The notes under the pieces were generated by a model. It ran no database searches. It was not told the origin of the DNA and saw nothing but the letters and a program-made list of their open reading frames with translations. DNA of 64,000 bases from the NCBI GenBank assembly GCA_963753395.1, contig CAVWBW010000004.1, positions 155,062 to 219,061 on the forward strand, written 5' to 3'. A program made the position numbers and the translations under genes. This DNA comes from an uncultured delta proteobacterium (GTDB lineage: Bacteria > Myxococcota_A > Polyangia > Polyangiales > Houyiibacteriaceae). Below are positions 1-64,000 of the stretch, piece after piece (positions within the stretch are counted from its first letter, which is position 1; each line of letters begins with the position of its first letter).

Positions 1-519
1 CCGTTCAAGGGGCTTCGCATCGCCATCATGACGGTGTCGGACACGCGAACCGAGGAGACCGACAAGTCCGGCGCGCTCCTCGTGGAGCTCGCGCAAAAAG
101 CCGGGCACCACGTGATGGACAAGGTGATCGTTACCGACGATCGCAAGCGCATCGGGGTTCAGCTTCGCCGCTGGATCAACGAGCCGAACGTCGAGGTGAT
201 TCTCGCCACCGGCGGCACCGGCGTCACGGCGCGCGATGTCACGCCGGAGGCGTTTGAAGAAGTCTGGGAGAAGCCGATCCCCGGCTTCGGCGAGCTCTTC
301 CGCATGTTGAGCTACGAGAAGATCGGCACGTCGACCATTCAATCGCGCGCGTGTGCGGGTGTCGCGCGCGGGACCTATTTGTTCGCGCTTCCCGGTTCCA
401 CCGGCGCTTGCAGAGACGGCTGGGACGGGATCTTGAGGTACCAGTTGGACATCCGGTACAGGCCCTGCAACTTCGCCGAGCTGATTCCACGACTGACCGA
501 GGTTGGCTCAACGAGCTAA
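1..519 (+). CDS. moaB: Molybdenum cofactor biosynthesis protein B (5'-truncated by window)
   Basis: Frame open from base 1 ([16 protein letters not shown]); motifs [31 protein letters not shown] typical of MoaB. Confidence 0.93.
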
Positions 520-1863
520 CGCGCCGACCGGCACCGGCATGATGTTCCACGTCATTCGCGACATCGGGATGTCGCGCGTGAGAATGACTTCGCGCTTCGG
601 GCGGCCGCGGACCCAGACGTAGCGGCGGAGCTCGCCCTGTACGTCGGCCGCGACGTAGAGCTCATCGGTGCCGTCCCCATCGAGGTCCGTCAGGAGTGCC
701 GCGTGCTCGAAGCCTCCCGAATCGCGGTCGATGCTCTCGACGCCCCACTCCGACTTCGGATCCTTGCCCGGCCGCAGGAGCCAAAGGCCCTTGCTGAACG
801 ATGCGGCGACCATCTCCCTCTTTCCGTCGCCGTCGACATCACCCACCGTGAGAAAGCGGCAGAGCCGGTCGGGAATCGTCGCAATGATGACCTTGGCGTC
901 CGGCGCCGTGTCCGCATCGTAACGGCGGATTTCCACGGGCTCGACGATCTGAAGGTTCGAGCCACGGCCGGTGGTGAGCGCCTCGACCGCGACGTAGAGC
1001 TCGTCGGTGCCGTCCCCGTCGACGTCGCCGACGTAGATCTCTTTCGCGTGCCGCTTGCCGAGGTCGGCCACAATCGTCGGACCTTGCTTGTCCTTCGGGA
1101 CGTACCGGACGACCTCACCGTGCTGAGACTCGGCGTCGAGCTTGTTCGGCTCGCTCGGCGTAGCGTACACCTCGAGCGTTCCGTCCTTGTCGAGGTCCCC
1201 GATCTCGATCTCATGCACGAAGGTGTCGGGCTTCTGGTCGATGCGCTCGACCTTCCATTTCTTCGCCTGCTGGCGAAGCACCGCGACGACGCCTTGATCG
1301 TGAGTCGCCACCGCGATCGCGGGCGTGCCGTCCCCGTAGAGGTCCGCGATCTCGGCGTCGCGCATGCGGTTGAACTTGCCGCCGAACTCGGCGTGCCAGA
1401 GCGTGCTCGGTTTGAGATCATCTTTGTCGCGCCGCCAAAGCTTCACGTAGGCGCCGGAGCCCCCGAGCGTGAGTATGCCGGGCGCCTGGCCGCGCGGGGT
1501 CAGCAGCATCGCTTTGTGGAAGACGTTGCTCTGGGCGTCTTCGATCGTCTCCGTCTTCCATGCGCCGCCCTCGAGCGTGAGGATGTCGAGGCGGGCAGGG
1601 CCCGGCTTCGCGGTCGCCTTCCCATCGACGACCTGGAATTGCGAGTACGAGAGCAGCAGCCCGTTCGGGAGCGTGTCGCTTGCTTGCGCTGCCGGGGGCT
1701 GCTCTTCGGTCTTTGGCGTCTTCGTCGCAGCAGGGGCTTCGGGCTTCGCCTCTTCCGCTCGAGCCGCCGCCTTCTCTGCGGGCGGGCCCTCACCGGCCCC
1801 CTTGCAGCCGAGCAGGAAGAACAGACCAAGAGCTCCGAGAAGAATCACCGCGCGATGTCGCAT
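508..1863 (-). CDS. FG-GAP/VCBS repeat lipoprotein
   Basis: Lipobox-like LLGC, Pro/Ala linker, repeated GDxDxDG Ca-binding loops (GDLDKDG, GDVDGDG, TDLDGDG). Confidence 0.8.
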   Translation of the reverse strand: MRHRAVILLGALGLFFLLGCKGAGEGPPAEKAAARAEEAKPEAPAATKTPKTEEQPPAAQASDTLPNGLLLSYSQFQVVDGKATAKPGPARLDILTLEGGAWKTETIEDAQSNVFHKAMLLTPRGQAPGILTLGGSGAYVKLWRRDKDDLKPSTLWHAEFGGKFNRMRDAEIADLYGDGTPAIAVATHDQGVVAVLRQQAKKWKVERIDQKPDTFVHEIEIGDLDKDGTLEVYATPSEPNKLDAESQHGEVVRYVPKDKQGPTIVADLGKRHAKEIYVGDVDGDGTDELYVAVEALTTGRGSNLQIVEPVEIRRYDADTAPDAKVIIATIPDRLCRFLTVGDVDGDGKREMVAASFSKGLWLLRPGKDPKSEWGVESIDRDSGGFEHAALLTDLDGDGTDELYVAADVQGELRRYVWVRGRPKREVILTRDIPMSRMTWNIMPVPVGALAR

Positions 1864-2009
1864 GAGCGGTCGCTACCAACGCGCGAAGCTCCGCGCAAGT
1901 TGCTGACGCGACGCGAGCCTGGGCGAAGCCTCATGGCGACGGAGTCGCTCCACGGGGCCCATCAATTTGACCCTTTAGCGTGTAACAGGTACGGCAGGCC
2001 GAAGATCAA

Positions 2010-4949
2010 GTGAGCGCAAGTCCAAAGAAAATAGGCCTGTTCGTTCTCAAGCTCGTGTTCTCGGTCGGGATGCTGGTGTTCATCTTCCGCAAGGTGCTCC
2101 GGCGCGACGGTGCCGAGGACCTCTTCGCCCGCTTGAGCGAGCTTCATTGGGGCTGGGTCGTGGCCGCGGTGCTGATGCAGCTCATCGCGATCGGCTTCAG
2201 CACGGTCCGCTGGCAGCGACTTTTGGTCGGGCAGGGGATCTTCGCGTCGTGGCGCTTCCTCGGAGGCTCGATCATGATCGCCCGCTTCTGGGGCGCCTTC
2301 ACGCCCGGTGGCTTTACGGGGTTCGGCGGCTGGCGCATCTACGACGTCGCCAAGCACACGGGCAAGACCGCGCGAGCGACCGCGACGATCGGTGTCGAGA
2401 TGATCCTCGGCCAGCTCGCGTTCGGCGTGGTGGTCATGGCCGCGAGCCTCTTCGGGATGCGATTCATCGGGACCGACGGGGTGCTGCTCGTCAATGCGGT
2501 CTTCTTGGCGATCATCGTCGTGGGCTTGGCGTTCCTGGCACAGCCTCAGCTCTTCCTCTTCTTCACGCGCTTCGTCCCCGAAGGGATCCGTGCGCGCGTG
2601 CAGACGCTGATCGACGCCGTCGGCGCGTACCGGGGCAAGGCTGGCCTCCTGATTCAGGCCGCTGCGCTAGGAGTCGGGACGCACGCCTTCAACAACCTCA
2701 TCTACGTGTGCGCCGCGCGCGCGCTCGGGGTCGAGCTCAGCTTGGGCGAGGTGTTCTTTGCGTCGTCGCTTCAGATCTTGGCAACGCTAATCCCCGCGTC
2801 GATCAACGGCATCGGTCTTCGCGAGGCAGCGGCGGTCGCTCTCTACACCTCGCCCGCCATCGGTCTTCCGCTCGCGGTTGCGGTTCTGATTCCGACGCTC
2901 GGCTTTGCGTGCGAGATGTTCGTCTCGGCGTTCGGCGGGGTCATCTTCCTGCTGCGCAAGACCGGATACGACCCGAAGATCCGCGTCGAGGACCCCGACC
3001 GCGAGAAGCTCGTGGCCGAGGCGATTCCCAAGGCCCCGCGGGAGGCGTGGCCGCATCCGGTGCGCGGCCTGTTGGTGGGCTTCAGCGCTGGTGTATTTGG
3101 CGGAGCGCTGGTCGGGCTCGGTGAAGCGGCGGTCATCGCGCTCTCGTCCGCTGGCTCTACCGGCGCGCGGGTCTTCTTCTATGGACCGCTCGCCTATGCG
3201 CTGTTCTGCGGCGCGTTCGGGGCGGGGCTCGGTTTCGCGACGGCGCTCAGCGGCCGCTGGATGAAGCGCTACGCGCTCCCCGAAAAGGAAGCGTTCGGCT
3301 ATTTGGCCGCGGCCATCTTCGGCATGTTCGCCTTCGCCCTCGGCGCGTTTCGCATCCGTCGCGACCTCTTTCACGAGGAGCTCGTGTGGAAGAGCGCGAT
3401 TGGGCTTGGCGTTCTCCTCGGGTGCGCGTTCGTCGCGGCCGGCGTCAGCGCGCTACTCGCGCGGCTCCTTCGGAGCTTGGTGCAACGCCCCGGCTTCGCG
3501 CGAATCGCGCGCGCAACCACGGGCCTTGCGTTGCTCGCGCTGCTCGGCGCCGGGCTCGCCGTTGTGCTCGTCCTCGGGGGCCAAGGCGAGAGCCGGGGCG
3601 ACACGATCGCGGCCGGTGATGCGAACGCTTCCGGGAACGTTCTCTTCATCGTCATCGACACGCTGCGCGCCGACCATCTGCCCGTCTACGGATACGAGAA
3701 CGGCGCGACGCCGAACCTCGACGGCTTCGCAGAGGACTCCATCGTCTTCGACCAGGCGTTCACCAACTCGAGCTGGACCCGTCCGAGCTTCGCGTCCATT
3801 CTCACCGGGCGGCTGCCTTCGAGTCATGGCGTCATGGCGAAGAGCGATGCGCTGCCCGATGCGGTGACGACGCTGCCGGAAGTATTGAAACCGGCGGGCT
3901 ATGCCACGGGCGGCTACGCCACCAACTTCAACGTCGCTCCCTACTTCAACTTCCACCAGGGCTTCGACGAGTATGTCTTCCTCGAACCGGAGTTCGTGCT
4001 CGGCGCGGACGACGCAAGCGCAAAGCTCCTCCTCATGCAGTTCGTGCGACAGCGCATCGAGAAGCTTCGGGCGGCTTCGGGCGACGTTCTGCCGGGCACC
4101 GCGTACCAAGACGCCGCGACCGTCAACGCCGCGGTGACCGGCTGGATCGACCGACAGAGCACGGCTCCGTGGTTCTTGTTCGTCGGCTACATGGACCCGC
4201 ACGACCCGTATTTCGCACACCCCTACGATGGAAGCGGCTACGCGAGAGCGGCGCACCAGCACCCCGATGCCGAAGAAGCCGCGGCTCTCAGGAAGCTCTA
4301 CGACGGCGAGATCAGCTACTGGGACGCTGAGTTCGGGAAGCTCCTCGCTGACTTGAAGGAGCGGGGCCTCTACGACGAGCTCACGATCATCGTCACTTCG
4401 GACCATGGCGAAGAGTTCAACGAGCACGGTGGCTTCTGGCACGGCACGACGCTCTACGACGAGCAGGTTCGCGTGCCGCTCTTGGTGAAGCTGCCGCAAA
4501 GCCGCCGCGGTGGCACCGTCGTCCGGCATTGGGTCCAGAGCATCGACTTGATGCCGACGCTCTTGGGCGAGCTCGACGTCGACGTCCCTGAAGGCGTGCA
4601 AGGCGGCAACCTGTTCACTGGCACCGACGTCGTCTACGCGGAAGAGAGCCACGAGGGCAATGTGCTCGAATCGGTCCGCCACCTCGAGGGCACCGACGAG
4701 CACAAGCTCATCACCGCCAATCCGGACAACCCGCGCGGCCTCCGGCCGGTCGAGCTCTATCGCGTCGACCTCGATCCCGCCGAACGCGACAACCTGGCCG
4801 CGGCTTCGCCCGACCAGGTTCGAGTGGCGACCAAGGCTCTGCTCCAACAGCGCGCGCGGGCCAATCAAGATGCCGTTGCCGCAGACTCCGTCGAGCTCGA
4901 CGAAGACGTCGCCGCGCACCTCGAGGCGATCGGCTACATGGAGCGCTAG
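2010..4949 (+). CDS. Fusion of LPG-synthase-TM/flippase-like domain, further TM block and sulfatase/alkaline phosphatase superfamily domain
   Basis: N-terminal multi-TM region with RW..LL and IPASINGIGLRE motif; C-terminal NVLFIVIDTLRADH, SWTRPS, DPHDPY, TSDHGEEF, HGTTLYDEQ. Confidence 0.85.
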   Translation: MSASPKKIGLFVLKLVFSVGMLVFIFRKVLRRDGAEDLFARLSELHWGWVVAAVLMQLIAIGFSTVRWQRLLVGQGIFASWRFLGGSIMIARFWGAFTPGGFTGFGGWRIYDVAKHTGKTARATATIGVEMILGQLAFGVVVMAASLFGMRFIGTDGVLLVNAVFLAIIVVGLAFLAQPQLFLFFTRFVPEGIRARVQTLIDAVGAYRGKAGLLIQAAALGVGTHAFNNLIYVCAARALGVELSLGEVFFASSLQILATLIPASINGIGLREAAAVALYTSPAIGLPLAVAVLIPTLGFACEMFVSAFGGVIFLLRKTGYDPKIRVEDPDREKLVAEAIPKAPREAWPHPVRGLLVGFSAGVFGGALVGLGEAAVIALSSAGSTGARVFFYGPLAYALFCGAFGAGLGFATALSGRWMKRYALPEKEAFGYLAAAIFGMFAFALGAFRIRRDLFHEELVWKSAIGLGVLLGCAFVAAGVSALLARLLRSLVQRPGFARIARATTGLALLALLGAGLAVVLVLGGQGESRGDTIAAGDANASGNVLFIVIDTLRADHLPVYGYENGATPNLDGFAEDSIVFDQAFTNSSWTRPSFASILTGRLPSSHGVMAKSDALPDAVTTLPEVLKPAGYATGGYATNFNVAPYFNFHQGFDEYVFLEPEFVLGADDASAKLLLMQFVRQRIEKLRAASGDVLPGTAYQDAATVNAAVTGWIDRQSTAPWFLFVGYMDPHDPYFAHPYDGSGYARAAHQHPDAEEAAALRKLYDGEISYWDAEFGKLLADLKERGLYDELTIIVTSDHGEEFNEHGGFWHGTTLYDEQVRVPLLVKLPQSRRGGTVVRHWVQSIDLMPTLLGELDVDVPEGVQGGNLFTGTDVVYAEESHEGNVLESVRHLEGTDEHKLITANPDNPRGLRPVELYRVDLDPAERDNLAAASPDQVRVATKALLQQRARANQDAVAADSVELDEDVAAHLEAIGYMER

Positions 4950-5272
4950 GCTGTGCGGGGGGCGTGGCCCTGCGCAACGCTACCTTCTTTCAGTGTGCGG
5001 TGGACGAGGTAGGCGAGGGCGCCGATCGAGCCGAGCGTGAGAATCCCGATCACGTAGGGGGCGGCCGGGATGCCGCGTTCGCGGGCGTCGGGGATCATCC
5101 AGACCAGGAAGAGCGTGAGAGCGATGACTAGGTCGATGAAGATCTGGGCCCCCCAGCCGCCAGCCATGGCGAGCTCGATGAAGCCCGTGTAACCGTGGTT
5201 CATGACCACGATCGCGCTGTAGATCGTGAAGGCGGCGAAGACGGCGATGAGGGAAAAGGTTCGTAATTTCAT
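4946..5272 (-). CDS. Small membrane protein (DUF2834-like)
   Basis: ATG at 5272 with AAGGAGGT RBS; three hydrophobic segments, QIFIDL and DAR.RG..A.PY pattern. Confidence 0.75.
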   Translation of the reverse strand: MKLRTFSLIAVFAAFTIYSAIVVMNHGYTGFIELAMAGGWGAQIFIDLVIALTLFLVWMIPDARERGIPAAPYVIGILTLGSIGALAYLVHRTLKEGSVAQGHAPRTA

Positions 5273-5372
5273 GGGGACCTCCTTGATGTGCCTCACTCTG
5301 TTCCCCGCGGAGCCCACGGGCCATTACCTCGGAGGTCATCGGCAAGCCGAAAGCCGGCGTTAGACTCCGGAT

Positions 5373-6194
5373 ATGCCTACCGCCCTCGCCCCTGTCGGTT
5401 TCGGTCCGCTGCTTCGCCAATGGCGGAGCGCGCGCCGCATGAGCCAGCAACAGCTCGCCATCGAGTCCGAAGTCTCGACCCGCCACATCAGCTATGTCGA
5501 GAACGGCAAGTCCTCGCCTAGCCGCGAGATGGTGCTCATTCTTGCAAGCGCCCTCGACCTGCCGCTTCGCGAGCGAAACTCCTTGTTGTCGTCGGCAGGG
5601 TTCGCGCCCGTCTACCGGGAAACCGACCTCTCCGAGCCTGAGATGCTTCCCGTGCGCCACGCCTTCGATACGATCCTCTCGCACCACGAGCCCTATCCAG
5701 CCATCGTGCTCAACCGCGCTTGGGACCTCGTGAAGATGAACGACGCGTTCACGCGCCTCTTCGCGTTCTTCCTCGAGCCACCCTTCGATCCGATCGTCGG
5801 GCAGAACGTCATGCACTCCTTGTTTCATCCACAGGGCGTGCGCCCTTACGTCGAGAACTGGGACGAGGTAGCCGGCTTCCTGATCGATCGACTCTATCGC
5901 GAGTCGATCACCGAGCTCGAAACCAGTGAGAGCCGCAAGCTGCTCGATGCGCTCCTCGGGTATCCGGGCGTGCCATCCGGGATGGCCGAGATCGACCTGG
6001 CGACTGCACCGCGCGTATGTGTCACGGTCAATCTCCGAAAGGACGACACGCGGCTCCAACTCTTCTCGACGCTCACCACGCTCGGCACCCCGATCGACGT
6101 CACGGCGCAAGAGCTACGCATCGAATCGTACTTTCCAGCCGATGAGGCTACCGGCGAGTGGCTCCGAAAAGCGGCAGCATCCGCCGCAAACTAG
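5373..6194 (+). CDS. XRE-family HTH regulator with MmyB-like ligand-binding domain
   Basis: LRQWR..RRMSQ..LA..VSTRHIS.VE.GKS.PS HTH; HEPYPA and ELRIESYFPAD motifs; divergent from small membrane gene. Confidence 0.88.
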   Translation: MPTALAPVGFGPLLRQWRSARRMSQQQLAIESEVSTRHISYVENGKSSPSREMVLILASALDLPLRERNSLLSSAGFAPVYRETDLSEPEMLPVRHAFDTILSHHEPYPAIVLNRAWDLVKMNDAFTRLFAFFLEPPFDPIVGQNVMHSLFHPQGVRPYVENWDEVAGFLIDRLYRESITELETSESRKLLDALLGYPGVPSGMAEIDLATAPRVCVTVNLRKDDTRLQLFSTLTTLGTPIDVTAQELRIESYFPADEATGEWLRKAAASAAN

Positions 6195-6217
6195 GCTAAG
6201 GTTCTCGCGAGTCAGGG

Positions 6218-7708
6218 ATGGAGTCTCTCGCCGCGGTCGACCTGGGTTCGAACAGCTTTCACATGGTGATTGCGCGTGTCGATCACGGAGGCGTTCAGAT
6301 CGTCGACCGCATCCGTGAGCCGGTCCGCCTGGCCGCCGGTCTTCAGGAAGGCGGTTGGCTCTCGGAAGAAGCGGAAGAACGCGCGATCGCGTGTCTGTCG
6401 ATCTTTGGCCAGCGCCTTCGCGAGTTCGGCGCAGAGCAAGTGCGCGCCGTCGGCACCAATACGCTGCGCCGGGTTCGCGACTCTCACCGCGTGATCCACG
6501 ACATGAGCGAGGCGCTCGGGCATCACATCGAGATCATCACTGGGCGCGAGGAAGCGCGCTTGATCTACCTCGGTGTGTCGCATGGCATCGCGGGCGCCCC
6601 TGCCCGGAGGCTCGTCGTCGACATCGGCGGCGGAAGCACGGAGTGCATCATAGGCGACGCCTTCGAGCCCGTGTCGGTGCACAGCTTGTTCATGGGCTGT
6701 GTCGGGTTCACCGATCAGTTCTTCCCGGACGGCAAGATCAGCCGCAAGCGCATGAACAACGCGAAGATCGCAGCCGGCCTCGAGCTTCAACCGGTCGAGG
6801 CGCGACTCCGTCAGGAAGGTTGGGAGCGCGCGATCGGCGCATCGGGCACCATCCGCTCCATCGCCGAAATCTTGCAGGAAGCCGGGTGGGCGCATGGGAC
6901 GATCAACGCAGAGGGGCTTGGCAAGCTCGAGCAGGTGATTCTAACGGCCGGAAGGCTCGACAAGCTGGAGCTTGCTGGCCTCGAGGCGGACCGGCGCCCC
7001 GTGCTCGCCGGCGGCGTCGCGATTCTGAGCACGGTGTTCGAGCGCCTCGGCATCGACGAGATGTACGTCTCGCCGACGGCCCTTCGCGAGGGCTTGCTCT
7101 ACGACATGCTCGGCCGCCTTCAGGATGAGGACCCGCGCGACCGGACGATCGCGATGCTCGCCAAGCGATATTCGATCGACCAGGCGCACGCCGATCGGGT
7201 CCAAGCCACTGCGCTTGGGCTCCTCGGGCAGGTCGTCGACGATTGGGATTTGCGCTCGGAAGATGCGGCGCACGCGCTTGCATGGGCGGCCCAGCTTCAC
7301 GAAATCGGCCTTGCGGTCAACTACACAGGCCACCACAAACACGGCGCCTATTTGGTCGCATCGTCTGATTTGCCGGGCTTTGCGCGTGACGAACAGGCGC
7401 TCGTGGCGGCGCTGATTCGGGGCCATCGGCGCAAGCTCGACAACGGGTTCTTCGCGAAGCTCCCGGAGGAAATGCAGCAGCCCGCGAAAAAGCTCTGCAC
7501 GTTGCTACGCCTTGCCGTGCTGCTCAACCGCAACCGCGATCCCGAGGTCGTCTCGCTGCCACACGTGAGCGCGAGCGACCACAAGCTCAAGCTCAGCTTC
7601 AACGAAGAGTGGTTGGACGCGCACCCGCTCGCGCGCGCCGACCTCGAACGCGAGCAACGCCGGGTCAAGCCCATCGGCTTGAGGCTCACCGGTTTCGAAA
7701 CGGAGTGA
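6218..7708 (+). CDS. ppx: Exopolyphosphatase Ppx/GppA
   Basis: AAVDLGSNSFHM, EEARLIY, DIGGGSTE, ALREG, C-terminal LHEIG and HHKHGAY. Confidence 0.93.
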   Translation: MESLAAVDLGSNSFHMVIARVDHGGVQIVDRIREPVRLAAGLQEGGWLSEEAEERAIACLSIFGQRLREFGAEQVRAVGTNTLRRVRDSHRVIHDMSEALGHHIEIITGREEARLIYLGVSHGIAGAPARRLVVDIGGGSTECIIGDAFEPVSVHSLFMGCVGFTDQFFPDGKISRKRMNNAKIAAGLELQPVEARLRQEGWERAIGASGTIRSIAEILQEAGWAHGTINAEGLGKLEQVILTAGRLDKLELAGLEADRRPVLAGGVAILSTVFERLGIDEMYVSPTALREGLLYDMLGRLQDEDPRDRTIAMLAKRYSIDQAHADRVQATALGLLGQVVDDWDLRSEDAAHALAWAAQLHEIGLAVNYTGHHKHGAYLVASSDLPGFARDEQALVAALIRGHRRKLDNGFFAKLPEEMQQPAKKLCTLLRLAVLLNRNRDPEVVSLPHVSASDHKLKLSFNEEWLDAHPLARADLEREQRRVKPIGLRLTGFETE

Positions 7709-7714
7709 TGCCCG

Positions 7715-8182
7715 ATGGACTTGTTCCTGATTCGACACGCGATCGCCGAAGAGAGAAGGGCAGACCTCCACGACGCCGACCGCGAGCTCACCGACAAGGG
7801 GCGCGCCCGATTCGAGGCAGTGGTGAAAAGCCTCGGCCGCGCGGGTTTTTACTTCGACGGCGTCTACCACAGCCCGTGGCTCCGCGCGGCGCAGACGGCG
7901 GAGCTGCTCGAGCCGATCACCGAGGGCCCGTTCATCGAGACCGAGGAGCTCGCCCAGGCCCCCCGCGCCGAGTTCTTCGCCTCCCTCGAGGGTCAGAAGC
8001 TCGCATGTGTCGGCCACGAGCCCTGGATGAGCGACGCACTCTCTCTTTTGACGACAGGCGACCCAAACACGCTCTCGGTCCGCTTCAAGAAAGGCGGCGT
8101 AGCCTGGCTCCGAGGCACCCCCCACCGAGGCGCCATGGAGCTCCGCGCCCTCCTCCCCCCAAGGGGACAGGCTCCCCGCTAA
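7715..8182 (+). CDS. sixA: Phosphohistidine phosphatase SixA
   Basis: LFLIRHAIAE, SPWLRAAQTA, VGHEP, FKKGG motifs. Confidence 0.88.
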   Translation: MDLFLIRHAIAEERRADLHDADRELTDKGRARFEAVVKSLGRAGFYFDGVYHSPWLRAAQTAELLEPITEGPFIETEELAQAPRAEFFASLEGQKLACVGHEPWMSDALSLLTTGDPNTLSVRFKKGGVAWLRGTPHRGAMELRALLPPRGQAPR

Positions 8183-8188
8183 AAAACC

Positions 8189-8200
8189 CTGTAATTACAG
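8189..8200. promoter_or_regulatory. Perfect 12-bp palindrome CTGTAATTACAG, possible operator
   Basis: Self-complementary AT-rich site in the intergenic region upstream of the DUF1592 operon. Confidence 0.3.
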
Positions 8201-8298
8201 TTACTTGACTTCTGCAACGCGGATTCTCGTCGCGAAGCTGGTGAGCAATCACACTTTAGGGTGAAAAACGCTCGACCGAGCTTGCCCGGCCTGGAATA

Positions 8299-9936
8299 TT
8301 GATCGGGATGTTCTCACGGATCGCGGGGGTGATCGCGCTTGCCGCGCTGGGCGCTTGCACAGGCGACATAGGTCATACGAGCAGCCCTGGAACCGGGGGC
8401 AGCGCCGGGCCGCCGTCGGTTGACCCGCTTCTCGCGATGGAGAGCGGCGCGCGAAGGCTCACGCAGGTCGAGCTCGACAACACCCTTCGCGACTTGGTCG
8501 GCGAGGACACCGCGCCTGCGGCCCGCCTCCTCAACGAGGACGAGTTCCGTCCTTTCGACAACGACTACACGATTCAGCAAGCGTCCGACGCGTTGGTCAC
8601 CTCGCTCGAGGTGCTCGCCAAGCAAGTCGCGGAGCGTGCGGTCGACGACCCGGCGCGGCGAGCCGCGCTCGTTCCGTGCACGCCCGCGAACGACGGAGAT
8701 GGGCAGTGCTTTCGAGAGTTCCTCGCTTCGTTCCTCCCGCGCGCGCTTCGGCGCCCGATCACCGCGGAGGACATCGACACCTACCTGCCGTTGCTCTCGT
8801 TTGCCTCGGAAGACAACGCCGTCGTCGACAACGATTTCTACACAGCGATCGAGCTCGTCATCTCCGCCGCCCTACAAGACCCAGAGCTTCTCTATCGTGT
8901 CGAAGAAGGCACGCCCGGTAGTGAGCCAGGGTTGCTCGATCTTGGCGACCACGAGATCGCCAACCGCATGTCGTATCTCCTCTGGGCGACGATGCCGGAC
9001 GAAGCGCTTTTCGCAGCCGCGGCCGACGGAACCCTCGGCACCCGGGAAGGCCGCCGTGCCGAAGCCCTACGAATGCTTGCCGACGACAAGGCGCGCGCAC
9101 AGCTTCATCGCTTCCATTCAATGTGGCTCGGATACCGATCGATTCCGCACACTCCGGAACTCGTCGCCGCATTCAACCGCGAGACCTCCGCGCTCATCGA
9201 TCGCGTCATACTGGACGAGCCTGGCAGCTATCTGCGTCTCTTCACGATGGACGAGACCTTCGTCGACGACGCGCTCGCCGATCACTATGGCCTCCCGCGC
9301 CCTGACGGCGGACAAGGGTGGGTCTCGTACGAGGGGTCCGGGCGCGCTGGGATCCTCGGCCATGGCGCGATGCTCGCGGCCTTCAGCAAGTTCGAGGATA
9401 CGAGCCCTACGCAGCGCGGCATCCTCGTCAGGACGCGGTTGATGTGCGAGGACGTGCCTCGACCGCCGCCCAACGTAGACGCCGACCAGCCTCCGAGCGG
9501 CAGCATGGACGCGGTCTGCAAGTACGAGCGCTACGCCGAGCACCGTGACCAGTCGAGCAGTTGTGCAGGCTGCCACAGCCTGGTGGATCCAATCGGCTTC
9601 GGTCTCGAAAACTTCGACGTCGCCGGCCGCTACCGCGAGCATGACGACGGCCTGCCCGAATGCATCATCGAGGGCTCGGGCGAGATCGTCGGCGTGGGCG
9701 AGTTCAATGGCCCCGGCGAGCTTTCCGAGCTCCTCGTCGACAACGACTACGTCGACGCATGCGCCGTCAAGCAGTTCCTCACCTTCGCGCTCGGTCGCGA
9801 GACGACGTCGTACGAGGGTGCGCTCTTGCAGGAAATGACCGAAGCGTTTCGCTCGGGCAACCACGACTTCAAGACCTTCATCGTCGATTTCATTGCGTCG
9901 GAGCGCTTCGCGCGACGCGCAGAGGAAAGGCTCTAA
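8299..9936 (+). CDS. DUF1592/DUF1588-family (PSD/PSCyt) lipoprotein
   Basis: RRLT..E.DNTLRDL, SPTQRG, CAGCH heme-type motif, DPIGFGLENFD..GRYR. Confidence 0.88.
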   Translation: MIGMFSRIAGVIALAALGACTGDIGHTSSPGTGGSAGPPSVDPLLAMESGARRLTQVELDNTLRDLVGEDTAPAARLLNEDEFRPFDNDYTIQQASDALVTSLEVLAKQVAERAVDDPARRAALVPCTPANDGDGQCFREFLASFLPRALRRPITAEDIDTYLPLLSFASEDNAVVDNDFYTAIELVISAALQDPELLYRVEEGTPGSEPGLLDLGDHEIANRMSYLLWATMPDEALFAAAADGTLGTREGRRAEALRMLADDKARAQLHRFHSMWLGYRSIPHTPELVAAFNRETSALIDRVILDEPGSYLRLFTMDETFVDDALADHYGLPRPDGGQGWVSYEGSGRAGILGHGAMLAAFSKFEDTSPTQRGILVRTRLMCEDVPRPPPNVDADQPPSGSMDAVCKYERYAEHRDQSSSCAGCHSLVDPIGFGLENFDVAGRYREHDDGLPECIIEGSGEIVGVGEFNGPGELSELLVDNDYVDACAVKQFLTFALGRETTSYEGALLQEMTEAFRSGNHDFKTFIVDFIASERFARRAEERL

Positions 9937-9938
9937 GC

Positions 9939-11474
9939 ATGGCGGTGAAGATCAATCGTCGAGCGATCCTCCAGGGAATGGCCGGCGCAGCCGTTTCACT
10001 CCCGCTGCTCGAATGCATGCTGCCGGCTCGGCGGAGCGCGGCTCAAACGGCGCCGCGGCGCTACGCCATCCTCTTCGCGGGTCAAGCGCTCGGGGGCGAC
10101 AACTACGCCAAGGACACGAGTCGCGTCGATGGCCAGAACGTCACCGAGGGCGGCCACTACATCGCCGACACCAACTACGGTCGCGGGTACGCCCTCACCA
10201 CGCCGCTGCTTCCGCTTCAAGCGATGCAGAACGACTTCACGATGATCTCGAATCTCGCGATTCCATTCAACGTGAGCTCGACCGACGGCAGCGCGGTCCC
10301 AAGCGGCGGCGCGTATCGCGATTTCCATGGCGGCGGCAGCAGCCCGCTCCTCTCCGGCACGCGTTCGACATCGCCCGAGTACGTCTGCAACGGCATCACG
10401 TCCGACCAGGTCATCGCCGAGCTGAACGCCGGCCAAACCACGCACAAGTCGCTGGTCGTCCGCGCGCAGCCGGGCTTCTACGTCAGCGGCTACAGCTTCG
10501 CCGGGCGTCAGTACATCTCCTATGGACCCGGGGGAGGGCGGAACGCACGCATTGAAGCGCAAGCGAGCCCTCAGGTCGCGTTCCAGTCACTGTTCACCGG
10601 CTTCGTACCGGAAGGCGATGACGAAGCCGCGCGCTTCGACTTCGAGATGCGCGCACGCCGGAGCGTGCTCGACCTCGTGCTCGAAAGGCGCGCCAAGCTC
10701 GTGAGCAAAGTAGGACAGGCGGACCGTGAGCGCCTCGAGCGCCACTTCGACGAGATCCGCGACCTCGAGAACCGCATCAGCGCCCTGCCGCCGGTTGCGA
10801 GTGGTCAATGCTTCGTGCCAACGGATCCGGGCGCCGACCCCCCCATCGGGGGCGACCACGAGGGTGGCGGCAGCGGCTCCGTGACGGGAGGCTCTGGCTA
10901 CAGCGACGAGCACACGCGTTCCCGCGTCTTCGCCGACTTGATCCACATGGCGTTCGTCTGCGACCTCACGCGCGCCGCGTCCTTGCAGATCACGGCGTTC
11001 CAATCGCATATGAACGCGCGCCCCATCGCCGACGGCCTCGGCACACTTGCCGGCACCGTACGCCCCTCTCGCTGGGCTTCGGTGGGGGGCGACGTTCACG
11101 AGGTCGGTCACAACGGGGACCCGAACAACCGCGGGCAGATCCCTTCGGCGGGGCTCCTCCAGTGGCACGTGTCGCACTACGCGTATTTGATCGACAAGCT
11201 TCGCAATACACCCGAAGCGGGCGGCAACGTGCTCGACAACTCGATGATCGTGTTCACCGCCGAGGCAGGCCACGGTCTCCAGCTCAACGACGGCAGCTCC
11301 CAGAACCAAACCCACTCCGTCGAGAACATGGTCATGCTGCTCGCGGGCCGTGCCGGTGGTTTTGCGCCCGGGGAGCACATCAACGGCAACCGCGCGCACC
11401 CAGCTACGGCGCTCGTCACGGCCATGCGGGCGGCGGGTTATCAGGGCAATGCCCTCGGCGACGTCTCGCTCTAG
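9939..11474 (+). CDS. DUF1552 (HXXSHH-family) protein
   Basis: ATG at 9939; RRAIL.G....SLPLLE N-terminus, D..RLE.H..EIR.LE, AF.CDLTR, LDNS; canonical partner of DUF1592. Confidence 0.85.
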   Translation: MAVKINRRAILQGMAGAAVSLPLLECMLPARRSAAQTAPRRYAILFAGQALGGDNYAKDTSRVDGQNVTEGGHYIADTNYGRGYALTTPLLPLQAMQNDFTMISNLAIPFNVSSTDGSAVPSGGAYRDFHGGGSSPLLSGTRSTSPEYVCNGITSDQVIAELNAGQTTHKSLVVRAQPGFYVSGYSFAGRQYISYGPGGGRNARIEAQASPQVAFQSLFTGFVPEGDDEAARFDFEMRARRSVLDLVLERRAKLVSKVGQADRERLERHFDEIRDLENRISALPPVASGQCFVPTDPGADPPIGGDHEGGGSGSVTGGSGYSDEHTRSRVFADLIHMAFVCDLTRAASLQITAFQSHMNARPIADGLGTLAGTVRPSRWASVGGDVHEVGHNGDPNNRGQIPSAGLLQWHVSHYAYLIDKLRNTPEAGGNVLDNSMIVFTAEAGHGLQLNDGSSQNQTHSVENMVMLLAGRAGGFAPGEHINGNRAHPATALVTAMRAAGYQGNALGDVSL

Positions 11475-11514
11475 GGGGATTGCGCAGGTCTGCGCCTAGA
11501 CCCATATCGTCTCC

Positions 11515-12693
11515 ATGGTCGAGGCGATGTGGCAGGTTTGGTTGCAGCTTGCGCCATGGCTCCTTCTAGGAGCCGCGGCCGCGGGGTTGCTGCACGTGCT
11601 GCTCCCGCGTGATTTCGCGCGCCGTCAGTTTCGCGGAGTGAAGGGCGTGGCCAAGGCGGTCGCCCTCGGGGTGCCGCTTCCGCTTTGCTCCTGCGGCGTC
11701 ATCCCCGCCGGCCTCGGTCTCAAGAAGGACGGGGCCAGTGATGGCGCGGCGGTCGGCTTTCTGATCAGCACGCCGCAAACCGGCGTCGACTCGTTGTTGG
11801 TGAGCGCCTCGTTCCTCGGGTGGCCCTTCACCATCTTCAAGTGCGTGAGCGCCCTAGTGATGGGCATGGTCGGCGGAGTGGCGACCGAAGCCCTTCACAC
11901 CGATGCCAACGCGGCGTCGCCCCTCGAGGAGGCGACCGCGCCGCAGTCCACCGTCGGCTTCTTCGAGCACATGGTCGACGTGATTCGACCGATTTGGAAA
12001 TGGATCGTCTTTGGCGTCGTCGCATCCGCGGCGATCACGGTGTGGATTCCGCCCGGCGCGATGGCGGGCTGGTCCGGCGTGCACCCGGCGCTCACCGGCC
12101 TTGCGGCACTCGCAATCGCGGTGCCGCTCTACGTGTGCGCCACGGCCTCGGTTCCGATCGCAGCCGCGCTCGTCCTTCAAGGCATGCCGACCGGCGCTGC
12201 GCTCGTTTTCCTGATGGCAGGCCCCGCCACCAACATCGCGACTATCGGCGCGGTGAAACGCGCGTTTGGCAACCGCGTTCTCGGGGTCTACCTCGCCACC
12301 GTCGTCCTCGGGAGCGTCGGGCTCGCGTATGTTTACGACGCATTCATCCCGCTCCAAGCGCTCGGCACGATGACACACGAGCATGGACACGCTTGGTGGG
12401 CGTGGGCCTCGGCTATCCTGCTCGGCGCGCTCTTCCTCTACTTCATCTTCGATGACCTCCGCTCCGCGCTTCGGAGGCGAACGTCACCCGTGACGTCGGC
12501 CGCGCTCACCCTCGAGGTCGAAGGGCTCAGCTGCAACAACTGCGTTCGCAAGCTCGAGCGCGCCTTGCAGGAGACCGAGGGCGTCACCTCCGTAAGCGTG
12601 ACCCTCGAACCGAGCCGCGCCATGGTCGAGAGCTCGCTGACACCGTCGGACCTCGAAGCCGTCGTCCGGGCGACCGGCTACGCCGTGAAGTGA
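11515..12693 (+). CDS. Metal permease (ArsP/SO_0444-like) with C-terminal HMA domain
   Basis: PLPLCSCGVIP, YVCATASVP, LMAGPATN; C-terminal GLSCNNC. Confidence 0.88.
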   Translation: MVEAMWQVWLQLAPWLLLGAAAAGLLHVLLPRDFARRQFRGVKGVAKAVALGVPLPLCSCGVIPAGLGLKKDGASDGAAVGFLISTPQTGVDSLLVSASFLGWPFTIFKCVSALVMGMVGGVATEALHTDANAASPLEEATAPQSTVGFFEHMVDVIRPIWKWIVFGVVASAAITVWIPPGAMAGWSGVHPALTGLAALAIAVPLYVCATASVPIAAALVLQGMPTGAALVFLMAGPATNIATIGAVKRAFGNRVLGVYLATVVLGSVGLAYVYDAFIPLQALGTMTHEHGHAWWAWASAILLGALFLYFIFDDLRSALRRRTSPVTSAALTLEVEGLSCNNCVRKLERALQETEGVTSVSVTLEPSRAMVESSLTPSDLEAVVRATGYAVK

Positions 12694-12712
12694 AAGGGAG
12701 GCGAGCCCCTCG

Positions 12713-13183
12713 CTAGCTGCGGTTGTTGAGGAGCGCCTCGATCGCCGGCGTCACCGGAAGGCGCTGCTCGGCGAAGATCGCACGAATCCAGGGCGCCGAA
12801 TCGGCAATCGAAGCAAACGGCATGATCGGCACGGGAATCGGCGCCACCCAGGTCACCGCCTTGAGGGCCCCACGGATGATCGCGTTGCTCATCAGTACCG
12901 CAATGCCGAAATGGTACTCGCCGGCGAGCGGGCCGGTCACCTCGAACCATTCGCCCAGTCGCTTTCGCTGCTGCGCATTGATGGCAGTCGACAAGCCGCG
13001 CGAGTCGAGAATTGTTGCGAAACGCACGCGTCGCTCCACCATTTGCGTGTAGCGCATGATGAAATACTCGAAGCCTTCCGTACTCAACGGCTTCGAAGGA
13101 AAGCGGACGTAAGCCAGGGGCCAGGCTGTTTCGTCGAAGATGAGCCCGAACTCGTGTACGCCCGGTCTCGTCCCCGTGGTCAT
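12713..13183 (-). CDS. Small hypothetical protein (STAS/SEC14-like fold suspected)
   Basis: Start overlaps upstream stop (ATGA); WP..V.FP, LDSRG, QRK pattern seen in myxobacterial small proteins. Confidence 0.7.
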   Translation of the reverse strand: MTTGTRPGVHEFGLIFDETAWPLAYVRFPSKPLSTEGFEYFIMRYTQMVERRVRFATILDSRGLSTAINAQQRKRLGEWFEVTGPLAGEYHFGIAVLMSNAIIRGALKAVTWVAPIPVPIMPFASIADSAPWIRAIFAEQRLPVTPAIEALLNNRS

Positions 13184-14325
13184 GCCTTGCTCACACCATT
13201 GGCAGCTGGTGGCAGTGTCAGCCGGAAGCGGGTCTCTTTGTCTTCGCTTCCTGAAACCTTCAGATCACCGCCGAGCTCTTCCGCAATCCGCTTCGAAATC
13301 GCCAAGCCGACGCCCGCGCCTTGTAGACGGCCGCCCACGCCGAAGGGCTTGAACACCGCATCGAGGTCGCCGCTGAGTGCCGGGCCGTTGTCGGATACGT
13401 CCAGCACAGCCTTGCCCTTGAGAATCGCGGTCGACACCCGAACGACGCCTTGGCCGTCTTCGCGATTCGCCGCCCGCTGAATCGCGTTGGCCAACAAGTT
13501 CAGCGCGATTTGCACGACGTTGGTGCGCGGCGCCATGACCATCGGTTCGACGCCCGTCGCCACCTCGATCAACGCTCGCCCTCGAAGCCCGCTGCTCTCC
13601 GCCTTGCGAAGCGCGACGCGCACGGCGTCGGCCAGGTCGACGACCTCGGCGGGCGCCTCCTCTGGGCCCTTCGACATCTCATCGGTGAGCTCGAGGATGC
13701 GCTTCACCCCATCGCGCGCGTCGGTCACCGCGTTGGCGACCTGCGCCAGCGTCCCGCGTGCCCGGTCGACGTTCGGTGTGCCCTCTTCGAGAGCGGCTAC
13801 GGCCGCGTCCACCGAAGTTTCGACGACAGTGAGGTTGTTGCGAATCCAACCGACGGGGTTGCGTATCTCGTCGGCCAGTCCGCTAGCGACGATCGTGAGC
13901 GAGTACGCTCGCTCCGTCTCGAGCAAGCGCTGCTCGAGCTCCTGCACGCGCGTGTTGAGCGTGTAGAGATCGATCGCGTCGCGAAGCTCCGCGCGAAGCG
14001 TCTCCGGCTCCCACGGTTTTCGCATGTAGCGCCGGACGTGCCCGCGATTGATCGCGTCTTCCGCGGCCTGCAAATCGGAATAGGCCGTGATGAGCAATCG
14101 GATCGCGTCAGGATGCTGGTTCTCGACCTTCTCGAGCAACTCGATGCCCGTCATGCCTGGCATGCGCTGGTCGGTCAGCACGACGCCGACTTCGTGCTGT
14201 TCCATGAGCTCGAGGCCCGCCGCACCACTCGATGCGGTCAGCACGGGGAACTCGTCCCCGCACACCGCTTCGAATACGACGAGGTTCGGCTCCTCGTCAT
14301 CAACGAACAAAACGTGCGCTGTCAT
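13180..14325 (-). CDS. Receiver domain fused to histidine-kinase-like domain lacking the phospho-His
   Basis: VLFVDDE, TDQRMPGM, KPW; H-box reads LADEIRNP; NLLANA, DNGP, GVGL boxes. Confidence 0.85.
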   Translation of the reverse strand: MTAHVLFVDDEEPNLVVFEAVCGDEFPVLTASSGAAGLELMEQHEVGVVLTDQRMPGMTGIELLEKVENQHPDAIRLLITAYSDLQAAEDAINRGHVRRYMRKPWEPETLRAELRDAIDLYTLNTRVQELEQRLLETERAYSLTIVASGLADEIRNPVGWIRNNLTVVETSVDAAVAALEEGTPNVDRARGTLAQVANAVTDARDGVKRILELTDEMSKGPEEAPAEVVDLADAVRVALRKAESSGLRGRALIEVATGVEPMVMAPRTNVVQIALNLLANAIQRAANREDGQGVVRVSTAILKGKAVLDVSDNGPALSGDLDAVFKPFGVGGRLQGAGVGLAISKRIAEELGGDLKVSGSEDKETRFRLTLPPAANGVSKA

Positions 14326-16931
14326 GCCGCCTGCTCCATCGCGGGAATCTCCATCACGAAACAAGCCCCCCCACCGGGCCTAGGTTCATATCTTAGCTCA
14401 CCACCACACTCCTGCGCGATTCTTCGGCTCAGATGAAGCCCAAGCCCCGTCCCTTCCCCTTCCACTCTCGTTGTAAAGAAGGGGTCGAAAATGCGGTGCA
14501 CGACGTCGGCCGGCACGCCAGGGCCGTCGTCGGAGACGGCCACAGTGACGAGCCTGTCGACCTGCCGAAGCTCGATCCAGATGTTCTTGGCGCCCGATCG
14601 CACCGAGTTGTCGACGAGATTGAGCAGCACCTGATTGAACGCCCGTGCAGGTGCGAAGACCTCGCCAGTGACTTCGTAGTCCTCGTGTACGTGGATCTGC
14701 TTCATCTTGTGCTCGAGTAGGTCGAGCGTCGATCGAACGGCCTGGCGCACATCGCAGGGCGCGAGGTCGGTGCCGTCGGCCGGGCGTGCGTGGGCGTCGA
14801 GGGCGGAAATGACTCCGTTGATGCGGTCGAGTGCGTCGATGATGACGCCCATCAAGCGCTCATTTGAAACCCGAGAAGAGCCGCCGCTTTCGAGCACCTT
14901 GGCGGCGTTCACCGCGGCGTTGAGAGGGTTCTTCACCTCGTGCGCCAAGCCTGCCGCGAGCGTACCGGCGGACGCGAGACGCGCCTGGTCGGCAAGCTGC
15001 AAGCTCAGCCCGCGCATCTTGAGGTGGGCGCGAATGCGCGCCTGCAACACTTTGGTGTGGAAGGGCTTCGACACGAAGTCGTCCGCGCCCGCTTCGTAGC
15101 CCTCGAGCGCCGCCTCGTTCTCTCCACGCGCTGTCAACAGAATGACCGGGATGTTGCGCAGCGAAGGGTCTCCCTTGATCGCGCGGGTCAGGTCGAGACC
15201 ACTGACTTCGGGCATCATGACGTCGGTCAGCACGAGGTCCGGCCGGTTCTTCTTCATGAGCTCGAGCGCCTCGGCGCCGTTACCTGCGGCGTCGACTGTG
15301 CAAGTGGCAGCCAGGGAATCGACAATGAAGGCGCGAAGATCCACCTCGTCCTCCGCCACGAGGACGCGCGGGAGGCGGCCACGGTCGAGGAGCACCCGCT
15401 CCGGGGGGCGCTCGCTCGGCCGAATCTGCACGGGCATCTCCACGTCCATCTCGCGCGTGTGGATGCCCGTCGTGCGGTCTTCGATTCGACGCCTCGGGTG
15501 GTGCTCCGTCTGAAGCTGGCGGCGCTCCATGATCTCGGTGTGGAAATGATCCTTGCCGCTCTTGAGGAAGAGTGTGAACGTGGAGCCCTCGCCAACCTGG
15601 CTTTCGACGGTGAGTGAACCTCCGTGGAGCTGAGCGAGCTCGCGCGCCAACGCGAGCCCGATGCCGACGCCACCCTGGCGGCGCCGTTCGGAAGTCTCGG
15701 TTTGATGAAAGCGGTCGAAGATGCGCTGCTGCTCGTTGCGAGCGATGCCCGGGCCCGTGTCGCTCACCTCGATGGAGGTTCCGGCGGCGTTGTGGAACAC
15801 GGAGACCTCGATCCGCCCGCCATTGGGCGTGAACTTCATCGCGTTTCCGATGAGATTCGTGAGAATGATCTCGATGCGGTGCGGGTCGCCGTAGCGCTCG
15901 GCGGGGTCGCATTTCGCGGCGAAAACCAGATCGATACCCTTGGCTTTCGCCGCGGGCGCGGCGTTCTCGGCGACGCGCCGCGACAGCTCACAGGGGTCGA
16001 ACTGCATGATGCGAAGACGAAGGCCGCCCGCCTCGAGCCGCGCGAGGTCCAAGAGGTCGTCGATCATTCGGAGCAATCGCGTCGCATTGCGGCGGACCAC
16101 CTTGAGCGCATTCCGCTCGGTGCTTGGCGCGAGTCTGTCGAGCAGGTCGTCGACCGGCGAAAGGATGAGCGTCAGCGGCGTCCGAAGCTCATGACTAACA
16201 TTCGCGAAGAACTCGGACTTCAGTCGGTCGACCTCTTGAAGTTGCTCGTAGGCTTGCTCGAGGCTTGCCTTGGTCCGTTGGACTTCGAGTCGCGAGAAGA
16301 ACTCGCTTCTTTCCAGGCCTAGTCGGTGACGTTGAAACGCGATCAGGATGAGGGCTGTTCCTAGAATCACCCCCTGATAGACGACCGCAATTCGCACGTC
16401 GCCGAGCGGGACCCGTCCCAAAACCAGCGGGACTAAGAACAGCACGTAGACACTGATACCAAAGGCCGCCGCCCTGCTTGCAGGCCAAGAGATGAAGAAG
16501 TTCACCCCGATGAGCACGAAGAGGATCGTCAGCGCGTAAGGGGAGTCATACCCGGTATCGAGCCAGCAAAGGAGGTGGTTGAAGATTGAGATGAACAGGA
16601 AGAGGCTGAACACGAGGTTGTCGATGTGCTTGGCTGCCCATTCCGGACGAGTTCGTATCAGGATCCCGGTGCCGACGAGGGCGCCGATCCACACGAGCGT
16701 GAGCACCTGAAGGAGCACGAAATGCGCTCGCATGAGGAACCACTCGACGGGGACGAAAGATAGAATCGTTGCCGCCGTGACAAGCACGCCGGCCGAGAGG
16801 CCTTTGACGTTCCGCTGACGGCGGTCGAGGTCGAAAAGTTCTTCAGCGGGTGCAGCAGCGCCGCCGCGCTTGCGCGCCCCCTGGCTCCCGCTCAGTGTTG
16901 AAGACCCCTCCACCCGCCAACAGTCTATCAA
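14322..16931 (-). CDS. Membrane hybrid sensor kinase (TM-HisKA-HATPase-REC-HisKA-HATPase)
   Basis: About 6 TM helices; SHELRTPL and AHEVKNPL H-boxes, two ATPase domains, central REC (TDVMMP); start codon uncertain. Confidence 0.88.
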   Translation of the reverse strand: MIDCWRVEGSSTLSGSQGARKRGGAAAPAEELFDLDRRQRNVKGLSAGVLVTAATILSFVPVEWFLMRAHFVLLQVLTLVWIGALVGTGILIRTRPEWAAKHIDNLVFSLFLFISIFNHLLCWLDTGYDSPYALTILFVLIGVNFFISWPASRAAAFGISVYVLFLVPLVLGRVPLGDVRIAVVYQGVILGTALILIAFQRHRLGLERSEFFSRLEVQRTKASLEQAYEQLQEVDRLKSEFFANVSHELRTPLTLILSPVDDLLDRLAPSTERNALKVVRRNATRLLRMIDDLLDLARLEAGGLRLRIMQFDPCELSRRVAENAAPAAKAKGIDLVFAAKCDPAERYGDPHRIEIILTNLIGNAMKFTPNGGRIEVSVFHNAAGTSIEVSDTGPGIARNEQQRIFDRFHQTETSERRRQGGVGIGLALARELAQLHGGSLTVESQVGEGSTFTLFLKSGKDHFHTEIMERRQLQTEHHPRRRIEDRTTGIHTREMDVEMPVQIRPSERPPERVLLDRGRLPRVLVAEDEVDLRAFIVDSLAATCTVDAAGNGAEALELMKKNRPDLVLTDVMMPEVSGLDLTRAIKGDPSLRNIPVILLTARGENEAALEGYEAGADDFVSKPFHTKVLQARIRAHLKMRGLSLQLADQARLASAGTLAAGLAHEVKNPLNAAVNAAKVLESGGSSRVSNERLMGVIIDALDRINGVISALDAHARPADGTDLAPCDVRQAVRSTLDLLEHKMKQIHVHEDYEVTGEVFAPARAFNQVLLNLVDNSVRSGAKNIWIELRQVDRLVTVAVSDDGPGVPADVVHRIFDPFFTTRVEGEGTGLGLHLSRRIAQECGGELRYEPRPGGGACFVMEIPAMEQAA

Positions 16932-16962
16932 AGAGGTCGAAGCGGTACCAAAACGCCTGGAA

Positions 16963-19900
16963 TCAGGCTATTTCACGCGTGCCTTGTTTCGCTCTCTTGC
17001 GTTCGACGACCCGCTTCAGGCGAGACAGGGTCTCCGTGGGCCACGCGATCGCGTCAAGCGGACTTCCGTTCGCGGAAACTAGCGCGACTCGGTGCTCGCC
17101 GACCGCAAGCTTTTCGCGTTCGCCGTTTGTTCCAACCCGGTGATACTCGAACCACAGGTCCAAGGCGCCTCTGTAGACCGCCTTGACGTGCATCGATACC
17201 TCGACGTTGTCGAACGGCATGGCTTCGCGCAGGTGATGCGTGCCAAAGAACAAGCACTCCAGTTGACCGCCAACCTTGTCCGGGTTGAAGCAAGAGGGTG
17301 CGATGTCGTGAAGGAACTGGTCACGGAGACGTCCCTGCCACACGCTGTAGTTTCCGAAGTACAAGTTGCCGACGAGATTGGAGTCTTGTAGCGAGGTCGA
17401 GAACACCTGCCTGGCCAATAGAGGTTCCTGCCCTTCATCGCTGGCGGTCCATATGGGATCGCCGAGTTCGATCGCCGCGAGCTTCTCGGGCAGCACATCA
17501 AGCGGCGCGGCGATATCGCGCTTCGGCTTCATTCCCAGCAAGAACTCATAGAAGTCGTCGGGCCATGGGGCAGGTCGGGCAAGGCCGTGGCCGAGGATCT
17601 CCACCGATGAGGTTCGCATAGTCGTCATTGCGATTCGCTCGGCCGGTCCTGGCGTGAACGGCAAGCGCCGCCACTCGCAGGTCGCCGTGTACTCGGTCTC
17701 GTTGCAGTGTTCCATCCAGATCCTGCCTTCGATGACGTCACTATGACCAGCCCGCCCGAGAATCGTCGTTTCGAACGAGTTCGTCACGCCGCCGAACAAA
17801 CCCGCGCCAAACGTCTCGAAGAGCCGACGATGGAAGTCGGCCTGGAGCATGCCGCTCAGCTCTCGCGCCTTGCCCATCCATTCGGCGAAGTTCGAGAAGT
17901 AGACGGTGCGGAGAGGATTCGCCGAGTTGCGGAACGTCAGTGGGAACCGAAAGGCGAAGATCACCTGCCCACGTGGGCCGCCTTCCTTGATCTCGTAGAA
18001 GCTATTGCTCGTACTCCAGGTGGCGCTCGGGCCCTCCTCGATATCGGTTCGGCGGCCCGAAGCGAGCTCCTCGGCCGTGGGCCAATCGCTCCTGTGCTCG
18101 AGGATTTTCGCGTGGTAGCCGGTCAGCTCCTCCAGGACGATTCCAGACTCGTCGCTAGACAGGATATCTCCTACGTACTCCTCTTCCGAACGACTGGTGA
18201 TCTTTGACATATTCTGCCGCATTCGATCGGGGCGAACTGCAGAATCGGCGATTTTCCAGCGGTCTACTCGGATGGGAAGGCACTGGTCAGGAACCGCGCA
18301 AAGCTGAAGGCTCTGCAACAGAGCATCTCGCGCAAACGGATCTCCGAGGACGAACTCCTCGCTTTCGCGTTCGTCGCTCTGAAACTGACAGTTCACATTG
18401 TCGAGACGCTGAATATGTTTGATTCGCTGGAACCGCGGGCCTTGAAAGAGGATGGGCCCGTAGAGCTGACCTTGCGGCTCCACGGGTAGGGCTGCCCGAT
18501 TTTCCGACGTGGCGATGTCGGCGTGCTCGCTCGGCTTGAACTGCATTCCTAACGAATAGGTTCCAGAGAAGTGATCGGTCGAGAATCCGGTTTGCTCGCA
18601 GCGGATCCCAGCCTTGACCGAAAACGCGCCTCCTTCGCCCTCAAGCACACGCGCGTAGACCTCGATTTCGAGTCCTCGTTCGGGGTGCACAGGAAGCGGA
18701 CGTGGGAGTTCGAGTTCGCCGATCGTCACGTTGCCCAATTCTGAGCGGCCCAACGAGTATGCCACCGTCTGTGCCATCGCCTCCAGCCCGAAGACGGTGG
18801 GGAACAAGTATACGTCCTTGTACTCGTGGTCCAACAGGTACGTGTCCCGTGCCAACGATAGATTCGTCCTGGTCACGAGCTCCACGCCGGGCTGGAAGAA
18901 GCGGACGTCTTCGAGGAAGCGTGTGCCCTTCGGGAGGGCCGGGAACTCGGGGCGCCAGGTGTCGATGCCGCCGAGGCGTCCGGTGACGATGACCTGGCGG
19001 TCGCCTGGGTCCTTGGTGAAGAGCTCCAGGAATCTGCGGATACCCTCTTCGAGCGGAATCGAGTCGGTGCCTAGGCTCGCGAGGGCCTCGATGCTGCCGA
19101 GGTTGGCGCCCATGCCGACCTCTTCCCAGATGCTGAACGCCATCGAGACGGCGTCGGTGTCGGGGTTCGAGCTCGCGAACATGCCGAGCGAGCGATCGAG
19201 CGCCTGGTTGGCGAAGGCGTACCAGGCGTTGTTCGGCATGCCGGTCACGCCGATGACGGAGGTGAGTGCGCAGAAGATCGCGGGCGGATCGTTCTTCAGT
19301 GCCTCGAAGAGGTTCAGCGCGCCAATCAGCTTGGGGCTGACTTCGTTGCGTGCGTCGTCGGCGCTCACCTTGTGTGAACGCTCCGGACGGTTGATCGCAG
19401 CACCATGAATGACCGCGCTCACGCGACCCGTGCGTCGGCGCGCCGCAGCGACCAGCGCCGCAACCTGATCGGCCTGCGTCAGGTCACATTGCAGGTAGTC
19501 TGCGCTGAGCCCTTCGTCGGCGAAGCGATCGAGTGTCTTTTGGATCTCGGCGGCGTTCGCGGAGTCTCGGGCGTCCTTCGGGGAGGGCGAGCTTCCTGCG
19601 AGGATCATCTGCGCCCCAGTCTCGCGCGCAAGCGCAAGTGCGCATTCGGCGGTGATGCCTCGCGCGCCGCCGGTAACGAGCACGACATCGCTGCTATCGA
19701 GCTGCCTCGCCCGGCGCGTCAGCGCGTTTCGCGGAAGGATCTGGGGACGTGCGATCCGGCGCGTACGGCCGAAGTAGCGGGCCGCGTCGTAGCGCGTGTC
19801 GGTTTCCACTTCGCGGGCCAGAACCGAGCAGAGCTCCGGCCCGTCCACGGCCTCGTCGACTGTCAGAACACGGAAGCGGAGTCCCTTGCGCTCCAGGTGA

Positions 19901-22900
19901 AGCGCGGCCGCGAACCCATCGTAGCCCCAATCGAGGTAGTCGCTGTGTGGGGAACGCCGCTGCAGGAAGATCACCGTTTGCGGTGACTCGGAGCTCGAGG
20001 AGAGGGGGAGCCCATGGGCGATCGAGGCCAGGAGATCCGTCACCGCGGCGAAACGCTGGGCGGCGTCGGTGCCCATGGCCTCGTCGGAGAGCACGGCAAT
20101 CACCACATCGGCCTCGATGTCGGCGGTCGCGCTGGCCGGCACCACGTTGACCTCGGCGCCGTTCGTTCGACTGGCTTCCCACAGCTCCGTGGCGACCTTG
20201 GAGCCATCGTCGAGGATGCACACCGAGCGCCCCTTCCAGAAGTCTTCAGGCGCTTCGGGGAGATTGGCGTCCTGCCAGCGCATGACGAAGTTCCGGGTCC
20301 AGCCCGGGTAGTTCTTCGCGATCTCCGCGGCCCTCGTCGGTGAGAGGCTGCCGGAGCGACCTTCGTTCGCGGTCGCGATTCGCGTTTCGAGCTCTTGGAC
20401 AATTTCGGCCAAGGTGGCGTTGGAGATCTGGGCAGGGTCGAAATCGCCGGCGTAACCAATTGCAACGGCCACATCGACGACGACCTGCACCGTCTTGATC
20501 GAGTCCATGTGCAAGTCATCGATCATGCGGAGCTCGTCGGTCAGCATGTCGATCGGGAAGCCCGTCTGTTTGTGAATCACGTCGAGAAGCACTGCGCGTG
20601 TGTCGACGTAGGGCGGCGTGCTAGGCGCGCCGGGTTGGCTGCTCTCGTGCTTCTGGAGATCGAGCCGCGGCGCGATCGGCCGAACCGCGGTTATGGGCTC
20701 CTTCCGGAGCGGCGCCTCTGCGGCCGGCTCAGCCTTCGCGGCCGGGTCGAGCAAGTCTTGCTCACATGGGTTCACGAAGAAGGAGAGCTCAGCGGCAGAC
20801 TTGAAGCGGCGGATCAAGCGCTGATCCCAGAGCCTCTCGAGTTCGATCTTCGCGCCCTGCGTGAAGAGGTAGCCGAGCGTCGTATTGAGGTCGCGGTCGC
20901 GTCCCGCCTTGCTCTCGACCGGAAGGCAGACGGTGCCATCGATCCCCGCGGTCTCGTTGCTCAAACCGGAGAGGACTGCGCCCGGGCCGACTTCGACGAG
21001 CACGTCGCATTCGTGAGTCGCCAAACGCGCGACCGCACGGAAGTTCACCGGCTGCACCACTTGCTCGCCGAAGTGGTCGGCGAGATCCACCGCTCCTTCG
21101 AGGACAGTGCCCGTCATCGTGCTGTAGAGACGAGCCTCGGTCGGGGTCCCGGTTCCACGGAGCACGGGCGCCTCGCGAAGCGCCTTCACGGTGTCCTTGA
21201 AGTGTGCGGAGTGGAAGGCGGCCGACACGGGGAGCTCGCGCGCACGGATGCCGCTCTTCGAGGCGAGCTCGAGCGTCGCGGCGATGGCGCTCCGGTCGCC
21301 CGAGACGACGGTCTGCGAAGCGCTGTTGATGTTTGCAATGACGACGTAGCCGTCGACGCGCTCGAGCAGCGCTCGCGCTTCATCCGGGTCGCAGACGAGG
21401 CTCGCCATCGAGCCGTCCGCGGGGACGTCGCCCATCAGTTTCCCGCGAAGACCTGCGAGCTGAATGACCGACTTCTCGTCGAGCGCGCCGACCGCATGGA
21501 ACGCGGTCAGCTCGCCGAGGCTGTGGCCGCCCACGGCCACGGGCTTCACGCCCAAGCGCTCCATGAAGCGGAGCCACAAGAGGCTCGCGAGACAAATCGA
21601 GGGCTGCGCGACCTCCGTCTGCGTCAGCGCGCGCATCCATTCTTTTTGTTGTTCGCCGCTGAGGTCCCGTTCGGTGTCCCGATAGATGAAGGGGCTCACC
21701 GGGGCGACGCCGACTTCTTCCAACCAAGCGTCCGCGCGTGCGACGAGCTCGCGCGCCCACGCGAAGCGCTCCACGAGCACACGGGCCATGTTGAGCCGCT
21801 GGGAGCCTTGGCCGGGGAAGAGAAAGCCGATGCTAGGGGCCTTAGCGCCCGTCGACAGCATCACGCGGCGATCCGGGGTGCTGAAACGGTACTCGTCGTC
21901 AGTTCCCGGGGCCTTGTCGATCGCCTTTCGCAGCGTTCCGAGGCGCACGTGCAAATCGCTCGGGCTCAGCGCGACGATCGCCGCGCGGACGACGGCGCCG
22001 TGGTCGATGCGCTTGGCAAGATCGACGGCGAGGTCCGGCATCTCGCCAATGCTCATGCCCGCGACCACATCCATGAGCTCGGTCGTGCGACGCGACAGTG
22101 CATCGAGGCTTGCCCCGCTGAGGACAAAGAGCTCGGTCTCTTGCCTCGAAGCCAAGAGGGAGCGCTCGTCGAGCTCGGGCGCCAGGTCGCTCGAGGGCGC
22201 GGCGCCCGAGGTCAGCGTGACGTGGCTGTTGATGCCACCGAAGCCCATCGCCGAGACGCCCGCGGTCAGGATCCGCGATGCGTCGTGGTATGTGCCGGTT
22301 CGTACTGGGTAGAGGTTCTTGGCGTTGCCTTGGAAGACCTCGTGCGGGTCATCGCAAGCGGCAGTTGGAGGAACGACGCGTCGGTTGACGGCGGCGACGG
22401 CCTTGAGCAAGCCGCCCACGCCAGCCGCGGCTTTGGTGTGACCCACCAAGGATTTGAACGAGGTCACGCCGCACTGATGGGGCTCGGCCTCGCCGAAGGA
22501 GTCGATCGTGCTGGAGATTCCGGTGAGCTCGATCGGGTCGCCGACGGAGGTGCCAGTGCCGTGGCCCTCGACGAAATCCAGCTGGTGCGCGGAATAGCCG
22601 GCCCGATCGTACGCGCGCCGGAGCGCGAGCGCCTGACCGGCGGCCGTGGGCGCGGTGATTCCGCCCTTGCCGTCGGAGGAAACCCCCCAGCCGTTGAGGA
22701 CCGCGTAGACGTAGTCGCCGTCTCGCTCGGCGTCTTCGAGTCGCTTCATGACGATGAAGCCACAACCCTCGCCCGGAAGGAAGCCGTTGCCTGCCCGGTC
22801 GTAGACCTTCATCTCCGAATCGGAGAGCGCGCCCACTTTGGCAAAGCCGACGAGCTCGAAGGCGTCGAGGCTGACGTCGACACCACCTGCGAGTGCGACG

Positions 22901-23611
22901 TCGATGTCGCCGGCGCAGAGCGCGTTCGATGCGGTTGCGACGGAGAGCAGCGACGAGGAGCACGCGCCGTCGACGGTGTAGCCGCCGCCGCGCAGATCCA
23001 TGTAGTTGCAGATGCGTCCGGCAATGGTGTTCGCGAGCGCGCCCGCGAGCGTGTCTTCATTCGGCGCCGGGAAGAACGACTTGTAGATTTGCTCCGTTTC
23101 GGCGACGAGCTCTTCGAGCGTCGCGCCGTCGAGGCCCTTCTTAATGCCGGCCGCGCGGATCGTCTTGCGCACGAAGGGCCAACGGCCTCGCAGCAGATGG
23201 GCCCGCTGCTGCTCGCCGGTGAGCGTGTTGCCGACGATGACGCCGGTTCGATCGCGAGGAAGGTCCTTGGCCTCGTAGCCCGCGTCGGCGATCGCCTGCA
23301 GCGCGACATCGAGTGCCAACCAATGCGTGATGTCCGTCTGTTCGAACACCTGCTTCGGGATGAGCCGCCGCGCCCAATCGAACTCGAATCCATCGATGAC
23401 TGCCGCGCGCGTGCCGTAGGTCTTGTCCGGCGCGTTCTTGTCCGGGTCGCCGTACTCCGAAAGCGGAAGGCGCTCATCGGGCATGCGCCGGAAGCTCTGG
23501 CGCCTGGCGAGGACGTTCTCCCAGAGCTCCCTGCGGGTTTCGGGCGTCTGGATATCGGCAGCCGAGGCCGATGATCGCGATAGGGCTGTGTGGGGTCGCT
23601 TTTGAAGTCAT
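16963..23611 (-). CDS. Enediyne PksE-like iterative type I PKS (KS-AT-ACP-KR-DH) with two fused hotdog thioesterases; one apparent +1 frameshift at 23529-23531
   Basis: IAIIGLGCRYPD...ELWENVLARR, TDITHWLALD, DGACSSS, EGHGTGT, GHSLG, DDLHMDSI, VTGGARGITAECA, YLLDH....LFP.VFGLEAMAQ, DSNLVGNLYFGNY..WQG..R; removing one base joins ATG 23611 to the 2173-aa ORF. Confidence 0.9.
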
Positions 23612-23928
23612 TTGGGGGGTCAGGCGAGGGGGCTGATAAGACAAACGGGGGAAAGCGAGTATACCGAGGTCGCTTCTTGCTTCCGCTGAACAGCGGCACA
23701 GCAAAGAGTGATTTTTATTCACGTTTTCAAATTAAGTGAAGAAAAACTGGTAGTTACACGGGCGGCGTTAGGCCGCCGAGGTGTCGAATTGTGGCAGATG
23801 TCACAAATGAGACACCTCCGCGCGCCACACCCATCGGGTGTAGGGCGGCTCCGGCGCGGAATTCACCTGCCGGGGGAAACGGGGTATCGGCGAGACTGCC
23901 CGTTTCGAAGGCTCATTTCAAGAGCGTT

Positions 23929-24890
23929 CTAGCCGCCGCAATACTTGTCGCCGCCGGAACCAGAGGAGCCGCAGGTCGTAGCCGGGGACGGGAGGGCTCT
24001 GGCACTGCGACGACGTCAGCTGCAGAGGTACGTGCAGCGGTTCTGCAGGTTGCCCACTCTGCCGGCAGATGCCACTCGGCTGCGGCATTCCTCGTCCAGC
24101 CGTTCGGGCACGATTATCCGCGACGAGCGCGCGCCACCGCTGGGCAAGTCGTGAGTAATTCGTTGATCCCGCAGTAGTCGCCGTCGAGCTGCGGTGCGGA
24201 CAGCTCGTTCCTCGATCGGACAACGTGATCGCGATAGGGTCTGCTCAGCAACCACCAGTCGATCGTCTTCAGGCAGAACCCGATCGTACATCCGGGAAGG
24301 GCTCCCCGTCGGGTAAGTACATCGGGACACACTTGTAGTCGCCCGCCGGCTCCTGCTCGATCGCCGCACTCGCTGTCCGCGACGCAGGTTTCGCAAACCC
24401 CGCGGCTTCCGACTGTCGTCTCCGTGCAGGTCTTGGTGCGCGGGTTGCAGCTCTTGTCGTTCGGGCAGGTCTCTGCTTCCGTTTCCGGGGTGCACTCGAC
24501 GCAGACCTTGTCGGCGTCGCAGGCGTTGCCGCTTTCCGCGAGGCCGTCGACGCCGTCGCAGTCCTCGTTGGTCTCGCATGGCGCGCACTCGTTGTCGTCG
24601 GTGTCGCATCGCGATGTGTCCGGGTCGGTGCACTCCGCGTTGCTGAGACAGTCGACGCACTCGTGGTTCTCGACATCGCAGACTTGGTCGCGGTCCGTGC
24701 AGTACTGCTGCTCGTCCATCGTGCACTGGACGCACTCGGTGTCGTTCAGGCAAACGGGCGTGTCTTCAGGGCAGAGCACACAGACGCCGGCCTCGACGCC
24801 GCCCTCGATTGGGGGCACGACCGGCTTGTCCTCGACGACGCAGGCGGTCGCGAGCGCAAGAAGACAAAGAAAGAAAGAAGCCCACCTCAT
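23929..24890 (-). CDS. Cys-rich exported lipoprotein, 3' third broken by frameshifts
   Basis: LATAC lipobox; repeats C..C....C.D; Cys-rich sequence continues across frames to ...GGDKYCGG-stop at 23929. Confidence 0.7.
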
Positions 24891-24903
24891 GCTCTTCCCT
24901 TAT

Positions 24904-25155
24904 TCAAAAGCGGAGCCTCAAGTCAACTCCGCTGGGATGGAGGCCGATGCTGGGGGCCGGTTGCCGGCGTTTTGCGCCGACGACCCACCCGGTGATGCCG
25001 CCGGCGAGGGCCGCCGCGCCGCCGGCCAGCAAGAGGATGGGGCCGGCCTTCCAGGCATGGGGATGCTCGTTCGCTGGCGCTGGCGCTGGCGCTGGCGCTG
25101 ACGCTGGTGCTGCCAACAGGGCTGCCCAGATCCGCCTGCGCCCCCCGCCTCGCAT
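24904..25155 (-). CDS. 83-aa remnant or mini-protein: Pro/Ala linker, TM helix, C-terminal ...LRLRF
   Basis: ATG overlaps upstream TGA; C-terminus resembles that of the neighbouring PEGA-like protein. Confidence 0.45.
   Translation of the reverse strand: MRGGGRRRIWAALLAAPASAPAPAPAPANEHPHAWKAGPILLLAGGAAALAGGITGWVVGAKRRQPAPSIGLHPSGVDLRLRF
25072..25107. repeat. Hexamer tandem repeat (CGCTGG)n encoding Ala-Pro linker
   Basis: cgctgg repeated about six times with one variant. Confidence 0.8.
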
Positions 25156-26936
25156 CAGAACGCCTTGCGAATCCGGACGACGGCGCCGTTGCCGTGTACG
25201 GAGACCGAGGGCTCCGCGCGGAGCGGGCGGATTAGATACACGAGCGGGATCGTGAGAAGGGGCGCCGCCCCTGCGAGCGCGAGGGCGAGCCGACCCGCCT
25301 CTTGGCCCCGCTGAACGCACGCGCGCGCCGCCGATTCGTCTGCGATGAAGGGCTCCGGGCAGCTCGTCATGCTGACGCCTTCGTAGATGGCATACCCGCT
25401 GAGCCCGAGGCCGAGCACGCCCGCGGTCCACCCCCACCAGGGCGTGCGCTCATGGTCGGGGAGCAAGAGCGGCATCGCGGCGCTCGTGGCGGCGCCGCCG
25501 AACGCCGCAGTCGTCCAGACGCCGATGCGCGCGTTGTTCCATTGCTGAGCGGCGTCGAGATTGGCCGGCATGGCGCTGAAGCTGTCGCCGAGCGTGCCGC
25601 GCCAGATGTGGAGCCCGACGCTCGCGCCGATGCTCGCGATGCCTGCGCCGAAGAGCGACCACCCTGCGACACGATGCTTGCGTGGCCGTGGCACCCCCGC
25701 CTTCGCCTCCTCGTCCCCCTCACGGGCCTCGACGAGCGCCGCAGAGGCCGCGGCGACTTCCACAGGTTCTGCAGGCACCGGCGCCCAACTCCCTTGCGCG
25801 ATGGGGTGCGCGCCGCTGAAATCGACCGAGCGCCCCTCGAACAAGGCGTCGAGCGCGCGGCGCGCATCTTCGGAGTCGATGGCGGCATCTTGCACAGCCA
25901 CCCAGGCGGACGCCGGCGCGTACCCCGCCGCGAGCAGGTCGACTCGCGCCACCGTCGGGCTCAGCGCGCTCAGCGCGAGGACGCCGGCCGCACCGAGGGC
26001 CTCGCCGACCTCAGCTGCCTGGGTCATCCTCTCCGCCCACGCTTCGATCGAGTCGTAGCGGAGGTGAAGCACGGGCCGCGTCCGCACCGCGCGCTCGAGC
26101 TCGCCGTCGAACACGAACAGGTTTTGGCCGCTCACCACGGCCGCGCGGTGAATGCGCCCACGCACCCCGTCCTCGCACTCGACCTGAAAGCGATAGTTGC
26201 CCACCGGCAGCTCGATCCCCGACAAGGGCGTGCGGCCGAGCTCCACTCCATTGATGCGCACGAGGCAACGGGGCAGCGTGCTCGTGACCTCGAGCATGCC
26301 CGGTGCTTCCGTTGCGATCTCGGCGTCGACCCGCGCGAGGAGGGCGCGCACCTCGGGCGTGTGTCGAAACGCCGTCGGCTCGACCCGGGGCACCAACTGG
26401 CGGCACTCTCGCGCTTGCCTCCGCGCCTCTGCGCTGTTCTTTGTCTCCACGTAGGCGCGGACCATGAACAAGCAGGTGTCGAGCACCTGCTGAGCGCGCG
26501 CGGCTTCTCGATTGAGCGCTTCGCCGGCTCGGTCGGCCAGGCGCTGCGCTGCCTTGAGCTCTCGGCGCGCCGCTTTGTAGTCCGCGCGGGCCAAATAGCG
26601 AACCGCCGCTTGCGAGCGCTCGACCCAACGGTCGATGTCGCTCTGACTCAGCTCCGGGGCGGGCGCCGACCCGACGACCTCGAAGCGCTCGGAGGCCCGG
26701 TCCGCCGGCCACACACCTTTTCCGCGCACCGAAAGCTCTCGGCGGAGCGCCTCGGCCTCCGAGTGCAGCGCCTCGATGCTCAGCGGGCTCTCCGGAGCGG
26801 CCTCTGCGCCGCGAACCGGGAGCACCAGCCAGCGTTGCCCGGCCTGAGGCGCGCGCGCGTTGCCATCTTGCGCCCACGCCGGCGATCCAAGAGGCAGCGC
26901 GAGCGCTACGGCAACGACGAACCCGAACCCGCGCAT
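25155..26936 (-). CDS. PEGA-like domain exported/membrane protein
   Basis: Signal peptide (AWAQ), helical region, LEVTS....VRING..LGRTPL PEGA-like segment, C-terminal TM helices. Confidence 0.75.
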   Translation of the reverse strand: MRGFGFVVAVALALPLGSPAWAQDGNARAPQAGQRWLVLPVRGAEAAPESPLSIEALHSEAEALRRELSVRGKGVWPADRASERFEVVGSAPAPELSQSDIDRWVERSQAAVRYLARADYKAARRELKAAQRLADRAGEALNREAARAQQVLDTCLFMVRAYVETKNSAEARRQARECRQLVPRVEPTAFRHTPEVRALLARVDAEIATEAPGMLEVTSTLPRCLVRINGVELGRTPLSGIELPVGNYRFQVECEDGVRGRIHRAAVVSGQNLFVFDGELERAVRTRPVLHLRYDSIEAWAERMTQAAEVGEALGAAGVLALSALSPTVARVDLLAAGYAPASAWVAVQDAAIDSEDARRALDALFEGRSVDFSGAHPIAQGSWAPVPAEPVEVAAASAALVEAREGDEEAKAGVPRPRKHRVAGWSLFGAGIASIGASVGLHIWRGTLGDSFSAMPANLDAAQQWNNARIGVWTTAAFGGAATSAAMPLLLPDHERTPWWGWTAGVLGLGLSGYAIYEGVSMTSCPEPFIADESAARACVQRGQEAGRLALALAGAAPLLTIPLVYLIRPLRAEPSVSVHGNGAVVRIRKAF

Positions 26937-26944
26937 GAAGCTCC

Positions 26945-28414
26945 CTAGAAGCACCCCATGAAGGTGAGGGCGGTCTCGCCGTGCTCCCCCGTTTGGACGA
27001 TCGCCGCGGTGCCACCGCTGACGACCACGTCGATGCGCGTCGGCGGCTCGTCACCGACGCTGCTGAGCAAGCGCTGCGTGACGAGGGGCCCGCTCTGCCC
27101 ACGGCCGACGACCAGCAATTGCTCGCTTGCTGCGATCACCCAGCTGTCGGTGCCCTCGTCGTACGCGAGCCCCATCGCGGTCTCCGCAGAGGCCTCGATG
27201 GGGTCGGCGTCGAGCTCCGCGCCACAGAATCGGCCCTCGGCGCATTGGAGCGTCACGCCGACGAGCTCAGTGAGCAGGAGCTTCCCGTCCTGCAGGTGCA
27301 CGACACCGGGGCCGCCCTCTCCGAGCGCGATCGCGGGTTTGCCGCCTCGCCCGACGTCGATCTCGAGCAGGAAGGTACCGTCGTCCAAGAGCCAGCCCGC
27401 GCGGACGTTCTCGTATTGCTCCCAGACGGCAAATGAACCCGCAGCATCGAAATACGCGCTGTAGGGGACGCCCTTGGCCTCGGTTGGCGGAGCAGACAGA
27501 TCACGAAGCCCGTCGTACCCGAACGGCCTCAGCGCAAACGTGATGAGGTCGCGATGACCGAAAAATCGCGGTGGATTGGCCGCAACCCGTGGATGGAAGG
27601 GGGGATCGTAGATGCCCCAATCGATGCCCTGATCCCAATCGGCGTGGAGCGCTTGGCTGCCGGCGATGATCGGGACCAGCTCGGCATCGACGTGGGCTTC
27701 GACGACATGGAACTGATGCTTCCCGAGCGCGATGAGCACGCGACCGCTCGACGCATCGGACTCCAAAAACGCATGCTCGAGGCTCGGGTTGTCGATGTCG
27801 TCGTGATGCCCCGTCCGCGTTGCATCGCTGCGGTACGTCTCGATGCGGAGGGTGTCGGCGATGGCCCGTGTCACGACGAAGCCGCCGTCGACCGGGGCGA
27901 CGGTGCCGCGCGCGGGGAACTGCTCTTGCCTCACGGACAGCACGCCCTCGTCGATGAGCTCGTCGCAATCGTTGTCCTTGCCGTCGCAAACTTCCTCCGT
28001 GGGCCCGACGGCGCCCTCGCACACGACGCCCTTCCCATTGGCGGCGCACACGTACACGCCCTGTTTGCACTCGCCGCGAGTCTCGTCCGCGCCACAAGGT
28101 TTGCCGAGCGCGGGCCAGGCTTCATCCACCGTGTCGTCGCCGTCGTTGTCGACGCCGTCGCAGAGCTCCTCGCTGAGCGTCGGCTCCAACGTGCCCGCGT
28201 CGGGCTCAGCAGGTTCCCCGGGATCGCCGGGCTCGCCGGGCTCCGACGGATCGACGGCGACGCACACCCCATCGACGTTGCTGAGACCGTCAGGGCAGGG
28301 GAGGCCAGCGCAGCCGGAGGCGGCGGCCAGCCATCCGAGCGTGAAGAGGGCAGGCGCGTTGGAAAAGGGGAGGCGCAACAGGCGCCGCGGATGCAATTGA
28401 AGAAGGCGTGGCAT
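26945..28414 (-). CDS. MopE-related putative metal-binding repeat lipoprotein
   Basis: EELCDGVDNDGD..VDE and EVCDGKDNDCD.LIDE repeats; ASGC lipobox-like site. Confidence 0.75.
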   Translation of the reverse strand: MPRLLQLHPRRLLRLPFSNAPALFTLGWLAAASGCAGLPCPDGLSNVDGVCVAVDPSEPGEPGDPGEPAEPDAGTLEPTLSEELCDGVDNDGDDTVDEAWPALGKPCGADETRGECKQGVYVCAANGKGVVCEGAVGPTEEVCDGKDNDCDELIDEGVLSVRQEQFPARGTVAPVDGGFVVTRAIADTLRIETYRSDATRTGHHDDIDNPSLEHAFLESDASSGRVLIALGKHQFHVVEAHVDAELVPIIAGSQALHADWDQGIDWGIYDPPFHPRVAANPPRFFGHRDLITFALRPFGYDGLRDLSAPPTEAKGVPYSAYFDAAGSFAVWEQYENVRAGWLLDDGTFLLEIDVGRGGKPAIALGEGGPGVVHLQDGKLLLTELVGVTLQCAEGRFCGAELDADPIEASAETAMGLAYDEGTDSWVIAASEQLLVVGRGQSGPLVTQRLLSSVGDEPPTRIDVVVSGGTAAIVQTGEHGETALTFMGCF

Positions 28415-28605
28415 GTCGATGAACTGCTTATCGACACTTCCGACCGGAAGTTGCGTCGTTCGAAACGGACCACGAGCGTACCCTCGTTGTTCAGGTCTTT
28501 GGTGTGAGTCTGATCACAGGCTCCAGGGAAAACGGGGTGCGTGCGGCACTGGACGCGCGGGCGCTCGACAGCCCGTACCCCTCGACAGGCAGCACGGTGG
28601 GCTCC

Positions 28606-28645
28606 TTGACAAAGTGTACATACAATATAAATTCTAAATATGTAC
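28606..28645 (+). promoter_or_regulatory. Sigma70-type promoter (TTGACA-16 bp-TAAATT) with overlapping inverted repeat GTACATA...TATGTAC
   Basis: TTGACA 28606-28611, TAAATT 28628-28633, IR arms 28616-28622 and 28639-28645; ATG at 28640 without RBS. Confidence 0.6.
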
Positions 28646-29122
28646 GATTTAGTGCAGATCTTCCTCGCGCTCGACCAATGGGTTGCCAAGGCCAACGTCC
28701 GGGCTCGCGCCGGGGGGACGCGTCCACATGCGCGCTGCACCATTCGCGTACTCGGGCAGGCGGCGCTCTGGGCTGCCAAGCCCGATCTGGCCCTGACTGC
28801 TACCCAAGACCTAGATGCGTACGCGGACTTCGAGTGGGCGGTTCAGCAGGAGCTCGAGCGTTTGCTGGCCAAGGAGGGCAAGGTTCTCGATCCGCATGGG
28901 CACGAGGTGTGGATGCCACCTGAGACACGATACGATCCACTCTACCAGGGCACTCATATCGAAGCGTTCGTCGCCGATCCGGATGCCGTTCTGATCTCCA
29001 AGGCCCTGAAAGCGGCTGAGAAGAACCGGGCCTTGCTCACCGAGTATCTTGCGAAGGGTGCGAGCGAGCGCTTCTTCGAGCTCGCGCAGAAGTACGAAGT
29101 GGACCTGGAGCAATTCGTATGA
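28640..29122 (+). CDS. Putative nucleotidyltransferase (DUF6036-like)
   Basis: VLGQAAL...ATQDLD (G..A / DxD NTase motif), V.IS K.LKA..K C-terminal motif. Confidence 0.65.
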   Translation: MYDLVQIFLALDQWVAKANVRARAGGTRPHARCTIRVLGQAALWAAKPDLALTATQDLDAYADFEWAVQQELERLLAKEGKVLDPHGHEVWMPPETRYDPLYQGTHIEAFVADPDAVLISKALKAAEKNRALLTEYLAKGASERFFELAQKYEVDLEQFV

Positions 29123-29655
29123 CGCTCGAGAAGAGAGACCTGCAGGCGAGGGCGCGCAAACGCTATGCGGCTCTGCGACGCAAGCATCGGGATCCGCGTT
29201 TCCGAAATGTGATGGGCCGGTTCGTCGCGGAGGGCTTGCTCGAGACCAACATCGAAGGGGTTCGGCCGCGTGAAACGCCCGTGCCACTCGAGCATGCGCT
29301 GTGGGCAGGCACCGTGGAGCCGAGGATCATGGAGCTTCTTCCGGCCGTGCTCGTGAAGAAGCCGAGCCTGCTGCGCCTACCTAAGGCGCTTCCGGACGAC
29401 GTCCTTGCGGTGATGCACGCCATTCGGCACGGAAAGGCAGCGCCGAGCTTTCGCGGCGTAGCGCCCGAGCAGTATCTGCCATGGGTGACCAAAGTGGGTC
29501 GGCGCGGTAAGTCGCCCTCGGTGCTGAAGAGCTTTCGATTTCGGCACGAGGACGTTCTTCGCCTCGCTCGGCTCCGCACGAACCTGCCCGCACGTTCCGA
29601 CACCGACGTGATTCGAATCGCACTCGAAGCCCTTGAAGCGAGCGCTGAGACCTAG
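29119..29655 (+). CDS. Hypothetical protein with C-terminal ribbon-helix-helix-like domain
   Basis: ATGA-coupled to NTase; C-terminus KSFRF..ED..RL.RL......SDTDVIRIALE fits beta-helix-helix. Confidence 0.6.
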   Translation: MTLEKRDLQARARKRYAALRRKHRDPRFRNVMGRFVAEGLLETNIEGVRPRETPVPLEHALWAGTVEPRIMELLPAVLVKKPSLLRLPKALPDDVLAVMHAIRHGKAAPSFRGVAPEQYLPWVTKVGRRGKSPSVLKSFRFRHEDVLRLARLRTNLPARSDTDVIRIALEALEASAET

Positions 29656-29702
29656 CTCTCGATGAACTTGGCTGTCTCGCGCCCGGGCCCCATAGTTGGG
29701 GG

Positions 29703-31070
29703 ATGGGGATAGTGAGCTTGCTTGATAGGGGAGCAGCCCGCGGGCTGCGTGTCGCGTTGACCTTCGGTCTCTTTGCTGTGGCGAGCGGGTGCGGTGACGA
29801 CGCGACGCCAGCTCCGCCGCTCTCGACAGAGGAGCTGGTGCGTTGTGACATCACGACCGGCCCGTGTCAGCGCGGGATCTACGACTCGGTTGCGGCGATG
29901 CTCGACGCCAGCGGCTCTCCGATGCCGAGCATTCGCACGATCTCGGTGGACCAACATGCGGACGAAGTCCGGAACGGCCTCGACCTCAACGAGCTCAGCG
30001 GCGATGACGCGGAGACGCGCGGCCTTCGCCTGATGGGGTTCCTTCCGCCCGCCTCCGAGAGCCTGACGGCGACCCAAGCCGAGTACTGGATCACGCAGGT
30101 CGCCGCCTACTACAACCGCGGGGGCAATCGCATCACGGTCGTCGATCGCGACTACGAGCCAGGCAGCGCGCAGATCATTCTCGCGCACGAGTTCGTCCAC
30201 TCGATTCAGGACAGCCAGTTCAACCTCAACACGGTCGGGCGTGGCGCCGACACCGAGGACCGTATCATCGGTGTGCGCAGCGTCATTGAAGGCGACGCCA
30301 ACCATAGTTCGTATGCCTGGTACTACGAGACGAGCGGGTACACGCCTCAAGACATCGATTGGAGCGAAATTCACGACAGGGGAACCACGCGTCTGCAGGA
30401 GCGCGCCGCCGACCCAGAGGTTGCGCTCCTCGACACCGCGTCGAGCTTTCCTTACTCGTATGGGTTTCAGCTCATGAGCAACATCGCGCTCGCCGAGGGG
30501 CTGACTGGCCGGACGAACGCCTTCGGCGCACCGCCCGAGACCACCGCTCAGGTGATGCGCGGCTACGGCATGGGCGCGCCGGTGGTCGACTTTCCCGCCG
30601 TCGCCCATCCTGCTCCCGTCCAGGGGAGCGAGGTCGCCGTCGAGAATCGCTTCGGCGCTTGGTACGTGTACGGCACGCTCCGCCGGCAGGGGATGGAGCA
30701 TGCGACGGCCTGGGACATCGCGCTGAGCTGGGTCGGAGACGAGCTCGCGATCTACGATGACGGCGATGAGGTCGTCGCGGTGTGGCGCCTTCGCTTCGAG
30801 GACGAAGCCACGGCGGAGCTCCTAAGCGATGAGGTCAACGAGGACGGCGGCGACGCGTTGCGTTCCGCTGTGGCCTTCGGCGACGACGCGTTCGTGTTCG
30901 CCGCTGAGAGCTCCGAGACGCTCCTGGCCTGGGCCTCGCAGCCACTCGATTCGATGAGCGCGTCGATCGTCCCCAAGTCGGAGCGGAGGATGGGAGGGGC
31001 CGTGTCGGTGAGTAGATGCCTGCAAACACACGACTTTTCCGTCCCAAAGGTGCCGCCCCTCTTGCGCTAG
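29703..31070 (+). CDS. Lipoprotein with HExxH zinc-peptidase-like motif
   Basis: ASGC lipobox; AAYY, LAHEFVHSIQD, IEGDA, FPY.YG. Confidence 0.75.
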   Translation: MGIVSLLDRGAARGLRVALTFGLFAVASGCGDDATPAPPLSTEELVRCDITTGPCQRGIYDSVAAMLDASGSPMPSIRTISVDQHADEVRNGLDLNELSGDDAETRGLRLMGFLPPASESLTATQAEYWITQVAAYYNRGGNRITVVDRDYEPGSAQIILAHEFVHSIQDSQFNLNTVGRGADTEDRIIGVRSVIEGDANHSSYAWYYETSGYTPQDIDWSEIHDRGTTRLQERAADPEVALLDTASSFPYSYGFQLMSNIALAEGLTGRTNAFGAPPETTAQVMRGYGMGAPVVDFPAVAHPAPVQGSEVAVENRFGAWYVYGTLRRQGMEHATAWDIALSWVGDELAIYDDGDEVVAVWRLRFEDEATAELLSDEVNEDGGDALRSAVAFGDDAFVFAAESSETLLAWASQPLDSMSASIVPKSERRMGGAVSVSRCLQTHDFSVPKVPPLLR

Positions 31071-31110
31071 CAAGATTTTATACCTATTATTGCTATTGAA
31101 AGGAGCCCGG

Positions 31111-31488
31111 ATGTCGCTTGCCTCCTCGATCGCCATCGATGAAGCCGCTGTCGTGACCAAGGCGCTGCTCCGCGCTGCCGAAGCACTCGGCCTTTCATCC
31201 GCCGAGCTCGCGGAGATCGTCGGGTCGAGCGAGTCGACGCTGTCACGCGTTCGCAATCACAAGCGCGGACCGATTCCACTGCACAGCAAGGAAGGCGAGC
31301 TCGCCTTGTTGTTTCTCCGTGTCTTTCGAAGCCTCGACGCACTGGTCGGCGGGGACGAGGTGCACGCACGTGCGTGGCTCACCGCCGAGAACCATCACCT
31401 CGGCGGCGTGCCGCTCGAGCGTATGAAGAAAATCGAAGGCCTGGTCGATGTCGCCGAGTATCTGGACGCAATGCGCGGAACGATTTGA
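31111..31488 (+). CDS. Xre/MbcA/ParS-type antitoxin
   Basis: AAGGAG RBS; N-terminal HTH (LAEIVG.SESTLSR), WL..EN..LGG.P, YLDAMRG. Confidence 0.88.
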   Translation: MSLASSIAIDEAAVVTKALLRAAEALGLSSAELAEIVGSSESTLSRVRNHKRGPIPLHSKEGELALLFLRVFRSLDALVGGDEVHARAWLTAENHHLGGVPLERMKKIEGLVDVAEYLDAMRGTI

Positions 31489-32215
31489 GCCGACGCGGGT
31501 CGCGGGACCTGCGTGGCGCGCGGTCGAGTCGCAGCACGTGACGTCGACGCGGAAGCTCGTCGACTCGGACGACGAGCAACAGGTGCTCGAAGCCTTGATC
31601 GACACCGCGAAGCCTCCTTGGCCGCTGGGGCGCCGCTTCGTTGGGCTCCACTACCTTCTTGCGACACCGTTTCGACATCCGCCGCTCCGCTTCGGGTCGC
31701 GTTTCGGTACACGCCGTGAGCGCGGCATCTTCTATTGCGCGGAGGCGCAAAGTACCGTGCTCGCGGAGAAGGCGTACTACGTACTGCTCTTCTTGGAAGG
31801 TACGGAGGCGGACATCACGCCGCTGACGCGACCTCTCACGTTGTTTCAGGTTCGCATCTCGACGAAAAAGGGGGCTGACCTCATCGCGGCGCCCTTCGAC
31901 GAGCGCATCGATGAGATCTCTTCTCCGAGCAGCTATCGGGCGTCACAGCCGCTCGGCGCAGCGATGCGGGAAGCCGGCATCGCTGCATTTCGCTTCCAAT
32001 CGGCGCGCGACCCCCAAAAGGGGGCCAACGTCGGCCTGTTCGAGCCGGTGTTCACGACCAAGAAGCCTTTGCACCCCGAGCAGTGGATCTGCACCGCGAT
32101 CCGCGAGCGCGTCGAGCTCCAACCAGGGCCCGCCGTAATGCGTTCGCGCACCGGCTTCGAGCGCGCGGTATTCGCGGTCGACGGCGTGTTGCCCTCGCCG
32201 GGCGTGACGGCCTGA
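31448..32215 (+). CDS. RES-domain NAD+ phosphorylase toxin
   Basis: WRAVESQH, LLATPFR.PP, GSRFG, AE.AYY, F.SARD; overlaps antitoxin 3' end. Confidence 0.88.
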   Translation: MSPSIWTQCAERFEPTRVAGPAWRAVESQHVTSTRKLVDSDDEQQVLEALIDTAKPPWPLGRRFVGLHYLLATPFRHPPLRFGSRFGTRRERGIFYCAEAQSTVLAEKAYYVLLFLEGTEADITPLTRPLTLFQVRISTKKGADLIAAPFDERIDEISSPSSYRASQPLGAAMREAGIAAFRFQSARDPQKGANVGLFEPVFTTKKPLHPEQWICTAIRERVELQPGPAVMRSRTGFERAVFAVDGVLPSPGVTA

Positions 32216-32225
32216 CGACTTAGTC

Positions 32226-33206
32226 GTGCAGGATAGGGCTCGTGTGTTGGCCGAGCCCCGCGGTCCGCTTTGTCTGCGCGGAACCGAGTACACCGTCGAC
32301 ACCCGCCAGGGGAGCTCGGACGCGCTCGTCATCTACTTGCAGGGCGGTGGCGCGTGCTGGGACAGCCTGTGTGCCGCCACGGAGGTCGCCGACTCGCTTC
32401 CGCCGAGCGGGATCTTGAACCCGGACCTCGAGGGGAACCCCGTCGCTGACTGGGACGTTCTCTACGTGCCGTATTGCGACGGCTCGATCTTTTCCGGCGA
32501 CGTCGATCGCGTGCTTCCAAACAGCCTCTTTGGGAATGGCGGTCCCGGGGAGAGCCAGGCGCATCAACGAGGTCTTCAGAATCTCACCGCCGCGCTGGAC
32601 ATCGGCCTCGCGGAGTTCCCGAACCCGAGCCGCATCTTGTTGACCGGCATCAGCGCTGGCGGGTTCGGCACGATCGTGGCGCTACCTTTGGTGCGCTACC
32701 ACTATCCGGACGCCGAGATCGTCCTTTTCAACGACTCCGGCGTCGGCGTAGCCAACGAACGCAATCCCGACGTCCTCAACGAAACGCTCCTTTCAGGCTG
32801 GAACGCCACTTCGCTCGTGCCCGAGTCTTGTACCGGTTGCACGAGTAACGGCCACGTCACCCGATTCATCGAATGGCAGCTCGCCGCGAACGACAACTTC
32901 ACGATGAGCACGCTCAGCTTTGGCGCCGACTCAGTGATCACTTTCTTCTTCAAGATCTCTGCGGCTCAATTCACCGAATCGCTGCTCGCCGAGACCGGCC
33001 GAACCACGATGCTCTACGAGGATCGGTACAAGCGGGCCATCGCGGAGGGCACCGGCCATACCTTCGTGCTCACCGAGATGGCGAGCGAGGACGGCGGCGG
33101 CGGCTTGGACACCGAAATCGCAGGCACGACGGTCCTCGACTGGTTCACCGCGCACATCGACGGCACCGAGGGTTGGGTCGACCTGGTCGACGAGAGCCTC
33201 GAATAG
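32226..33206 (+). CDS. Pectinacetylesterase/Notum-family hydrolase
   Basis: YLQGGGACWD, YVPYCDGS, TGISAGG nucleophile elbow, NDSG; N-terminus appears short. Confidence 0.82.
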   Translation: MQDRARVLAEPRGPLCLRGTEYTVDTRQGSSDALVIYLQGGGACWDSLCAATEVADSLPPSGILNPDLEGNPVADWDVLYVPYCDGSIFSGDVDRVLPNSLFGNGGPGESQAHQRGLQNLTAALDIGLAEFPNPSRILLTGISAGGFGTIVALPLVRYHYPDAEIVLFNDSGVGVANERNPDVLNETLLSGWNATSLVPESCTGCTSNGHVTRFIEWQLAANDNFTMSTLSFGADSVITFFFKISAAQFTESLLAETGRTTMLYEDRYKRAIAEGTGHTFVLTEMASEDGGGGLDTEIAGTTVLDWFTAHIDGTEGWVDLVDESLE

Positions 33207-33267
33207 GGGTTGACCCAAGCCTCAGCTTCACCCAAAATAGAACACGTTCTACTTCTCGGGTGTATGC

Positions 33268-34401
33268 ATGAAAACTGAAATTTGTGAGCGGTTGGGGATC
33301 GAGTTCCCGATCTTTGCTTTTAGTCATTGTCGGGATGTCGTCGCTGCGGTGAGCCGCGCCGGCGGGCTCGGAGTGTTGGGCGCCGTGGCGTACAGCCCGG
33401 AGCAGCTCGAGCTCGAGCTCAAATGGATCGACGAGCACGTCGACGGAAAACCGTACGGCGTCGATACCGTCATTCCGGCCAAGTACATCGGCAAGGATCA
33501 GGGCGACGTCAGCAAAGAGCAGCTCGAACAGATGATCACGCCCGCGCATCGGAAGTGGATCAACGACTTGCTCGATCGGAACGGGGTTCCGCCGCTTCCG
33601 GACGACGTTGAGGAGATCGAGGGGCTGCTTGGCTGGTCGGCTTCGGGTGGCCGCGCGCACTTCGAGGTCGCGATGCGGCATCCAATCGCGTTGATCGCCA
33701 ACGCGCTCGGCCCGCCCCCCGAGGACATCATCAGCCAGGCGCACGACAAGGGCGTCATGGTCGCTGCGCTTTGCGGCACAGTGCGACAAGCGATCAAACA
33801 GAAGAACGCTGGCGTCGACATCGTCATCGCGTCCGGGTACGAGGCGGGCGGACACACCGGTGAAATCGGCACGATGGTGTTGTTGCCGCAGGTGGTCGAC
33901 GCAGTTGCGCCCACTCCTGTGCTTGGCGCGGGGGGGATTGGCTCGGGCCGTCAGATGGCAGCGGCCATGGCGATGGGCGCTGCGGGCGTGTGGACCGGTT
34001 CGATTTGGCTCACTACGGAGGAGTCCGATTCGATTCCGTCACTCGTCGACAAGCTGCTCGTTGCGGATTCGACGGAGACGATTCGCTCGCGAGCGATCAG
34101 CGGCAAGCCCGCGCGCCAGCTCAAAACCGACTACACCCGCGCGTGGGAAGAAGATCCGGAGTGTCCGGGCTTCCTTCCGATGCCGCTTCAGTTCATGGCA
34201 ACTGCTGAGGCGACGCAGCGAATCACGCGATTTGCGCAGACCGGAGCCGAGGGCTCTGCCGCGCTGCTTGGCACTCCCGTCGGACAGGTCGTCGGCCAGA
34301 TGAACACGCGGAAGCCCGCCCGCCAGGTCGTCGAGGAGATGGTTGGCGAGTACATCGACGCCGTCGAGCGGGTATCCGGCCTGCTCGAAGACGCCGACTG
34401 A
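33268..34401 (+). CDS. Nitronate monooxygenase/FabK-like flavin oxidoreductase
   Basis: FAFSHCRDVV, EAGGHTG, GAGGIG.GR, GVWTGS, SGKPAR. Confidence 0.9.
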   Translation: MKTEICERLGIEFPIFAFSHCRDVVAAVSRAGGLGVLGAVAYSPEQLELELKWIDEHVDGKPYGVDTVIPAKYIGKDQGDVSKEQLEQMITPAHRKWINDLLDRNGVPPLPDDVEEIEGLLGWSASGGRAHFEVAMRHPIALIANALGPPPEDIISQAHDKGVMVAALCGTVRQAIKQKNAGVDIVIASGYEAGGHTGEIGTMVLLPQVVDAVAPTPVLGAGGIGSGRQMAAAMAMGAAGVWTGSIWLTTEESDSIPSLVDKLLVADSTETIRSRAISGKPARQLKTDYTRAWEEDPECPGFLPMPLQFMATAEATQRITRFAQTGAEGSAALLGTPVGQVVGQMNTRKPARQVVEEMVGEYIDAVERVSGLLEDAD

Positions 34402-34407
34402 CGCGGC

Positions 34408-36849
34408 CTACTTCTGCGGGCAGTTGCGGCTCAGGTCGCGGGCCCGGCGGGCTTCTTTGCCGTTGCGGTTGGCGCTCAAGTACTGGGCTGCCAGCGCACA
34501 GCCTTCTTCCGTCGGCCCGAGCAATACGGCGAGGCGCCCGGCCGCCACTGGCATGGGGATTCGGGCGGACACGGCCTTTCGGAGAGGTTCCTCGGGTGAG
34601 CGCTCGCGGTCCTCTTCGATGTCGGCGAGGAGGAGGCGGAGATCGGCATCGTCGGGCTGGAGCCCCGCCGCTTCTTTCGCGTAGCGCACAGCCAAGCCCC
34701 GCTTCTCATCTGCGAGTGCGAAGCGCGCTTTGACGATCAGCTCCCAGACCGCGGTCTCAGGGCTCGCCTCGAGCGGCTTCCCGCTTTCGTCGACCGCTTC
34801 GAGAGCGCGTTCGAGGCTGTTCTCGGCGCCGAGCTTTCTTCTCCCGTAGACCTGCGCGAGCGCCAGACCGGTGTCCGCGAGGCGCGCGTTGGCTCCGTTG
34901 CGTTTGGCTCGTTGGAAGTATGCTGCAGCGCGAGTGTAGTCCTCGGCTTGGAGGCACACGCGCGCACTCGCGAGTCGCAAGGCAACATTCTTGCTGTGGC
35001 GGCCGATCGCATTGCGCATGGTGGTCATTCCGCTCTGGCCGGCTCCCGTGCGCATGAGATATCGGATCCGTTGCTCGTCTGCACGAAGGTCCACGACCCC
35101 GGCCTCGTCCATCTGCTTGATGACCTCGGCGGCGCGCGGGAAGTCACCCATGTCGATCAGCAGCGCCACGAAACCCGATAGCGCGCGGGACTCGCTCGGA
35201 TCGAGCGCGAGCGCTTTTTCGTAGCTCGTCTTCGCTTGATCCTTCGATGCGACGTTCCGCGCAGCGTCCCCGCGAAGTGCGTAGAGACGCGCGTCGTCCG
35301 GGCTCAGCTCCACTGCGCGGTCGAGCGCAGCGAGCGCTTCCGCCGACTTGCCCTCTGCGAGCAACACGCGTGCGTGGCTGCCATGCGCCCAACCCTCGCT
35401 AGGGAAGGCGTCGAGCGCTGCGCGTGTCATCTGTTCCGCCTCGCTGAGCTGACCAGCCTCGACGTACACTCGAGCGGCCGTGTCGACGAGTGCGAGGTGA
35501 TTCGGGTGTGTGCCGAGCGCGGCTTGGAGCACCTCGAGCGCCTCGTCGGTGGCTCCGTCTTCGAGCAGAGCGCCTGCCAACGCGCTCGATGCGGCTACGC
35601 CCCATTGCGGGTCGCTCGAGGCCTCGCGATAGAGCGACATCGCGCGGGCTCGCTCGTCGCTCCTCGCCGAGCCGCGTAGAAGCTCAGCGATCACGAGGGC
35701 ACGAAATGCGGGTTTCGCTGCCTCATTGGGGCCAAAGCCGGCGCCGCTGAGGGTAGCGAGACCCGCGCGCATGTCGCCGGTTTGCGCGTACCACCACGCG
35801 ATGACGTGGGCGCGCGTGGCAAGGTCGGCAGAGGGTCCGCTGCTAAGCCGCTTCAGGAGGAGCTTGGCTTCTCCCGTACGTCCGAGCGCGAGTAGGAGCT
35901 GCGCAGTCCCAATCAACAAAGGCTCGTCCACGCGGAGCTCGGGCTCCGCCGCCGTGCGCAGGTTCTGATACGCGGCGCCAATCTCTCCCGTCCGATACGC
36001 GAGCACGCCCTTGATGAAGCGAGCCCACGCCTTGTGCACCACCGCCGCATCCTCGTCGGCGAGGACGTCGTCGGCGAGGGCCGTGGCTACGTCCGCATTG
36101 CCTTGCTGCAGACCAAGGACGCGCGCGCGAGCGACCTTCGTTGCCGCGGTGTCTTGGCTCACCGTGTCCAGCACTCCGAGCGCCGCCTGTGCGCCATCGG
36201 TCTGCGCGGCGATGCGAGCGAGGAGGGCGGCCGGTTCGGGTGCGCCGGGCCGGGCCTCGACCACCGTTCGGGCGTCTTCGGCGGCCTGGCTCCATTGGCC
36301 GCGCGCGATCGCGGTCATCGCGCGCCCACGAAGGAAGGCGTCGGCCTGATCGGTGTACTTCGCCGGCCGCTCTGCCTCGCCGTGTGCCGCCCGCGCGTCC
36401 CCTTCCGCGAGGAACGCGTAGACTCGCGCGATCCGCTGGTCGGGGTCACTCGGGTCAGCGTGGTCGGCCAGAAGCGCCTCCGCCTCTTCGAGCTTGCCGG
36501 CGTCGCCGCCGAGCGCAGCCGTGGCAAGGAGGCGGATCCGGACGCTCGGGTCGGGCTCGCCTCTCAGCATGGAGAGCGCCGTTCCGATCGTGTCGGGGCT
36601 GGCGTCATTGATGACCTCGTCGAGGGCCGACGCGAGACGGGCCTCGCGAATCCATCCGAGGGCCATGTGTACGATGAAGAAGAAGATCAGCGCCGCAATC
36701 CCGGCGGCAATGAGCCTCCGGATGCGCCGCTTCAGCGCCTCCTCCGGTGGCAGGACGATCTTGTCCACCGGCGCGATCGAGGGCGTTGCCTCTTCGACTC
36801 TGAATAGATCAGACGGTTCTCTTCGTGAGCTCGAGTCCTTGTCGGCCAC
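34408..36849 (-). CDS. Membrane-anchored TPR-repeat protein
   Basis: One N-terminal TM; TPR-like A..AL..A..L.P repeats; GTG at 36849 with GGAGG RBS. Confidence 0.8.
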   Translation of the reverse strand: MADKDSSSRREPSDLFRVEEATPSIAPVDKIVLPPEEALKRRIRRLIAAGIAALIFFFIVHMALGWIREARLASALDEVINDASPDTIGTALSMLRGEPDPSVRIRLLATAALGGDAGKLEEAEALLADHADPSDPDQRIARVYAFLAEGDARAAHGEAERPAKYTDQADAFLRGRAMTAIARGQWSQAAEDARTVVEARPGAPEPAALLARIAAQTDGAQAALGVLDTVSQDTAATKVARARVLGLQQGNADVATALADDVLADEDAAVVHKAWARFIKGVLAYRTGEIGAAYQNLRTAAEPELRVDEPLLIGTAQLLLALGRTGEAKLLLKRLSSGPSADLATRAHVIAWWYAQTGDMRAGLATLSGAGFGPNEAAKPAFRALVIAELLRGSARSDERARAMSLYREASSDPQWGVAASSALAGALLEDGATDEALEVLQAALGTHPNHLALVDTAARVYVEAGQLSEAEQMTRAALDAFPSEGWAHGSHARVLLAEGKSAEALAALDRAVELSPDDARLYALRGDAARNVASKDQAKTSYEKALALDPSESRALSGFVALLIDMGDFPRAAEVIKQMDEAGVVDLRADEQRIRYLMRTGAGQSGMTTMRNAIGRHSKNVALRLASARVCLQAEDYTRAAAYFQRAKRNGANARLADTGLALAQVYGRRKLGAENSLERALEAVDESGKPLEASPETAVWELIVKARFALADEKRGLAVRYAKEAAGLQPDDADLRLLLADIEEDRERSPEEPLRKAVSARIPMPVAAGRLAVLLGPTEEGCALAAQYLSANRNGKEARRARDLSRNCPQK

Positions 36850-36927
36850 CGTGCATCCCTCCCCGACGACGTGCGCCCTTGGTCGCACATTGTCGCGTCA
36901 ATCGGGCCAGGGACGCAAGTCTACGGG

Positions 36928-37722
36928 CTAGAGCACGAAAGGGATGATTCTGCGCCGGCCTTTTGGGTAGTCGCTGAAATGCTCGATGTACCAGCGATGG
37001 TTGGAAAACGCGCGAGGGATGAGGTTGGTCGCCGTGAACCACGCGAAAACCCATGCCGGGACGGTCCACGCGGCAAATGCAAAGCCGATCCATTCGATGA
37101 TCTCGCCGAAGTAGTTGGGGCTCGACAGCCATCGATAGAAGCCGCCGTAGGGGATCTTGTAGCCGCTCTCGCCGGGCTTTCGCAGGTTGCGGAGGATGGC
37201 GTCGGAGTGCTGATTCACCGCGTAGCCGCCGAAAAAGAGGACGATTCCGATGATGAACCGCGGGCCGGTCAGCCAGGCAGTGCTGAGCAGGTGCGGGGCG
37301 AGCTCGGTGATCGCGAATGCGTTGGTCGAGCCGTTTGCGGCGTTGAAGCCGAAGGCGAGGACCCCGGTGACGATCGGCTTCCGCTTGTGGCCGCCGCGCA
37401 TCCGGAACGGGTAGATGAACGAGCGGTACACGTAGTGGAGCATGAACATGCCGAACAGAATCAGCGGGACCGTCGCGAAGGCGTTGTCCGACAGGAAGTA
37501 GACGATCGCGAACGCAATCGGCGAGGGCGCCTCCATGATGACCCAGAGGGCGGTCGCATTGATCGTGGGGCCCCAGCCCGGGCGCAGGTGCCTCCCGTAC
37601 GGTGCGGAGATGAACCAGAGCAACACGAAGCTCACGATGCCCAAGACGACGACGCCGAAGACGGTCCAGGTGTAAAGTGGGTGCGTTTGTAGGGATTCGG
37701 TAAGAGCGTCGGTGATCGGCAT
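36928..37722 (-). CDS. Steroid 5-alpha-reductase (SRD5A/DET2-like) family protein
   Basis: APYGRH, W..MEAPS, HY.YR, N.HSD..LR.LR, YKIP.GG, PNYFGEIIEW.GFA. Confidence 0.9.
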   Translation of the reverse strand: MPITDALTESLQTHPLYTWTVFGVVVLGIVSFVLLWFISAPYGRHLRPGWGPTINATALWVIMEAPSPIAFAIVYFLSDNAFATVPLILFGMFMLHYVYRSFIYPFRMRGGHKRKPIVTGVLAFGFNAANGSTNAFAITELAPHLLSTAWLTGPRFIIGIVLFFGGYAVNQHSDAILRNLRKPGESGYKIPYGGFYRWLSSPNYFGEIIEWIGFAFAAWTVPAWVFAWFTATNLIPRAFSNHRWYIEHFSDYPKGRRRIIPFVL

Positions 37723-37762
37723 CGGTCTCGCGGTCCGTCTAGGATCGGCCTAAACTCGTCGG

Positions 37763-38305
37763 GTGGCCGCTAATTGGTTCATCGGCTTTCCTATGCAAGT
37801 AGAGGGGCTCCGCCTTCCACCCGCGCCGCGCCGGGTGCGCGTTTTCGGAGCCACCGATCTCCACCTAACATTGGGCTTTCTCGGCTCCGCGCAAGAGTCT
37901 CAGGCCCGCCGAGCGTGGGCGGAGATCGAGAGCTTTTCCTCGTTTCGTCCCGTGAGCGGCTCGTTCGAGCGCGTGCAGGCGCTCGGCCACCCGACAAAGC
38001 CCTCCGCCCTCGCCGCGATGGTCGGCCAGGGGCGCAAGGCGATGACAGCCATGATCCTGGAGGCGCGGGCCCCGCTTCTCGCGGCTGCTGATGCGCCCCC
38101 GGACGATCGCCCGCCGCTGCCGCACATGACCCTCGGGCGGATTCAACGTCGGGCTGAGCGCGCCGAGCGTCAGGAGGCGATGCGGTGGGCCGAGGGGATC
38201 GATCTCCGCGGAATCTCGTTCGTCGCGGCGTCCGTCGCGCTCTACACTTGGGCGAACCAGCGGCAGGAGCACCTGTTTCGGATCGTCGAACAGCACGCCT
38301 TGTGA
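37763..38305 (+). CDS. thpR: RNA 2',3'-cyclic phosphodiesterase (2H family)
   Basis: Two HxT motifs: LHLTLGFLG and PHMTLGR. Confidence 0.8.
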   Translation: MAANWFIGFPMQVEGLRLPPAPRRVRVFGATDLHLTLGFLGSAQESQARRAWAEIESFSSFRPVSGSFERVQALGHPTKPSALAAMVGQGRKAMTAMILEARAPLLAAADAPPDDRPPLPHMTLGRIQRRAERAERQEAMRWAEGIDLRGISFVAASVALYTWANQRQEHLFRIVEQHAL

Positions 38306-38367
38306 TCGTAAGTTGGTGTTTTCGTCGCCGATCGGGTTCAATGCCGCTGATAGGGCAGAACCGCACG

Positions 38368-38685
38368 ATGTGGAAGAAGGCAGTCTTTGGTGCGCTGTCG
38401 GCAAGCTTCCTTGGCTATGTCGCTTGGGTGTCGTGTCTCAGCAGTGTTCCTCACCAGATCGAGTGGGACGTCGCGACGCGCGTCACGGAGCGGCTAGACA
38501 GGACCGGCTTTGAAGAAGTGATTCCGGTGGTGGATGGTCGGGACGTCGAGCTACGCGGGTCAGTGACGTCCGCTTCCGAGGCACGGCGGGCAGAGCGAGT
38601 CGTGAGCATGGTTCGGGGAGTGCGCGTGGTGCGCGCGAACATGCTCGTCGCCGATGAAGACGGTGACAGGGGAGGTGACACGTGA
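38368..38685 (+). CDS. BON-domain protein
   Basis: N-terminal TM then VDGRDVELRG.V...V.GVR.V. Confidence 0.75.
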   Translation: MWKKAVFGALSASFLGYVAWVSCLSSVPHQIEWDVATRVTERLDRTGFEEVIPVVDGRDVELRGSVTSASEARRAERVVSMVRGVRVVRANMLVADEDGDRGGDT

Positions 38686-39491
38686 TCTACCTGATGCTGC
38701 AGATGATTGGCATTCTGCTGATCGCGGCCGTCTCGGGCGCTGCGCTGTTGTGGCTGGTGCAAGTGCTCTGGGGGAAGCTGGTTGCGCCCGTGCGCGCCAG
38801 GACCCTCGAGTACGAGCTCGACGAGGTGCGCTCCGATCTCATCACGCAAGACCAACGGATCCAGGCGGTGAAACGTCAACTCGAGGCCTCGCGCGAGACG
38901 ACCGAGGCGCTACAGAGGGCGAAGCGGCAACTCACCGCGACCTTGGACGCGAGAAATCGATCGCTTCACGAGTCCAATGCGCGTCTGGCGGCCATCGAGT
39001 CCGACGCAAAGCCGGCGTCGCGCGCGTCAGCGGAGGATCTGCGCCGGGAGCTGCGCATTGCCGTGACCGAGCGCGACGAAGCACGGACCGGTCTCCGTCA
39101 CTCTGAAACGCGCGCGGAACGATTTCGCGCCGAGCTCGAGGTGCTCCACGGCATCCATGAACGGATGCTCGACGACATCGAGCAGCTCAAGGCACGCGTG
39201 CGGGAAGCGGAGATCGAGCTCAAGAGCACTGGAGAATCGCGGCCACCCGCTTGGCTCATGGTGCAGCCGTACGGGCCTCGCGACGACCTTCAGCGTCTGC
39301 AAGGCATCGACCCGATCCTAGAGCGCTCGCTCAACCGCTTGGGCATCTACCACTTCCATCAGATTGCGCGCTTCGAGCCGTCGGACGTCGAGTGGCTCGT
39401 CGAACACGTCGATGGCGTCCCCGAGCAGACGATTCGCGACAGCTGGATTCCGGACGCGGGCTTGCTCGCCGGCACCCAACACGGAAACTAG
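38682..39491 (+). CDS. Membrane-anchored coiled-coil protein with C-terminal HhH-like (COG3743-type) domain
   Basis: TM, coiled coil, DDLQRLQGIDP..E..LN.LGIYHF.QIA. Confidence 0.75.
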   Translation: MIYLMLQMIGILLIAAVSGAALLWLVQVLWGKLVAPVRARTLEYELDEVRSDLITQDQRIQAVKRQLEASRETTEALQRAKRQLTATLDARNRSLHESNARLAAIESDAKPASRASAEDLRRELRIAVTERDEARTGLRHSETRAERFRAELEVLHGIHERMLDDIEQLKARVREAEIELKSTGESRPPAWLMVQPYGPRDDLQRLQGIDPILERSLNRLGIYHFHQIARFEPSDVEWLVEHVDGVPEQTIRDSWIPDAGLLAGTQHGN

Positions 39492-39498
39492 TCCAGAG

Positions 39499-44279
<4,781 letters not shown>

Positions 44280-44282
44280 CGC

Positions 44283-45425
44283 TCAGAGCTTCGGGAGCGC
44301 GCGGGCCAAGCGTCGGAGCGCCTCTTCGATTTCGGGCTGGGCGGTTGCGAAACTGAATCGAACGAAGCCCTCGGCGATCTCCCCGAAATCTCGGCCTGGG
44401 CCGAGCGCGACGTGGGCGTGCTCGAGGATGTCGAAGCAGAGCGTGAGCGAATCTCGCTCGAAGTGGCGCATGTCGACCAAGACGTAAAAGGCCCCGGGAG
44501 GGTCGATTGGAATCGAAAGGCCCATCTCCCGAAGGCCGTCGATCAAGATGCGCCGGCGAGTGGTGTATTCCTGGCGCATGTACTCCACGTGCGCGGCGCC
44601 GTGCGCGAGAGCGGCCGACCCAGCCTGTTGAACGAACTGCGACGTCGAGATGAAGAAGCTCTGCATCAGGCTCTGCAACGGCCGCATCGCTCTCTTGGGC
44701 GCGATCAGGTAGCCGAGCCGAAAGCCGGTCATCGCGTAGCGCTTTGAAAAGCCATCGAGCAGGTAGGTGTCTTCGGTGAAACGGAGGGGCGATGTGACCT
44801 CCGCACCATCGTATGTGAGCCCGTCGTAGATCTCGTCAGAGAGGATCGGGATGCCGAGCTCGGCGAGCCCTTTGACCACTTCTGCGGGCTGCACCGCTCC
44901 GGTCGGGTTGGCTGGCGACGCGAGGAAAATCGCGCGCGTCCGAGGCGTGATGGCCTCGCGTACCTTGGCGACATCCATGACGAAGCCATCCTCCGGGCCG
45001 GTTGGCACGAGCACTGGCTTGCCACCGCACACCGCGATCATGTTCGGGTAGCAAGGGTAGTGCGGCGTTGCGAGGATTACTTCGTCGCCCGGATCGACGA
45101 GGAGGTTCAGGCACAAGAGGATCGCAGGGGACGTCCCGCTAGTGACGACAATCTGATTCGGGTCGACGGCGACGCCTCTGCGCGCTTCGCACTCCTGTGC
45201 GATGGCGTCGCGCAGGTCGAAGAGGCCGCGGCTGTCCGTGTAGTGCGTCTCTCCCGACTGAAGCGAATCGACGGCGGCCTGCACCGCCGCTCGGGGCGCA
45301 TCGAAATTCGGCTCTCCGACGCCGAGCTGAACGATCGAAGTTCCGGCCCGCGCCATGGCCATCCCCCGCTCCATGACCTCCATAGCCAAGAAGGGCTCCA
45401 CCTCCTGCGTCCGCTTCGCAAACAT
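44283..45425 (-). CDS. PLP-dependent aminotransferase class I/II
   Basis: GEPNF, SPANPTG, SDEIY, FSKRYAMTGFRLG; true start ATG 45425. Confidence 0.92.
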   Translation of the reverse strand: MFAKRTQEVEPFLAMEVMERGMAMARAGTSIVQLGVGEPNFDAPRAAVQAAVDSLQSGETHYTDSRGLFDLRDAIAQECEARRGVAVDPNQIVVTSGTSPAILLCLNLLVDPGDEVILATPHYPCYPNMIAVCGGKPVLVPTGPEDGFVMDVAKVREAITPRTRAIFLASPANPTGAVQPAEVVKGLAELGIPILSDEIYDGLTYDGAEVTSPLRFTEDTYLLDGFSKRYAMTGFRLGYLIAPKRAMRPLQSLMQSFFISTSQFVQQAGSAALAHGAAHVEYMRQEYTTRRRILIDGLREMGLSIPIDPPGAFYVLVDMRHFERDSLTLCFDILEHAHVALGPGRDFGEIAEGFVRFSFATAQPEIEEALRRLARALPKL

Positions 45426-45449
45426 CGGGGCTATGCTAGCCTGTCGCCG

Positions 45450-45968
45450 ATGGAGTCGCTTGTCGTCACGGTGATTGGGAAGGACCGCCCTGGGCTGGTC
45501 GAGTCGGTTTCGGCCGTTGTGGAGCAGCACGGTGGGAGTTGGGTGGAGAGTCGGATGAGCCGGCTTGCCGGGGAGTTTGCCGGGATTCTTCGCGTCAGCG
45601 TGCCTCCGGAGCGGGCGGAAGGGTTGTCCGCCGCGCTCGAGGGTCTGAAAGCGGGCGGGCTGCGGGTCGCCGTCGAGCGCGGCTTCGAGGAGACGCCAGA
45701 GGAGGGGCACGTGGTCCTGCTCGACCTCGTCGGGAGCGATCGGCCCGGCATCGTGCATGCGATTTCGGAAGCGCTCGCGGCGCGCGACGTCAACGTCGAC
45801 GAGCTCAATACGGAGTGCGACGGCGCGCCATGGTCCGGCGACACGTTGTTCAAAGCGACGGCGCGCCTGCGTGCGCCGAAGACGCTAGACCTCGATCAGC
45901 TCCGCGAAAGCCTCGAGGCCATCGCGGGTGATCTGATGGTCGACGTCAGCATCGGTGAGCCCGAGTAG
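45450..45968 (+). CDS. Tandem ACT-domain protein (GcvR-like)
   Basis: Two G.DRPG.V motifs; ESRM..LAGEFA. Confidence 0.85.
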   Translation: MESLVVTVIGKDRPGLVESVSAVVEQHGGSWVESRMSRLAGEFAGILRVSVPPERAEGLSAALEGLKAGGLRVAVERGFEETPEEGHVVLLDLVGSDRPGIVHAISEALAARDVNVDELNTECDGAPWSGDTLFKATARLRAPKTLDLDQLRESLEAIAGDLMVDVSIGEPE

Positions 45969-47720
45969 GGCGTTCGCGCGAGCCCGAGGGTAGCGCCGCA
46001 ACAGTCGTTTCGCCGCTAGCGCCTTTTCCTCTGCGGTCATCCACATCCGCAGGGTAGCGAACCTGTACATCGCACGGATGTTGGGGAAGAGGGCGAGATA
46101 GATCTGCCACGCACCGTCGTATGCGGTCGCGTCGAGCGCAAACGCGAGCTGCTGATCATCGACCGTACTGCGCGTGTCGTGCCCGCGAGTCGCAAAAAGT
46201 GCACGCACCAAACGGTCGACCGCATGCGCCCGGTTTCGAGTAGTCGTCTTGCCTGCCGGGTTGAACGAGCTCCGCCTTTGCGTCCAGCTCTTGCGCCAGC
46301 GGTGGTCCCATGCGTAGAGCAGCGCGCTATTGAAGTTCGCGAGGGCGATCAACCGGCTCCATTGCATGCACTGTTGAACGGTTTGGCTCGCATTGAGGTT
46401 CACTTCGAGCACTTCGTCGCGTGTCACGGGCGTGCGTTGCGTTCCGAATCGGCGCTCGAGCCACGCGTACTCCGCCGGGAAATCGTTTGCCGCGATCTGA
46501 AGCGGGTAGCTCGGCTGTTTGCCGAGATCGAGGGCGATGTCCTTCAGATCGTCGAAGATCTGAAACGCCGCGAGCAAGTAGCCCCAGCGGCGAATCACGC
46601 TCGCGTGCTCCGCCGGTACGAGGCCGAGGAGGCGCGCCCGGAGATCCAGCCAAAGCATCATGACCACGTTGTTCTTGCGGTAGAAGTGCCATGCTGCCCT
46701 GCGGAGAGGCAGCCGATCGATGCTTCGCTCCGCCGCAGCTTCACAAAGATCGACCTCGTCGAGGTAGGTCTGAAAACAGTGGTGCAAGAAGAGGTGCGTC
46801 GCGTGCACCACCTCCTCGTCCGCCTTGGCAAGCAGGCGGTCAACGACGCGCGCGAGCTGGTCCAGCCGCTCGAACACGGCGGAGAGCGGGAGGTCGAACT
46901 TGGTGACGTGGGCGTCGGGGTCTATGCCTTCGCGACGCAAATCGTCGAGGGAGAAGTCCGAAAGCGGTCGCTTCGAGGTGTCATCGCGGTACAGAGCCCG
47001 GACCACCTTGCCTGCCGCCGCGAGGCCTCCCGCCGCGGTGCCGAGCTCGTCGAGAAATTCGTCGGCGAGCTGCATGTAGAGGAAGGAGATGTCGGCCAGC
47101 GCCACGTTTTGCGAAAGAGGAACGCCCGCCGCGCCGTGAAACGCGAAGTTGTCGACCAACGGTCCGACTTGCTCGATCGCGAAGTAGGTCTGGCGCAGCG
47201 CATCGTGCTCGAGCACCGAGCGCGGAACGAGCTTGCGAATCCGAAGCCTCCGCGCCCAATAGAACGGGAGCATTGCGCCATGCCGCAGGAAGTCCCGGTT
47301 CTGCTGGAGCTTCTCTCGGAGGATCGCCTTCGCCGGCCGCTTCGCTCGCGACTGCTCCCATATGGCCGTCACTCGCGCGCGCCTTGCCGAGATCTCCGCC
47401 GGGGTTCGATTCGTGTCGGGCTCCGGATGCAGCAGCAGCGTCGTCTCGTAGCGCAGCAGCGCCTGCTCCGAGGTCGGCTCGGCAGCCGCGGCGGTCGCGA
47501 GATGGGCCTCCCATCGGCGGAGCTTGATTTCGAGCTCTCGCGCCGCGCTGGGCTCTGCGCCCTCGGTGTGAAGCAGGCCGAGTCTCGCGCTCAGCACATC
47601 CTCGAGCTCGATCACGGCGGCGCTCGACCTGCCTAGGTCTGCACGCATGTACGGGTGTCTCGCGAGAACGCCCTCGACGCGTCGTAGCGTTGAGCGCTCT
47701 TTCTCACTGAAGTGAGGCAT
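45885..47720 (-). CDS. Class I isoprenoid/terpene-synthase-fold protein
   Basis: Asp-rich motifs QLADEFLDE and FQIFDDLKD; mostly helical sequence. Confidence 0.6.
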   Translation of the reverse strand: MPHFSEKERSTLRRVEGVLARHPYMRADLGRSSAAVIELEDVLSARLGLLHTEGAEPSAARELEIKLRRWEAHLATAAAAEPTSEQALLRYETTLLLHPEPDTNRTPAEISARRARVTAIWEQSRAKRPAKAILREKLQQNRDFLRHGAMLPFYWARRLRIRKLVPRSVLEHDALRQTYFAIEQVGPLVDNFAFHGAAGVPLSQNVALADISFLYMQLADEFLDELGTAAGGLAAAGKVVRALYRDDTSKRPLSDFSLDDLRREGIDPDAHVTKFDLPLSAVFERLDQLARVVDRLLAKADEEVVHATHLFLHHCFQTYLDEVDLCEAAAERSIDRLPLRRAAWHFYRKNNVVMMLWLDLRARLLGLVPAEHASVIRRWGYLLAAFQIFDDLKDIALDLGKQPSYPLQIAANDFPAEYAWLERRFGTQRTPVTRDEVLEVNLNASQTVQQCMQWSRLIALANFNSALLYAWDHRWRKSWTQRRSSFNPAGKTTTRNRAHAVDRLVRALFATRGHDTRSTVDDQQLAFALDATAYDGAWQIYLALFPNIRAMYRFATLRMWMTAEEKALAAKRLLRRYPRARANALLGLTDADVDHQITRDGLEAFAELIEV

Positions 47721-47821
47721 CGTCAGGGAAGCAACGAGGGTCATCAAACGAAGGGGTTGTGACACGCCGCGGCGGGCGCTCCAATTCCACGCCGCATGGT
47801 GCTAGGGTCAGCTTCCGACCG

Positions 47822-50800
47822 ATGGCCAGAACCAGCCGAAAATCACGCTGGCGCGCCCCGTTCCGTCGCGTCGCGATGGCGACGGAGAACGCGCTCGAGC
47901 TCGCACGCCTCGGTCACTTCACCGACCCCGAGCACGCCCCCTACAAGGTCATGCACCAGCTCCCGATCGCGCGCCTGCGTCGGTACGGGGGCGACGGACA
48001 CCTTCCCAGTGTCGATGCGCCGGTCCTCTTGATTCCCCCGTTGATGGTCACGGCTGAGATCTACGACGTCTCGCCCGATATCAGCGGAGTGACCGCCCTC
48101 ACGAAGCTCGGCCTCGACGTATGGGTCATCGACTTCGGCTCCCCCGAGAACGAAGAGGGCGGCATGAAGCGCACCCTCGACGACCACGTGAAGGCGATCA
48201 GCCAATCCGTCGACCTCGTTCGCGAGAGCACCGGTCACGACGTGCACTTGATGGGGTACTCGCAGGGCGGGATGTTCGCGTACCAGACGGCGGCGTACCG
48301 CGGGTCCGAGGGGATCTCATCGCTCGTGACCTTCGGCAGCCCGGTCGACATCCACCGGAACCTCCCGATGATCGACGACACGATTGCGGGTCGCCTGTTC
48401 GAGCTCGCGCAGGGTGCGATCGATGCGCCAATCGACAAGCTCGAGGGCCTGCCCGGCTTCCTCACGAGCGCCGGTTTCAAGCTTCTCGCCGTTCACAAAG
48501 AGGTTGGCCAGCTCATCGACTTCGTCCGAAAGCTGCACGACCGGCAGGCGCTCGAAAAACGCGAAGCGCGCCGCCGCTTCCTTGGAGGGGAGGGCTTCGT
48601 CGCCTGGCCAGGGCCCGCGCTCAAAACGTTCATCGACGAGTTCGTCGTGCACAACCGGATGCTTTCGGGCGGTTTCGTCATCGACGGCCGGACCGTCACG
48701 CTCACCGACATCCGCTGCCCGGTCATGTTCTTCGTTGGAGAGCGCGACACGATCGCCAACGAATCCGCGATTCGCGCGATCCGCGGCGCCGCCCCGAACG
48801 CCGAGCTCTTCGAAGTGTCCATGCGCGCGGGCCATTTCGGCCTCGTCGTAGGAAAGCAGGCGATGTCGTTCACGTGGCCGACGGTGGCGAGCTGGGTGCG
48901 GTGGCGCGAGGGCGTCGGCCCGGAGCCTTCGGTTCTGCGGGCGCCCCCGCCGCTCGAGGAGGCCGAAGAGGCCGACTTCGAAGAGGTCGATTTCGACGTT
49001 CAGCTCTTCTACGAGACGATCGCCGGCACCGTCGGGGCGTGGTGGCAGCGCTTCGGACGCGCGACGACCGACCTCAGCGAGCAGCTCGATAGCTTCCGTT
49101 GGCAAGTTCCCCGCTTGAGCGTGTTGCAACAGATGCGGCCGGAGACGCGCATCAGCCTCGGTCTCGCCCTGTCTGAGCAAGCGACGGCAGATCCGGAAGG
49201 CACCTTCTTTCTATGGGAGGGGCGGGCCTTCTCCTACGCGCAAGCCGATCGTCGGGTCGACAACGTGGTCCGCGGGCTGATTCGATGTGGCGTCACGCGC
49301 GGCGACTCCGTGGCGGTGTTGATGGGGCCGAGGCCTAGTTACCTCTCGGTCACGGCGGCGCTTAGCCGCCTCGGCGCGGCCGCGATTCTTCTGAGCCCGG
49401 ACCGCGAGCGCGAGACCTTGGAGGAGGCAATCCATGCATCGGCGCCCCGCTTCCTGGTCGCTGACCCGAACACCGCCGCGCTCGGCAAAGAGCTCAGCGA
49501 CGAGGTGCTCGTGCTCGGCGGCGCGAACGAGGAGCGGGCATTGCCCGTAGGCGTGGTCGACATGGAGCGCATCGATCCGGCCGCGGTCGAGCTCCCGGGC
49601 TGGTACGAGGCCAACCCGGGTTGCGCCCGCGACCTCGCTCTCATCATGCTCACCGCCGGCCGCGGCAAGAAACCGCGCGCGGCGAAGATCACCAACCAGC
49701 GCTGGGCGTTCTCGGCCTATGGCACGGCGGCGGCGTGCACACTCTCGCCGCGAGACACCGTCTACTGTTGTCTTCCGCTCCATCACCCAGCGGGCATGTT
49801 GGTGACCGTTGGCGGCAGCTTGGTGGGGGGGGCGCGTCTTGCGCTCGCACCCCGATTCGACCCCCATGCGTTTTGGGGAGACGTCCGCCGTTACGGTGCA
49901 ACGGTCGTGTTCTATGCGGGGGAGATGTTGCGCGAGCTCCTGCGTGCGCAGCTTTCTTCGGCCGACAACCAGAACCCGATTCGGCTCTTCGCTGGCAGCG
50001 GGCTTCGCCGCGACGTTTGGCGAAGCATCGTCGAGCGTTTTGGTCCGGTGGGGATCCTCGAGTTTTACGCGTCGACCGAGGGCAATGCGGTGCTGGCCAA
50101 CGCATCTGGCGAAAAGGTCGGAGCTCTCGGGCGGCCGCTTCCGGGTAGCGCCGAGGTCGAGCTCGGCCGTTACGACTTCGATGCCGAGCAGTTCATTCTC
50201 GACGAACACGGGCTCCTGTCGCGCTGCGGACCGGGCGAGGAAGGCGTGCTCCTGGCGCGCCTCGACGCCAAGCATCCCTTGGCGAGCTTCACAGGGGGCG
50301 CGGAAGCAGGGAAGCGCCTACTTCGCGGCGTGTTCGACCGTGACGACACTTGGTTCATCACCTGGGACGTCCTCCGTCGCGACGACGAGGGGGACTACTG
50401 GTTCGTCGATCGAGTCAGTCGGATGCTCCGCACACCTCATGGGCGGGTCGCGACGCGCTCGATCGAGGACGCCCTCTACGGCTTCGAGCCCCTCCGCCAC
50501 ACGGTCGTGTACGGCGTTGAAGAGGGCGGATTCGATCATCCTGTGGCGGTCGTCGCGACCCACGGCAATCGCGAGATCGATTTGCAGGCGTGGAACGAGT
50601 TTGCGGCAGGACTGAACCCGAGCGAGCGTCCGACCTGGCTGAAACGGGTAGAACGCATCCCGATGACCGACGGCTTTCGCCCCGACAAGTCGATCCTCGA
50701 GCGCGAGCCGCTCGACTCCGGGGCCGAGCTTTTCGTGTACGAGGAGAGCGCCGCGCGCTACCGCTCAGCCGATGGGGAAGTTCCCATGGCGCGCCCCTGA
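47822..50800 (+). CDS. PhaC-like alpha/beta hydrolase fused to long-chain acyl-CoA synthetase (Rv1683-like)
   Basis: GYSQGG, GHFGLVVG, then AMP-binding domain (LPLHH, EFYASTEGN, DYWFVDR). Confidence 0.85.
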   Translation: MARTSRKSRWRAPFRRVAMATENALELARLGHFTDPEHAPYKVMHQLPIARLRRYGGDGHLPSVDAPVLLIPPLMVTAEIYDVSPDISGVTALTKLGLDVWVIDFGSPENEEGGMKRTLDDHVKAISQSVDLVRESTGHDVHLMGYSQGGMFAYQTAAYRGSEGISSLVTFGSPVDIHRNLPMIDDTIAGRLFELAQGAIDAPIDKLEGLPGFLTSAGFKLLAVHKEVGQLIDFVRKLHDRQALEKREARRRFLGGEGFVAWPGPALKTFIDEFVVHNRMLSGGFVIDGRTVTLTDIRCPVMFFVGERDTIANESAIRAIRGAAPNAELFEVSMRAGHFGLVVGKQAMSFTWPTVASWVRWREGVGPEPSVLRAPPPLEEAEEADFEEVDFDVQLFYETIAGTVGAWWQRFGRATTDLSEQLDSFRWQVPRLSVLQQMRPETRISLGLALSEQATADPEGTFFLWEGRAFSYAQADRRVDNVVRGLIRCGVTRGDSVAVLMGPRPSYLSVTAALSRLGAAAILLSPDRERETLEEAIHASAPRFLVADPNTAALGKELSDEVLVLGGANEERALPVGVVDMERIDPAAVELPGWYEANPGCARDLALIMLTAGRGKKPRAAKITNQRWAFSAYGTAAACTLSPRDTVYCCLPLHHPAGMLVTVGGSLVGGARLALAPRFDPHAFWGDVRRYGATVVFYAGEMLRELLRAQLSSADNQNPIRLFAGSGLRRDVWRSIVERFGPVGILEFYASTEGNAVLANASGEKVGALGRPLPGSAEVELGRYDFDAEQFILDEHGLLSRCGPGEEGVLLARLDAKHPLASFTGGAEAGKRLLRGVFDRDDTWFITWDVLRRDDEGDYWFVDRVSRMLRTPHGRVATRSIEDALYGFEPLRHTVVYGVEEGGFDHPVAVVATHGNREIDLQAWNEFAAGLNPSERPTWLKRVERIPMTDGFRPDKSILEREPLDSGAELFVYEESAARYRSADGEVPMARP

Positions 50801-50858
50801 TCGCTCTCGGGTGTACAAAAATCGCCCCAAGGGGGCTCTCTTGCTACATACCGTCTCG

Positions 50859-51680
50859 ATGAGGGCCCGAGTTCTGTTTCCGCTTCTTGCGTTGGTTGCC
50901 GTGGGCCTTCTTGCGTGCGCCAAGCAAGTGGGTGACGGCGGCGCGTGCTTCCAGTCGTCCGAGTGCGGAAACGACTCGATCTGTACCGAGACCGTCTACG
51001 GGAACTTCTGCATGAGGACGTGCAGCGCCGATGTCGTCCGGTGTGACGACGCCCAGGCATGCCTGCTCGCCTCGGCGATCGGCGCTGGCGGCGCGGGCGG
51101 CATGGGTGGCGCGGGCGGCATGAGTGGTGCTGGCGGCATGGGTGGCGCGGGCGGCATGAGTGGCGCGGGCGGCATGAGTGGCGCGGGCGGACAAGGTGGC
51201 GGCGGTACGGCTGGCAACGGCGGTGCGGCTGGCGACGGCGGTGCGGCTGGCAACGGCGGCGCGGCTGGCGACGGCGGCGCGGCTGGCAACGGCGGCGCGG
51301 CTGGCAACGGCGGCGCGGCCGGTGGTGGCGGCACAGCTGGCAACGGCGGTGCGGCTGGCAACGGAGGCACGGCCGGCGTGGGTGGCGCCGGCGAGGAAGA
51401 AGTCTGGGTCTGCCTGCCCGGCGCGCTCAACATTCAGAACCCGGACATCATTCCACGCGTGACCGGCAGTCCCTGTGACTACAGCATCGAGTGCATGGTC
51501 GGTGGCGTCTGCGTGTATAACCCGGTGGGCATGTGCTCGGGGCAGGGCCTGGAAGGCCCAACCTGCTGCGCAGAGCTCTGCAATCCTGCGGTCGCCAACG
51601 TCTGCCCGCTCGGTTTCCAGTGCATCGACCTCGGCACGGGCCGCGGTTTTTGTGGCCCAGCGAGCTTCGAGGAGAATTGA
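50859..51680 (+). CDS. Cys-rich lipoprotein with Gly-rich repeat linker
   Basis: LLAC lipobox; two Cys-rich ends flanking GGAGGM / GNGGAA repeats. Confidence 0.8.
   Translation: MRARVLFPLLALVAVGLLACAKQVGDGGACFQSSECGNDSICTETVYGNFCMRTCSADVVRCDDAQACLLASAIGAGGAGGMGGAGGMSGAGGMGGAGGMSGAGGMSGAGGQGGGGTAGNGGAAGDGGAAGNGGAAGDGGAAGNGGAAGNGGAAGGGGTAGNGGAAGNGGTAGVGGAGEEEVWVCLPGALNIQNPDIIPRVTGSPCDYSIECMVGGVCVYNPVGMCSGQGLEGPTCCAELCNPAVANVCPLGFQCIDLGTGRGFCGPASFEEN
51081..51392 (+). repeat. In-frame 18-bp tandem repeats (Gly/Ala linker)
   Basis: Units like ggcgcgggcggcatgagt and gcggctggcaacggcggc. Confidence 0.85.
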
Positions 51681-51721
51681 CCGTTTACGCGGGGCGTCGC
51701 GAACATTAGACTCCCCCGGGC

Positions 51722-52408
51722 ATGCCCACACCCCAACAGACAGTTGACGCGCTCCGCTCCTACTTGCGCACGCACCCCGAGGAAATCGGCCGTGCGGTCC
51801 GCAGCGCTTTAGGCCTTCGTTTCGGAGTCCCGCTGGCCGCCTTTCGATGGCTCGGCCAGCAGGCAGAGCGGAGCGGCAAGGTCGAGGATTTCCAGATCGA
51901 TTCCGTTCCTCCTGGACTGCGTCTAGGCGGCAACGTCGATCTGATGAACACGCCCATCCGTGCCGGCGCGATCATCTACGTGGAGCGTATCGTGTTCAAC
52001 GATGAGGAGCTCACCGTCGCGCTACGGCTCGAGGATGTCCAGCTCAAGCTCAACGGCGAATCGGATTCACCGATCGCGGCGTTGATCAAGTCCGGCGCTC
52101 TCGACCTCTCGAATCCGGGTACGCTCGTGAACTTCATGCCGAACCGCTCGCCTGTCCTTGCGGAGGCCAACGGCAACCGAATCGTCCTCGACCTGATGCG
52201 CGACCCGAACATCGGCAAGAATCCACTCGTCCGCCGCGCCGTTTCACTCCTTACGTCGTTCGTCACTCTCCATGGTGTGGAGACCGACAAGAAGCACCTC
52301 GACATCGCGTTTCGTGCGTTGCCCACGGGGCTTGGCGGCGCGGTGAAGTCGCTTCGCAACAACGTGGTGCTTCCGTCGATGAGCCGGCTTCTTCCCCGCG
52401 CGAGATAG
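51722..52408 (+). CDS. Hypothetical protein
   Basis: 228-aa ORF with protein-like composition and GC-biased third positions. Confidence 0.7.
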   Translation: MPTPQQTVDALRSYLRTHPEEIGRAVRSALGLRFGVPLAAFRWLGQQAERSGKVEDFQIDSVPPGLRLGGNVDLMNTPIRAGAIIYVERIVFNDEELTVALRLEDVQLKLNGESDSPIAALIKSGALDLSNPGTLVNFMPNRSPVLAEANGNRIVLDLMRDPNIGKNPLVRRAVSLLTSFVTLHGVETDKKHLDIAFRALPTGLGGAVKSLRNNVVLPSMSRLLPRAR

Positions 52409-52413
52409 ACGCC

Positions 52414-52590
52414 GTGCCAACTTGCCGATCCTGCGACGACGAGGTCGACGAGCTGGTCTCCGTCAAAGCCGACGGACGCCGGATCAAAGTCTGCGAAGAC
52501 TGCGCCGAGCGCATCGCCGAAGAAGCGGAGATCGCCGAGATGAGCGAGTCCGCCATGCAAGACATGATGGGCTACAAAGGGCGTCGCTGA
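52414..52590 (+). CDS. 58-aa zinc-ribbon-like small protein (absent from ORF track)
   Basis: GTG 52414 to TGA 52590: MPTCRSCDDEVDELVSVKADGRRIKVCEDCAERIAEEAEIAEMSESAMQDMMGYKGRR; two CxxC. Confidence 0.75.
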   Translation: MPTCRSCDDEVDELVSVKADGRRIKVCEDCAERIAEEAEIAEMSESAMQDMMGYKGRR

Positions 52591-53120
52591 CGCCGCGCGA
52601 AGACGCCTATCCCTCCGCCGAATCCGTAGGCCGCGGACGCGACCAGCAGGGCGAACTTCGTCAATGCGAAGGACGCGGCTACCTGGGGATACGGGGATGG
52701 AGAGGTGAACCGGTTGAGCTCGTAGAGGAGGACGCCGTTCTCCAGCAGGTCGAACGCCGCTGCGATCGTGGCCGCCCAGGCGGCGCGAACGCTCCATTTC
52801 CCATCGCCAAGCCGTGCGCCAACCCAGAGCGCGAGCGAAGAGAAGAACAGGGCGTAGATGAGGAGATAGATGAAGTCGACGAGTAGACTGAGGCGGCCAA
52901 AGCCGAGCGCGTCGCGGCTCTTCCACTCGAGCAAGATCCGGAGAGCTTGATGCGGGGTTCCGGCGAGCTCGAACGACACGATCCCGTGCGGCGAGGAATC
53001 GCCCTGCAACGGCACGTCGACGAACATCATCAGCGCCGTAGAGAGTACGAGCAGGGCGCCAAGCCTGAACGTGAGTGAGCCAAGCAGAGGTGGCTCGATT
53101 TGGGCGAGCGGGTGTTTCAC
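52572..53120 (-). CDS. Hypothetical membrane protein
   Basis: Four hydrophobic helices; IVSFELA, DF..L..Y, DLLEN, KF motifs. Confidence 0.75.
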   Translation of the reverse strand: MKHPLAQIEPPLLGSLTFRLGALLVLSTALMMFVDVPLQGDSSPHGIVSFELAGTPHQALRILLEWKSRDALGFGRLSLLVDFIYLLIYALFFSSLALWVGARLGDGKWSVRAAWAATIAAAFDLLENGVLLYELNRFTSPSPYPQVAASFALTKFALLVASAAYGFGGGIGVFARRQRRPL

Positions 53121-53125
53121 GAGCG

Positions 53126-55408
53126 CTAGCTGTCCGGAGTGATCTCGCCCGTGGCCGGGTCAGATTCGGGCTCGGGCGCGTGCGGAGCGGGCGCGCGGCG
53201 CTTGAGCGCCTCGAGCTCCTCTTGCGCGAACTCGAGCTCTAGCTCGGCGCGGCTCCGGGCAGCGACTGCTTTGGCGACGGCGTCCTGGAGCTCTTCGGTC
53301 TTGGTGGCCTCGGCGTCCAAGCGCACGTCGAGCGCAGCGATCTCGCCTTGAAGCTCGAGAAGGCGTTCGCCCGCTCGCTCGAGCTTGCGCTCCAAGCGTC
53401 TACTCTGTTCTTCCTCGGAGAGGAGCTGCTGACTGGTGGCGGTGAGCTTCTGGTTCGTCGCTGAGAGCGTGCGCTCCGTCGCGGAGAGGTCGCGCTCGGT
53501 TTCCGAAAGGTGCTGCTCGATCGTCGCCTTATCTTGGCGGTTCTGAGCGAGCTTCTCGCGCGTGCGCATCAAGCGGCGCTCTTCATCCTTGAGCTGCGTC
53601 CGGAGCGCGACGACCTTTCCGTCGGTGCGCGCGAGGCGCTTCGCGAGCTCGGTACGAGTGAGTCGGCTCTGCTCGTATCGAAGCTCCAGCTGCTCGGCGA
53701 TTTCGCGCGTGTCGGCGAGGTCTTGCCTAAGGCCAGAAGCCGTGAGCTTGGCTTGCTGCGCCACCTCGCGCTGCGTCTCGGCCTGCTGGTAGAACACCGT
53801 GACGGCCGCGCCCGAAGCGCCGAGCAGAGCGAGCGCCAGCGGGATCGTCCATCGAAGGATCGTCTTGATGCGCGCCCGGCGTTCTTCGGGGAGCTCGAGC
53901 ACGGAGAGCTCTTCGACGAGCTCGTCCGCCGTCGGCCGAACGCTGGCATCGTGGCTGAGCCAGCGCTCGAAGGAAGGCTTCAGGTACTTGAGCGGCCGCC
54001 GGGTCGGCGCGCTCGGGGTTGCCTTGGAGCGCTTCTCGATGAACGTGTCGACTGCACCAGCCGCGACGTCTTCTTGCGTTTCGGGCTCGAGGGCGTTGCG
54101 GAGCGATAGCGCCAGCGCGAATATGTCCGCCTTGTTGCTGACTGCCGGCTTCTGCTCGACGGATGCGAACTGCGCGGCGACTTCCGGTGCGAAGTAGGTC
54201 GGCGTCCCGGCTACGACCATCTCCGCTTCGGTTGCGGCGACACCGAGATCGAGGAGCACGGGTGTGACCTCTTCGGCACCGAAGCCTGGAATGCGGGCGA
54301 GAAAGATGTTCTCGGGCTTCACGTCTTGGTGGCGGACTCCCGCGGCGTGCATGGCAGCCAGCGCACGTGCGAGCGGCTGGAAGATCTTGATCGCTTCGGC
54401 CCGGCTCAAAGGCTCCCGTTGCAATCGCGATTCGAGAGTTTCGCCATCGTACCACGGCATCACGAACCAAAGCCGCTCCTCGAACCAACCATGGTCCTTG
54501 AACTGCACGATCGACGGATGGAACACAGAAGCGATCAAACGAAGCTCGCGGAGAGCGGACTGCTTCGCGCTCTTCGAATGCGCGGCCTGGTGCAGCAGCT
54601 TCAGGGCGACCACATGGCCGGGCACCTCGGTGTCCTTTGCTCGGTACACGTCCCCGAACGCGCCAAGACCGACTCGCGTCTCGATTGCGTACCGGCCGCC
54701 AACGATCGTTCCGCTCCGAAGTGGTTCGATGGCTTCACGCTCGTCGTCATGCGTGCGCGGCGCAGGCTCGAGAGCGAACGCCTCGATGATGACGCGCCCG
54801 AAACGCTCACCGTCTCGAATGCCGTGCTCTGTGAGGAGATCGCGAGCGTGCGTGGTCGCGGCATCCAGCTGCTTCTGCATCGCTTCGCTCGATTTTCCGT
54901 ACACGAACGCGAGCTCTTCGACGCTCAATTCGCGCGCATGCCGAAGCTCCAATAGCTCGGACTCCGCGTCGCTCAGCTCGAAGCGGAGCTTGTTCAACGG
55001 GCTCACCGACATGTGCGCCGAGGGCAGCGCGCGCCAAGGAAGCGCCTCGAGATCTTGCTTTGTGGGCGAGCGGTGCGGGCGGCTCTGGTTGTGCAGGTAG
55101 CCACGCGCAGCGCGGTAGAGACGCGCGCGGACGCCCGGTGCCTTGATCAAGTCGTTACTCTCGGTCTTGGCGACGAACGCGCGGAGCTTTGCGAGGTAGT
55201 GGTCGGCGCGCTCGGTTGAGCCGGTCCGGACCGCGAGGTACTGACGAATGCCTTCCGAGTAGAAGCGAAATGCACGGCCATGCAGGACGTCGACGATCGT
55301 CTGCGGTTGACCTTGCGACAGCGCGATGGATGCTGCGGCCTGAGTCAGAGCTGGGCCTCCATTGTCGAGCGGGCGCAGTTGATTCAGCAGAAAGGGGACG
55401 GTTCCCAT
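53126..55408 (-). CDS. Ser/Thr protein kinase with N-terminal ECF-sigma-like region, TM and C-terminal coiled coil
   Basis: GLGAFGDVY, VALK, HQDVKPENI, DLGVA, GTPTYFAPE; N-terminal L....ELLELRH..ELSVEELA...GKS. Confidence 0.85.
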   Translation of the reverse strand: MGTVPFLLNQLRPLDNGGPALTQAAASIALSQGQPQTIVDVLHGRAFRFYSEGIRQYLAVRTGSTERADHYLAKLRAFVAKTESNDLIKAPGVRARLYRAARGYLHNQSRPHRSPTKQDLEALPWRALPSAHMSVSPLNKLRFELSDAESELLELRHARELSVEELAFVYGKSSEAMQKQLDAATTHARDLLTEHGIRDGERFGRVIIEAFALEPAPRTHDDEREAIEPLRSGTIVGGRYAIETRVGLGAFGDVYRAKDTEVPGHVVALKLLHQAAHSKSAKQSALRELRLIASVFHPSIVQFKDHGWFEERLWFVMPWYDGETLESRLQREPLSRAEAIKIFQPLARALAAMHAAGVRHQDVKPENIFLARIPGFGAEEVTPVLLDLGVAATEAEMVVAGTPTYFAPEVAAQFASVEQKPAVSNKADIFALALSLRNALEPETQEDVAAGAVDTFIEKRSKATPSAPTRRPLKYLKPSFERWLSHDASVRPTADELVEELSVLELPEERRARIKTILRWTIPLALALLGASGAAVTVFYQQAETQREVAQQAKLTASGLRQDLADTREIAEQLELRYEQSRLTRTELAKRLARTDGKVVALRTQLKDEERRLMRTREKLAQNRQDKATIEQHLSETERDLSATERTLSATNQKLTATSQQLLSEEEQSRRLERKLERAGERLLELQGEIAALDVRLDAEATKTEELQDAVAKAVAARSRAELELEFAQEELEALKRRAPAPHAPEPESDPATGEITPDS

Positions 55409-55482
55409 GGTTGCCTCTCACTAAGTGGGGAAAGGTAAGTGTGAGTCACCCATGCGGCTGGCCTCAACAAATCGGCATCCGC

Positions 55483-56892
55483 TTAACCCCAAGCGTGGAG
55501 TGTGTTCAAGGCGTACAGCACTGCGAGGAGAGTCAGTGCGGCAACGATGTTCAGCAGGAAGCCTACGCGCATCATATGCGGTAGCCGGACCAAGCCCGTT
55601 CCATAGGCGACCGCGTTTGGTCCTGTCGCGATTGGAAGCATGAATGCGCAGCTTGCGGACAAACCGACCGCGAGGGCGGGTGGAAGCGGCGACACGTCGA
55701 GCTCGACAGCGGCTGCGATCGCAAGTGGGACGATCATGTTCGAGGATGCGGTATTCGAGCAGGCCTCGGTGAAGAACACGGTGAAGACGATCAGTGCCGC
55801 GGTGAGTCCCCAGAGTGAGCTGATGCCGGTGACGGCCAAGAACCACTGGCTGATGTCGGCTGCCAATCCGGTGTCGAACATCTGGGCGCCCAGCGATAGG
55901 CCGCCCCCGAAAAGAAGGATCAACCCCCAATCGATGCGGGCCGCGTCGTGCCATGGGAGAACTGGGGCTTTTCCATCTTCGTCGCGAAAGAGGAAGAGCG
56001 GCGCGGCCGCGAGGATCGCCACTGCGCCGATGGGAAGGGCACGCGCGACTTCCGCCGCGTAGGGAGCGTCCAGCGCGCGCATGATCCCTGGGACGGTCCA
56101 GCCCGCGACCGCCAGGCCAAAACAAGCGGCCGTCACCTTCTCGCCCCAGGACCAGGGGGAGCTTACCATCGTCACGTTGGTTTCGGCGGGGGGTGGGGGA
56201 GCCAGCCATTGCAGGACGAAGCCGATTACGACGACGAGGCAAAGAGCGGAGGGGATGCCGATGCCCATCCACTGGACGAAGTCGAACTCCACGCCGGCCT
56301 GTTCCTGCAGGAAACGCACGGTGATGAAGTTGGGCGGGCTCCCGATTAGGGTTCCCATGCCCCCGACGGACGCGGCGTACGCGATGGCCAAGACGCTGCC
56401 GGCATTCGTGTCGTCGTCCTCTTCAGGAAGGGTCCCGAGCAGAATCGGGATCAAGATCGCGGCGGTCGCCGTGTTGCTGATCCACATCGACAGCACGAGC
56501 GCGGTCATCATGAACGCCATCCGAATCCGGGTGGGGGAGCCCCGGACCAGCCGAAGAGTCATCAGAGCGCGCGCGATCCGCCGGTCCAGCCCGTGACGCG
56601 TCATCGCTCGCGCGATGAAGAAGCCGCCGATGAACAAGAAGATCAGCGGGTCGGCGTAGGGCGCGAAGGCTGTGCGGCTATCCGTGACGCCGACCACGAT
56701 CATGGCCGGGGCAATCAACAGCGCGGTCACGGAAATGGGCATCACCTCGGTGACCCATGCGACGATCACGGCGGCAAACACGGCGGCCAGATGTTGCGCC
56801 CGCGGCTCCAATCCGAGTGGCGCAAACCACGTCACGACAAAGAGTGTCGGAGTGAGGACGAGACCTACATTGCGCCGCTCGAACACGCGCAT
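55483..56892 (-). CDS. SLC13/DASS sodium:anion symporter
   Basis: SMWISNTAT, GTLIGSPPN, TEACSNTA, FMLPIATGPNA. Confidence 0.92.
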   Translation of the reverse strand: MRVFERRNVGLVLTPTLFVVTWFAPLGLEPRAQHLAAVFAAVIVAWVTEVMPISVTALLIAPAMIVVGVTDSRTAFAPYADPLIFLFIGGFFIARAMTRHGLDRRIARALMTLRLVRGSPTRIRMAFMMTALVLSMWISNTATAAILIPILLGTLPEEDDDTNAGSVLAIAYAASVGGMGTLIGSPPNFITVRFLQEQAGVEFDFVQWMGIGIPSALCLVVVIGFVLQWLAPPPPAETNVTMVSSPWSWGEKVTAACFGLAVAGWTVPGIMRALDAPYAAEVARALPIGAVAILAAAPLFLFRDEDGKAPVLPWHDAARIDWGLILLFGGGLSLGAQMFDTGLAADISQWFLAVTGISSLWGLTAALIVFTVFFTEACSNTASSNMIVPLAIAAAVELDVSPLPPALAVGLSASCAFMLPIATGPNAVAYGTGLVRLPHMMRVGFLLNIVAALTLLAVLYALNTLHAWG

Positions 56893-56987
56893 CCACGCGC
56901 CATCTAGCACGCCCCCCCATGGGTACGTCCAGCCCGGTGCGCCCGAAACTTGCGTCGCATCTCGTTCAGCCCCAAGGTGGTTAAATC

Positions 56988-59210
56988 GTGGGACACGTGC
57001 GCCTTGGACTATTTACGATTCTGGCGTGTGCAGCCTTCTGCGGCTGCGCGCCAAAACAGGATCCTTCTACCGCTCCGGTCGAGGGCGGTGGAAAGAGATC
57101 GAAACGCCTTCCGAACCCGGTGGCAGAGACCGCGCCCGAGGCCATGACGGACCCCGTCGCGTACTGGCGCGAGGGTGAATCGAGCGCACAGGTCGACGCC
57201 GCCAAGGCCGATCAGGAAGGGCACTTGCTCCTCGATTTGGGAGAGGAGTGGACCCCCTACATCCTCAGCGAGGCATCGTCTCTGGACGAGGAGCCGAAGC
57301 CCAACCAGTACCGGGAGACCTACCTCGCGTTGGCACGCGGCGAGTTCCCCGACGACCGGCACGGCTACCGCGCCGAGAAGGATCAGTATCTCGAGCTCTA
57401 CGGCATCCTGCCCACGCTGACGCTCCTCCGCCAACGCTTCGCGGAGGTGGAGGCGCTCGAGTGCGCTGACGCGCTCGACCTAGAGACGCTTCGAAGCTTC
57501 GACGGGTTCCTCGCGTACGAGAAAGGGTACCGTCCCACTCGTCGCGTGAACCGATACAAGCGCTTCAAGCCCCAGATGGCGGCCCTCGTTGCGCGCGCTC
57601 AGGTCGAAAGCCTCGATCAAATCACCCGCGAGCTCGTGGCCGACGACGAAGAGTGGGAGAGGGTCGAGGAGTATCGGAAGATCGCGCCCGAGTACGAGGC
57701 GATCGTGGCGGCACAGGCCCGACTCGAGTGCGAAGGCTTTTTCGAAGGCCGGGGCGCATACACGCCGGGCCTTTTCGATTGGCGCACGCACGAAGCGCTC
57801 GCGGAGTTCGAGCGCCGGCATCGCGTGTACGGCTGGGGCTTCCTCGGCAACGACACTTTGGAGGTGCTTCGGAAGACGCCCGCAGAGACCGAGCAGGAAG
57901 CCGTGATTCGCATGTTGACCGAACGCGCCATGCACGCCGCGGAGGTCATCGAAGACGGAAGCACGTCCACGAAGAACGACGGCGAGCCGCGTACCTACAC
58001 CGATGAGAGCGGGCAGCCGCGACAGATCCCGAACTTCGAGGCCGAGCTCCGCGAGCGGGTCATGGAGGCCTTCGGCTTGCAGACTCCAGAGTCCACCTAC
58101 GCATGGCTGCAGTCGTTGGGCGAGATCCCCGCGCACGAGACGGTCGCGCTCCGCGGCGTCGAGCTGCCACCGTACTACAGCGATTCGATGGATCTCCAGG
58201 TCGAGGTCGACCGGGGCGACGTCTGGTTCGAATTTCCTTATGACGAGGAAGGGCGAAAGCGCTCGCAGCCGGTGGCCCGGCGCCCCCGTCTGACGATCTT
58301 CGTCAACTACAACGATCAGAAGATTCCGCTCGCCCGCTTCGGCACCACGATTGGCGGTTGGCGCGGCGACTACATCGACGGCACCGTCATGCTCAAGTAC
58401 AAGGGCTCGCCGGTCGGAAAGCGCGTCTGGAGCCGCATCTCGGCCGCGCCGATTTGGGTGCCGCCCGAAAGCACGCCGCCTCGCGTGATGCTCTCGAAAC
58501 GCCGGAAGCGCGGCGTAGAGTACTACGAGATCGATTACCACACGACAGGCCCGAGTTACGCGTCGGCCTATGGGTTGGTCGCGGCGTACCACCGGAAGTA
58601 CTACCGAGGCCCTGACGGTGAGCTGCAGCTCGGCGGTGACGAGGGCATCCGAACGCATGGCTCGGTCGACTACATGAGCATCATGCGCCGCCACTCGCAT
58701 GGTTGTCATCGCATGCACAATCACATTGCGGTGCGCCTGATGTCGTTCGTGCTCGAGCACCGTCCGCACACGCGGTACGGCTCGCAACCGATGGAGTACC
58801 GTCGCGAGTTCGAATACGAGGAAGAACTCTACACGATGGAGTTCGAAAAGGGCGGTTACAACTTCGTGCTCGACGAACCGCTCCCGGTCGAAACCCTGGA
58901 AGGACGCGTGCGCGGCAAGGTCAAAGAGCCGATCGAAATCGCGCTTCCGAGGTACGATCGTGAGCTCGAGGCGTATGTCATGCCGACCGGGGAGTGGGTG
59001 ACAGTCGACCGCTACGGGACAATCACGCCGCGCGTGATGCCGTTTGACTTCGACGCGCCGCTCGAGGGGCCGGAGCTCTTGGCGCCCGAAGCGACGACAG
59101 CCGAAGCCACGTCCAGTATCACCGAATCGGGTATGCCGGCGACGGCCCCAGCGTCGATGCCGATGACGACGTCCGTAGTTCCCATGGCACCTGCTCCAAC
59201 CTCTCCCTGA
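56988..59210 (+). CDS. L,D-transpeptidase-like lipoprotein with peptidoglycan-binding-like segment
   Basis: IRTHGS...SHGCHRM YkuD-type catalytic motif; G.FD..T..AL..F.R. Confidence 0.8.
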   Translation: MGHVRLGLFTILACAAFCGCAPKQDPSTAPVEGGGKRSKRLPNPVAETAPEAMTDPVAYWREGESSAQVDAAKADQEGHLLLDLGEEWTPYILSEASSLDEEPKPNQYRETYLALARGEFPDDRHGYRAEKDQYLELYGILPTLTLLRQRFAEVEALECADALDLETLRSFDGFLAYEKGYRPTRRVNRYKRFKPQMAALVARAQVESLDQITRELVADDEEWERVEEYRKIAPEYEAIVAAQARLECEGFFEGRGAYTPGLFDWRTHEALAEFERRHRVYGWGFLGNDTLEVLRKTPAETEQEAVIRMLTERAMHAAEVIEDGSTSTKNDGEPRTYTDESGQPRQIPNFEAELRERVMEAFGLQTPESTYAWLQSLGEIPAHETVALRGVELPPYYSDSMDLQVEVDRGDVWFEFPYDEEGRKRSQPVARRPRLTIFVNYNDQKIPLARFGTTIGGWRGDYIDGTVMLKYKGSPVGKRVWSRISAAPIWVPPESTPPRVMLSKRRKRGVEYYEIDYHTTGPSYASAYGLVAAYHRKYYRGPDGELQLGGDEGIRTHGSVDYMSIMRRHSHGCHRMHNHIAVRLMSFVLEHRPHTRYGSQPMEYRREFEYEEELYTMEFEKGGYNFVLDEPLPVETLEGRVRGKVKEPIEIALPRYDRELEAYVMPTGEWVTVDRYGTITPRVMPFDFDAPLEGPELLAPEATTAEATSSITESGMPATAPASMPMTTSVVPMAPAPTSP

Positions 59211-59261
59211 AGAGCATCAGGAGGGAGCGCCACGCGGTCTCTACGGGGCTTTCTGTATCGC

Positions 59262-59320
59262 TGTGGATAGACCGGGGAAAACGCGCGGGGCTTGTGGAAA
59301 ATTAATCGTATTTCCCACAA
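59262..59320. promoter_or_regulatory. Three DnaA-box-like sites, two forming an 11-bp imperfect inverted repeat
   Basis: TGTGGATAG 59262-59270, TGTGGAAAA 59293-59301 (fits TTWTNCACA on minus), TTTCCCACA 59311-59319. Confidence 0.45.
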
Positions 59321-59392
59321 ACGAATTTCGTTGATCTAGTTTCGTGGATCGGTGACAAAAGGTGTCGGAAGATCGCGACAGCGAGCTCGGAC

Positions 59393-59403
59393 GTTCTTTG
59401 AAT
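59393..59403 (+). promoter_or_regulatory. boxA-like antitermination motif 1
   Basis: GTTCTTTGAAT resembles rrn boxA GYTCTTTRAMA. Confidence 0.55.
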
Positions 59404-60420
59404 CAACCCATTTGACTACGGCAACGAAAGTTGTCGTCTCTCACTCTCACGGGAGTTGGAAGCGGGGCCGCGAGGTCACGCAGTCGGGTTGGCGCGGGAG
59501 CGCGCCGAACGTGTCCGTGGGTCGTGAGGATTGCAAAAGCCGATGTGCTGATGCGTGGGTCCGAGTCGAGCGAAAGCTCCGGCGAGGGCCGTCGACGCGA
59601 GGGGCATCGGTGGAAGGCGCGCTCGAACTGGGACGCCGCTCTGTTTCACCACACGGCGGCCGCGAAGGTTCTCGGCGGAAATCAAAGAGCGACAGGCACT
59701 GGAGCTCTTGGTGCACCGCGACGGCGCGTCACAGGTTCGGTGCTCGGCCGCTTCGGCGGAGCGAGCGCCCGCCTGAGTGAGCGCGGCGCGGTGAAAGCGC
59801 TGGTTCACCGTCAGAAGCCGGTTCGGAGCCGGTGGCGGTAATCCCACGAGGTTCGGGTGCCCATCTTTGAAAACTAAAACTCTGGATTGCACGCGTCGGC
59901 CTGAACGTGCTGCGCGGCTCCATTGCACACGGTATCAATACCGGCAGTGGGGCGCGGGGCGGCATGAGACATCGGATCAACAAGAAGCGCATCCCAACTT
60001 CGCCCACGGCGAGCCGAAAGCCGCGGGTTCAGGTACGGCGAGAGTCGTCGCGGAGTCCAATCACGGCGGTTTGCTAAACCCAAACCGTTGCTGGGACTCT
60101 GTCCGAAGGAGGAGCGTAGGGCGACCTACGCAGCACCCTCGGTATCTCGAGACCTTCAAGTCGAGAGGTACGACGACAGCGCACGGGACGTGTCGGTCAA
60201 AGCTCTTCCAGTGAGTCCAATACCTCACGCGGAGGGTTAGCAGGCTTCCCGACGGGGAATGCATCGCGCCGAAACGTGTCGTGCAAAGCTAGCGTGGCTG
60301 AATAGGCCCGCCATCGAGCCTCGAGCTCGAAATCCAGACAAAGGCGGTCGGGGTGTGCGCACCGTATGTGCGCACACACAACCAAGCGACGAGCAATCGT
60401 CGCGAGGCCAGCGAACTTCC
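59404..60420 (+). ncRNA. Putative large structured non-coding RNA (two domains, about 59410-59860 and 59880-60420); family unrecognised, ends approximate
   Basis: No credible CDS in 1.25 kb; many tetraloop hairpins (GAAA 59426, GCGA 59470, GAAA 59572, cUUCGg 59752, GAGA 60040, GCGA 60121, GCAA 60393); long-range helices 59522-59534/59838-59849, 59881-59888/60331-60338, 59900-59906/60027-60033. Confidence 0.8.
59862..59875 (+). promoter_or_regulatory. boxA-like antitermination motif 2
   Basis: CATCTTTGAAAACT in an A-rich linker between the two structured domains; resembles the 16S-23S spacer boxA TCTTTGAAAAC. Confidence 0.6.
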
Positions 60421-60452
60421 AAAGGGGCGATCCGTGCCGGGTCGCCCCTTTT
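60421..60452 (+). terminator. Intrinsic, possibly bidirectional terminator
   Basis: AAAGGGGCGATCC-gtgcc-GGGTCGCCCCTTTT hairpin with T tail. Confidence 0.85.
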
Positions 60453-60508
60453 CTAATTGGGCGCGGAGATTGGGGTTTGATTTTCGGTACTTGCAGCGTT
60501 TGGGGCTG

Positions 60509-61585
60509 CTACCGGTTCTCGTTCGTTGACCTCACGTTGACATGAGGCGGCGAGGAGGGCTCGAGAGCCTGCACCAAGCGCAGCTGCGCGCGCTGCCCGA
60601 GGTGCGCGTATTGATGCGTGCTCTTGGCCGAAGTGTGCCCGAGCTGCGCTTGAATGGCTTTGATGGAATGCCCGCCCGTGGCGGCCTGGCTGGCCACCGA
60701 ATGGCGGCCGATATGGTGGTGGCCGATCTCCCGGAGCCCAAGAGCTCGTTGGACGAGTTCGGAGGGGCCTCGCGTGGGAGTAGATGCGGTTGGGGAAGGT
60801 ACCCGTCCTTGCTGAACAGGAACTCCGGCCCCGCGTACCCCTGCTGGATGTGCCAGCAAATGGCGTCGACCACGTCTTCGGTGAGAGCAAGGGTCAGCAC
60901 CTTGTTGTTCTTGCGCGGCCCGAGCACGGCGGGCCGGTCCTTGTGGCCCCGCTGCACCGCCCGATCGATGATGAGCTGCGGCGGGATATCCCGGATTCGA
61001 TCTCGCGCGATCGCGTAGACTTCGCCCGTACGAAGGCCGAGCCGGGTCGTGAGGTAGAAGAACGCGTACCATTGGGGGAACATGTCGAACATGCCCCGGA
61101 GCAGCCGGTCGCGCTCCTCTTCCGTGTACCAGTCGATGGCCGGTTCCGGGACGCTCTCCATCGGCACGTAGGGCACCGATTTCAGGTGCCCTCGTCTCCA
61201 CATGAACCGAAGCACCGCCCGCACGATCTTGAGGCGATTGTTGATGGACTCCGGTCCGAGGTGTGTTGGCAAGCCTGCCTTGAGCTCGTCGATCACCGAG
61301 GTGTCGACTTGCTCGATGTACAGATGCCCGATGTGCGACTCGAGGTCGCGCCAGAAGCGCGTGCAGTTGTCTCGGCTGCCCGGCTTCATCGTGGTGGCGG
61401 ACAGGTACATCCTGTACGCATTCGCCATGAGAAAGCGCTTTTGCCCGGAGATGAGCTCCTCCCGCTTTCGTCGTTCGGCTTCGCGCGCCTCGGCCATCGT
61501 TCGGAAGCCAGCTTTGCGCTGGCGCCCGTAGCCCTTCGAGCGTGAAGTCGTACTGCCATGATTTGCTTAGTCTTCTAATGGCCAT
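60509..61585 (-). pseudogene. Tyrosine recombinase/integrase with apparent frameshifts (about 61530 and about 60790)
   Basis: MAIRRLSKSWQYDFT arm-binding-like start, LGLRTGE, K (PRKNNK), HIGRHS, QLGH, HQY distributed over two frames. Confidence 0.85.
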
Positions 61586-61817
61586 GCGGCTCGTTTCCTT
61601 TCTGCGTGGAACTTCCGCATCGCCATGTCCGGATTCGTCAGGAAGAGGTCTAACATACCCCGACGGAATCGGCGCACGCGCGGCCGCCCGTACGACCGGA
61701 ATTCGCCTCCCGGAGACGAGGTTTTCGTAGACGTCGGTTGGACCAGCCGGCGTACGCCGCCGCATGGGCGTAGGTCTGCCAGGCGGCGACATGCGTGCTG
61801 TGAGTCGCATCGGTCAT
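61567..61817 (-). pseudogene. Excisionase-like HTH protein with two apparent +1 frameshifts
   Basis: Reconstructs to MTDATHSTHVAAWQTYAHAAAYAGWSNRRLRNLVSGRRIPVYGRPRVRRFRRGMLDLFLTNPD; overlaps integrase start. Confidence 0.65.
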
Positions 61818-62854
61818 TCCCTGTTATCGGTTTTGCCCCCCAAAAAGTTGCGCGAGCCCATTGCTGGGCGGCCGCGTGACGGAGAGCTTGCTCGGCTCCC
61901 CCGACCGCTGGCTCGTCGGCGCGACCTGGCGCTACTTGTCGCTCGCGGTGCCCTCGTTGTGCACTCGCACGACACTAGTTGGCGTACGCGCGACACTTCT
62001 TGCCGCTTCTTGTTGTTCTTGCCGGGAAGTGTCGCGGTTGTGACCGAAAGCGACAGGTTGTGACTCACCGGCGACAACCAGCGTCAGTTTGCGACTCGCT
62101 ACCGGAGGGCAAGGTGGAGTTTTGTTAAACAAAACTGCAAGCGCAGCGCACGAACTCTTCGCCGTTCGCTGCTCCGCGCTTGATTGACGTGCTCAACGCC
62201 TTCGGCTTATTCGCAGCGGAGGTCCGACGTCGTGGAGACTCCACGGCAAGTGTCCCGTTGTATCCAGAAGATCGGCCAGCGACGGGGGGCTAGGAATTAC
62301 CAGACTGCTCAACGAAGGCGATCCGGGTGGTCGCGTTGTCTAGAACCGTTTCATGCCAGGCGTGCGAATAAGCCGAAGGCGTTGAGCGTGCGGTTCACGG
62401 TCGAGCTCGGGGCGAGGACCCGCGGCGCACGCCGAGCAGTTTTGGTGTCTGCCAAAACTATGCCTTGCCCGAACAGAGTCCGGTTCCTTTTGACGCACAA
62501 TGAACAATTTTGGAACGTACTTCGCGAATCTGAAGCAAAGGGACTCGTATTGCCTCGTAATGACGCAATCTGCATCAGAGTTAGTCAGACCGAACTACTT
62601 TTGCGCAAGAAGATGCAGAGTTATCCAGAAGAGAGCAGGACGAGTCACTATCATTCAAAACGCGCCAGCAAATAATGCGCTGACTCGCGCTGACTTCTTT
62701 CGTGAGCAAGACGTTACGCGGCCAGTTGCAAGGCAGCTAGTGAGCTCGAGTGAATCTCCTTGGAAACGGCACTAGGGTCCGACTAGCTGACGGCGCACAC
62801 GCCGCCACAAACCCTTGGCAGAGGTCCTCGCACTGGTGCTAGGGTCACAGCGCA

Positions 62855-63268
62855 ATGCGCACGCTGCTGGTCATCGTTGGGATGTGTGTCATCGGGGCGC
62901 ACGGCTGCCGGCGCGTGGACTCGTCGCGCCAAGAGGCTCAGAAACCGATGGAACACGCAGTGTTGGTCGAAATCCCGCTCACCGGTGACGGATTCGGTAC
63001 GTCCGAGGAGCAAGACGTGGTCATTCGCCTAGAGGACGCCCTGACCCGGGCGCTCGCGGCAGATCCGACTATCGAGGTAGATGGTCACGAGTTCGGCGAC
63101 GGCAAGGCCACGCTCTACATCTATGGGCGTGATGCCGACGAAATATTCCGTCTCGCCAAACCAGAGCTGGCGAAACACCCGTCGAGCGAAAGCATCGTGG
63201 TGACGCGCCGGTACGGACCTGCAACCGATCCTGAGATCGAAGACGCTTGTGACCGGGCTGTAGGGTAA
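62855..63268 (+). CDS. Hypothetical protein (acidic, possible signal peptide)
   Basis: Protein-like sequence EVDGHEFGDG.ATLYIYG.DADEIF; alternative start at 62948. Confidence 0.65.
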   Translation: MRTLLVIVGMCVIGAHGCRRVDSSRQEAQKPMEHAVLVEIPLTGDGFGTSEEQDVVIRLEDALTRALAADPTIEVDGHEFGDGKATLYIYGRDADEIFRLAKPELAKHPSSESIVVTRRYGPATDPEIEDACDRAVG

Positions 63269-63579
63269 TCGCTCGGCTTTGGGAGCACGACGAGCGCGGT
63301 GCAAACCGCTTCCACCCAACCTTCCACTTTGCGCGGGACACCTCGGGACGGCACGCAACGCTACGGGACTTCACGTCGTTAATGTTGCTGAATTTTCCGA
63401 ACGGTGCTCGAGGCTAGGAGAGGCGTGCCAGGGTTTCGGGCGCTTCTCGATCGAATGGGCGACGGAGTTACGTGATCTCGGACTCTTCTTCTACTTCGGT
63501 CGAATCCCCCTCCGCTGATTGGGTATCAGCGTTCGCTGCGTGTCAGAGCCTGCTCGACGTGATACCTTCGCTTTGTCTA

Positions 63580-64000
63580 ATGGACACTCTGGTGCTGATA
63601 CTCGCCGTACTGGGCGTGCCCATACTTATGATTGGTCTGGTGTCCCTTCTCGCGTTTCAACTGACCGCCCAGGAGGATCCCGAGTCGCTGTTTGATCGCG
63701 AGAATACCGGATCTGCGTACGTTCCGATGAAGGTCGTCATCGGAATTGCCGCCCTCGCGATGATCGGCGGATTCTTCTTCGCTTTGGCCTTCGTCGGGGA
63801 AGTGACCTTGGGATGGCTGTTCGTGGCCTTCGCCTTTTGGGCTCCGTTGGTTCGCGTCCTCCACCGCCCGAAACGAAAACCGAGACCACGGGTTTCGGAA
63901 GACGAAGACGTCCCCTTGAAACGCGCTATCCCAGGCTTGATAGTGGCGGCCGCGGTCGGCGCTCTGTGGGGGCATGGTCACGCGGAGCCATTAGCGGAAA
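63580..64000 (+). CDS. Hypothetical membrane protein (3'-truncated, absent from ORF track)
   Basis: ATG 63580 opens MDTLVLILAVLGVPILMIGLVSLLAFQ... with several TM segments and no stop before the window end. Confidence 0.65.
   Translation, partial: MDTLVLILAVLGVPILMIGLVSLLAFQLTAQEDPESLFDRENTGSAYVPMKVVIGIAALAMIGGFFFALAFVGEVTLGWLFVAFAFWAPLVRVLHRPKRKPRPRVSEDEDVPLKRAIPGLIVAAAVGALWGHGHAEPLAE

Follow-up and report, generated by a model that had tools for sequence, protein, structure and literature searches.

A polyketide synthase (PKS) gene of an uncultured delta proteobacterium raises the question of what an enediyne-type (PksE-like) synthase makes, and how it lets its product go, when no PPTase follows the dehydratase and two hotdog domains stand at its end. 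The gene lies in the window, which is the whole stretch of 64,000 nucleotides analysed here (contig CAVWBW010000004.1). A first-pass annotation had described it as a self-releasing, stand-alone polyene synthase, in which the PPTase was replaced by two fused E10-like thioesterases and which was repurposed away from enediyne chemistry. From its sequence, we consider it probable (about 0.7) that the PKS is a self-releasing iterative type I PksE-like synthase with the order KS-AT-ACP-KR-DH-hotdog-hotdog, which likely makes a simple conjugated polyene. It is genuine and intact, and represents a form without PPTase of a wider family that is already known and barely studied. The features are as follows.

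16963..23611, minus strand: whole iterative polyketide synthase gene (open reading frame and translation; stop codon at 16963-16965)
23532..23534, minus strand: one-base insertion site, which splits the first 26 codons from the PKS (comparison with relatives and public contigs)
22210..23611, minus strand: ketosynthase, KS (Pfam PF00109 9e-40, PF02801 6e-31; Cys in DGACSSSL, His in EGHGTGT and VGHTKAAAG; PksE-type motifs)
20950..21825, minus strand: acyltransferase, AT (Pfam PF00698 7e-31; motifs GHSLGE and AAFHS)
20392..20592, minus strand: single PksE-type acyl carrier protein, ACP, with DDLHMDSI (PP-binding E 0.009; CalE8 ACP 2l9f E 2.5e-8)
19123..19683, minus strand: ketoreductase, KR (Pfam PF08659 2e-26)
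18094..18882, minus strand: dehydratase, DH (Pfam PF21089 5.5e-6, PF14765 3e-14; motifs LLDHEYKDVYLFP and DALLQ)
17455..17979, minus strand: first hotdog half, HD1 (profile A3 matches, AF2 model, conservation counts; invariant W..G..RE motif kept)
17005..17418, minus strand: second hotdog half, HD2 (phmmer, tblastn, conservation counts; N..N.Y..NY..W.G motif)
14322..16931, minus strand: hybrid histidine kinase with a multi-pass membrane sensor (Pfam HisKA, HATPase_c, Response_reg; hydrophobic N-terminus)

The ORF listing and translation of the window give a single ORF of 2173 aa (16963-23484, minus strand), and an additional 26-codon start, MTSKATPHSPIAIIGLGCRYPDARNP, with its ATG at 23611, lies one frame off this main ORF. 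Without the single surplus base near 23532-23534, the full PKS has about 2215 aa, and full-length homologues with 75-78% identity to it have 2216-2223 aa. The extra base is missing in all aligned relatives (5 of 5), and related loci keep the reading frame at this site without exception (16 of 16). The letter is also omitted in public contigs of the runs X1, X6 and X10 (3 runs from 3 studies), which make up this check, the contig of run X4 not crossing the site. The X1 contig is 99+% identical, and the two other contigs without the base have 95-99% identity. Compared with the window, the X1 contig has a second single-base indel, yet only 1 substitution over 462 bases, and such an indel-rich, substitution-poor difference is what indel errors in a consensus look like.

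If the insertion were real, the PKS would be a pseudogene lacking the 26 codons at its start, which encode the opening strand of the KS fold, and the enzyme would be dead in this strain. The window sequence itself contains the extra base, and P0010 and P0014, two database proteins from this clade, likewise begin at the internal Met, but we regard this as improbable, as all 2173 remaining codons are open, every catalytic motif is intact, and the close contigs lack the base, that of X1 with a difference pattern typical of consensus errors. The frameshift, which the first-pass annotation had feared might inactivate the gene, is most likely an assembly error, and its extra base is very probably not real, judging from relatives and public contigs. 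In the sole RNA run, only 5% of the sampled words were present.

The domain order of the protein is KS-AT-ACP-KR-DH, followed directly by two hotdog domains. Pfam places the KS at aa 1-376, the AT at 554-845, the KR at 1268-1454 and the DH at 1535-1797. The ACP is weakly matched in Pfam (E 0.009), and among solved structures it comes closest to the CalE8 ACP (2l9f, E 2.5e-8), with which it has the DDLHMxSI motif in common. An ACPS/PPTase domain was not found in the PKS with Pfam (E<=0.01), and the linker from DH to HD1 has only about 35 residues. The order first read from the letters, including two hotdogs and no PPTase, is thus confirmed by Pfam, the ACP match and this linker. All five PksE-type motifs quoted in that reading are present; they are common to the PKS, four cassette-linked Streptomyces PksE and a RerA-like protein, and absent from another PKS of the same genome. 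By the general rules for AT domains, the motifs GHSLGE and AAFHS indicate malonyl specificity. When the whole PKS was searched against solved structures, modular PKS ranked first and the DynE8 chain was not among the best 60 of 205 matches, while residues 1-145 had only weak matches (best E 0.0025). A solved PksE KS seems to be lacking from the PDB set, so the KS is not placeable by the PDB.

Both C-terminal halves belong with the thioesterases of enediyne pathways. By phmmer, HD2 matches CalE7 (7e-13), the thioesterase 4i4j (1.4e-12) and DynE7 (1e-11), and it has 31% identity with the E10 gene of S. clavuligerus (tblastn, 1.6e-13). For HD1, the profile A3 built from 40 sequences matches DynE7 (5e-17), 4i4j (1e-14) and CalE7 (1e-12), and the next unrelated PDB family appears only at E 0.19. 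By these profile matches, HD1 is a diverged enediyne-type thioesterase domain, and the claim of two fused E10-like thioesterases stands, since both halves match CalE7, DynE7 and 4i4j. These thioesterases (CalE7, DynE7, SgcE10) show whole-domain sequence homology with HD1 and HD2; they are free-standing single domains, whereas the window PKS has two copies in tandem fused to its end. When HD2 alone was used to search for protein homologues, 23 candidates were scored and 13 matched, apparently as fragments of fused enzymes, with no free E10 protein among these 13 matches.

The AlphaFold (AF2) model of HD1-HD2 is a confident double hotdog (pLDDT 90.9, pTM 0.90); profile search and structure prediction, both suggested earlier as checks, agree on enediyne-type hotdogs. 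The fold comparison puts acyl-ACP thioesterases first (Foldseek E 2.9e-14), for example At-FatA (VIA Z 23.1, with an rmsd of 3.0 A for 244 residues), and the tandem-hotdog fold of FatA/FatB and bacterial acyl-ACP thioesterases is matched in general at Z 22-23 and rmsd of about 3 A over about 245 residues. The same task, hydrolysis of an ACP-bound chain, is proposed for the double hotdog. However, sequence identity to FatA/FatB is only 8-14% and no sequence-level homology was detected, and the resemblance is one of arrangement, not of family membership. A FabA-like dehydratase/isomerase role of the hotdogs was dropped, as the sequence matches of either half are enediyne thioesterases only, and in the fold comparison MaoC-type dehydratases come far behind (Z 16-17 vs 22-23).

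Conservation differs between the halves. Of 28 aligned family members, all have the Arg in HD1 (R45, 28/28) and fewer have it in HD2 (R225, 19/28), whereas HD2 keeps the Asn/Tyr motif almost throughout (N207 and Y217, 27/28 each) and HD1 has its Asn less often (N27, 11/28). HD2 of the window PKS has all three residues aligned with the Asn, Tyr and Arg of CalE7-type enzymes (N19, Y29 and R37, numbered from the alignment with HD2), which we take to be the catalytic residues of the thioesterase. Because conservation is complementary in this way, the alignment, together with the presumed residue roles in CalE7, suggests that HD1 and HD2 share one composite active site.

In the KS tree, the window KS is inside the PksE-like superfamily (support 100/99), where its nearest neighbours are Myxococcota loci (91/85), joined next by non-cassette relatives (88/91). 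The cassette-linked references, which are the four Streptomyces PKSE L082-L085, form a clade of their own (100/100) without the window KS. The expected placement in the PksE clade therefore holds at the level of the superfamily and fails at that of the cassette-linked clade, a borderline outcome for this claim. In this tree the enediyne clade forms a single branch with non-cassette relatives around it, so that "repurposed" is not borne out; the tree does not show this direction.

The family is widespread, with 351 clusters at E<=1e-30. The order DH-PPTase-hotdog-hotdog is found in 35 relatives from many phyla, and the PPTase-less form (6 loci and the window) is confined to Myxococcota loci, with only 2 changes of state needed on the tree. 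Because of this distribution, the PPTase was most likely deleted from an ancestor that already had it and both hotdogs; the idea that thioesterases replaced it does not fit relatives that carry both. The PKS is less novel than first implied: the family is widespread and in print, noted as non-actinobacterial "enediyne" KS in PMC10308959, and one member, RerA/RerB, makes polyenes. No description of the PPTase-less form or of the identity of RerB domain Y was found in the literature searched, to which the domain alignments in the supplement of PMC11563203, outside that search, may add for domain Y.

RerA/RerB of Rhodococcus erythropolis PR4 is an iterative polyene synthase with C15-C19 products, hexaene to nonaene, and its TE, which acts as a releasing hydrolase, leaves coloured enzyme-bound species on the enzyme when mutated (PMC11563203). 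Like the window PKS, this system has a PksE-like KS, the order KS-AT-ACP-KR-DH without an enoylreductase (ER), a C-terminal Y-TE release unit and no enediyne cassette, and by this analogy a linear conjugated polyene is also the predicted product of the window PKS. RerA has two ACPs and the window PKS one. In RerB the release unit is on a second protein behind the PPTase, while in the window PKS some 35 residues link the DH to the hotdogs within one chain, so that a homologous double hotdog is present and the PPTase part absent. A locus of another Rhodococcus sp. (L074, not strain PR4), whose KS is 55% identical to that of the window PKS, encodes a RerB-like ORF with a PPTase and the same di-hotdog. 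Judged from this RerB-like locus, the "unknown domain Y" of RerB is most likely the first hotdog.

Pairs of enediyne PKSE and TE (SgcE/SgcE10, CalE8/CalE7, DynE8/DynE7), represented here by the Streptomyces plasmid loci L082-L085, have KS, ACP and DH motifs in common with the window PKS, a KS identity of 52-53%, the same thioesterase family and no ER, so that polyene chemistry is expected of both. They differ in having a PPTase at the end, a TE that is a single free hotdog, and adjoining DUF1702/UnbV/UnbU genes, none of which belongs to the window PKS, whose KS is outside their clade. PfaA, the PUFA synthase, has a related KS, and NCBIfam TIGR02813 aligns from the first KS residues. However, the window PKS scores 499.2 bits against a cut-off of 1010.1, and unlike PfaA it has no tandem ACPs and no adjoining ER or FabA-like DH partner genes.

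How the PKS could be primed, and whether an enediyne cassette exists elsewhere, was followed in the genome (4.94 Mb, 99.42% complete). No homologue of the PksE-type or RerB-type PPTase was found anywhere in it (best E 0.24), and two Sfp-type PPTases (PF01648), of 230 aa and 216 aa, are on other contigs, which answers the call for a trans PPTase. By tblastn with E3 (DUF1702), E4 (UnbV) and E5 (UnbU) of S. clavuligerus, no match at E<=0.01 was detected in the genome, nor were E3/E4/E5 genes found among the PKS neighbours, in agreement with the stand-alone synthase first described. PF07593 (UnbV_ASPIC) also had no match in the genome, a result that is uninformative alone, as the control matched 0/14 genomes.

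Could the PKS nevertheless be a true enediyne or other warhead synthase, with partner genes elsewhere or too diverged? JGI labels its relatives "enediyne polyketide synthase", and PMC10308959 proposes that "enediyne" KS from deltaproteobacteria of marine sediments may point to new producers of enediynes. We hold this to be highly improbable, as E3, E4 and E5 have no match in the genome (E<=0.01) or among the neighbours, the KS is outside the cassette-linked clade, and no cassette was found in six complete PPTase-less loci, whose flanks were probed with the window's neighbour genes and domain probes.

For the self-releasing polyene synthase, the following course is proposed. A trans PPTase would prime the single ACP and the AT would load malonyl units, after which KS, KR and DH would work iteratively to give an ACP-bound polyene, predicted to be fully conjugated because the PKS has no enoylreductase. 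The in-cis double hotdog would hydrolyse the polyene thioester, and decarboxylation and dehydration may then yield a linear polyene hydrocarbon or polyenone, as in PKSE/TE pairs and RerA/RerB. According to PMC9992847, PKSE with TE gives pentadecaheptaene. The enzyme itself would have descended from the widespread DH-PPTase-hotdog-hotdog form through PPTase loss.

The step most open to another reading is release. The double hotdog might transfer the chain to an acceptor or act as a decarboxylase/acyltransferase, with the product ending in a membrane lipid or a larger metabolite through unlinked genes. A structural match is also seen with LnmK (Z 19), an acyltransferase/decarboxylase made of a double hotdog, which means that hydrolysis is not the sole chemistry of this fold. 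In addition, one relative (P0056) has additional fused domains, e.g. FAD amine oxidase and PilZ, three halogenase-like genes and one for a carotenoid oxygenase come after a Gloeothece locus of the family, indicating that tailoring does occur in the family, and a membrane sensor kinase is kept adjacent to the PKS. However, both hotdog halves are homologous by sequence to enediyne thioesterases only, acyl-ACP thioesterases are the better fold match (Z 22-23 vs 19), no tailoring gene adjoins the PKS, and the TE of RerB is a releasing hydrolase (PMC11563203). From the above, chain transfer is unlikely.

Downstream, the hybrid histidine kinase begins about 30 bases past the PKS stop, and a kinase homologue is directly downstream of the PKS in 5 of 6 complete PPTase-less loci. 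Pfam gave nothing above threshold for the kinase N-terminus, nor for the 258-aa gene upstream (Cys-rich, lipoprotein-like) or the 156-aa gene. In 12500-24300, a promoter/terminator scan gave 1 promoter-like site against 1.1 expected and 6 terminator-like ones against 9.0, none above chance, so the scan is silent on an operon. It is conceivable, if doubtful, that PKS and kinase form one conserved functional unit, in which a lipophilic, oxidation- and light-sensitive polyene in the membrane would be the ligand or reporter read by the multi-pass sensor. If true, the PKS-kinase module would serve home-made redox, light or membrane-state sensing, and not antibiotic or pigment production.

"Enediyne-type" KS sequences are described in PMC10308959 as abundant in marine sediments and proposed there as signs of new enediyne producers. 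Near-identical relatives of the PKS are present in marine-sediment and salt-marsh runs, and the PKS probably belongs to the deltaproteobacterial/Myxococcota group of these KS sequences. A nearly complete genome without the cassette, and with a predicted self-releasing synthase of the RerA/RerB kind, would mean that such KS tags stand for polyene synthases and are not enediyne leads. Domain Y of RerB is most likely a second, diverged enediyne thioesterase copy, the pair forming a pseudo-dimer like acyl-ACP thioesterases, and no smaller one-protein version of this polyene machinery is known than the form without PPTase. The conserved pairing of the PKS with a membrane sensor kinase is a lead to the biological role of the polyenes.

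The interval 16963..23611 on the minus strand holds one gene, an iterative polyketide synthase, and its domains and surroundings are listed below.

16963-23484, minus strand: long ORF of the synthase, 2173 aa (ORF search and translation)
Residues 1-376: ketosynthase, KS (Pfam)
Residues 554-845: acyltransferase, AT (Pfam)
Residues 1268-1454: ketoreductase, KR (Pfam)
Residues 1535-1797: dehydratase, DH (Pfam)
Start about 30 bases past the synthase stop: hybrid histidine kinase, 869 aa
24114-24890, minus strand, upstream of the synthase: Cys-rich protein, 258 aa, with a lipoprotein-like signal peptide
Own genome (G000), contig C5:46344-62773 (L087 2344-18773), outside the window: second lipid/polyketide cluster

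Catalytic motifs are found in the translation for KS (DGACSSSL, EGHGTGT, VGHTKAAAG) and AT (GHSLGE, AAFHS), together with the glycine-rich NADPH motif of KR and the DH motifs LLDHEYKDVYLFP and DALLQ. The carrier domain is matched weakly by Pfam (E 0.009); its closest solved structure is the CalE8 ACP (2l9f, E 2.5e-8), with which it has the motif DDLHMxSI in common. No PPTase (ACPS) domain was detected in the synthase by Pfam at E<=0.01. The five PksE-type motifs quoted in the first-pass annotation are all present (5 of 5), and in an alignment they are common to four cassette-linked Streptomyces PksE and a RerA-like protein and are not shared by another PKS of the same genome.

An ATG at 23611 lies upstream of the long ORF and one frame off it, and opens MTSKATPHSPIAIIGLGCRYPDARNP, which is a normal ketosynthase start. 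The N-terminus is in frame in all 16 related loci checked (...YPDARNPRELWENVL..RRQSFRRMPDERL). A DNA alignment with 5 relatives shows one extra base in the window against every one of them, at about 23532-23534. Over 23200-23900 the window was compared with public contigs from four runs, each of a different study, and the three that span the site (X1, X6 and X10; X4 does not) have one letter fewer exactly there. The X1 contig is 99+% alike to the window (1 substitution in 462 bases), X6 and X10 are each 95-99% alike, and X1 has a further single-base indel, which lies in the 5' untranslated part (window 23627). Since the base is absent from the 16 loci, the 5 relatives and the three contigs, and X1 shows this second indel, it most likely came in as a consensus error during assembly; at minimum, near-identical populations hold intact alleles. 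With two single-base indels in 462 bases against X1, the assembly may hold further indel errors, so apparent frameshifts elsewhere in this genome call for caution. In other assemblies, the relatives P0010 and P0014 likewise start at an internal Met (MPDVRL and MPDERL), as the window's truncated ORF does, which could reflect an upstream indel of the same kind or the choice of the gene caller.

On the final 344 residues Pfam gives one weak match, to 4HBT_2 (E 0.035). The second hotdog half (HD2) matches CalE7 (7e-13), the "ACP-polyene thioesterase" 4i4j (1.4e-12), which we take to be SgcE10, and DynE7 (1e-11). The first half (HD1) has no recognisable match as a single sequence, while a profile of 40 HD1 homologues run against PDB matches DynE7 (5e-17), 5vpj (1e-15), 4i4j (1e-14) and CalE7 (1e-12) over the whole domain, with the next PDB match at E 0.19. 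Both repeats are therefore E10/E7-like, as the first-pass annotation had proposed. AlphaFold2, given an alignment of 28 sequences, models the C-terminus confidently as two hotdog halves (pLDDT 90.9, pTM 0.90). The folds closest to it are those of acyl-ACP thioesterases with tandem hotdogs: Foldseek gives E 2.9e-14 for 9mqf, and VIA-align gives Z 23.1 for At-FatA (rmsd 3.0 A, 244 residues). In VIA-align, ACOT7/12 (Z 20-22) and LnmK (Z 19) rank below At-FatA. In the 28 sequences, W40, G42 and R45 of HD1 are each conserved in 28, and N207, N211, Y213 and Y217 of HD2 in 27, 28, 27 and 27; the HD1 Asn aligned with CalE7 N19 occurs in 11 and the HD2 Arg aligned with CalE7 R37 in 19, these CalE7 residues presumably having active-site roles. 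Because the halves are conserved in complementary fashion, we infer that they may form a pseudo-dimer with one composite active site.

In order to place the synthase, a KS tree of 52 rows was calculated (IQ-TREE, LG+G4), with two distant KS of the own genome as outgroup and four Streptomyces PKSE as the only references, the characterised SgcE, CalE8 and DynE8 being left out. The PksE-like KS all group together (100/99), the four cassette-linked PksE form a clade (100/100), the window KS lies within a Myxococcota clade of 9 rows (91/85), and this clade groups with non-cassette relatives to the exclusion of the cassette clade (88/91); a quick tree of all 85 rows gives the same picture. Thus the KS is PksE-like, as first annotated, but falls outside the cassette-linked clade.

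The cassette references were found by tblastn of plasmids. Four Streptomyces plasmids carry the textbook set of DUF1702 (E3), UnbV/CRTAC1 (E4) and UnbU (E5) with a PKS of 1964-1984 aa and an acyl-CoA thioesterase of 152-157 aa. When the own genome (4.94 Mb, 19 contigs, 99.42% complete) was queried with the five S. clavuligerus cassette proteins, E3, E4 and E5 had no match at E<=0.01. With the PKS query, the studied gene was matched at 36% identity and a further three PKS/KS genes weakly, and the sole match of the thioesterase was HD2 (31%, 1.6e-13). Around the synthase, the window has two-component kinases, the Cys-rich lipoprotein-like gene and unrelated genes. Elsewhere in the window, a RES-domain protein (31448-32215, plus strand, Pfam E 5e-25) and a small ORF just upstream (31090-31488) may form a RES-Xre type toxin-antitoxin pair, and in a 979-aa protein (2010-4949, plus strand) a membrane domain of the lysyl-phosphatidylglycerol-synthase type is joined to a sulfatase/phosphodiesterase domain.

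Database searches gave full-length relatives of 2216-2223 aa from Myxococcales MAGs (73-78% identity) and hundreds of more distant ones of 2200-3200 aa. We took 79 loci from named genomes and probed all loci with domain pieces, and the architecture classes cover 81 loci with a full KS match. DH is followed directly by two hotdogs in 6 loci and the window, all Myxococcota MAGs. The order DH-PPTase-hotdog-hotdog is found in 35 loci (cyanobacteria, Desulfobacterota, Nitrospirota, Planctomycetota, Omnitrophota, Gammaproteobacteria, Rhodococcus and others), and DH-PPTase without hotdogs in the match in 20 (cyanobacteria and one planctomycete); the rest are 4 cassette loci and 16 that contig ends truncate. 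Across eight representatives, Pfam is consistent with these classes and reveals further fusions (up to 4 ACPs, an N-terminal PilZ, a C-terminal FAD amine oxidase). On the tree, PPTase presence or absence needs 2 changes, at the Myxococcota clade and at L024, a locus on a long branch together with the Rhodococcus locus, and PPTase loss is the parsimonious reading. Our literature search found no published description of the PPTase-less form.

P0056 (3214 aa) and similar relatives carry PilZ at the N-terminus and an FAD amine-oxidase/phytoene-desaturase-like domain after the hotdogs, fusions that suggest regulation by c-di-GMP and additional desaturation or oxidation steps on the polyene. On plasmid Cy782201 of Gloeothece verrucosa PCC 7822 (L086, 8857-24913), the synthase is split into genes of 1022 and 1673 aa, followed by three genes annotated as tryptophan 7-halogenase and by a carotenoid oxygenase, a hint that polyenes of this branch may be halogenated or cleaved.

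The closest characterised system is the RerA/RerB pair of Rhodococcus erythropolis PR4, in which RerA is KS-AT-ACP-ACP-KR-DH and RerB comprises a PPTase, an "unknown domain Y" and a TE (Chem Commun 2024, PMC11563203). From malonyl-CoA and NADPH, the pair makes yellow polyenes that contain 6-9 conjugated double bonds, among them heptadecaoctaene and nonadecanonaene, along with ACP-bound chains up to C22, and orange enzyme-bound species remain when the RerB TE is inactivated (PMC11563203). A similar locus of Rhodococcus sp. (L074) has a 2064-aa ORF followed by a 546-aa ORF, whose residues ~220-510 are a double hotdog like that of the studied synthase. This makes it most likely that domain Y is the first, diverged hotdog (HD1), an identity on which the main text of PMC11563203 makes no statement. 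Searching 1.84 billion representative proteins with a double-hotdog profile gave 1004 matches at E<=0.001, of which 642 reach <=1e-10 and 351 <=1e-30, with the double hotdog at the end of 2200-2900-aa synthases, after ~200 residues in RerB-like proteins of ~500-550 aa, or as a free protein of ~340-400 aa.

The genome also holds candidates for a PPTase acting in trans, which the first-pass annotation had suggested looking for. Two Sfp-type genes were found: one of 216 aa (4PPT_N and ACPS) on contig C2, and one of 230 aa that ends the C5 cluster, after an acyl-CoA dehydrogenase, a 2831-aa PKS (two KS matches, AT, ACP, KR and DH) and an 1850-aa multidomain acetyl-CoA-carboxylase-like protein. No PksE-type or RerB-type PPTase homologue was found in the genome (best E 0.24), and the 230-aa enzyme is a candidate primer of the studied synthase.

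The downstream kinase has about six hydrophobic segments and then HisKA-HATPase-REC-HisKA-HATPase. Of the 6 complete PPTase-less loci, all but L024 carry a homologue of this kinase immediately after the synthase, membrane part included; these 5 loci include L007 and L023, whose PKS are only 46-47% identical. Within 3.5 kb downstream of the 36 PPTase-bearing loci, 3 of which have <600 bases of downstream sequence, the kinase core is matched in only 3 and the membrane part in none. The Cys-rich protein belongs to no Pfam family and has conserved counterparts at 40-46% in 6 close loci; it is just upstream of the synthase in L001 and L019, the 2 loci holding both genes, and L007 and L023 gave no match to it.

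Taken together, the first-pass observation was correct and most of its interpretation holds. As judged from sequence comparison, the gene is an intact, putatively self-releasing, PPTase-less synthase from the RerA/RerB-like branch of the PksE superfamily, a branch that is widespread, and a trans PPTase would most likely prime it to make a linear conjugated polyene. We conclude that it lies outside any enediyne pathway. For enediyne systems, PMC9992847 gives 1,3,5,7,9,11,13-pentadecaheptaene as the product of all PKSE/TE pairs and takes PKSE, TE and three conserved genes to be the minimal cassette, and PMC4247773 already notes enediyne-type KS clusters in cyanobacteria. PMC10308959 reports an enrichment of "enediyne" KS in marine sediments. 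Many of these sit in a clade whose nearest neighbour is a deltaproteobacterial KS, apart from the actinobacterial clade containing all MIBiG enediyne KS, and the authors of that paper suggest new enediyne sources. Near-identical relatives of the window occur in marine-sediment and salt-marsh runs, and the window KS is probably in the sediment clade described there. The value of the finding for this family is a corrected reading of marine-sediment "enediyne" KS, a likely identity for domain Y of RerB, and a conserved kinase partner of the PPTase-less synthases.

Follow-up and report, generated by a model that had tools for sequence, protein, structure and literature searches.

Positions 59367–60420 (+ strand) of the analysed window, a 64,000-nt stretch of a contig from an uncultured delta proteobacterium, likely constitute a free-standing gene whose product is a stable non-coding RNA of ca. 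1,054 nt, highly structured and belonging to a previously undescribed family. We place the probability of this identity at ca. 0.8, a figure that covers only the claim that the gene is genuine and encodes a trans-acting structured RNA of a new family; the sub-steps proposed below are rated lower. The RNA is conserved, single-copy, non-coding and folded, and it is found in RNA libraries. Its gene lies in a gap of ca. 1.3 kb between the stop codon of a gene for a 740-aa product (59210) and the end of an integrase ORF (60509), and its limits, from 5′ GGAAG to 3′ CUUCC, are based on the block of homology, RNA-library contigs, the consensus structure and the strand of the G-U pairs. A first-pass annotation had described a real large structured RNA locus in this gap, an observation that is confirmed, and had inferred a new or very divergent class of large non-coding RNA in myxobacteria, which is supported: every test it named for refutation was run, and none refuted it. 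The checks gave homologs (50 of the 54 genomes of the genus have a match, and other families have larger versions), no confident Rfam match, no coding signal, covariation well above slid and shuffled controls (without phylogeny-aware R-scape statistics), and RNA-library contigs from four studies covering the locus. The scope it gave was too narrow, because the family spans much of the order and the window copy is its smallest member; the proposal of a ribozyme or RNA scaffold is neither upheld nor refuted, there being no functional data. No paper on this RNA was found in the open-access literature searched, subscription journals being outside our scope.

In one uncultured genus of the Polyangiales, Blast comparisons identified the RNA in 50 of the 54 species genomes, the four genomes without a match being 90–100 % complete. 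The genome analysed here contains one full copy, and stray copies of the 3′ ca. 30 nt of the RNA occur in many genomes. In 42 of 44 loci the RNA is situated directly downstream of the same 740-aa gene; genes upstream within the genus code for a weak YkuD-like protein, a CitMHS transporter and a Ser/Thr kinase.

A consensus structure predicted by RNAalifold from 40 full-length homologs contains 379 pairs, 94.0 % of them canonical and 175 with changes on both sides. Six of the seven tetraloop or stem hairpins that had been read by eye from sequence alone are present in this consensus, all on the + strand, with compensatory changes in 5/12 pairs at 59413–25/59430–43, 6/7 at 59565–71/59576–83, 10/15 at 59734–51/59756–73, 6/7 at 60114–20/60125–31, 7/9 in hairpin H41 (60353–61/60369–77) and 6/11 in hairpin H42 (60381–93/60396–408). 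These last two form a pair of 3′ hairpins (60353–60408, +) that occupy 60353–77 and 60381–60408. The seventh (60035–48) held only in part, its place being taken in the consensus by a long-range helix; row L040 of the alignment keeps the local hairpin, as ACGCC-TTCA-GGCGT. The further claim that long-range helices close two multi-branched domains held, for 59385–59860 and 59861–60347.

The RNA thus folds into two closed multi-branch domains clamped by a helix between its 5′ and 3′ ends. This closing helix (H01), of leader-trailer type, pairs 59367–59376 with 60411–60420 (both +), and it covaries between families, reading GGAAG/CUUCC, CGAAGG/CCUUCG, CGAAGU/ACUUCG or UGAAGU/ACUUCA. The 5′ strand runs into a segment (59373–59407, +) composed of a leader hairpin, UCGC-GACA-GCGA (59373–84), and a boxA-like motif, GUUCUUUGAAUCAAC (59393–59407). 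Domain 1 (59385–59860, +; helices H03–H20) is the size-variable half, with an insertion of ca. 83 nt in 6 of 44 rows and a length of ca. 1,070–1,180 nt in another family of the order, here called f17. Domain 2 (59861–60347, +; helices H21–H40) is the best conserved half, and the 5′ strand of its closing helix is a central boxA-like motif, CAUCUUUGAAAACUAAAAC (59862–59880, +), which has an invariant core and pairs with 60331–60347. A sub-domain at 60171–60345 (+) was used to build covariance model R1 from 43 sequences and 47 pairs.

Several controls support this fold. When the consensus was slid along the alignment, only 36–41 % of the pairs were canonical and 54–76 were doubly changed, versus the 94.0 % and 175 given above. 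In a held-out test, where 33 sequences served to predict the structure and seven other, divergent ones to score it, 252 of 340 doubly changed pair cells were still paired and 88 were broken, versus 61–96 paired and 109–132 broken (36–45 % paired) in the slid controls. Across two families, both sides had changed in 34 of the 47 pairs of the R1 sub-domain, versus 17.9 ± 2.2 in shuffles, none of 500 reaching the observed value. Folding energy was also lower than in shuffled sequences (z = –3.17 for domain 1 and –6.28 for domain 2), with 0 of 100 shuffles matching either domain. The structures were nevertheless predicted from the same family used for scoring, alignment A3 was fitted to the model and no R-scape-type statistics were applied; a MAFFT alignment (A4), whose 3′ half was misaligned between families, was excluded. 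The + orientation, which had been proposed from G-U pairs, held: there were 1780 G-U cells on the + strand versus 631 on the – strand, with alifold energies of –798.9 and –674.1, respectively, and we assign the RNA to the + strand because such pairs are far commoner there.

The sequence does not code for protein. ORFs in the gap reach 150 aa, so the original statement that it holds no plausible protein stands in the sense that there is no conserved ORF or coding signal. Only 33 of 776 pairwise indels among homologs were multiples of three, those of 1–2 nt being dominant; the best kept of 15 ORFs of at least 30 aa was intact in 12 of 39 homologs, and our search for an ORF conserved among the homologs found none.

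The RNA gene has its own conserved upstream sites and its own terminator. A distal TGTGGA site (59262–59267, +), upstream of the promoter, is at least 90 % conserved in 44 homologs, and repeated TGTGGA sites also precede the homologs of other families. A proximal TGTGGA site with an A-tract (59293–59319, +), recognised by conservation in the alignment, is a palindrome in this genus, TGTGGAAAA..TTTCCCACA, and is situated ca. 75 nt ahead of the RNA 5′ end in all families. It is likely a regulator or UP-like element, although this function is inferred; the palindrome is not a common motif, having just two copies in the 4.9-Mb genome, and no regulon could be deduced for it. A putative sigma-70-type promoter (59331–59359, +) follows, with –35 TTGATC (59331–36), a 17-nt spacer and –10 GACAAA (59354–59). 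The assignment is inferred from conservation and from the clearer boxes found at the same place in other families (TTGTTGC ... CATAAC/TATAGA). At the other end, a terminator hairpin with U tract (60421–60456, +), GGGGCGAUCCG-UGC-CGGGUCGCCCC, was read directly from the sequence and is also helix H43 of the consensus; its stem is similar in sequence in other families, e.g. GGCGATCCGGGTGACCGGGTCGCC. A consensus scanner listed neither a sigma-70 promoter nor a terminator at the hairpin (60421–60451), so that the intrinsic terminator of the first-pass annotation is upheld by reading and by H43, though not by the scanner.

Contigs assembled from four RNA libraries of four studies cover 59376–60427, and 12 runs on record as RNA contain part of the RNA gene. 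This span is that covered by the contigs, whereas 59367–60420 are the limits that we propose for the RNA. Bins within the RNA had depth sums of ca. 2.9e4–6e5 in libraries X1, X3 and X13, and of 1.3–32 in X10; most flank bins of X3, X10 and X13 were without cover, and the covered flank bins of X1 had word depths of 0.4–9.8. Assembled contigs cannot show the strand, the exact ends or the level of a transcript, and the depth is summed over relatives. Since depths summed over all contigs give no ranking of genes, and since nothing can be concluded from missing cover, we limit the evidence to the cover of 59376–60427 itself. The drop in cover past ca. 60427 is possibly a hint of 3′ trimming. Contig joints were discounted, being found in single contigs and none repeated between runs.

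At least seven further families of the order have larger homologs, of 1.7–2.75 kb, which share with the window copy the promoter, the covarying 5′–3′ closing helix, the central motif and the terminator. The order of landmarks is kept in these families: promoter sites, 5′ end, central motif (as TYTTTGAMA), R1 sub-domain, end helix and a similar terminator. It is thus likely that the family occurs across the Polyangiales with members of 1.05 to ca. 2.75 kb, the 1,054-nt form being the smallest, although full-length homology of the long forms rests on colinear landmarks alone. Model R1 gave full-length matches in 12 of 19 f17 loci and misses the homologs of genus g34. A pattern search listed 64 matches, nine of which lacked the A-tract and –35/–10 boxes and were chance-like, and the reversed-pattern control gave none; the 3′ end pattern, sought with regular expressions, was not found for the hits in genomes G036 (family f13), G203 and G148 (both f22). 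The f17 homologs do not adjoin the 740-aa gene, and those of g34 are situated ca. 1.5–1.8 kb further downstream of its ortholog. In f17, one genome has an MscS channel gene upstream of the RNA, and five have a convergent FadL/TodX gene downstream of it; no partner protein gene conserved next to the RNA was common to the families examined.

None of the 4,227 models of Rfam 15 matched the 64-kb window at its gathering score. At E ≤ 10 on 59100–60650, the best results were Twister-P5 (19.0 bits versus 37.6) and group-II-D1D4-6 (16.9 versus 49; E = 0.034); these, together with mir-2518, sobemo_FSE, the PA5194 thermometer, a trypanosomatid snoRNA and isrG, were all far below gathering scores and were rejected as chance. 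Four f17 homolog loci gave no Rfam match at E ≤ 0.1. Searches of the whole genome for OLE (RF01071) and ROOL (RF03087) gave no match at E ≤ 1; the control genomes also lack both RNAs, so these negatives rest on the models alone. GOLLD and HEARO were covered solely by the all-family scans, on the premise that both are among the Rfam families.

The absence of 16S/23S, tRNA, tmRNA, RNase P and group II signatures, also claimed initially, held in covariance-model and ARAGORN scans. The genome's own RNase P RNA is on contig C8 (296.9 bits, RNaseP_bact_a), without a match in the window, and its tmRNA is on contig C7 (178.8 bits, RF00023), ARAGORN finding neither tmRNA nor any tRNA-like element in the window. 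An rRNA or a split-off piece of one was rejected, as 16S (1–1533/1533) and 23S (1–2925/2925) are complete on contig C12 and no rRNA model matches the window. The sole 6S RNA candidate of the genome (RF00013) is on contig C2, at 41.1 bits versus 46.4; the RNA described here is ca. six times longer and multi-branched. A group II intron was discarded on the D1D4-6 score (16.9 bits versus 49), the single copy and the lack of a conserved ORF; the best genome score for D1D4-1, 19.3 bits versus 35, was on another contig.

The 3′ end of the RNA serves as an integrase attachment site, on the basis of an att repeat and of integrases downstream in other loci. The attL core of an integrated island (60430–60462, +) is an exact 33-bp direct repeat of a sequence 4,065 bp further downstream, a short way beyond the end of the window (window-equivalent 64495–64527). 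The tyrosine-recombinase gene of the island (60509–61810, –; Pfam Phage_integrase, 26.3 bits versus a cut-off of 27.1) is a neighbour of the RNA and outside it. Relatives of this integrase are downstream of the RNA in 13 of 44 homologous loci, the other 31 showing none, and different integrases, 42–95 % identical, use the RNA 3′ end in different genomes. Because the RNA is constant, its 3′ end would be a safe landing site for integrases, as are tRNA and tmRNA genes.

The 5′ boxA-like motif, GUUCUUUGAAUCAAC at +27, resembles the rRNA boxA elements of the same genome, which read GCUCUUUGACAAU, CAUCUUUGACAACUGAAUAAG and GGUCUUUGAAAACUGAAUC, and its TCTTTG is invariant in 44 of 44 rows; the central motif matches the boxA in this genome's 23S spacer at 17 of 21 positions. 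Nus antitermination through boxB/boxA and a leader-trailer helix are biogenesis signals of rRNA operons (PMC10250234, PMC5725501, PMC4807359). In family f17, however, the site of the 5′ motif reads GUUCGUAGAG and the motif is not kept, which leaves its role uncertain; since the central motif is also a helix strand, recruitment of Nus factors is merely a hypothesis.

We propose that transcription would start near 59367, from the sigma-70-type promoter with its upstream TGTGGA/A-tract sites. The leader hairpin and boxA-like motifs may then recruit an rRNA-type Nus antitermination complex that would shield the long untranslated transcript from Rho and aid the pairing of its distant 5′ and 3′ ends; without binding data, and with the 5′ motif absent from other families, we rate this step low and would sooner doubt it than accept it. 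Trimming of the terminator hairpin back to the closing helix may follow, although we lean slightly against it. The mature RNA is predicted to be a folded particle, either a ribonucleoprotein scaffold or an RNA-only assembly like OLE, ROOL and GOLLD, and is inferred to act neither as mRNA nor as cis-regulator. Among functional readings, the scaffold could as well be right as wrong; it is inferred, in the absence of functional data.

Two other functions were considered. The RNA could be a large ribozyme with an active site, made up of its invariant internal loops and junctions, that would process the RNA itself or act on another substrate. Long invariant single-stranded or junction segments among covarying helices would fit this, as would a size and GNRA-rich architecture like those of RNase P or group I/II ribozymes. 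Nevertheless, no catalytic family of Rfam matches (Twister-P5, 19 bits versus 37.6; group-II-D1D4-6, 16.9 versus 49), a normal RNase P RNA is present elsewhere in the genome, no processing products or joints are repeated between RNA runs and the gene context suggests no substrate, making a ribozyme unlikely. Even less probable is an abundant decoy or sponge in the manner of 6S RNA, which would titrate, for example, Nus factors by its boxA-like motifs or, by its GGAGG and CCUCC stretches, ribosomes. 6S RNA, a decoy for RNA polymerase, is a rod of ca. 185 nt with a central bubble. In favour of a sponge, the two boxA-like motifs are very similar to this genome's rRNA boxA, the RNA is present in many small RNA libraries and the genome's 6S candidate is only sub-threshold (41.1 bits versus 46.4). 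A sponge would not, however, need a covarying architecture of 1–2.7 kb, and other families have not kept the 5′ boxA-like motif, while the central one is paired in the consensus.

Two further explanations deny an independent RNA gene or attribute it to mobile DNA, and both can be all but discarded. The RNA might be a processed, stable 3′ UTR of the 740-aa gene, which it always follows within the genus on the same strand, or might hide a small protein gene, given ORFs of up to 150 aa. Against the UTR, there are conserved promoter-like sites between the 740-aa gene and the RNA, the f17 homologs are away from this gene and those of g34 are ca. 1.5–1.8 kb further downstream of its ortholog; against the hidden gene, indels of 1–2 nt dominate and the ORFs are not conserved. 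The adjoining integrase and the weak group II D1–D4 match (E = 0.034) would suggest that the RNA comes from a mobile element, as its remnant or its cargo, and is either a group II intron or part of the integrase island. However, there is one full copy per genome, its position is the same with or without an integrase (31 of 44 loci lack one), the att repeat puts the RNA outside the island, group II models score far below their cut-offs, and a search of 72,556 plasmid and 50,697 phage records gave no match to the RNA.

Our preferred reading remains that of a stable structured RNA of a new family. Few known bacterial RNAs other than rRNA exceed 500 nt, examples being OLE, GOLLD, ROOL, RNase P and group I/II introns. 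Each such large RNA opened new biology, the latest case being RNA-only cages (PMC12286853). The family described here is longer than all of these, and its conservation extends across an order of myxobacteria that are ecologically important and mostly uncultured; it appears to use rRNA-like biogenesis signals. Its size series, 1.05–2.75 kb, is a natural deletion map of the conserved core, and the 1,054-nt form lends itself to chemical probing and cryo-EM. An entry in RNA family libraries would allow annotation of metatranscriptome reads and of ‘empty’ Polyangiales intergenic regions, and genomic islands have a hot spot at the RNA 3′ end. A bolder reading is possible, in which this is a housekeeping-grade giant RNA of 1.05–2.75 kb, made in rRNA style and representing a new functional class in the Polyangiales. 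If true, it would be a ribozyme, an RNA-only nano-assembly or the central part of some unknown ribonucleoprotein machine, and the largest conserved bacterial non-ribosomal RNA described, with the streamlined sediment genus carrying its minimal version.

OLE is a large ornate RNA of extremophilic Firmicutes that works in a ribonucleoprotein and is in an operon with a partner gene. Like OLE (RF01071), the RNA is large, single-copy, ornate and abundant, belongs to a restricted lineage and has many covarying helices without an obvious catalytic or coding role; unlike OLE, which it does not match in sequence or structure, it has another host lineage, is 1.7 to >4 times longer and shows no linked protein genes. 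ROOL (RF03087) and GOLLD are large ornate RNAs that form RNA-only homo-oligomers (PMC12286853). They are of a similar size class and have ornate multi-domain folds, and a self-assembling particle is one reading here; nevertheless, ROOL gives no match and GOLLD was covered by the all-family scans only, the RNA is chromosomal, syntenic and not phage-associated, and there are no oligomerisation data. In comparison with an rRNA operon (PMC10250234, PMC5725501, PMC4807359), the RNA is not rRNA, full 16S and 23S being elsewhere, its 5′ motif is not conserved in other families and Nus binding data are lacking; yet it has a leader hairpin followed by a boxA-like motif, a second such motif between its two domains, as between 16S and 23S, and a leader-trailer-like long-range helix that joins its 5′ and 3′ ends. 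Finally, the att core is here in a terminator hairpin and U tract, ARAGORN finding no tRNA-like element in the window, but, as with att sites in tRNA and tmRNA genes, it extends over the 3′ end of a stable, conserved RNA gene and is itself regenerated upon integration.

The RNA of ca. 1,054 nt encoded at 59367–60420 (+ strand) is likely, with a probability of about 0.8, to belong genuinely to a family of very large structured RNAs that occurs in the Polyangiales and has not been described before. It occupies a gap of ca. 1.3 kb between the end of a 740-aa ORF (59210), whose product is a weak match to YkuD (22 bits; cut-off 23.4), and the end of an integrase ORF (60509) on the minus strand, matching Phage_integrase with 26.3 bits (cut-off 27.1). 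This gap holds mechanical ORFs, the longest of 150 aa, together with the hairpins listed in the first-pass annotation, whose observation of a structured RNA locus was confirmed. When folded alone, fragments 59385–59860 and 59861–60347 gave z-scores of −3.17 and −6.28, respectively, against dinucleotide shuffles; none of the 100 shuffles folded as well as either fragment.

Prediction with RNAalifold from the 44 aligned homologs yielded 296 pairs; compensatory changes on both sides were seen in 123. With RIBOSUM scoring of the 40 full-length rows we obtained 379 pairs, 94.0 % canonical and 175 with double changes, against 36–41 % canonical and 54–76 pairs with double changes when the 3′ partners were slid by 1–3 columns. 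To avoid scoring a structure on the alignment that had produced it, we repeated the analysis using 33 sequences for prediction and scoring the 7 most divergent ones: 252 doubly changed cells were paired and 88 broken (74 % paired), compared with 61–96 paired and 109–132 broken in the slid controls. Energy (−798.9 for the + strand vs −674.1 for the − strand) and G-U cells (1780 vs 631) favor the + strand as the likely orientation, and canonical pairing falls to 83.9 % when the + structure is mirrored onto the − strand. The predicted fold comprises a closing helix (59367–76/60411–20), domain 1 (59385–59860), domain 2 (59861–60347), closed by CAUCUUUG...UCUGGAUU paired with AAUCCAGACAAAG, and two 3′ hairpins followed by the terminator hairpin. 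The 44-sequence and the 40-row predictions disagree on the pairing of invariant segments such as CUCACUCUCAC and GUGUCCGUGGG, which covariation cannot resolve.

Some homologs depart from this architecture. An insertion of ca. 83 nt, resembling a hairpin-rich expansion segment, occurs in domain 1 of six of the 44 (loci L019, L020, L021, L023, L041, and L042) after window position ~59490 (alignment columns ~290–380), and L039 has smaller insertions at other positions. Locus L037, from genome G075, contains a 16-nt tandem duplication (GGCGAGTCGAAAACCAA-like) in a hairpin of domain 2 (columns ~963–978) and a gap of ca. 38 nt in the 60300–60340 region, possibly an assembly error.

A scan of the whole window with Rfam 15 found no family at gathering score, and with permissive filters the top match in 59100–60650 was Twister-P5 (19 bits vs 37.6), with group-II-D1D4-6 reaching 16.9 bits (vs 49). 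ARAGORN found neither tRNA nor tmRNA in the window. The genome carries elsewhere its RNase P RNA (contig C8, 296.9 bits), its tmRNA (contig C7, 178.8 bits), and complete 16S and 23S genes (contig C12); its sole candidate for 6S RNA (C2:146103–146293) is below the Rfam threshold (41.1 bits vs 46.4). The OLE and ROOL models, each run alone against the genome, gave nothing at E ≤ 1; for GOLLD and HEARO, coverage is limited to the all-family scans. Nor did any Rfam family match, at E ≤ 0.1, in four homologous loci from f17, a second family of the order, and our literature search found no paper on the RNA.

Blast comparisons identified the RNA, with 67–94 % identity, in 50 of 54 other species-level genomes of the genus, a few of these matches being fragments at contig ends, and in none of 33 genomes from 17 other genera of the family. 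The homology block extends from ~59260 to ~60458, and the 740-aa gene is directly upstream in 42 of the 44 loci, the other two lacking an upstream flank; identity is 60–85 % for the 740-aa protein and 59–93 % for the aligned RNA. In the GTDB species set, a 25-nt motif that is invariant in the RNA has 45 exact matches, all in uncultured MAGs; one of these is labeled Coxiellaceae and the others Myxococcales, Polyangiales, Sandaracinaceae or Deltaproteobacteria. The latter (L061, contig CAXMND010000100.1, from an “uncultured Coxiellaceae bacterium”) contains the RNA with flanking genes of Polyangiales type, which suggests that the contig was mis-binned or the MAG wrongly labeled.

The family extends beyond the genus. 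R1, a covariance model of 60171–60345 (175 positions, 47 pairs), matched in a sample of the order 17/17 genomes of the genus, 0/6 others of its family, 4/23 of f17 and 0/104 of the remainder; the corresponding figures in a phylum-wide sample were 6/6, 0/2, 2/11, and 0/131. The matches in f17 spanned the whole model and kept GGUCAAGGCUCCUCCAG, CGCGGGGGGU, CAAAGCUGG, and CCAGGCCAAG. In a joint alignment of both groups, which was fitted to the model, 34 of the 47 pairs changed on both sides, compared with 17.9 ± 2.2 in shuffles (0/500 reaching 34) and 9–14 in slid controls. The f17 loci show, in the same order as the window locus, TGTGGA/A-tract sites, the 5′ end YGGAAGUUCGCGGCACAUCUGCC, a central UYUUUGAMA..GGAUUGCA motif ca. 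1,070–1,180 nt downstream, the R1 sub-domain, and CUUCC followed by a terminator with a nearly identical stem, measuring 1,780–1,892 nt from end to end (seven loci).

Longer versions also exist. In genus g34, from the window's own family, the 740-aa gene has an ortholog that is followed by a 2.3-kb version (2,302 nt) of the RNA, which R1 does not detect. Of 251 genomes from the order, at least 63 matched a pattern that combines the promoter site with the 5′ end of the RNA (reversed control, 0): by family, f1 32/64, f17 15/64, f10 4/9, f22 6/32, f13 2/2, f5 1/1, f23 1/1, f16 1/31, and 0/46 in 16 other families. These counts are lower bounds, because the patterns are strict and “not found” does not equal “absent”; nine of 64 matches resemble chance hits. 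Of 11 loci followed up, eight carry a 3′ sequence that pairs with the 5′ end, together with the conserved terminator; in three this was not found. Besides the 2,302 nt of g34, lengths were 2,206 and 2,093 nt in f10, 2,211 nt in genus g58 of f17, ca. 1,735 nt in f5, ca. 1,825 nt in f23, ca. 1,784 nt in f13, and ca. 2,751 nt in genus g30. Between families, the two strands of the end helix change together (GGAAG/CUUCC, CGAAGG/CCUUCG, CGAAGU/ACUUCG, UGAAGU/ACUUCA).

Independent studies have the RNA in their RNA libraries, as shown by contigs only. Parts of the stretch occur in at least 19 public runs from 9 studies, 12 of them on record as RNA, and contigs from four RNA libraries of four studies (sediment or marine) all covered the RNA. 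Starts of contig pieces over it include 59376, 59377, and 59381, and ends include 60415, 60416, and 60427. Contigs give neither strand, true ends nor level, and although word depths summed over the RNA are very large, they do not measure expression; we infer a likely high abundance because the libraries containing it are small.

Two conserved TGTGGA sites are situated upstream of the RNA, of which the proximal one carries an A-tract and, within this genus, is accompanied by an inverted copy; the palindrome TGTGGA-N(12-22)-TYCCACA occurs twice in the genome, at window 59293–59319 and at C2:300570. A TTGATC-N17-GACAAA pair has the right spacing relative to 59367. A consensus promoter scanner called nothing upstream of the RNA, and other families show clearer boxes at the matching position, e.g., TTGTTGC...CATAAC or TATAGA. 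The predicted transcript starts with GGAAGAUCGCGACAGCGAG, containing the hairpin UCGC-GACA-GCGA, followed by GUUCUUUGAAUCAAC, and CAUCUUUGAAAACUAAAAC lies between the domains. These 5′ and central motifs resemble elements of the organism's own rRNA leaders (GCUCUUUGACAAU, CAUCUUUGACAACUGAAUAAG, GGUCUUUGAAAACUGAAUC), suggesting by analogy a loading of Nus factors as on rRNA operons (PMC5725501, PMC4807359, PMC10250234). This reading rests on motif likeness without binding data, and is weakened because f17 has GUUCGUAGAG in place of the 5′ motif and because the central motif forms one side of a helix; we thus lean slightly against it. The 16S (C12:168246–169791) and 23S (C12:249–3256) genes of this genome are unlinked, ca. 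165 kb apart; by eye, an ORF resembling a cold-shock gene follows the 16S. A separate promoter and leader serve the 23S, with two boxA elements and two tRNA-like stretches, which we took by eye for Ile and Ala tRNAs.

The terminator stem (GGCGAUCCGGG..CCGGGUCGCC) is conserved between families beyond the need of a plain intrinsic terminator (L106, L141–L145, L151, L173, L179, L180, L185, and other loci), and a second role as a processing site, protein site or integrase target is possible. Its second half plus the U tract form a 33-bp sequence (ATCCGUGCC...GGGC, 60430–60462) repeated exactly at window-equivalent positions 64495–64527 (L002). The genome has one full copy of the RNA, and the 33 nt from its 3′ end recur 4 kb downstream. 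Both repeats bracket an island of ca. 4 kb that begins with the integrase (60509–61810, minus) and includes a 163-aa ORF, without Pfam match, and a DUF695 protein. In 13 of 44 loci the RNA is followed by a relative of the integrase (42–95 % identity), and many genomes of the genus contain stray copies of the last ca. 30 nt. The repeat, the downstream integrases and the stray copies indicate that the RNA gene is an attachment site. Just beyond attR there are ORFs with DUF4336, nucleotidyltransferase, and weak UPF0150-like matches. Many MAG contigs of the genus (e.g., L003, L006, L032, L036) break at or just past the 3′ end of the RNA, possibly reflecting variable islands and repeated att copies that would disrupt assembly.

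The first-pass annotation had inferred an ornate ncRNA of ca. 1 kb, from a new or very divergent class, and named five outcomes that would count against it, none of which occurred: no confident Rfam match appeared; homologs were found; covariation was well above slid controls; there was no coding signal; and RNA-library contigs of four studies cover the RNA. Its interpretation is hence supported, and extended to a wider and larger family. Alternatively, the locus could be a UTR or coding region, which is very unlikely. Against coding, only 33 of 776 pairwise indels relative to the window copy are multiples of three (676 are of 1 or 2 nt), and the best kept of its 15 ORFs of at least 30 aa is intact in 12 of 39 homologs, most being intact in 0–6. 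These data show that the RNA is not coding. A remnant of a mobile element, for which the adjoining integrase might speak, is all but excluded; the RNA has no match among 72,556 plasmid and 50,697 phage records. The annotation had also offered a ribozyme or an RNA scaffold. Catalysis appears unlikely, and so does action as a decoy, with function being inferred in all cases in the absence of functional data. The scaffold proposal fares better: the RNA may work as a stable folded particle, either a ribonucleoprotein scaffold or an RNA-only assembly, the view we prefer among the functional readings, at slightly less than even odds. No conserved protein neighbor of the RNA was found across families.

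The preferred reading, a large structured RNA, invites comparison with known systems. The RNA gene serves as an attachment site as tRNA and tmRNA genes do. The 5′-3′ closing helix recalls the leader-trailer helix of rRNA operons, and we propose that the RNA may be synthesized via an rRNA-like route; for its putative particle-like action, the proposed models are OLE, ROOL, and GOLLD.

Follow-up and report, generated by a model that had tools for sequence, protein, structure and literature searches.

The stretch of DNA analysed here (the window) comprises 64,000 nt and corresponds to positions 155,062-219,061, forward strand, of contig CAVWBW010000004.1 (C4) of assembly GCA_963753395.1 (G000). 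It contains a gene-free gap of 1.3 kb (59211-60508) with an RNA gene inside. The gap is bordered upstream by a gene with a weak YkuD match and downstream by the integrase-like open reading frame of an inserted island. The following features were identified, in window coordinates:

ending at 59210: 740-aa gene with a weak YkuD match, upstream neighbour of the gap
59293-59319, no strand assigned: inverted repeat TGTGGAAAA...TTTCCCACA before the RNA gene, kept in the aligned genus homologs
59331-59359, + strand: putative promoter, TTGATC and GACAAA with 17 nt between them (some relatives have TAGAAC for GACAAA), seen as conserved blocks in the alignment
~59370-60430, + strand: whole RNA, ~1,050 nt, with approximate ends (RNA contig cover ~59377-60427 in four runs)
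59393-59403, + strand: boxA-like motif 1, GTTCTTTGAAT, with core TCTTTG invariant in 31/31 sequences
59406-59858, + strand: domain 1, ~450 nt, with the invariant helix CTCACTCTCACGGG / GTGTCCGTGGGTCGTGAG; in both folds, internal helices covary
59406-59409 / 59855-59858, + strand: domain 1 closing helix ACCC / GGGT (RNAalifold, 31 homologs)
59862-59880, + strand: A-rich linker with motif 2, CATCTTTGAAAACTAAAAC, between the closing helices of domains 1 and 2
59881-60338, + strand: domain 2, ~460 nt, in both folds
59881-59888 / 60331-60338, + strand: domain 2 closing helix TCTGGATT / AATCCAGA (RNAalifold)
60339-60343, + strand: CAAAG, predicted partner of the motif 2 core CTTTG (59865-59869) in both folds
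60353-60408, + strand: two 3' hairpins (helices 48 and 49, with 7 and 6 pairs changed on both sides)
60409-60420, + strand: CAGCGAACTTCC, predicted to form a terminal helix with motif 1, as its 3' strand (helix 1 of the second fold)
60421-60455, + strand: terminator hairpin and T run (helix 50), kept in the genus
60430-60462, + strand: att-like direct repeat of 33 nt at the RNA 3' end, with an identical copy elsewhere on C4
60509-61810, - strand: tyrosine-integrase-like open reading frame in the inserted island (PF00589, E 7.1e-6, 26.3 bits, just below the 27.1-bit cut-off)

Neither a tRNA nor a tmRNA was found in the gap, and a search of the whole window with Rfam 15 at gathering threshold gave no match, rRNA included; the models for HEARO, group II intron, RNase P, tmRNA, 6S, SRP, OLE, GOLLD and ROOL all stayed below threshold. 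Between 59100 and 60600, a search at E-values up to 10 returned chance-level matches only, the best of them at 16.9-19 bits as compared to thresholds of 37.6-61; twister-P5 (19 bits) and group II D1D4-6 (16.9 bits) were rejected on these grounds. The housekeeping RNAs of the genome (RNase P, tmRNA, SRP RNA and a 6S candidate) are all located elsewhere. A consensus promoter and terminator scan detected no promoter, and the true 3' hairpin was absent from its output. The putative promoter at 59331-59359 would place the transcript start near 59366, and the inverted repeat upstream of it is possibly a regulator site.

Conservation at the DNA level spans about 59258-60460 across the genus genomes (BLAST). 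An alignment of 31 non-identical homologs was used for folding, 22 of them from genus genomes and nine from named MAG records with the titles Myxococcales, Polyangiales, Deltaproteobacteria or uncultured bacterium; its mean column identity was 73%. RNAalifold predicted 282 pairs, and 126 of these showed at least one compensatory double change. A second fold comprised 367 pairs, of which 160 had changed on both sides as compared to a mean of 68.2 in shuffles (none of 500 shuffles reached 160) and to 47-71 in slid controls. Paired cells amounted to 93.9% in this fold and to 36-40% in the slid controls; the slid control is somewhat flattering because the structure was derived from the same sequences, but the margin is still large. 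The folding energy was -321.7 kcal/mol for the + strand and -169.9 kcal/mol for the - strand, and the alignment contained 1,045 G-U cells versus 111 A-C cells; therefore, the RNA was assigned to the + strand. Two helices are weak: the domain 1 closing helix consists of only four pairs, and the second fold pairs these bases differently; of the nine pairs in the terminal helix, a single one has changed on both sides, in three sequences. A single stable, highly structured RNA, non-coding and composed of two domains of about 450 nt each and a 3' tail, is encoded in the gap. A long untranslated structured transcript had been proposed in an initial annotation made from the sequence, and covariation, the fold of the + strand and RNA contigs in four runs bear it out.

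Expression was analyzed in public metatranscriptomes. Ten runs from at least four sediment studies held 25-44% of the sampled words of 59200-60520. Matching contigs of four runs from four studies were placed on 58900-60800; their numbers were 1,101, 614, 22 and 369, and all of them fell within ~59377-60427. Summed word depth reached 10^4 to 5x10^5 in three runs and at most about 31 in run X19, in data consisting of assembled contigs, from which strand, ends and true levels are not readable and in which bin depth is inflated at the most conserved sequence. The flanks, namely the upstream gene and the downstream island, had a depth of zero except for 1.5 in one bin and 14.9 in another (run X12), and these silent flanks argue against DNA carry-over. 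A swarm of short, deep variant contigs is what we would expect for a very abundant RNA common to many strains.

Both motifs are present on contigs from RNA libraries. Motif 1 is contained in contig 59377-59535, which has the earliest start of all contigs. The linker with motif 2 is bridged by the contigs 59697-59905 (X19) and 59752-59910 (X7), with more than 31 nt on either side. Furthermore, the bin holding the linker (59860-59923) was not depleted: it was the deepest in X7 and the second deepest in X12 and X20. Bridging contigs and an undepleted linker bin point to one RNA of about 1,050 nt rather than two products, so that the two shorter RNAs (about 450 and 540 nt) that the initial annotation suggested to arise by processing are not supported.

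The distribution of the RNA was determined by several searches. Of the 24 other genus genomes, 23 have the stretch at 67-93% identity by BLAST, and the sole match in 16 genomes from other families of the order was a chance-level one of 31 nt. A covariance model of 60172-60351 (R1) matched 17 of 17 sampled genus genomes, none of six genomes from other genera of the same family, and two of 23 genomes of a second family, f17 (37 and 33 bits). A second model, R2, built on the 5' part of domain 1, gave one weak match outside the genus (genome G119, 15.8 bits, E 0.0056). The strict linker pattern was found in 22 of 401 genomes of the phylum, namely G000, 16 of 17 genus genomes and five of 29 f17 genomes; it occurred once per matching genome and nowhere else in the phylum, and the reversed pattern used as a control gave no match. 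A 17-base motif scan of genome contigs returned 118 loci, mostly chance, with 25 homologs recognized by nhmmer, many of them duplicates. In viral contigs, the loose linker pattern occurred at 108 loci or more, with no homolog among the matches listed.

The RNAs of the two families no longer align by BLAST. The f17 RNA is about 1,300 nt long, has an analogous terminator of its own and carries the linker GGGTGC-N3-T(C/T)TTTGA(A/C)ATG-TGG(G/A)TTGCA. Its domain 2 closing helix, judged by eye, reads GUGG(G)/(CU)CAC where the genus has CUGGA/UCCAG, a change that looks compensatory. The RNA family occurs in one genus and, in a much diverged form, in another family of this myxobacterial order. Within the genus, the locus is syntenic and present as a single copy, also in assemblies of 4-6 contigs. 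A literature search, with most subscription journals outside its scope, found no description of this RNA, and the RNA family looks new.

The initial annotation had described a boxA-like motif before each of the two domains. Both were found exactly where it had placed them, at 59393-59403 and 59862-59880 of the + strand, and motif 2 does lie in the A-rich linker between the two closing helices of the RNAalifold structure, the one of domain 1 being weak. The core of motif 2, TCTTTGA, is like that of motif 1 invariant in all 31 aligned sequences. Conservation in homologous loci was a check named in the initial annotation; among more distant homologs it holds for one motif: motif 2 is kept as T(C/T)TTTGA in the diverged homologs of the second family (the five of 29 sampled f17 genomes matching the linker pattern), but motif 1 was not found there, either by reading the homologs or with model R2 and its one weak match. 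The first 500-600 nt of the RNA would thus be made without a boxA in the second family.

Counting both strands, the 4.9-Mb genome (64% G+C) has 84 copies of the 8-base core TCTTTGAA, two of which lie here, on the same strand; from the genomic count, about 0.009 occurrences per 1.1 kb of single strand are expected. The shorter TCTTTGA occurs 471 times. Genome-wide, the 12-mer TCTTTGAAAACT has exactly two sites, one in the 16S leader and one in motif 2; motif 2 is identical to the boxA core of the 16S leader at 12 of 12 positions. Motif 2 also has CATCTTTGA.AACT.AA in common with the tRNA-23S spacer. Motif 1 agrees with the rrn boxAs only over TCTTTGAA. The comparison with the rrn boxAs of the genome, which the initial annotation had called for, thus revealed similarity for both motifs, confined to the core in motif 1.

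The rRNA genes are unlinked, with the 16S gene at C12:168246-169791, the 23S gene at C12:249-3256 and the RNA locus on C4. The 16S gene stands alone; its leader boxA reads CGGTCTTTGAAAACTGAATC and overlaps the 5' strand of a leader-trailer pairing, the complementary trailer lying 3' of the gene and being followed by a cold-shock-like gene. The 23S-5S unit consists of a leader site GACGCTCTTTGACAATTTGCG, tRNA-Ile, tRNA-Ala and a spacer site CGCATCTTTGACAACTGAATAAG, in this order. The extended motif TCTTTGA[AC]AA has eight sites in the genome as compared to about 3.2 expected, and five of these belong to stable RNAs: the 16S leader, the 23S-operon leader, the tRNA-23S spacer, the tmRNA leader and the linker described here. 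Two of the other three are coding-looking, and one lies in an AT-rich divergent operator region (C13:156189) and was taken as chance. The tmRNA site directly precedes the mature tmRNA 5' end and reads GTCTTTGAAA(A/T)T in all 16 genus genomes read. In the 300 nt upstream of RNase P RNA the motif is absent save for one in a coding-looking stretch. The rrn, tmRNA-leader and linker sites suggest that in this lineage the motif marks stable untranslated RNAs. Both motifs stand right before the 5' strand of a long-range helix, and so does the 16S-leader boxA.

In the second family, 16S leaders carry GGTCCTTGAAAACTGAG (TCCTTGA), the linker reads TTTTTGA in two genomes and otherwise TCTTTGA, and the one rrn spacer read has TCTTTGA. 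No co-variation of the linker motif with the rrn boxAs was found in this family; given these linker and leader sequences, linker and rrn sites do not change together. As read in these genomes, the site family appears to tolerate T(C/T)(C/T)TTGA.

NusB is encoded in the genome (PF01029, 125.6 bits in a 213-aa frame, with a second match in a 444-aa frame). The Rho domain PF07497 was found in none of 31 genomes of the order, including G000, which is 99.4% complete, and the full-length Rho model TIGR00767 scored 28.7 bits in G000 as compared to a cut-off of 509; the searches were positive in 9 and 12 of 14 reference genomes used as controls. With Rho not found in G000 and 30 relatives, protection from Rho, the known boxA function invoked in the initial annotation, is an unlikely purpose of the motifs.

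The motif cores may also pair within the RNA. In both folds, CAAAG (60339-60343) is the partner of CTTTG (59865-59869), and CAGCGAAC at 60409-60420 is that of a portion of motif 1. The CAAAG partner drifts to CAGAG or CGAAG, which form U-G pairs, and CTTTG remains fixed; none of the five core pairs shows changes on both sides. Since the motif strands never vary and the partners drift to U-G, these pairings were graded as possible only; nevertheless, the conservation of the motifs could be structural, because both cores can pair with a downstream segment.

Taken together, we consider it somewhat probable that the two motifs are genuine NusB/NusE boxA sites, which would provide the RNA with rRNA-style transcription and folding, each site standing before a long-range, domain-closing helix. 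NusB-NusE (S10) would bind the motifs on the nascent RNA and the polymerase would become an rRNA-type elongation complex, with a first modification at motif 1 and a further one at motif 2. As Rho was not detected in the lineage, the likely benefit would be that this long, GC-rich RNA, which is not translated, is transcribed fast and with resistance to pausing. A chaperone effect would be a second likely benefit: with the boxA still attached to the transcribing complex, the 5' strand of the helix next to it would be held close to the RNA exit and helped to pair with the 3' strand, which is made some 450 to 1,000 nt further on. For the 16S leader-trailer helix, such an action of boxA has been proposed (PMC10250234, in the part of the article available). 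Unlike rRNA spacers, the motifs would stay in the mature RNA, with their cores perhaps paired there. This retention also speaks against a boxA function, as the motifs remain in an abundant RNA whereas rrn leaders and spacers are removed. The failure to find motif 1 in the second family and the lack of co-variation between linker and rrn sites there count against it as well. The observation made in the initial annotation is confirmed, and its interpretation, a transcript relying on Nus antitermination, is partly supported. The data establish the RNA with its fold and expression, as well as the matches and the conservation of the motifs; Nus binding, the chaperone effect, the promoter and the precise ends are inferred.

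Other explanations have to be considered. The TCTTTGA motifs might be structural parts, or tertiary or protein contacts unrelated to Nus, with a convergent likeness to boxA; motif 1 and CAGCGAAC would then close the whole molecule, and motif 2 with CAAAG would extend the domain 2 closing helix. We regard this as rather unlikely, although the pairings in both folds are in agreement with it, as are a UUUG/CAAG pairing possible by eye in the second family, the retention of the motifs in an abundant RNA, the failure to find motif 1 in the second family, and the failure to find Rho, which a boxA would counteract. An invariant motif strand (31/31) with a partner drifting to U-G pairs is not the pattern of a plain helix, in which both strands change. 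Moreover, the identity with the 16S-leader boxA extends over 12 bases, beyond the five that are paired, the extended motif is also found in four further leaders or spacers of stable RNAs in the genome, and the terminal helix has only one covarying pair. It is less probable still, and in our view improbable, that the motif is a maturation signal common to stable RNAs, an entry or cleavage site for an RNase E/G-like enzyme at which the RNA is cut in the linker into two. In the precursors of 16S, 23S and tmRNA the motif does sit in segments that are removed on maturation, and the linker, rich in A, is for the most part predicted as single-stranded; but contigs of two studies bridge the linker, the linker bin is among the deepest, and contig 59377-59535 still contains motif 1. 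A partial cleavage would be compatible with these contigs.

We attach very little probability to the motifs being chance or drifting leftovers devoid of function in an otherwise real RNA. The match of motif 1 to the rrn boxAs over the 8-base core only and the high number of TCTTTGA sites in the genome would fit such an origin; invariance in 31/31 sequences at a mean column identity of 73%, the preservation of motif 2 across two families whose RNAs have diverged beyond alignment by BLAST, and the confinement of the 12-mer to the 16S leader and motif 2 would not. Finally, there is hardly any chance that the region is a protein-coding gene or, as the initial annotation had considered, an rrn leader or spacer placed here by mis-assembly. 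Stretches without a stop codon reach 152 codons, which a G+C content of 64% leads one to expect, but throughout the alignment helices covary and indels have lengths not divisible by three. A mis-assembly is contradicted by the single-copy, syntenic locus, with the same upstream gene in 10/10 genus loci with enough flank, and by 16S and 23S genes that lie on another contig with leaders of their own. This linkage to the YkuD-like gene was seen in none of eight second-family loci; being confined to the genus, it yields no functional clue.

The reading of the motifs as boxA sites invites a comparison with known systems, above all with the rrn boxA and its complex of NusB-NusE (S10), NusA, NusG, SuhB and S4. 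The motifs have the same core as the three rrn boxAs of this genome, their carrier RNA is likewise untranslated, highly structured and abundant, one copy stands near the RNA 5' end and one between two large domains, and each copy precedes the 5' strand of a long-range helix, comparable to the 16S leader-trailer pairing. In contrast to the rrn systems, the RNA contains no rRNA, the motifs are retained instead of being trimmed, Rho was not found in the lineage, and neither a boxB nor a boxC is defined on the RNA. BoxA occurs on CRISPR arrays. It was also described upstream of suhB, in the 5' UTR, and of other genes (Baniulyte et al. 2017, PMC5725501); in the portion of that paper available, the survey explicitly excluded non-coding RNAs. 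As far as these texts go, those sites resemble ours as rrn-like boxAs on non-ribosomal transcripts, judged by similarity to rrn and by conservation; they differ in that they belong to mRNAs or CRISPR arrays of Rho-containing Gammaproteobacteria, whereas here two sites are found on a structured RNA of 1 kb. The rRNA-type boxA is a known device, and its use on such an RNA would be new.

To our knowledge, very few bacterial non-coding RNAs are longer than 500 nt. OLE, which is highly expressed, GOLLD and ROOL have each opened new biochemistry upon their discovery. In the available excerpts of the literature, OLE (~600 nt), GOLLD and ROOL are described as large ornate bacterial RNAs, and, within these limits, the RNA described here resembles them in its size, its dense conserved secondary structure, a biochemical function that is unknown, and its narrow taxonomic range. 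It differs in having no match in Rfam by sequence or structure, in its greater length (~1,050 nt, and ~1,300 nt in f17), in its myxobacterial host and boxA motifs, and in having no homolog among the listed viral loci. As a guess, it might be a scaffold for a ribonucleoprotein or RNA-only assembly.

The 3' end of the RNA gene appears to attract mobile DNA. A second exact copy of the 33-nt repeat is located at C4:219556-219588, just past the window end, so that the repeat of the RNA 3' end stands on both sides of an insert bearing the weak integrase-like open reading frame. Among genus genomes, additional copies of the RNA 3' end and contig breaks directly after the gene are common, and the RNA 3' end seems to be a hotspot of island integration. 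tRNA and tmRNA genes serve as integrase attachment sites. The arrangement found here, a repeat of an RNA 3' end flanking an island with an integrase-like gene, is similar, but the targeted gene belongs to neither of these two types, and integration is read from the sequence. Such a hotspot matters for assembling the genomes of these uncultured bacteria and for understanding how they evolve.

Tentatively, and with less confidence than in the boxA sites themselves, we propose a new class of ornate RNA of 1.05-1.3 kb, which would be made by borrowed boxA/Nus machinery of rRNA synthesis chaperoning its long-range helices without Rho, and which would be very abundant in sediment myxobacteria. With its boxA motifs, the RNA allows an old question to be tested, namely whether the Nus complex promotes folding and processivity of large structured RNAs in general rather than only counteracting Rho on rRNA; the lineage is relevant to this question in that Rho was not detected and the tmRNA leader also bears the motif. 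As the RNA is plentiful in the libraries of several sediment studies, material and sequence diversity for structural work already exist. If the proposal is true, these bacteria would possess a further rRNA-like stable RNA beside 16S, 23S, 5S and tmRNA, at the centre of a ribonucleoprotein or of an assembly made of RNA only, and it would be among the most abundant non-ribosomal transcripts of sediment-dwelling myxobacteria.

The rRNA genes of the source genome (G000) and its tmRNA gene were examined for boxA motifs; all three genes lie outside the window.

Stable RNA genes of G000 outside the window
G000:C12:168246-169791, 16S rRNA gene
G000:C12:249-3256, 23S rRNA gene
G000:C7:6070-6446, tmRNA gene with boxA-like leader

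The 16S and 23S genes are unlinked, being located 165 kb apart. The solitary 16S gene is followed by a cold-shock-like gene; tRNA-Ile and tRNA-Ala are located upstream of 23S-5S, and this unit contains two boxA, one 5' and the other 3' of the tRNAs. Furthermore, the tmRNA leader carries the boxA-like motif GGGTCTTTGAAAATCT immediately 5' of the mature 5' end, preceded by a TTGCGC-N17-CATAGT-like pair. This leader motif was kept in all 16 genus genomes read (loci L206-L221). Another copy of TTCTTTGAAAAAA was found outside the window at G000:C13:156189, in an AT-rich divergent control region which contains a long palindrome and is flanked by a regulator-like and a transporter-like gene; this copy was taken as a chance occurrence. 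A search for Rho with model PF07497 gave no matches in any of 31 genomes of the order (G000 and 30 relatives); model TIGR00767 reached only 28.7 bits in G000, and no Rho factor was detected in these 31 genomes.

Domain 1 of the RNA contains an additional insertion of about 90 nt in four genus relatives (loci L020-L023), and the 3' end of the RNA is repeated at both edges of an island of about 4 kb as an exact direct repeat of 33 nt.

Features at the RNA gene (window positions unless stated otherwise)
59293-59319, inverted repeat TGTGGAAAA-N9-TTTCCCACA, 5' of the RNA gene
between the equivalents of 59489 and 59490, domain 1 insertion of L020-L023
60430-60462 and G000:C4:219556-219588 (about 500 nt past the window's end), copies of the 33-nt repeat
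60509-61810, minus strand, integrase-like open reading frame carried by the island

The insertion starts with GTTTCAC, which recurs further on in domain 1 as a conserved loop (GTTTCACCAC). Many genus genomes contain additional copies of the RNA's 3' end, and contig breaks are frequent directly 3' of the RNA gene. The integrase-like gene comprises two overlapping open frames on the minus strand (60509-61810 and 60532-61497), its PF00589 match is limited to the C-terminal 47 residues, and the gene may be decayed.

Upstream of the RNA gene, the inverted repeat is accompanied by another TGTGGAT at 59261. The inverted repeat is conserved genus-wide and may constitute a regulator binding site.
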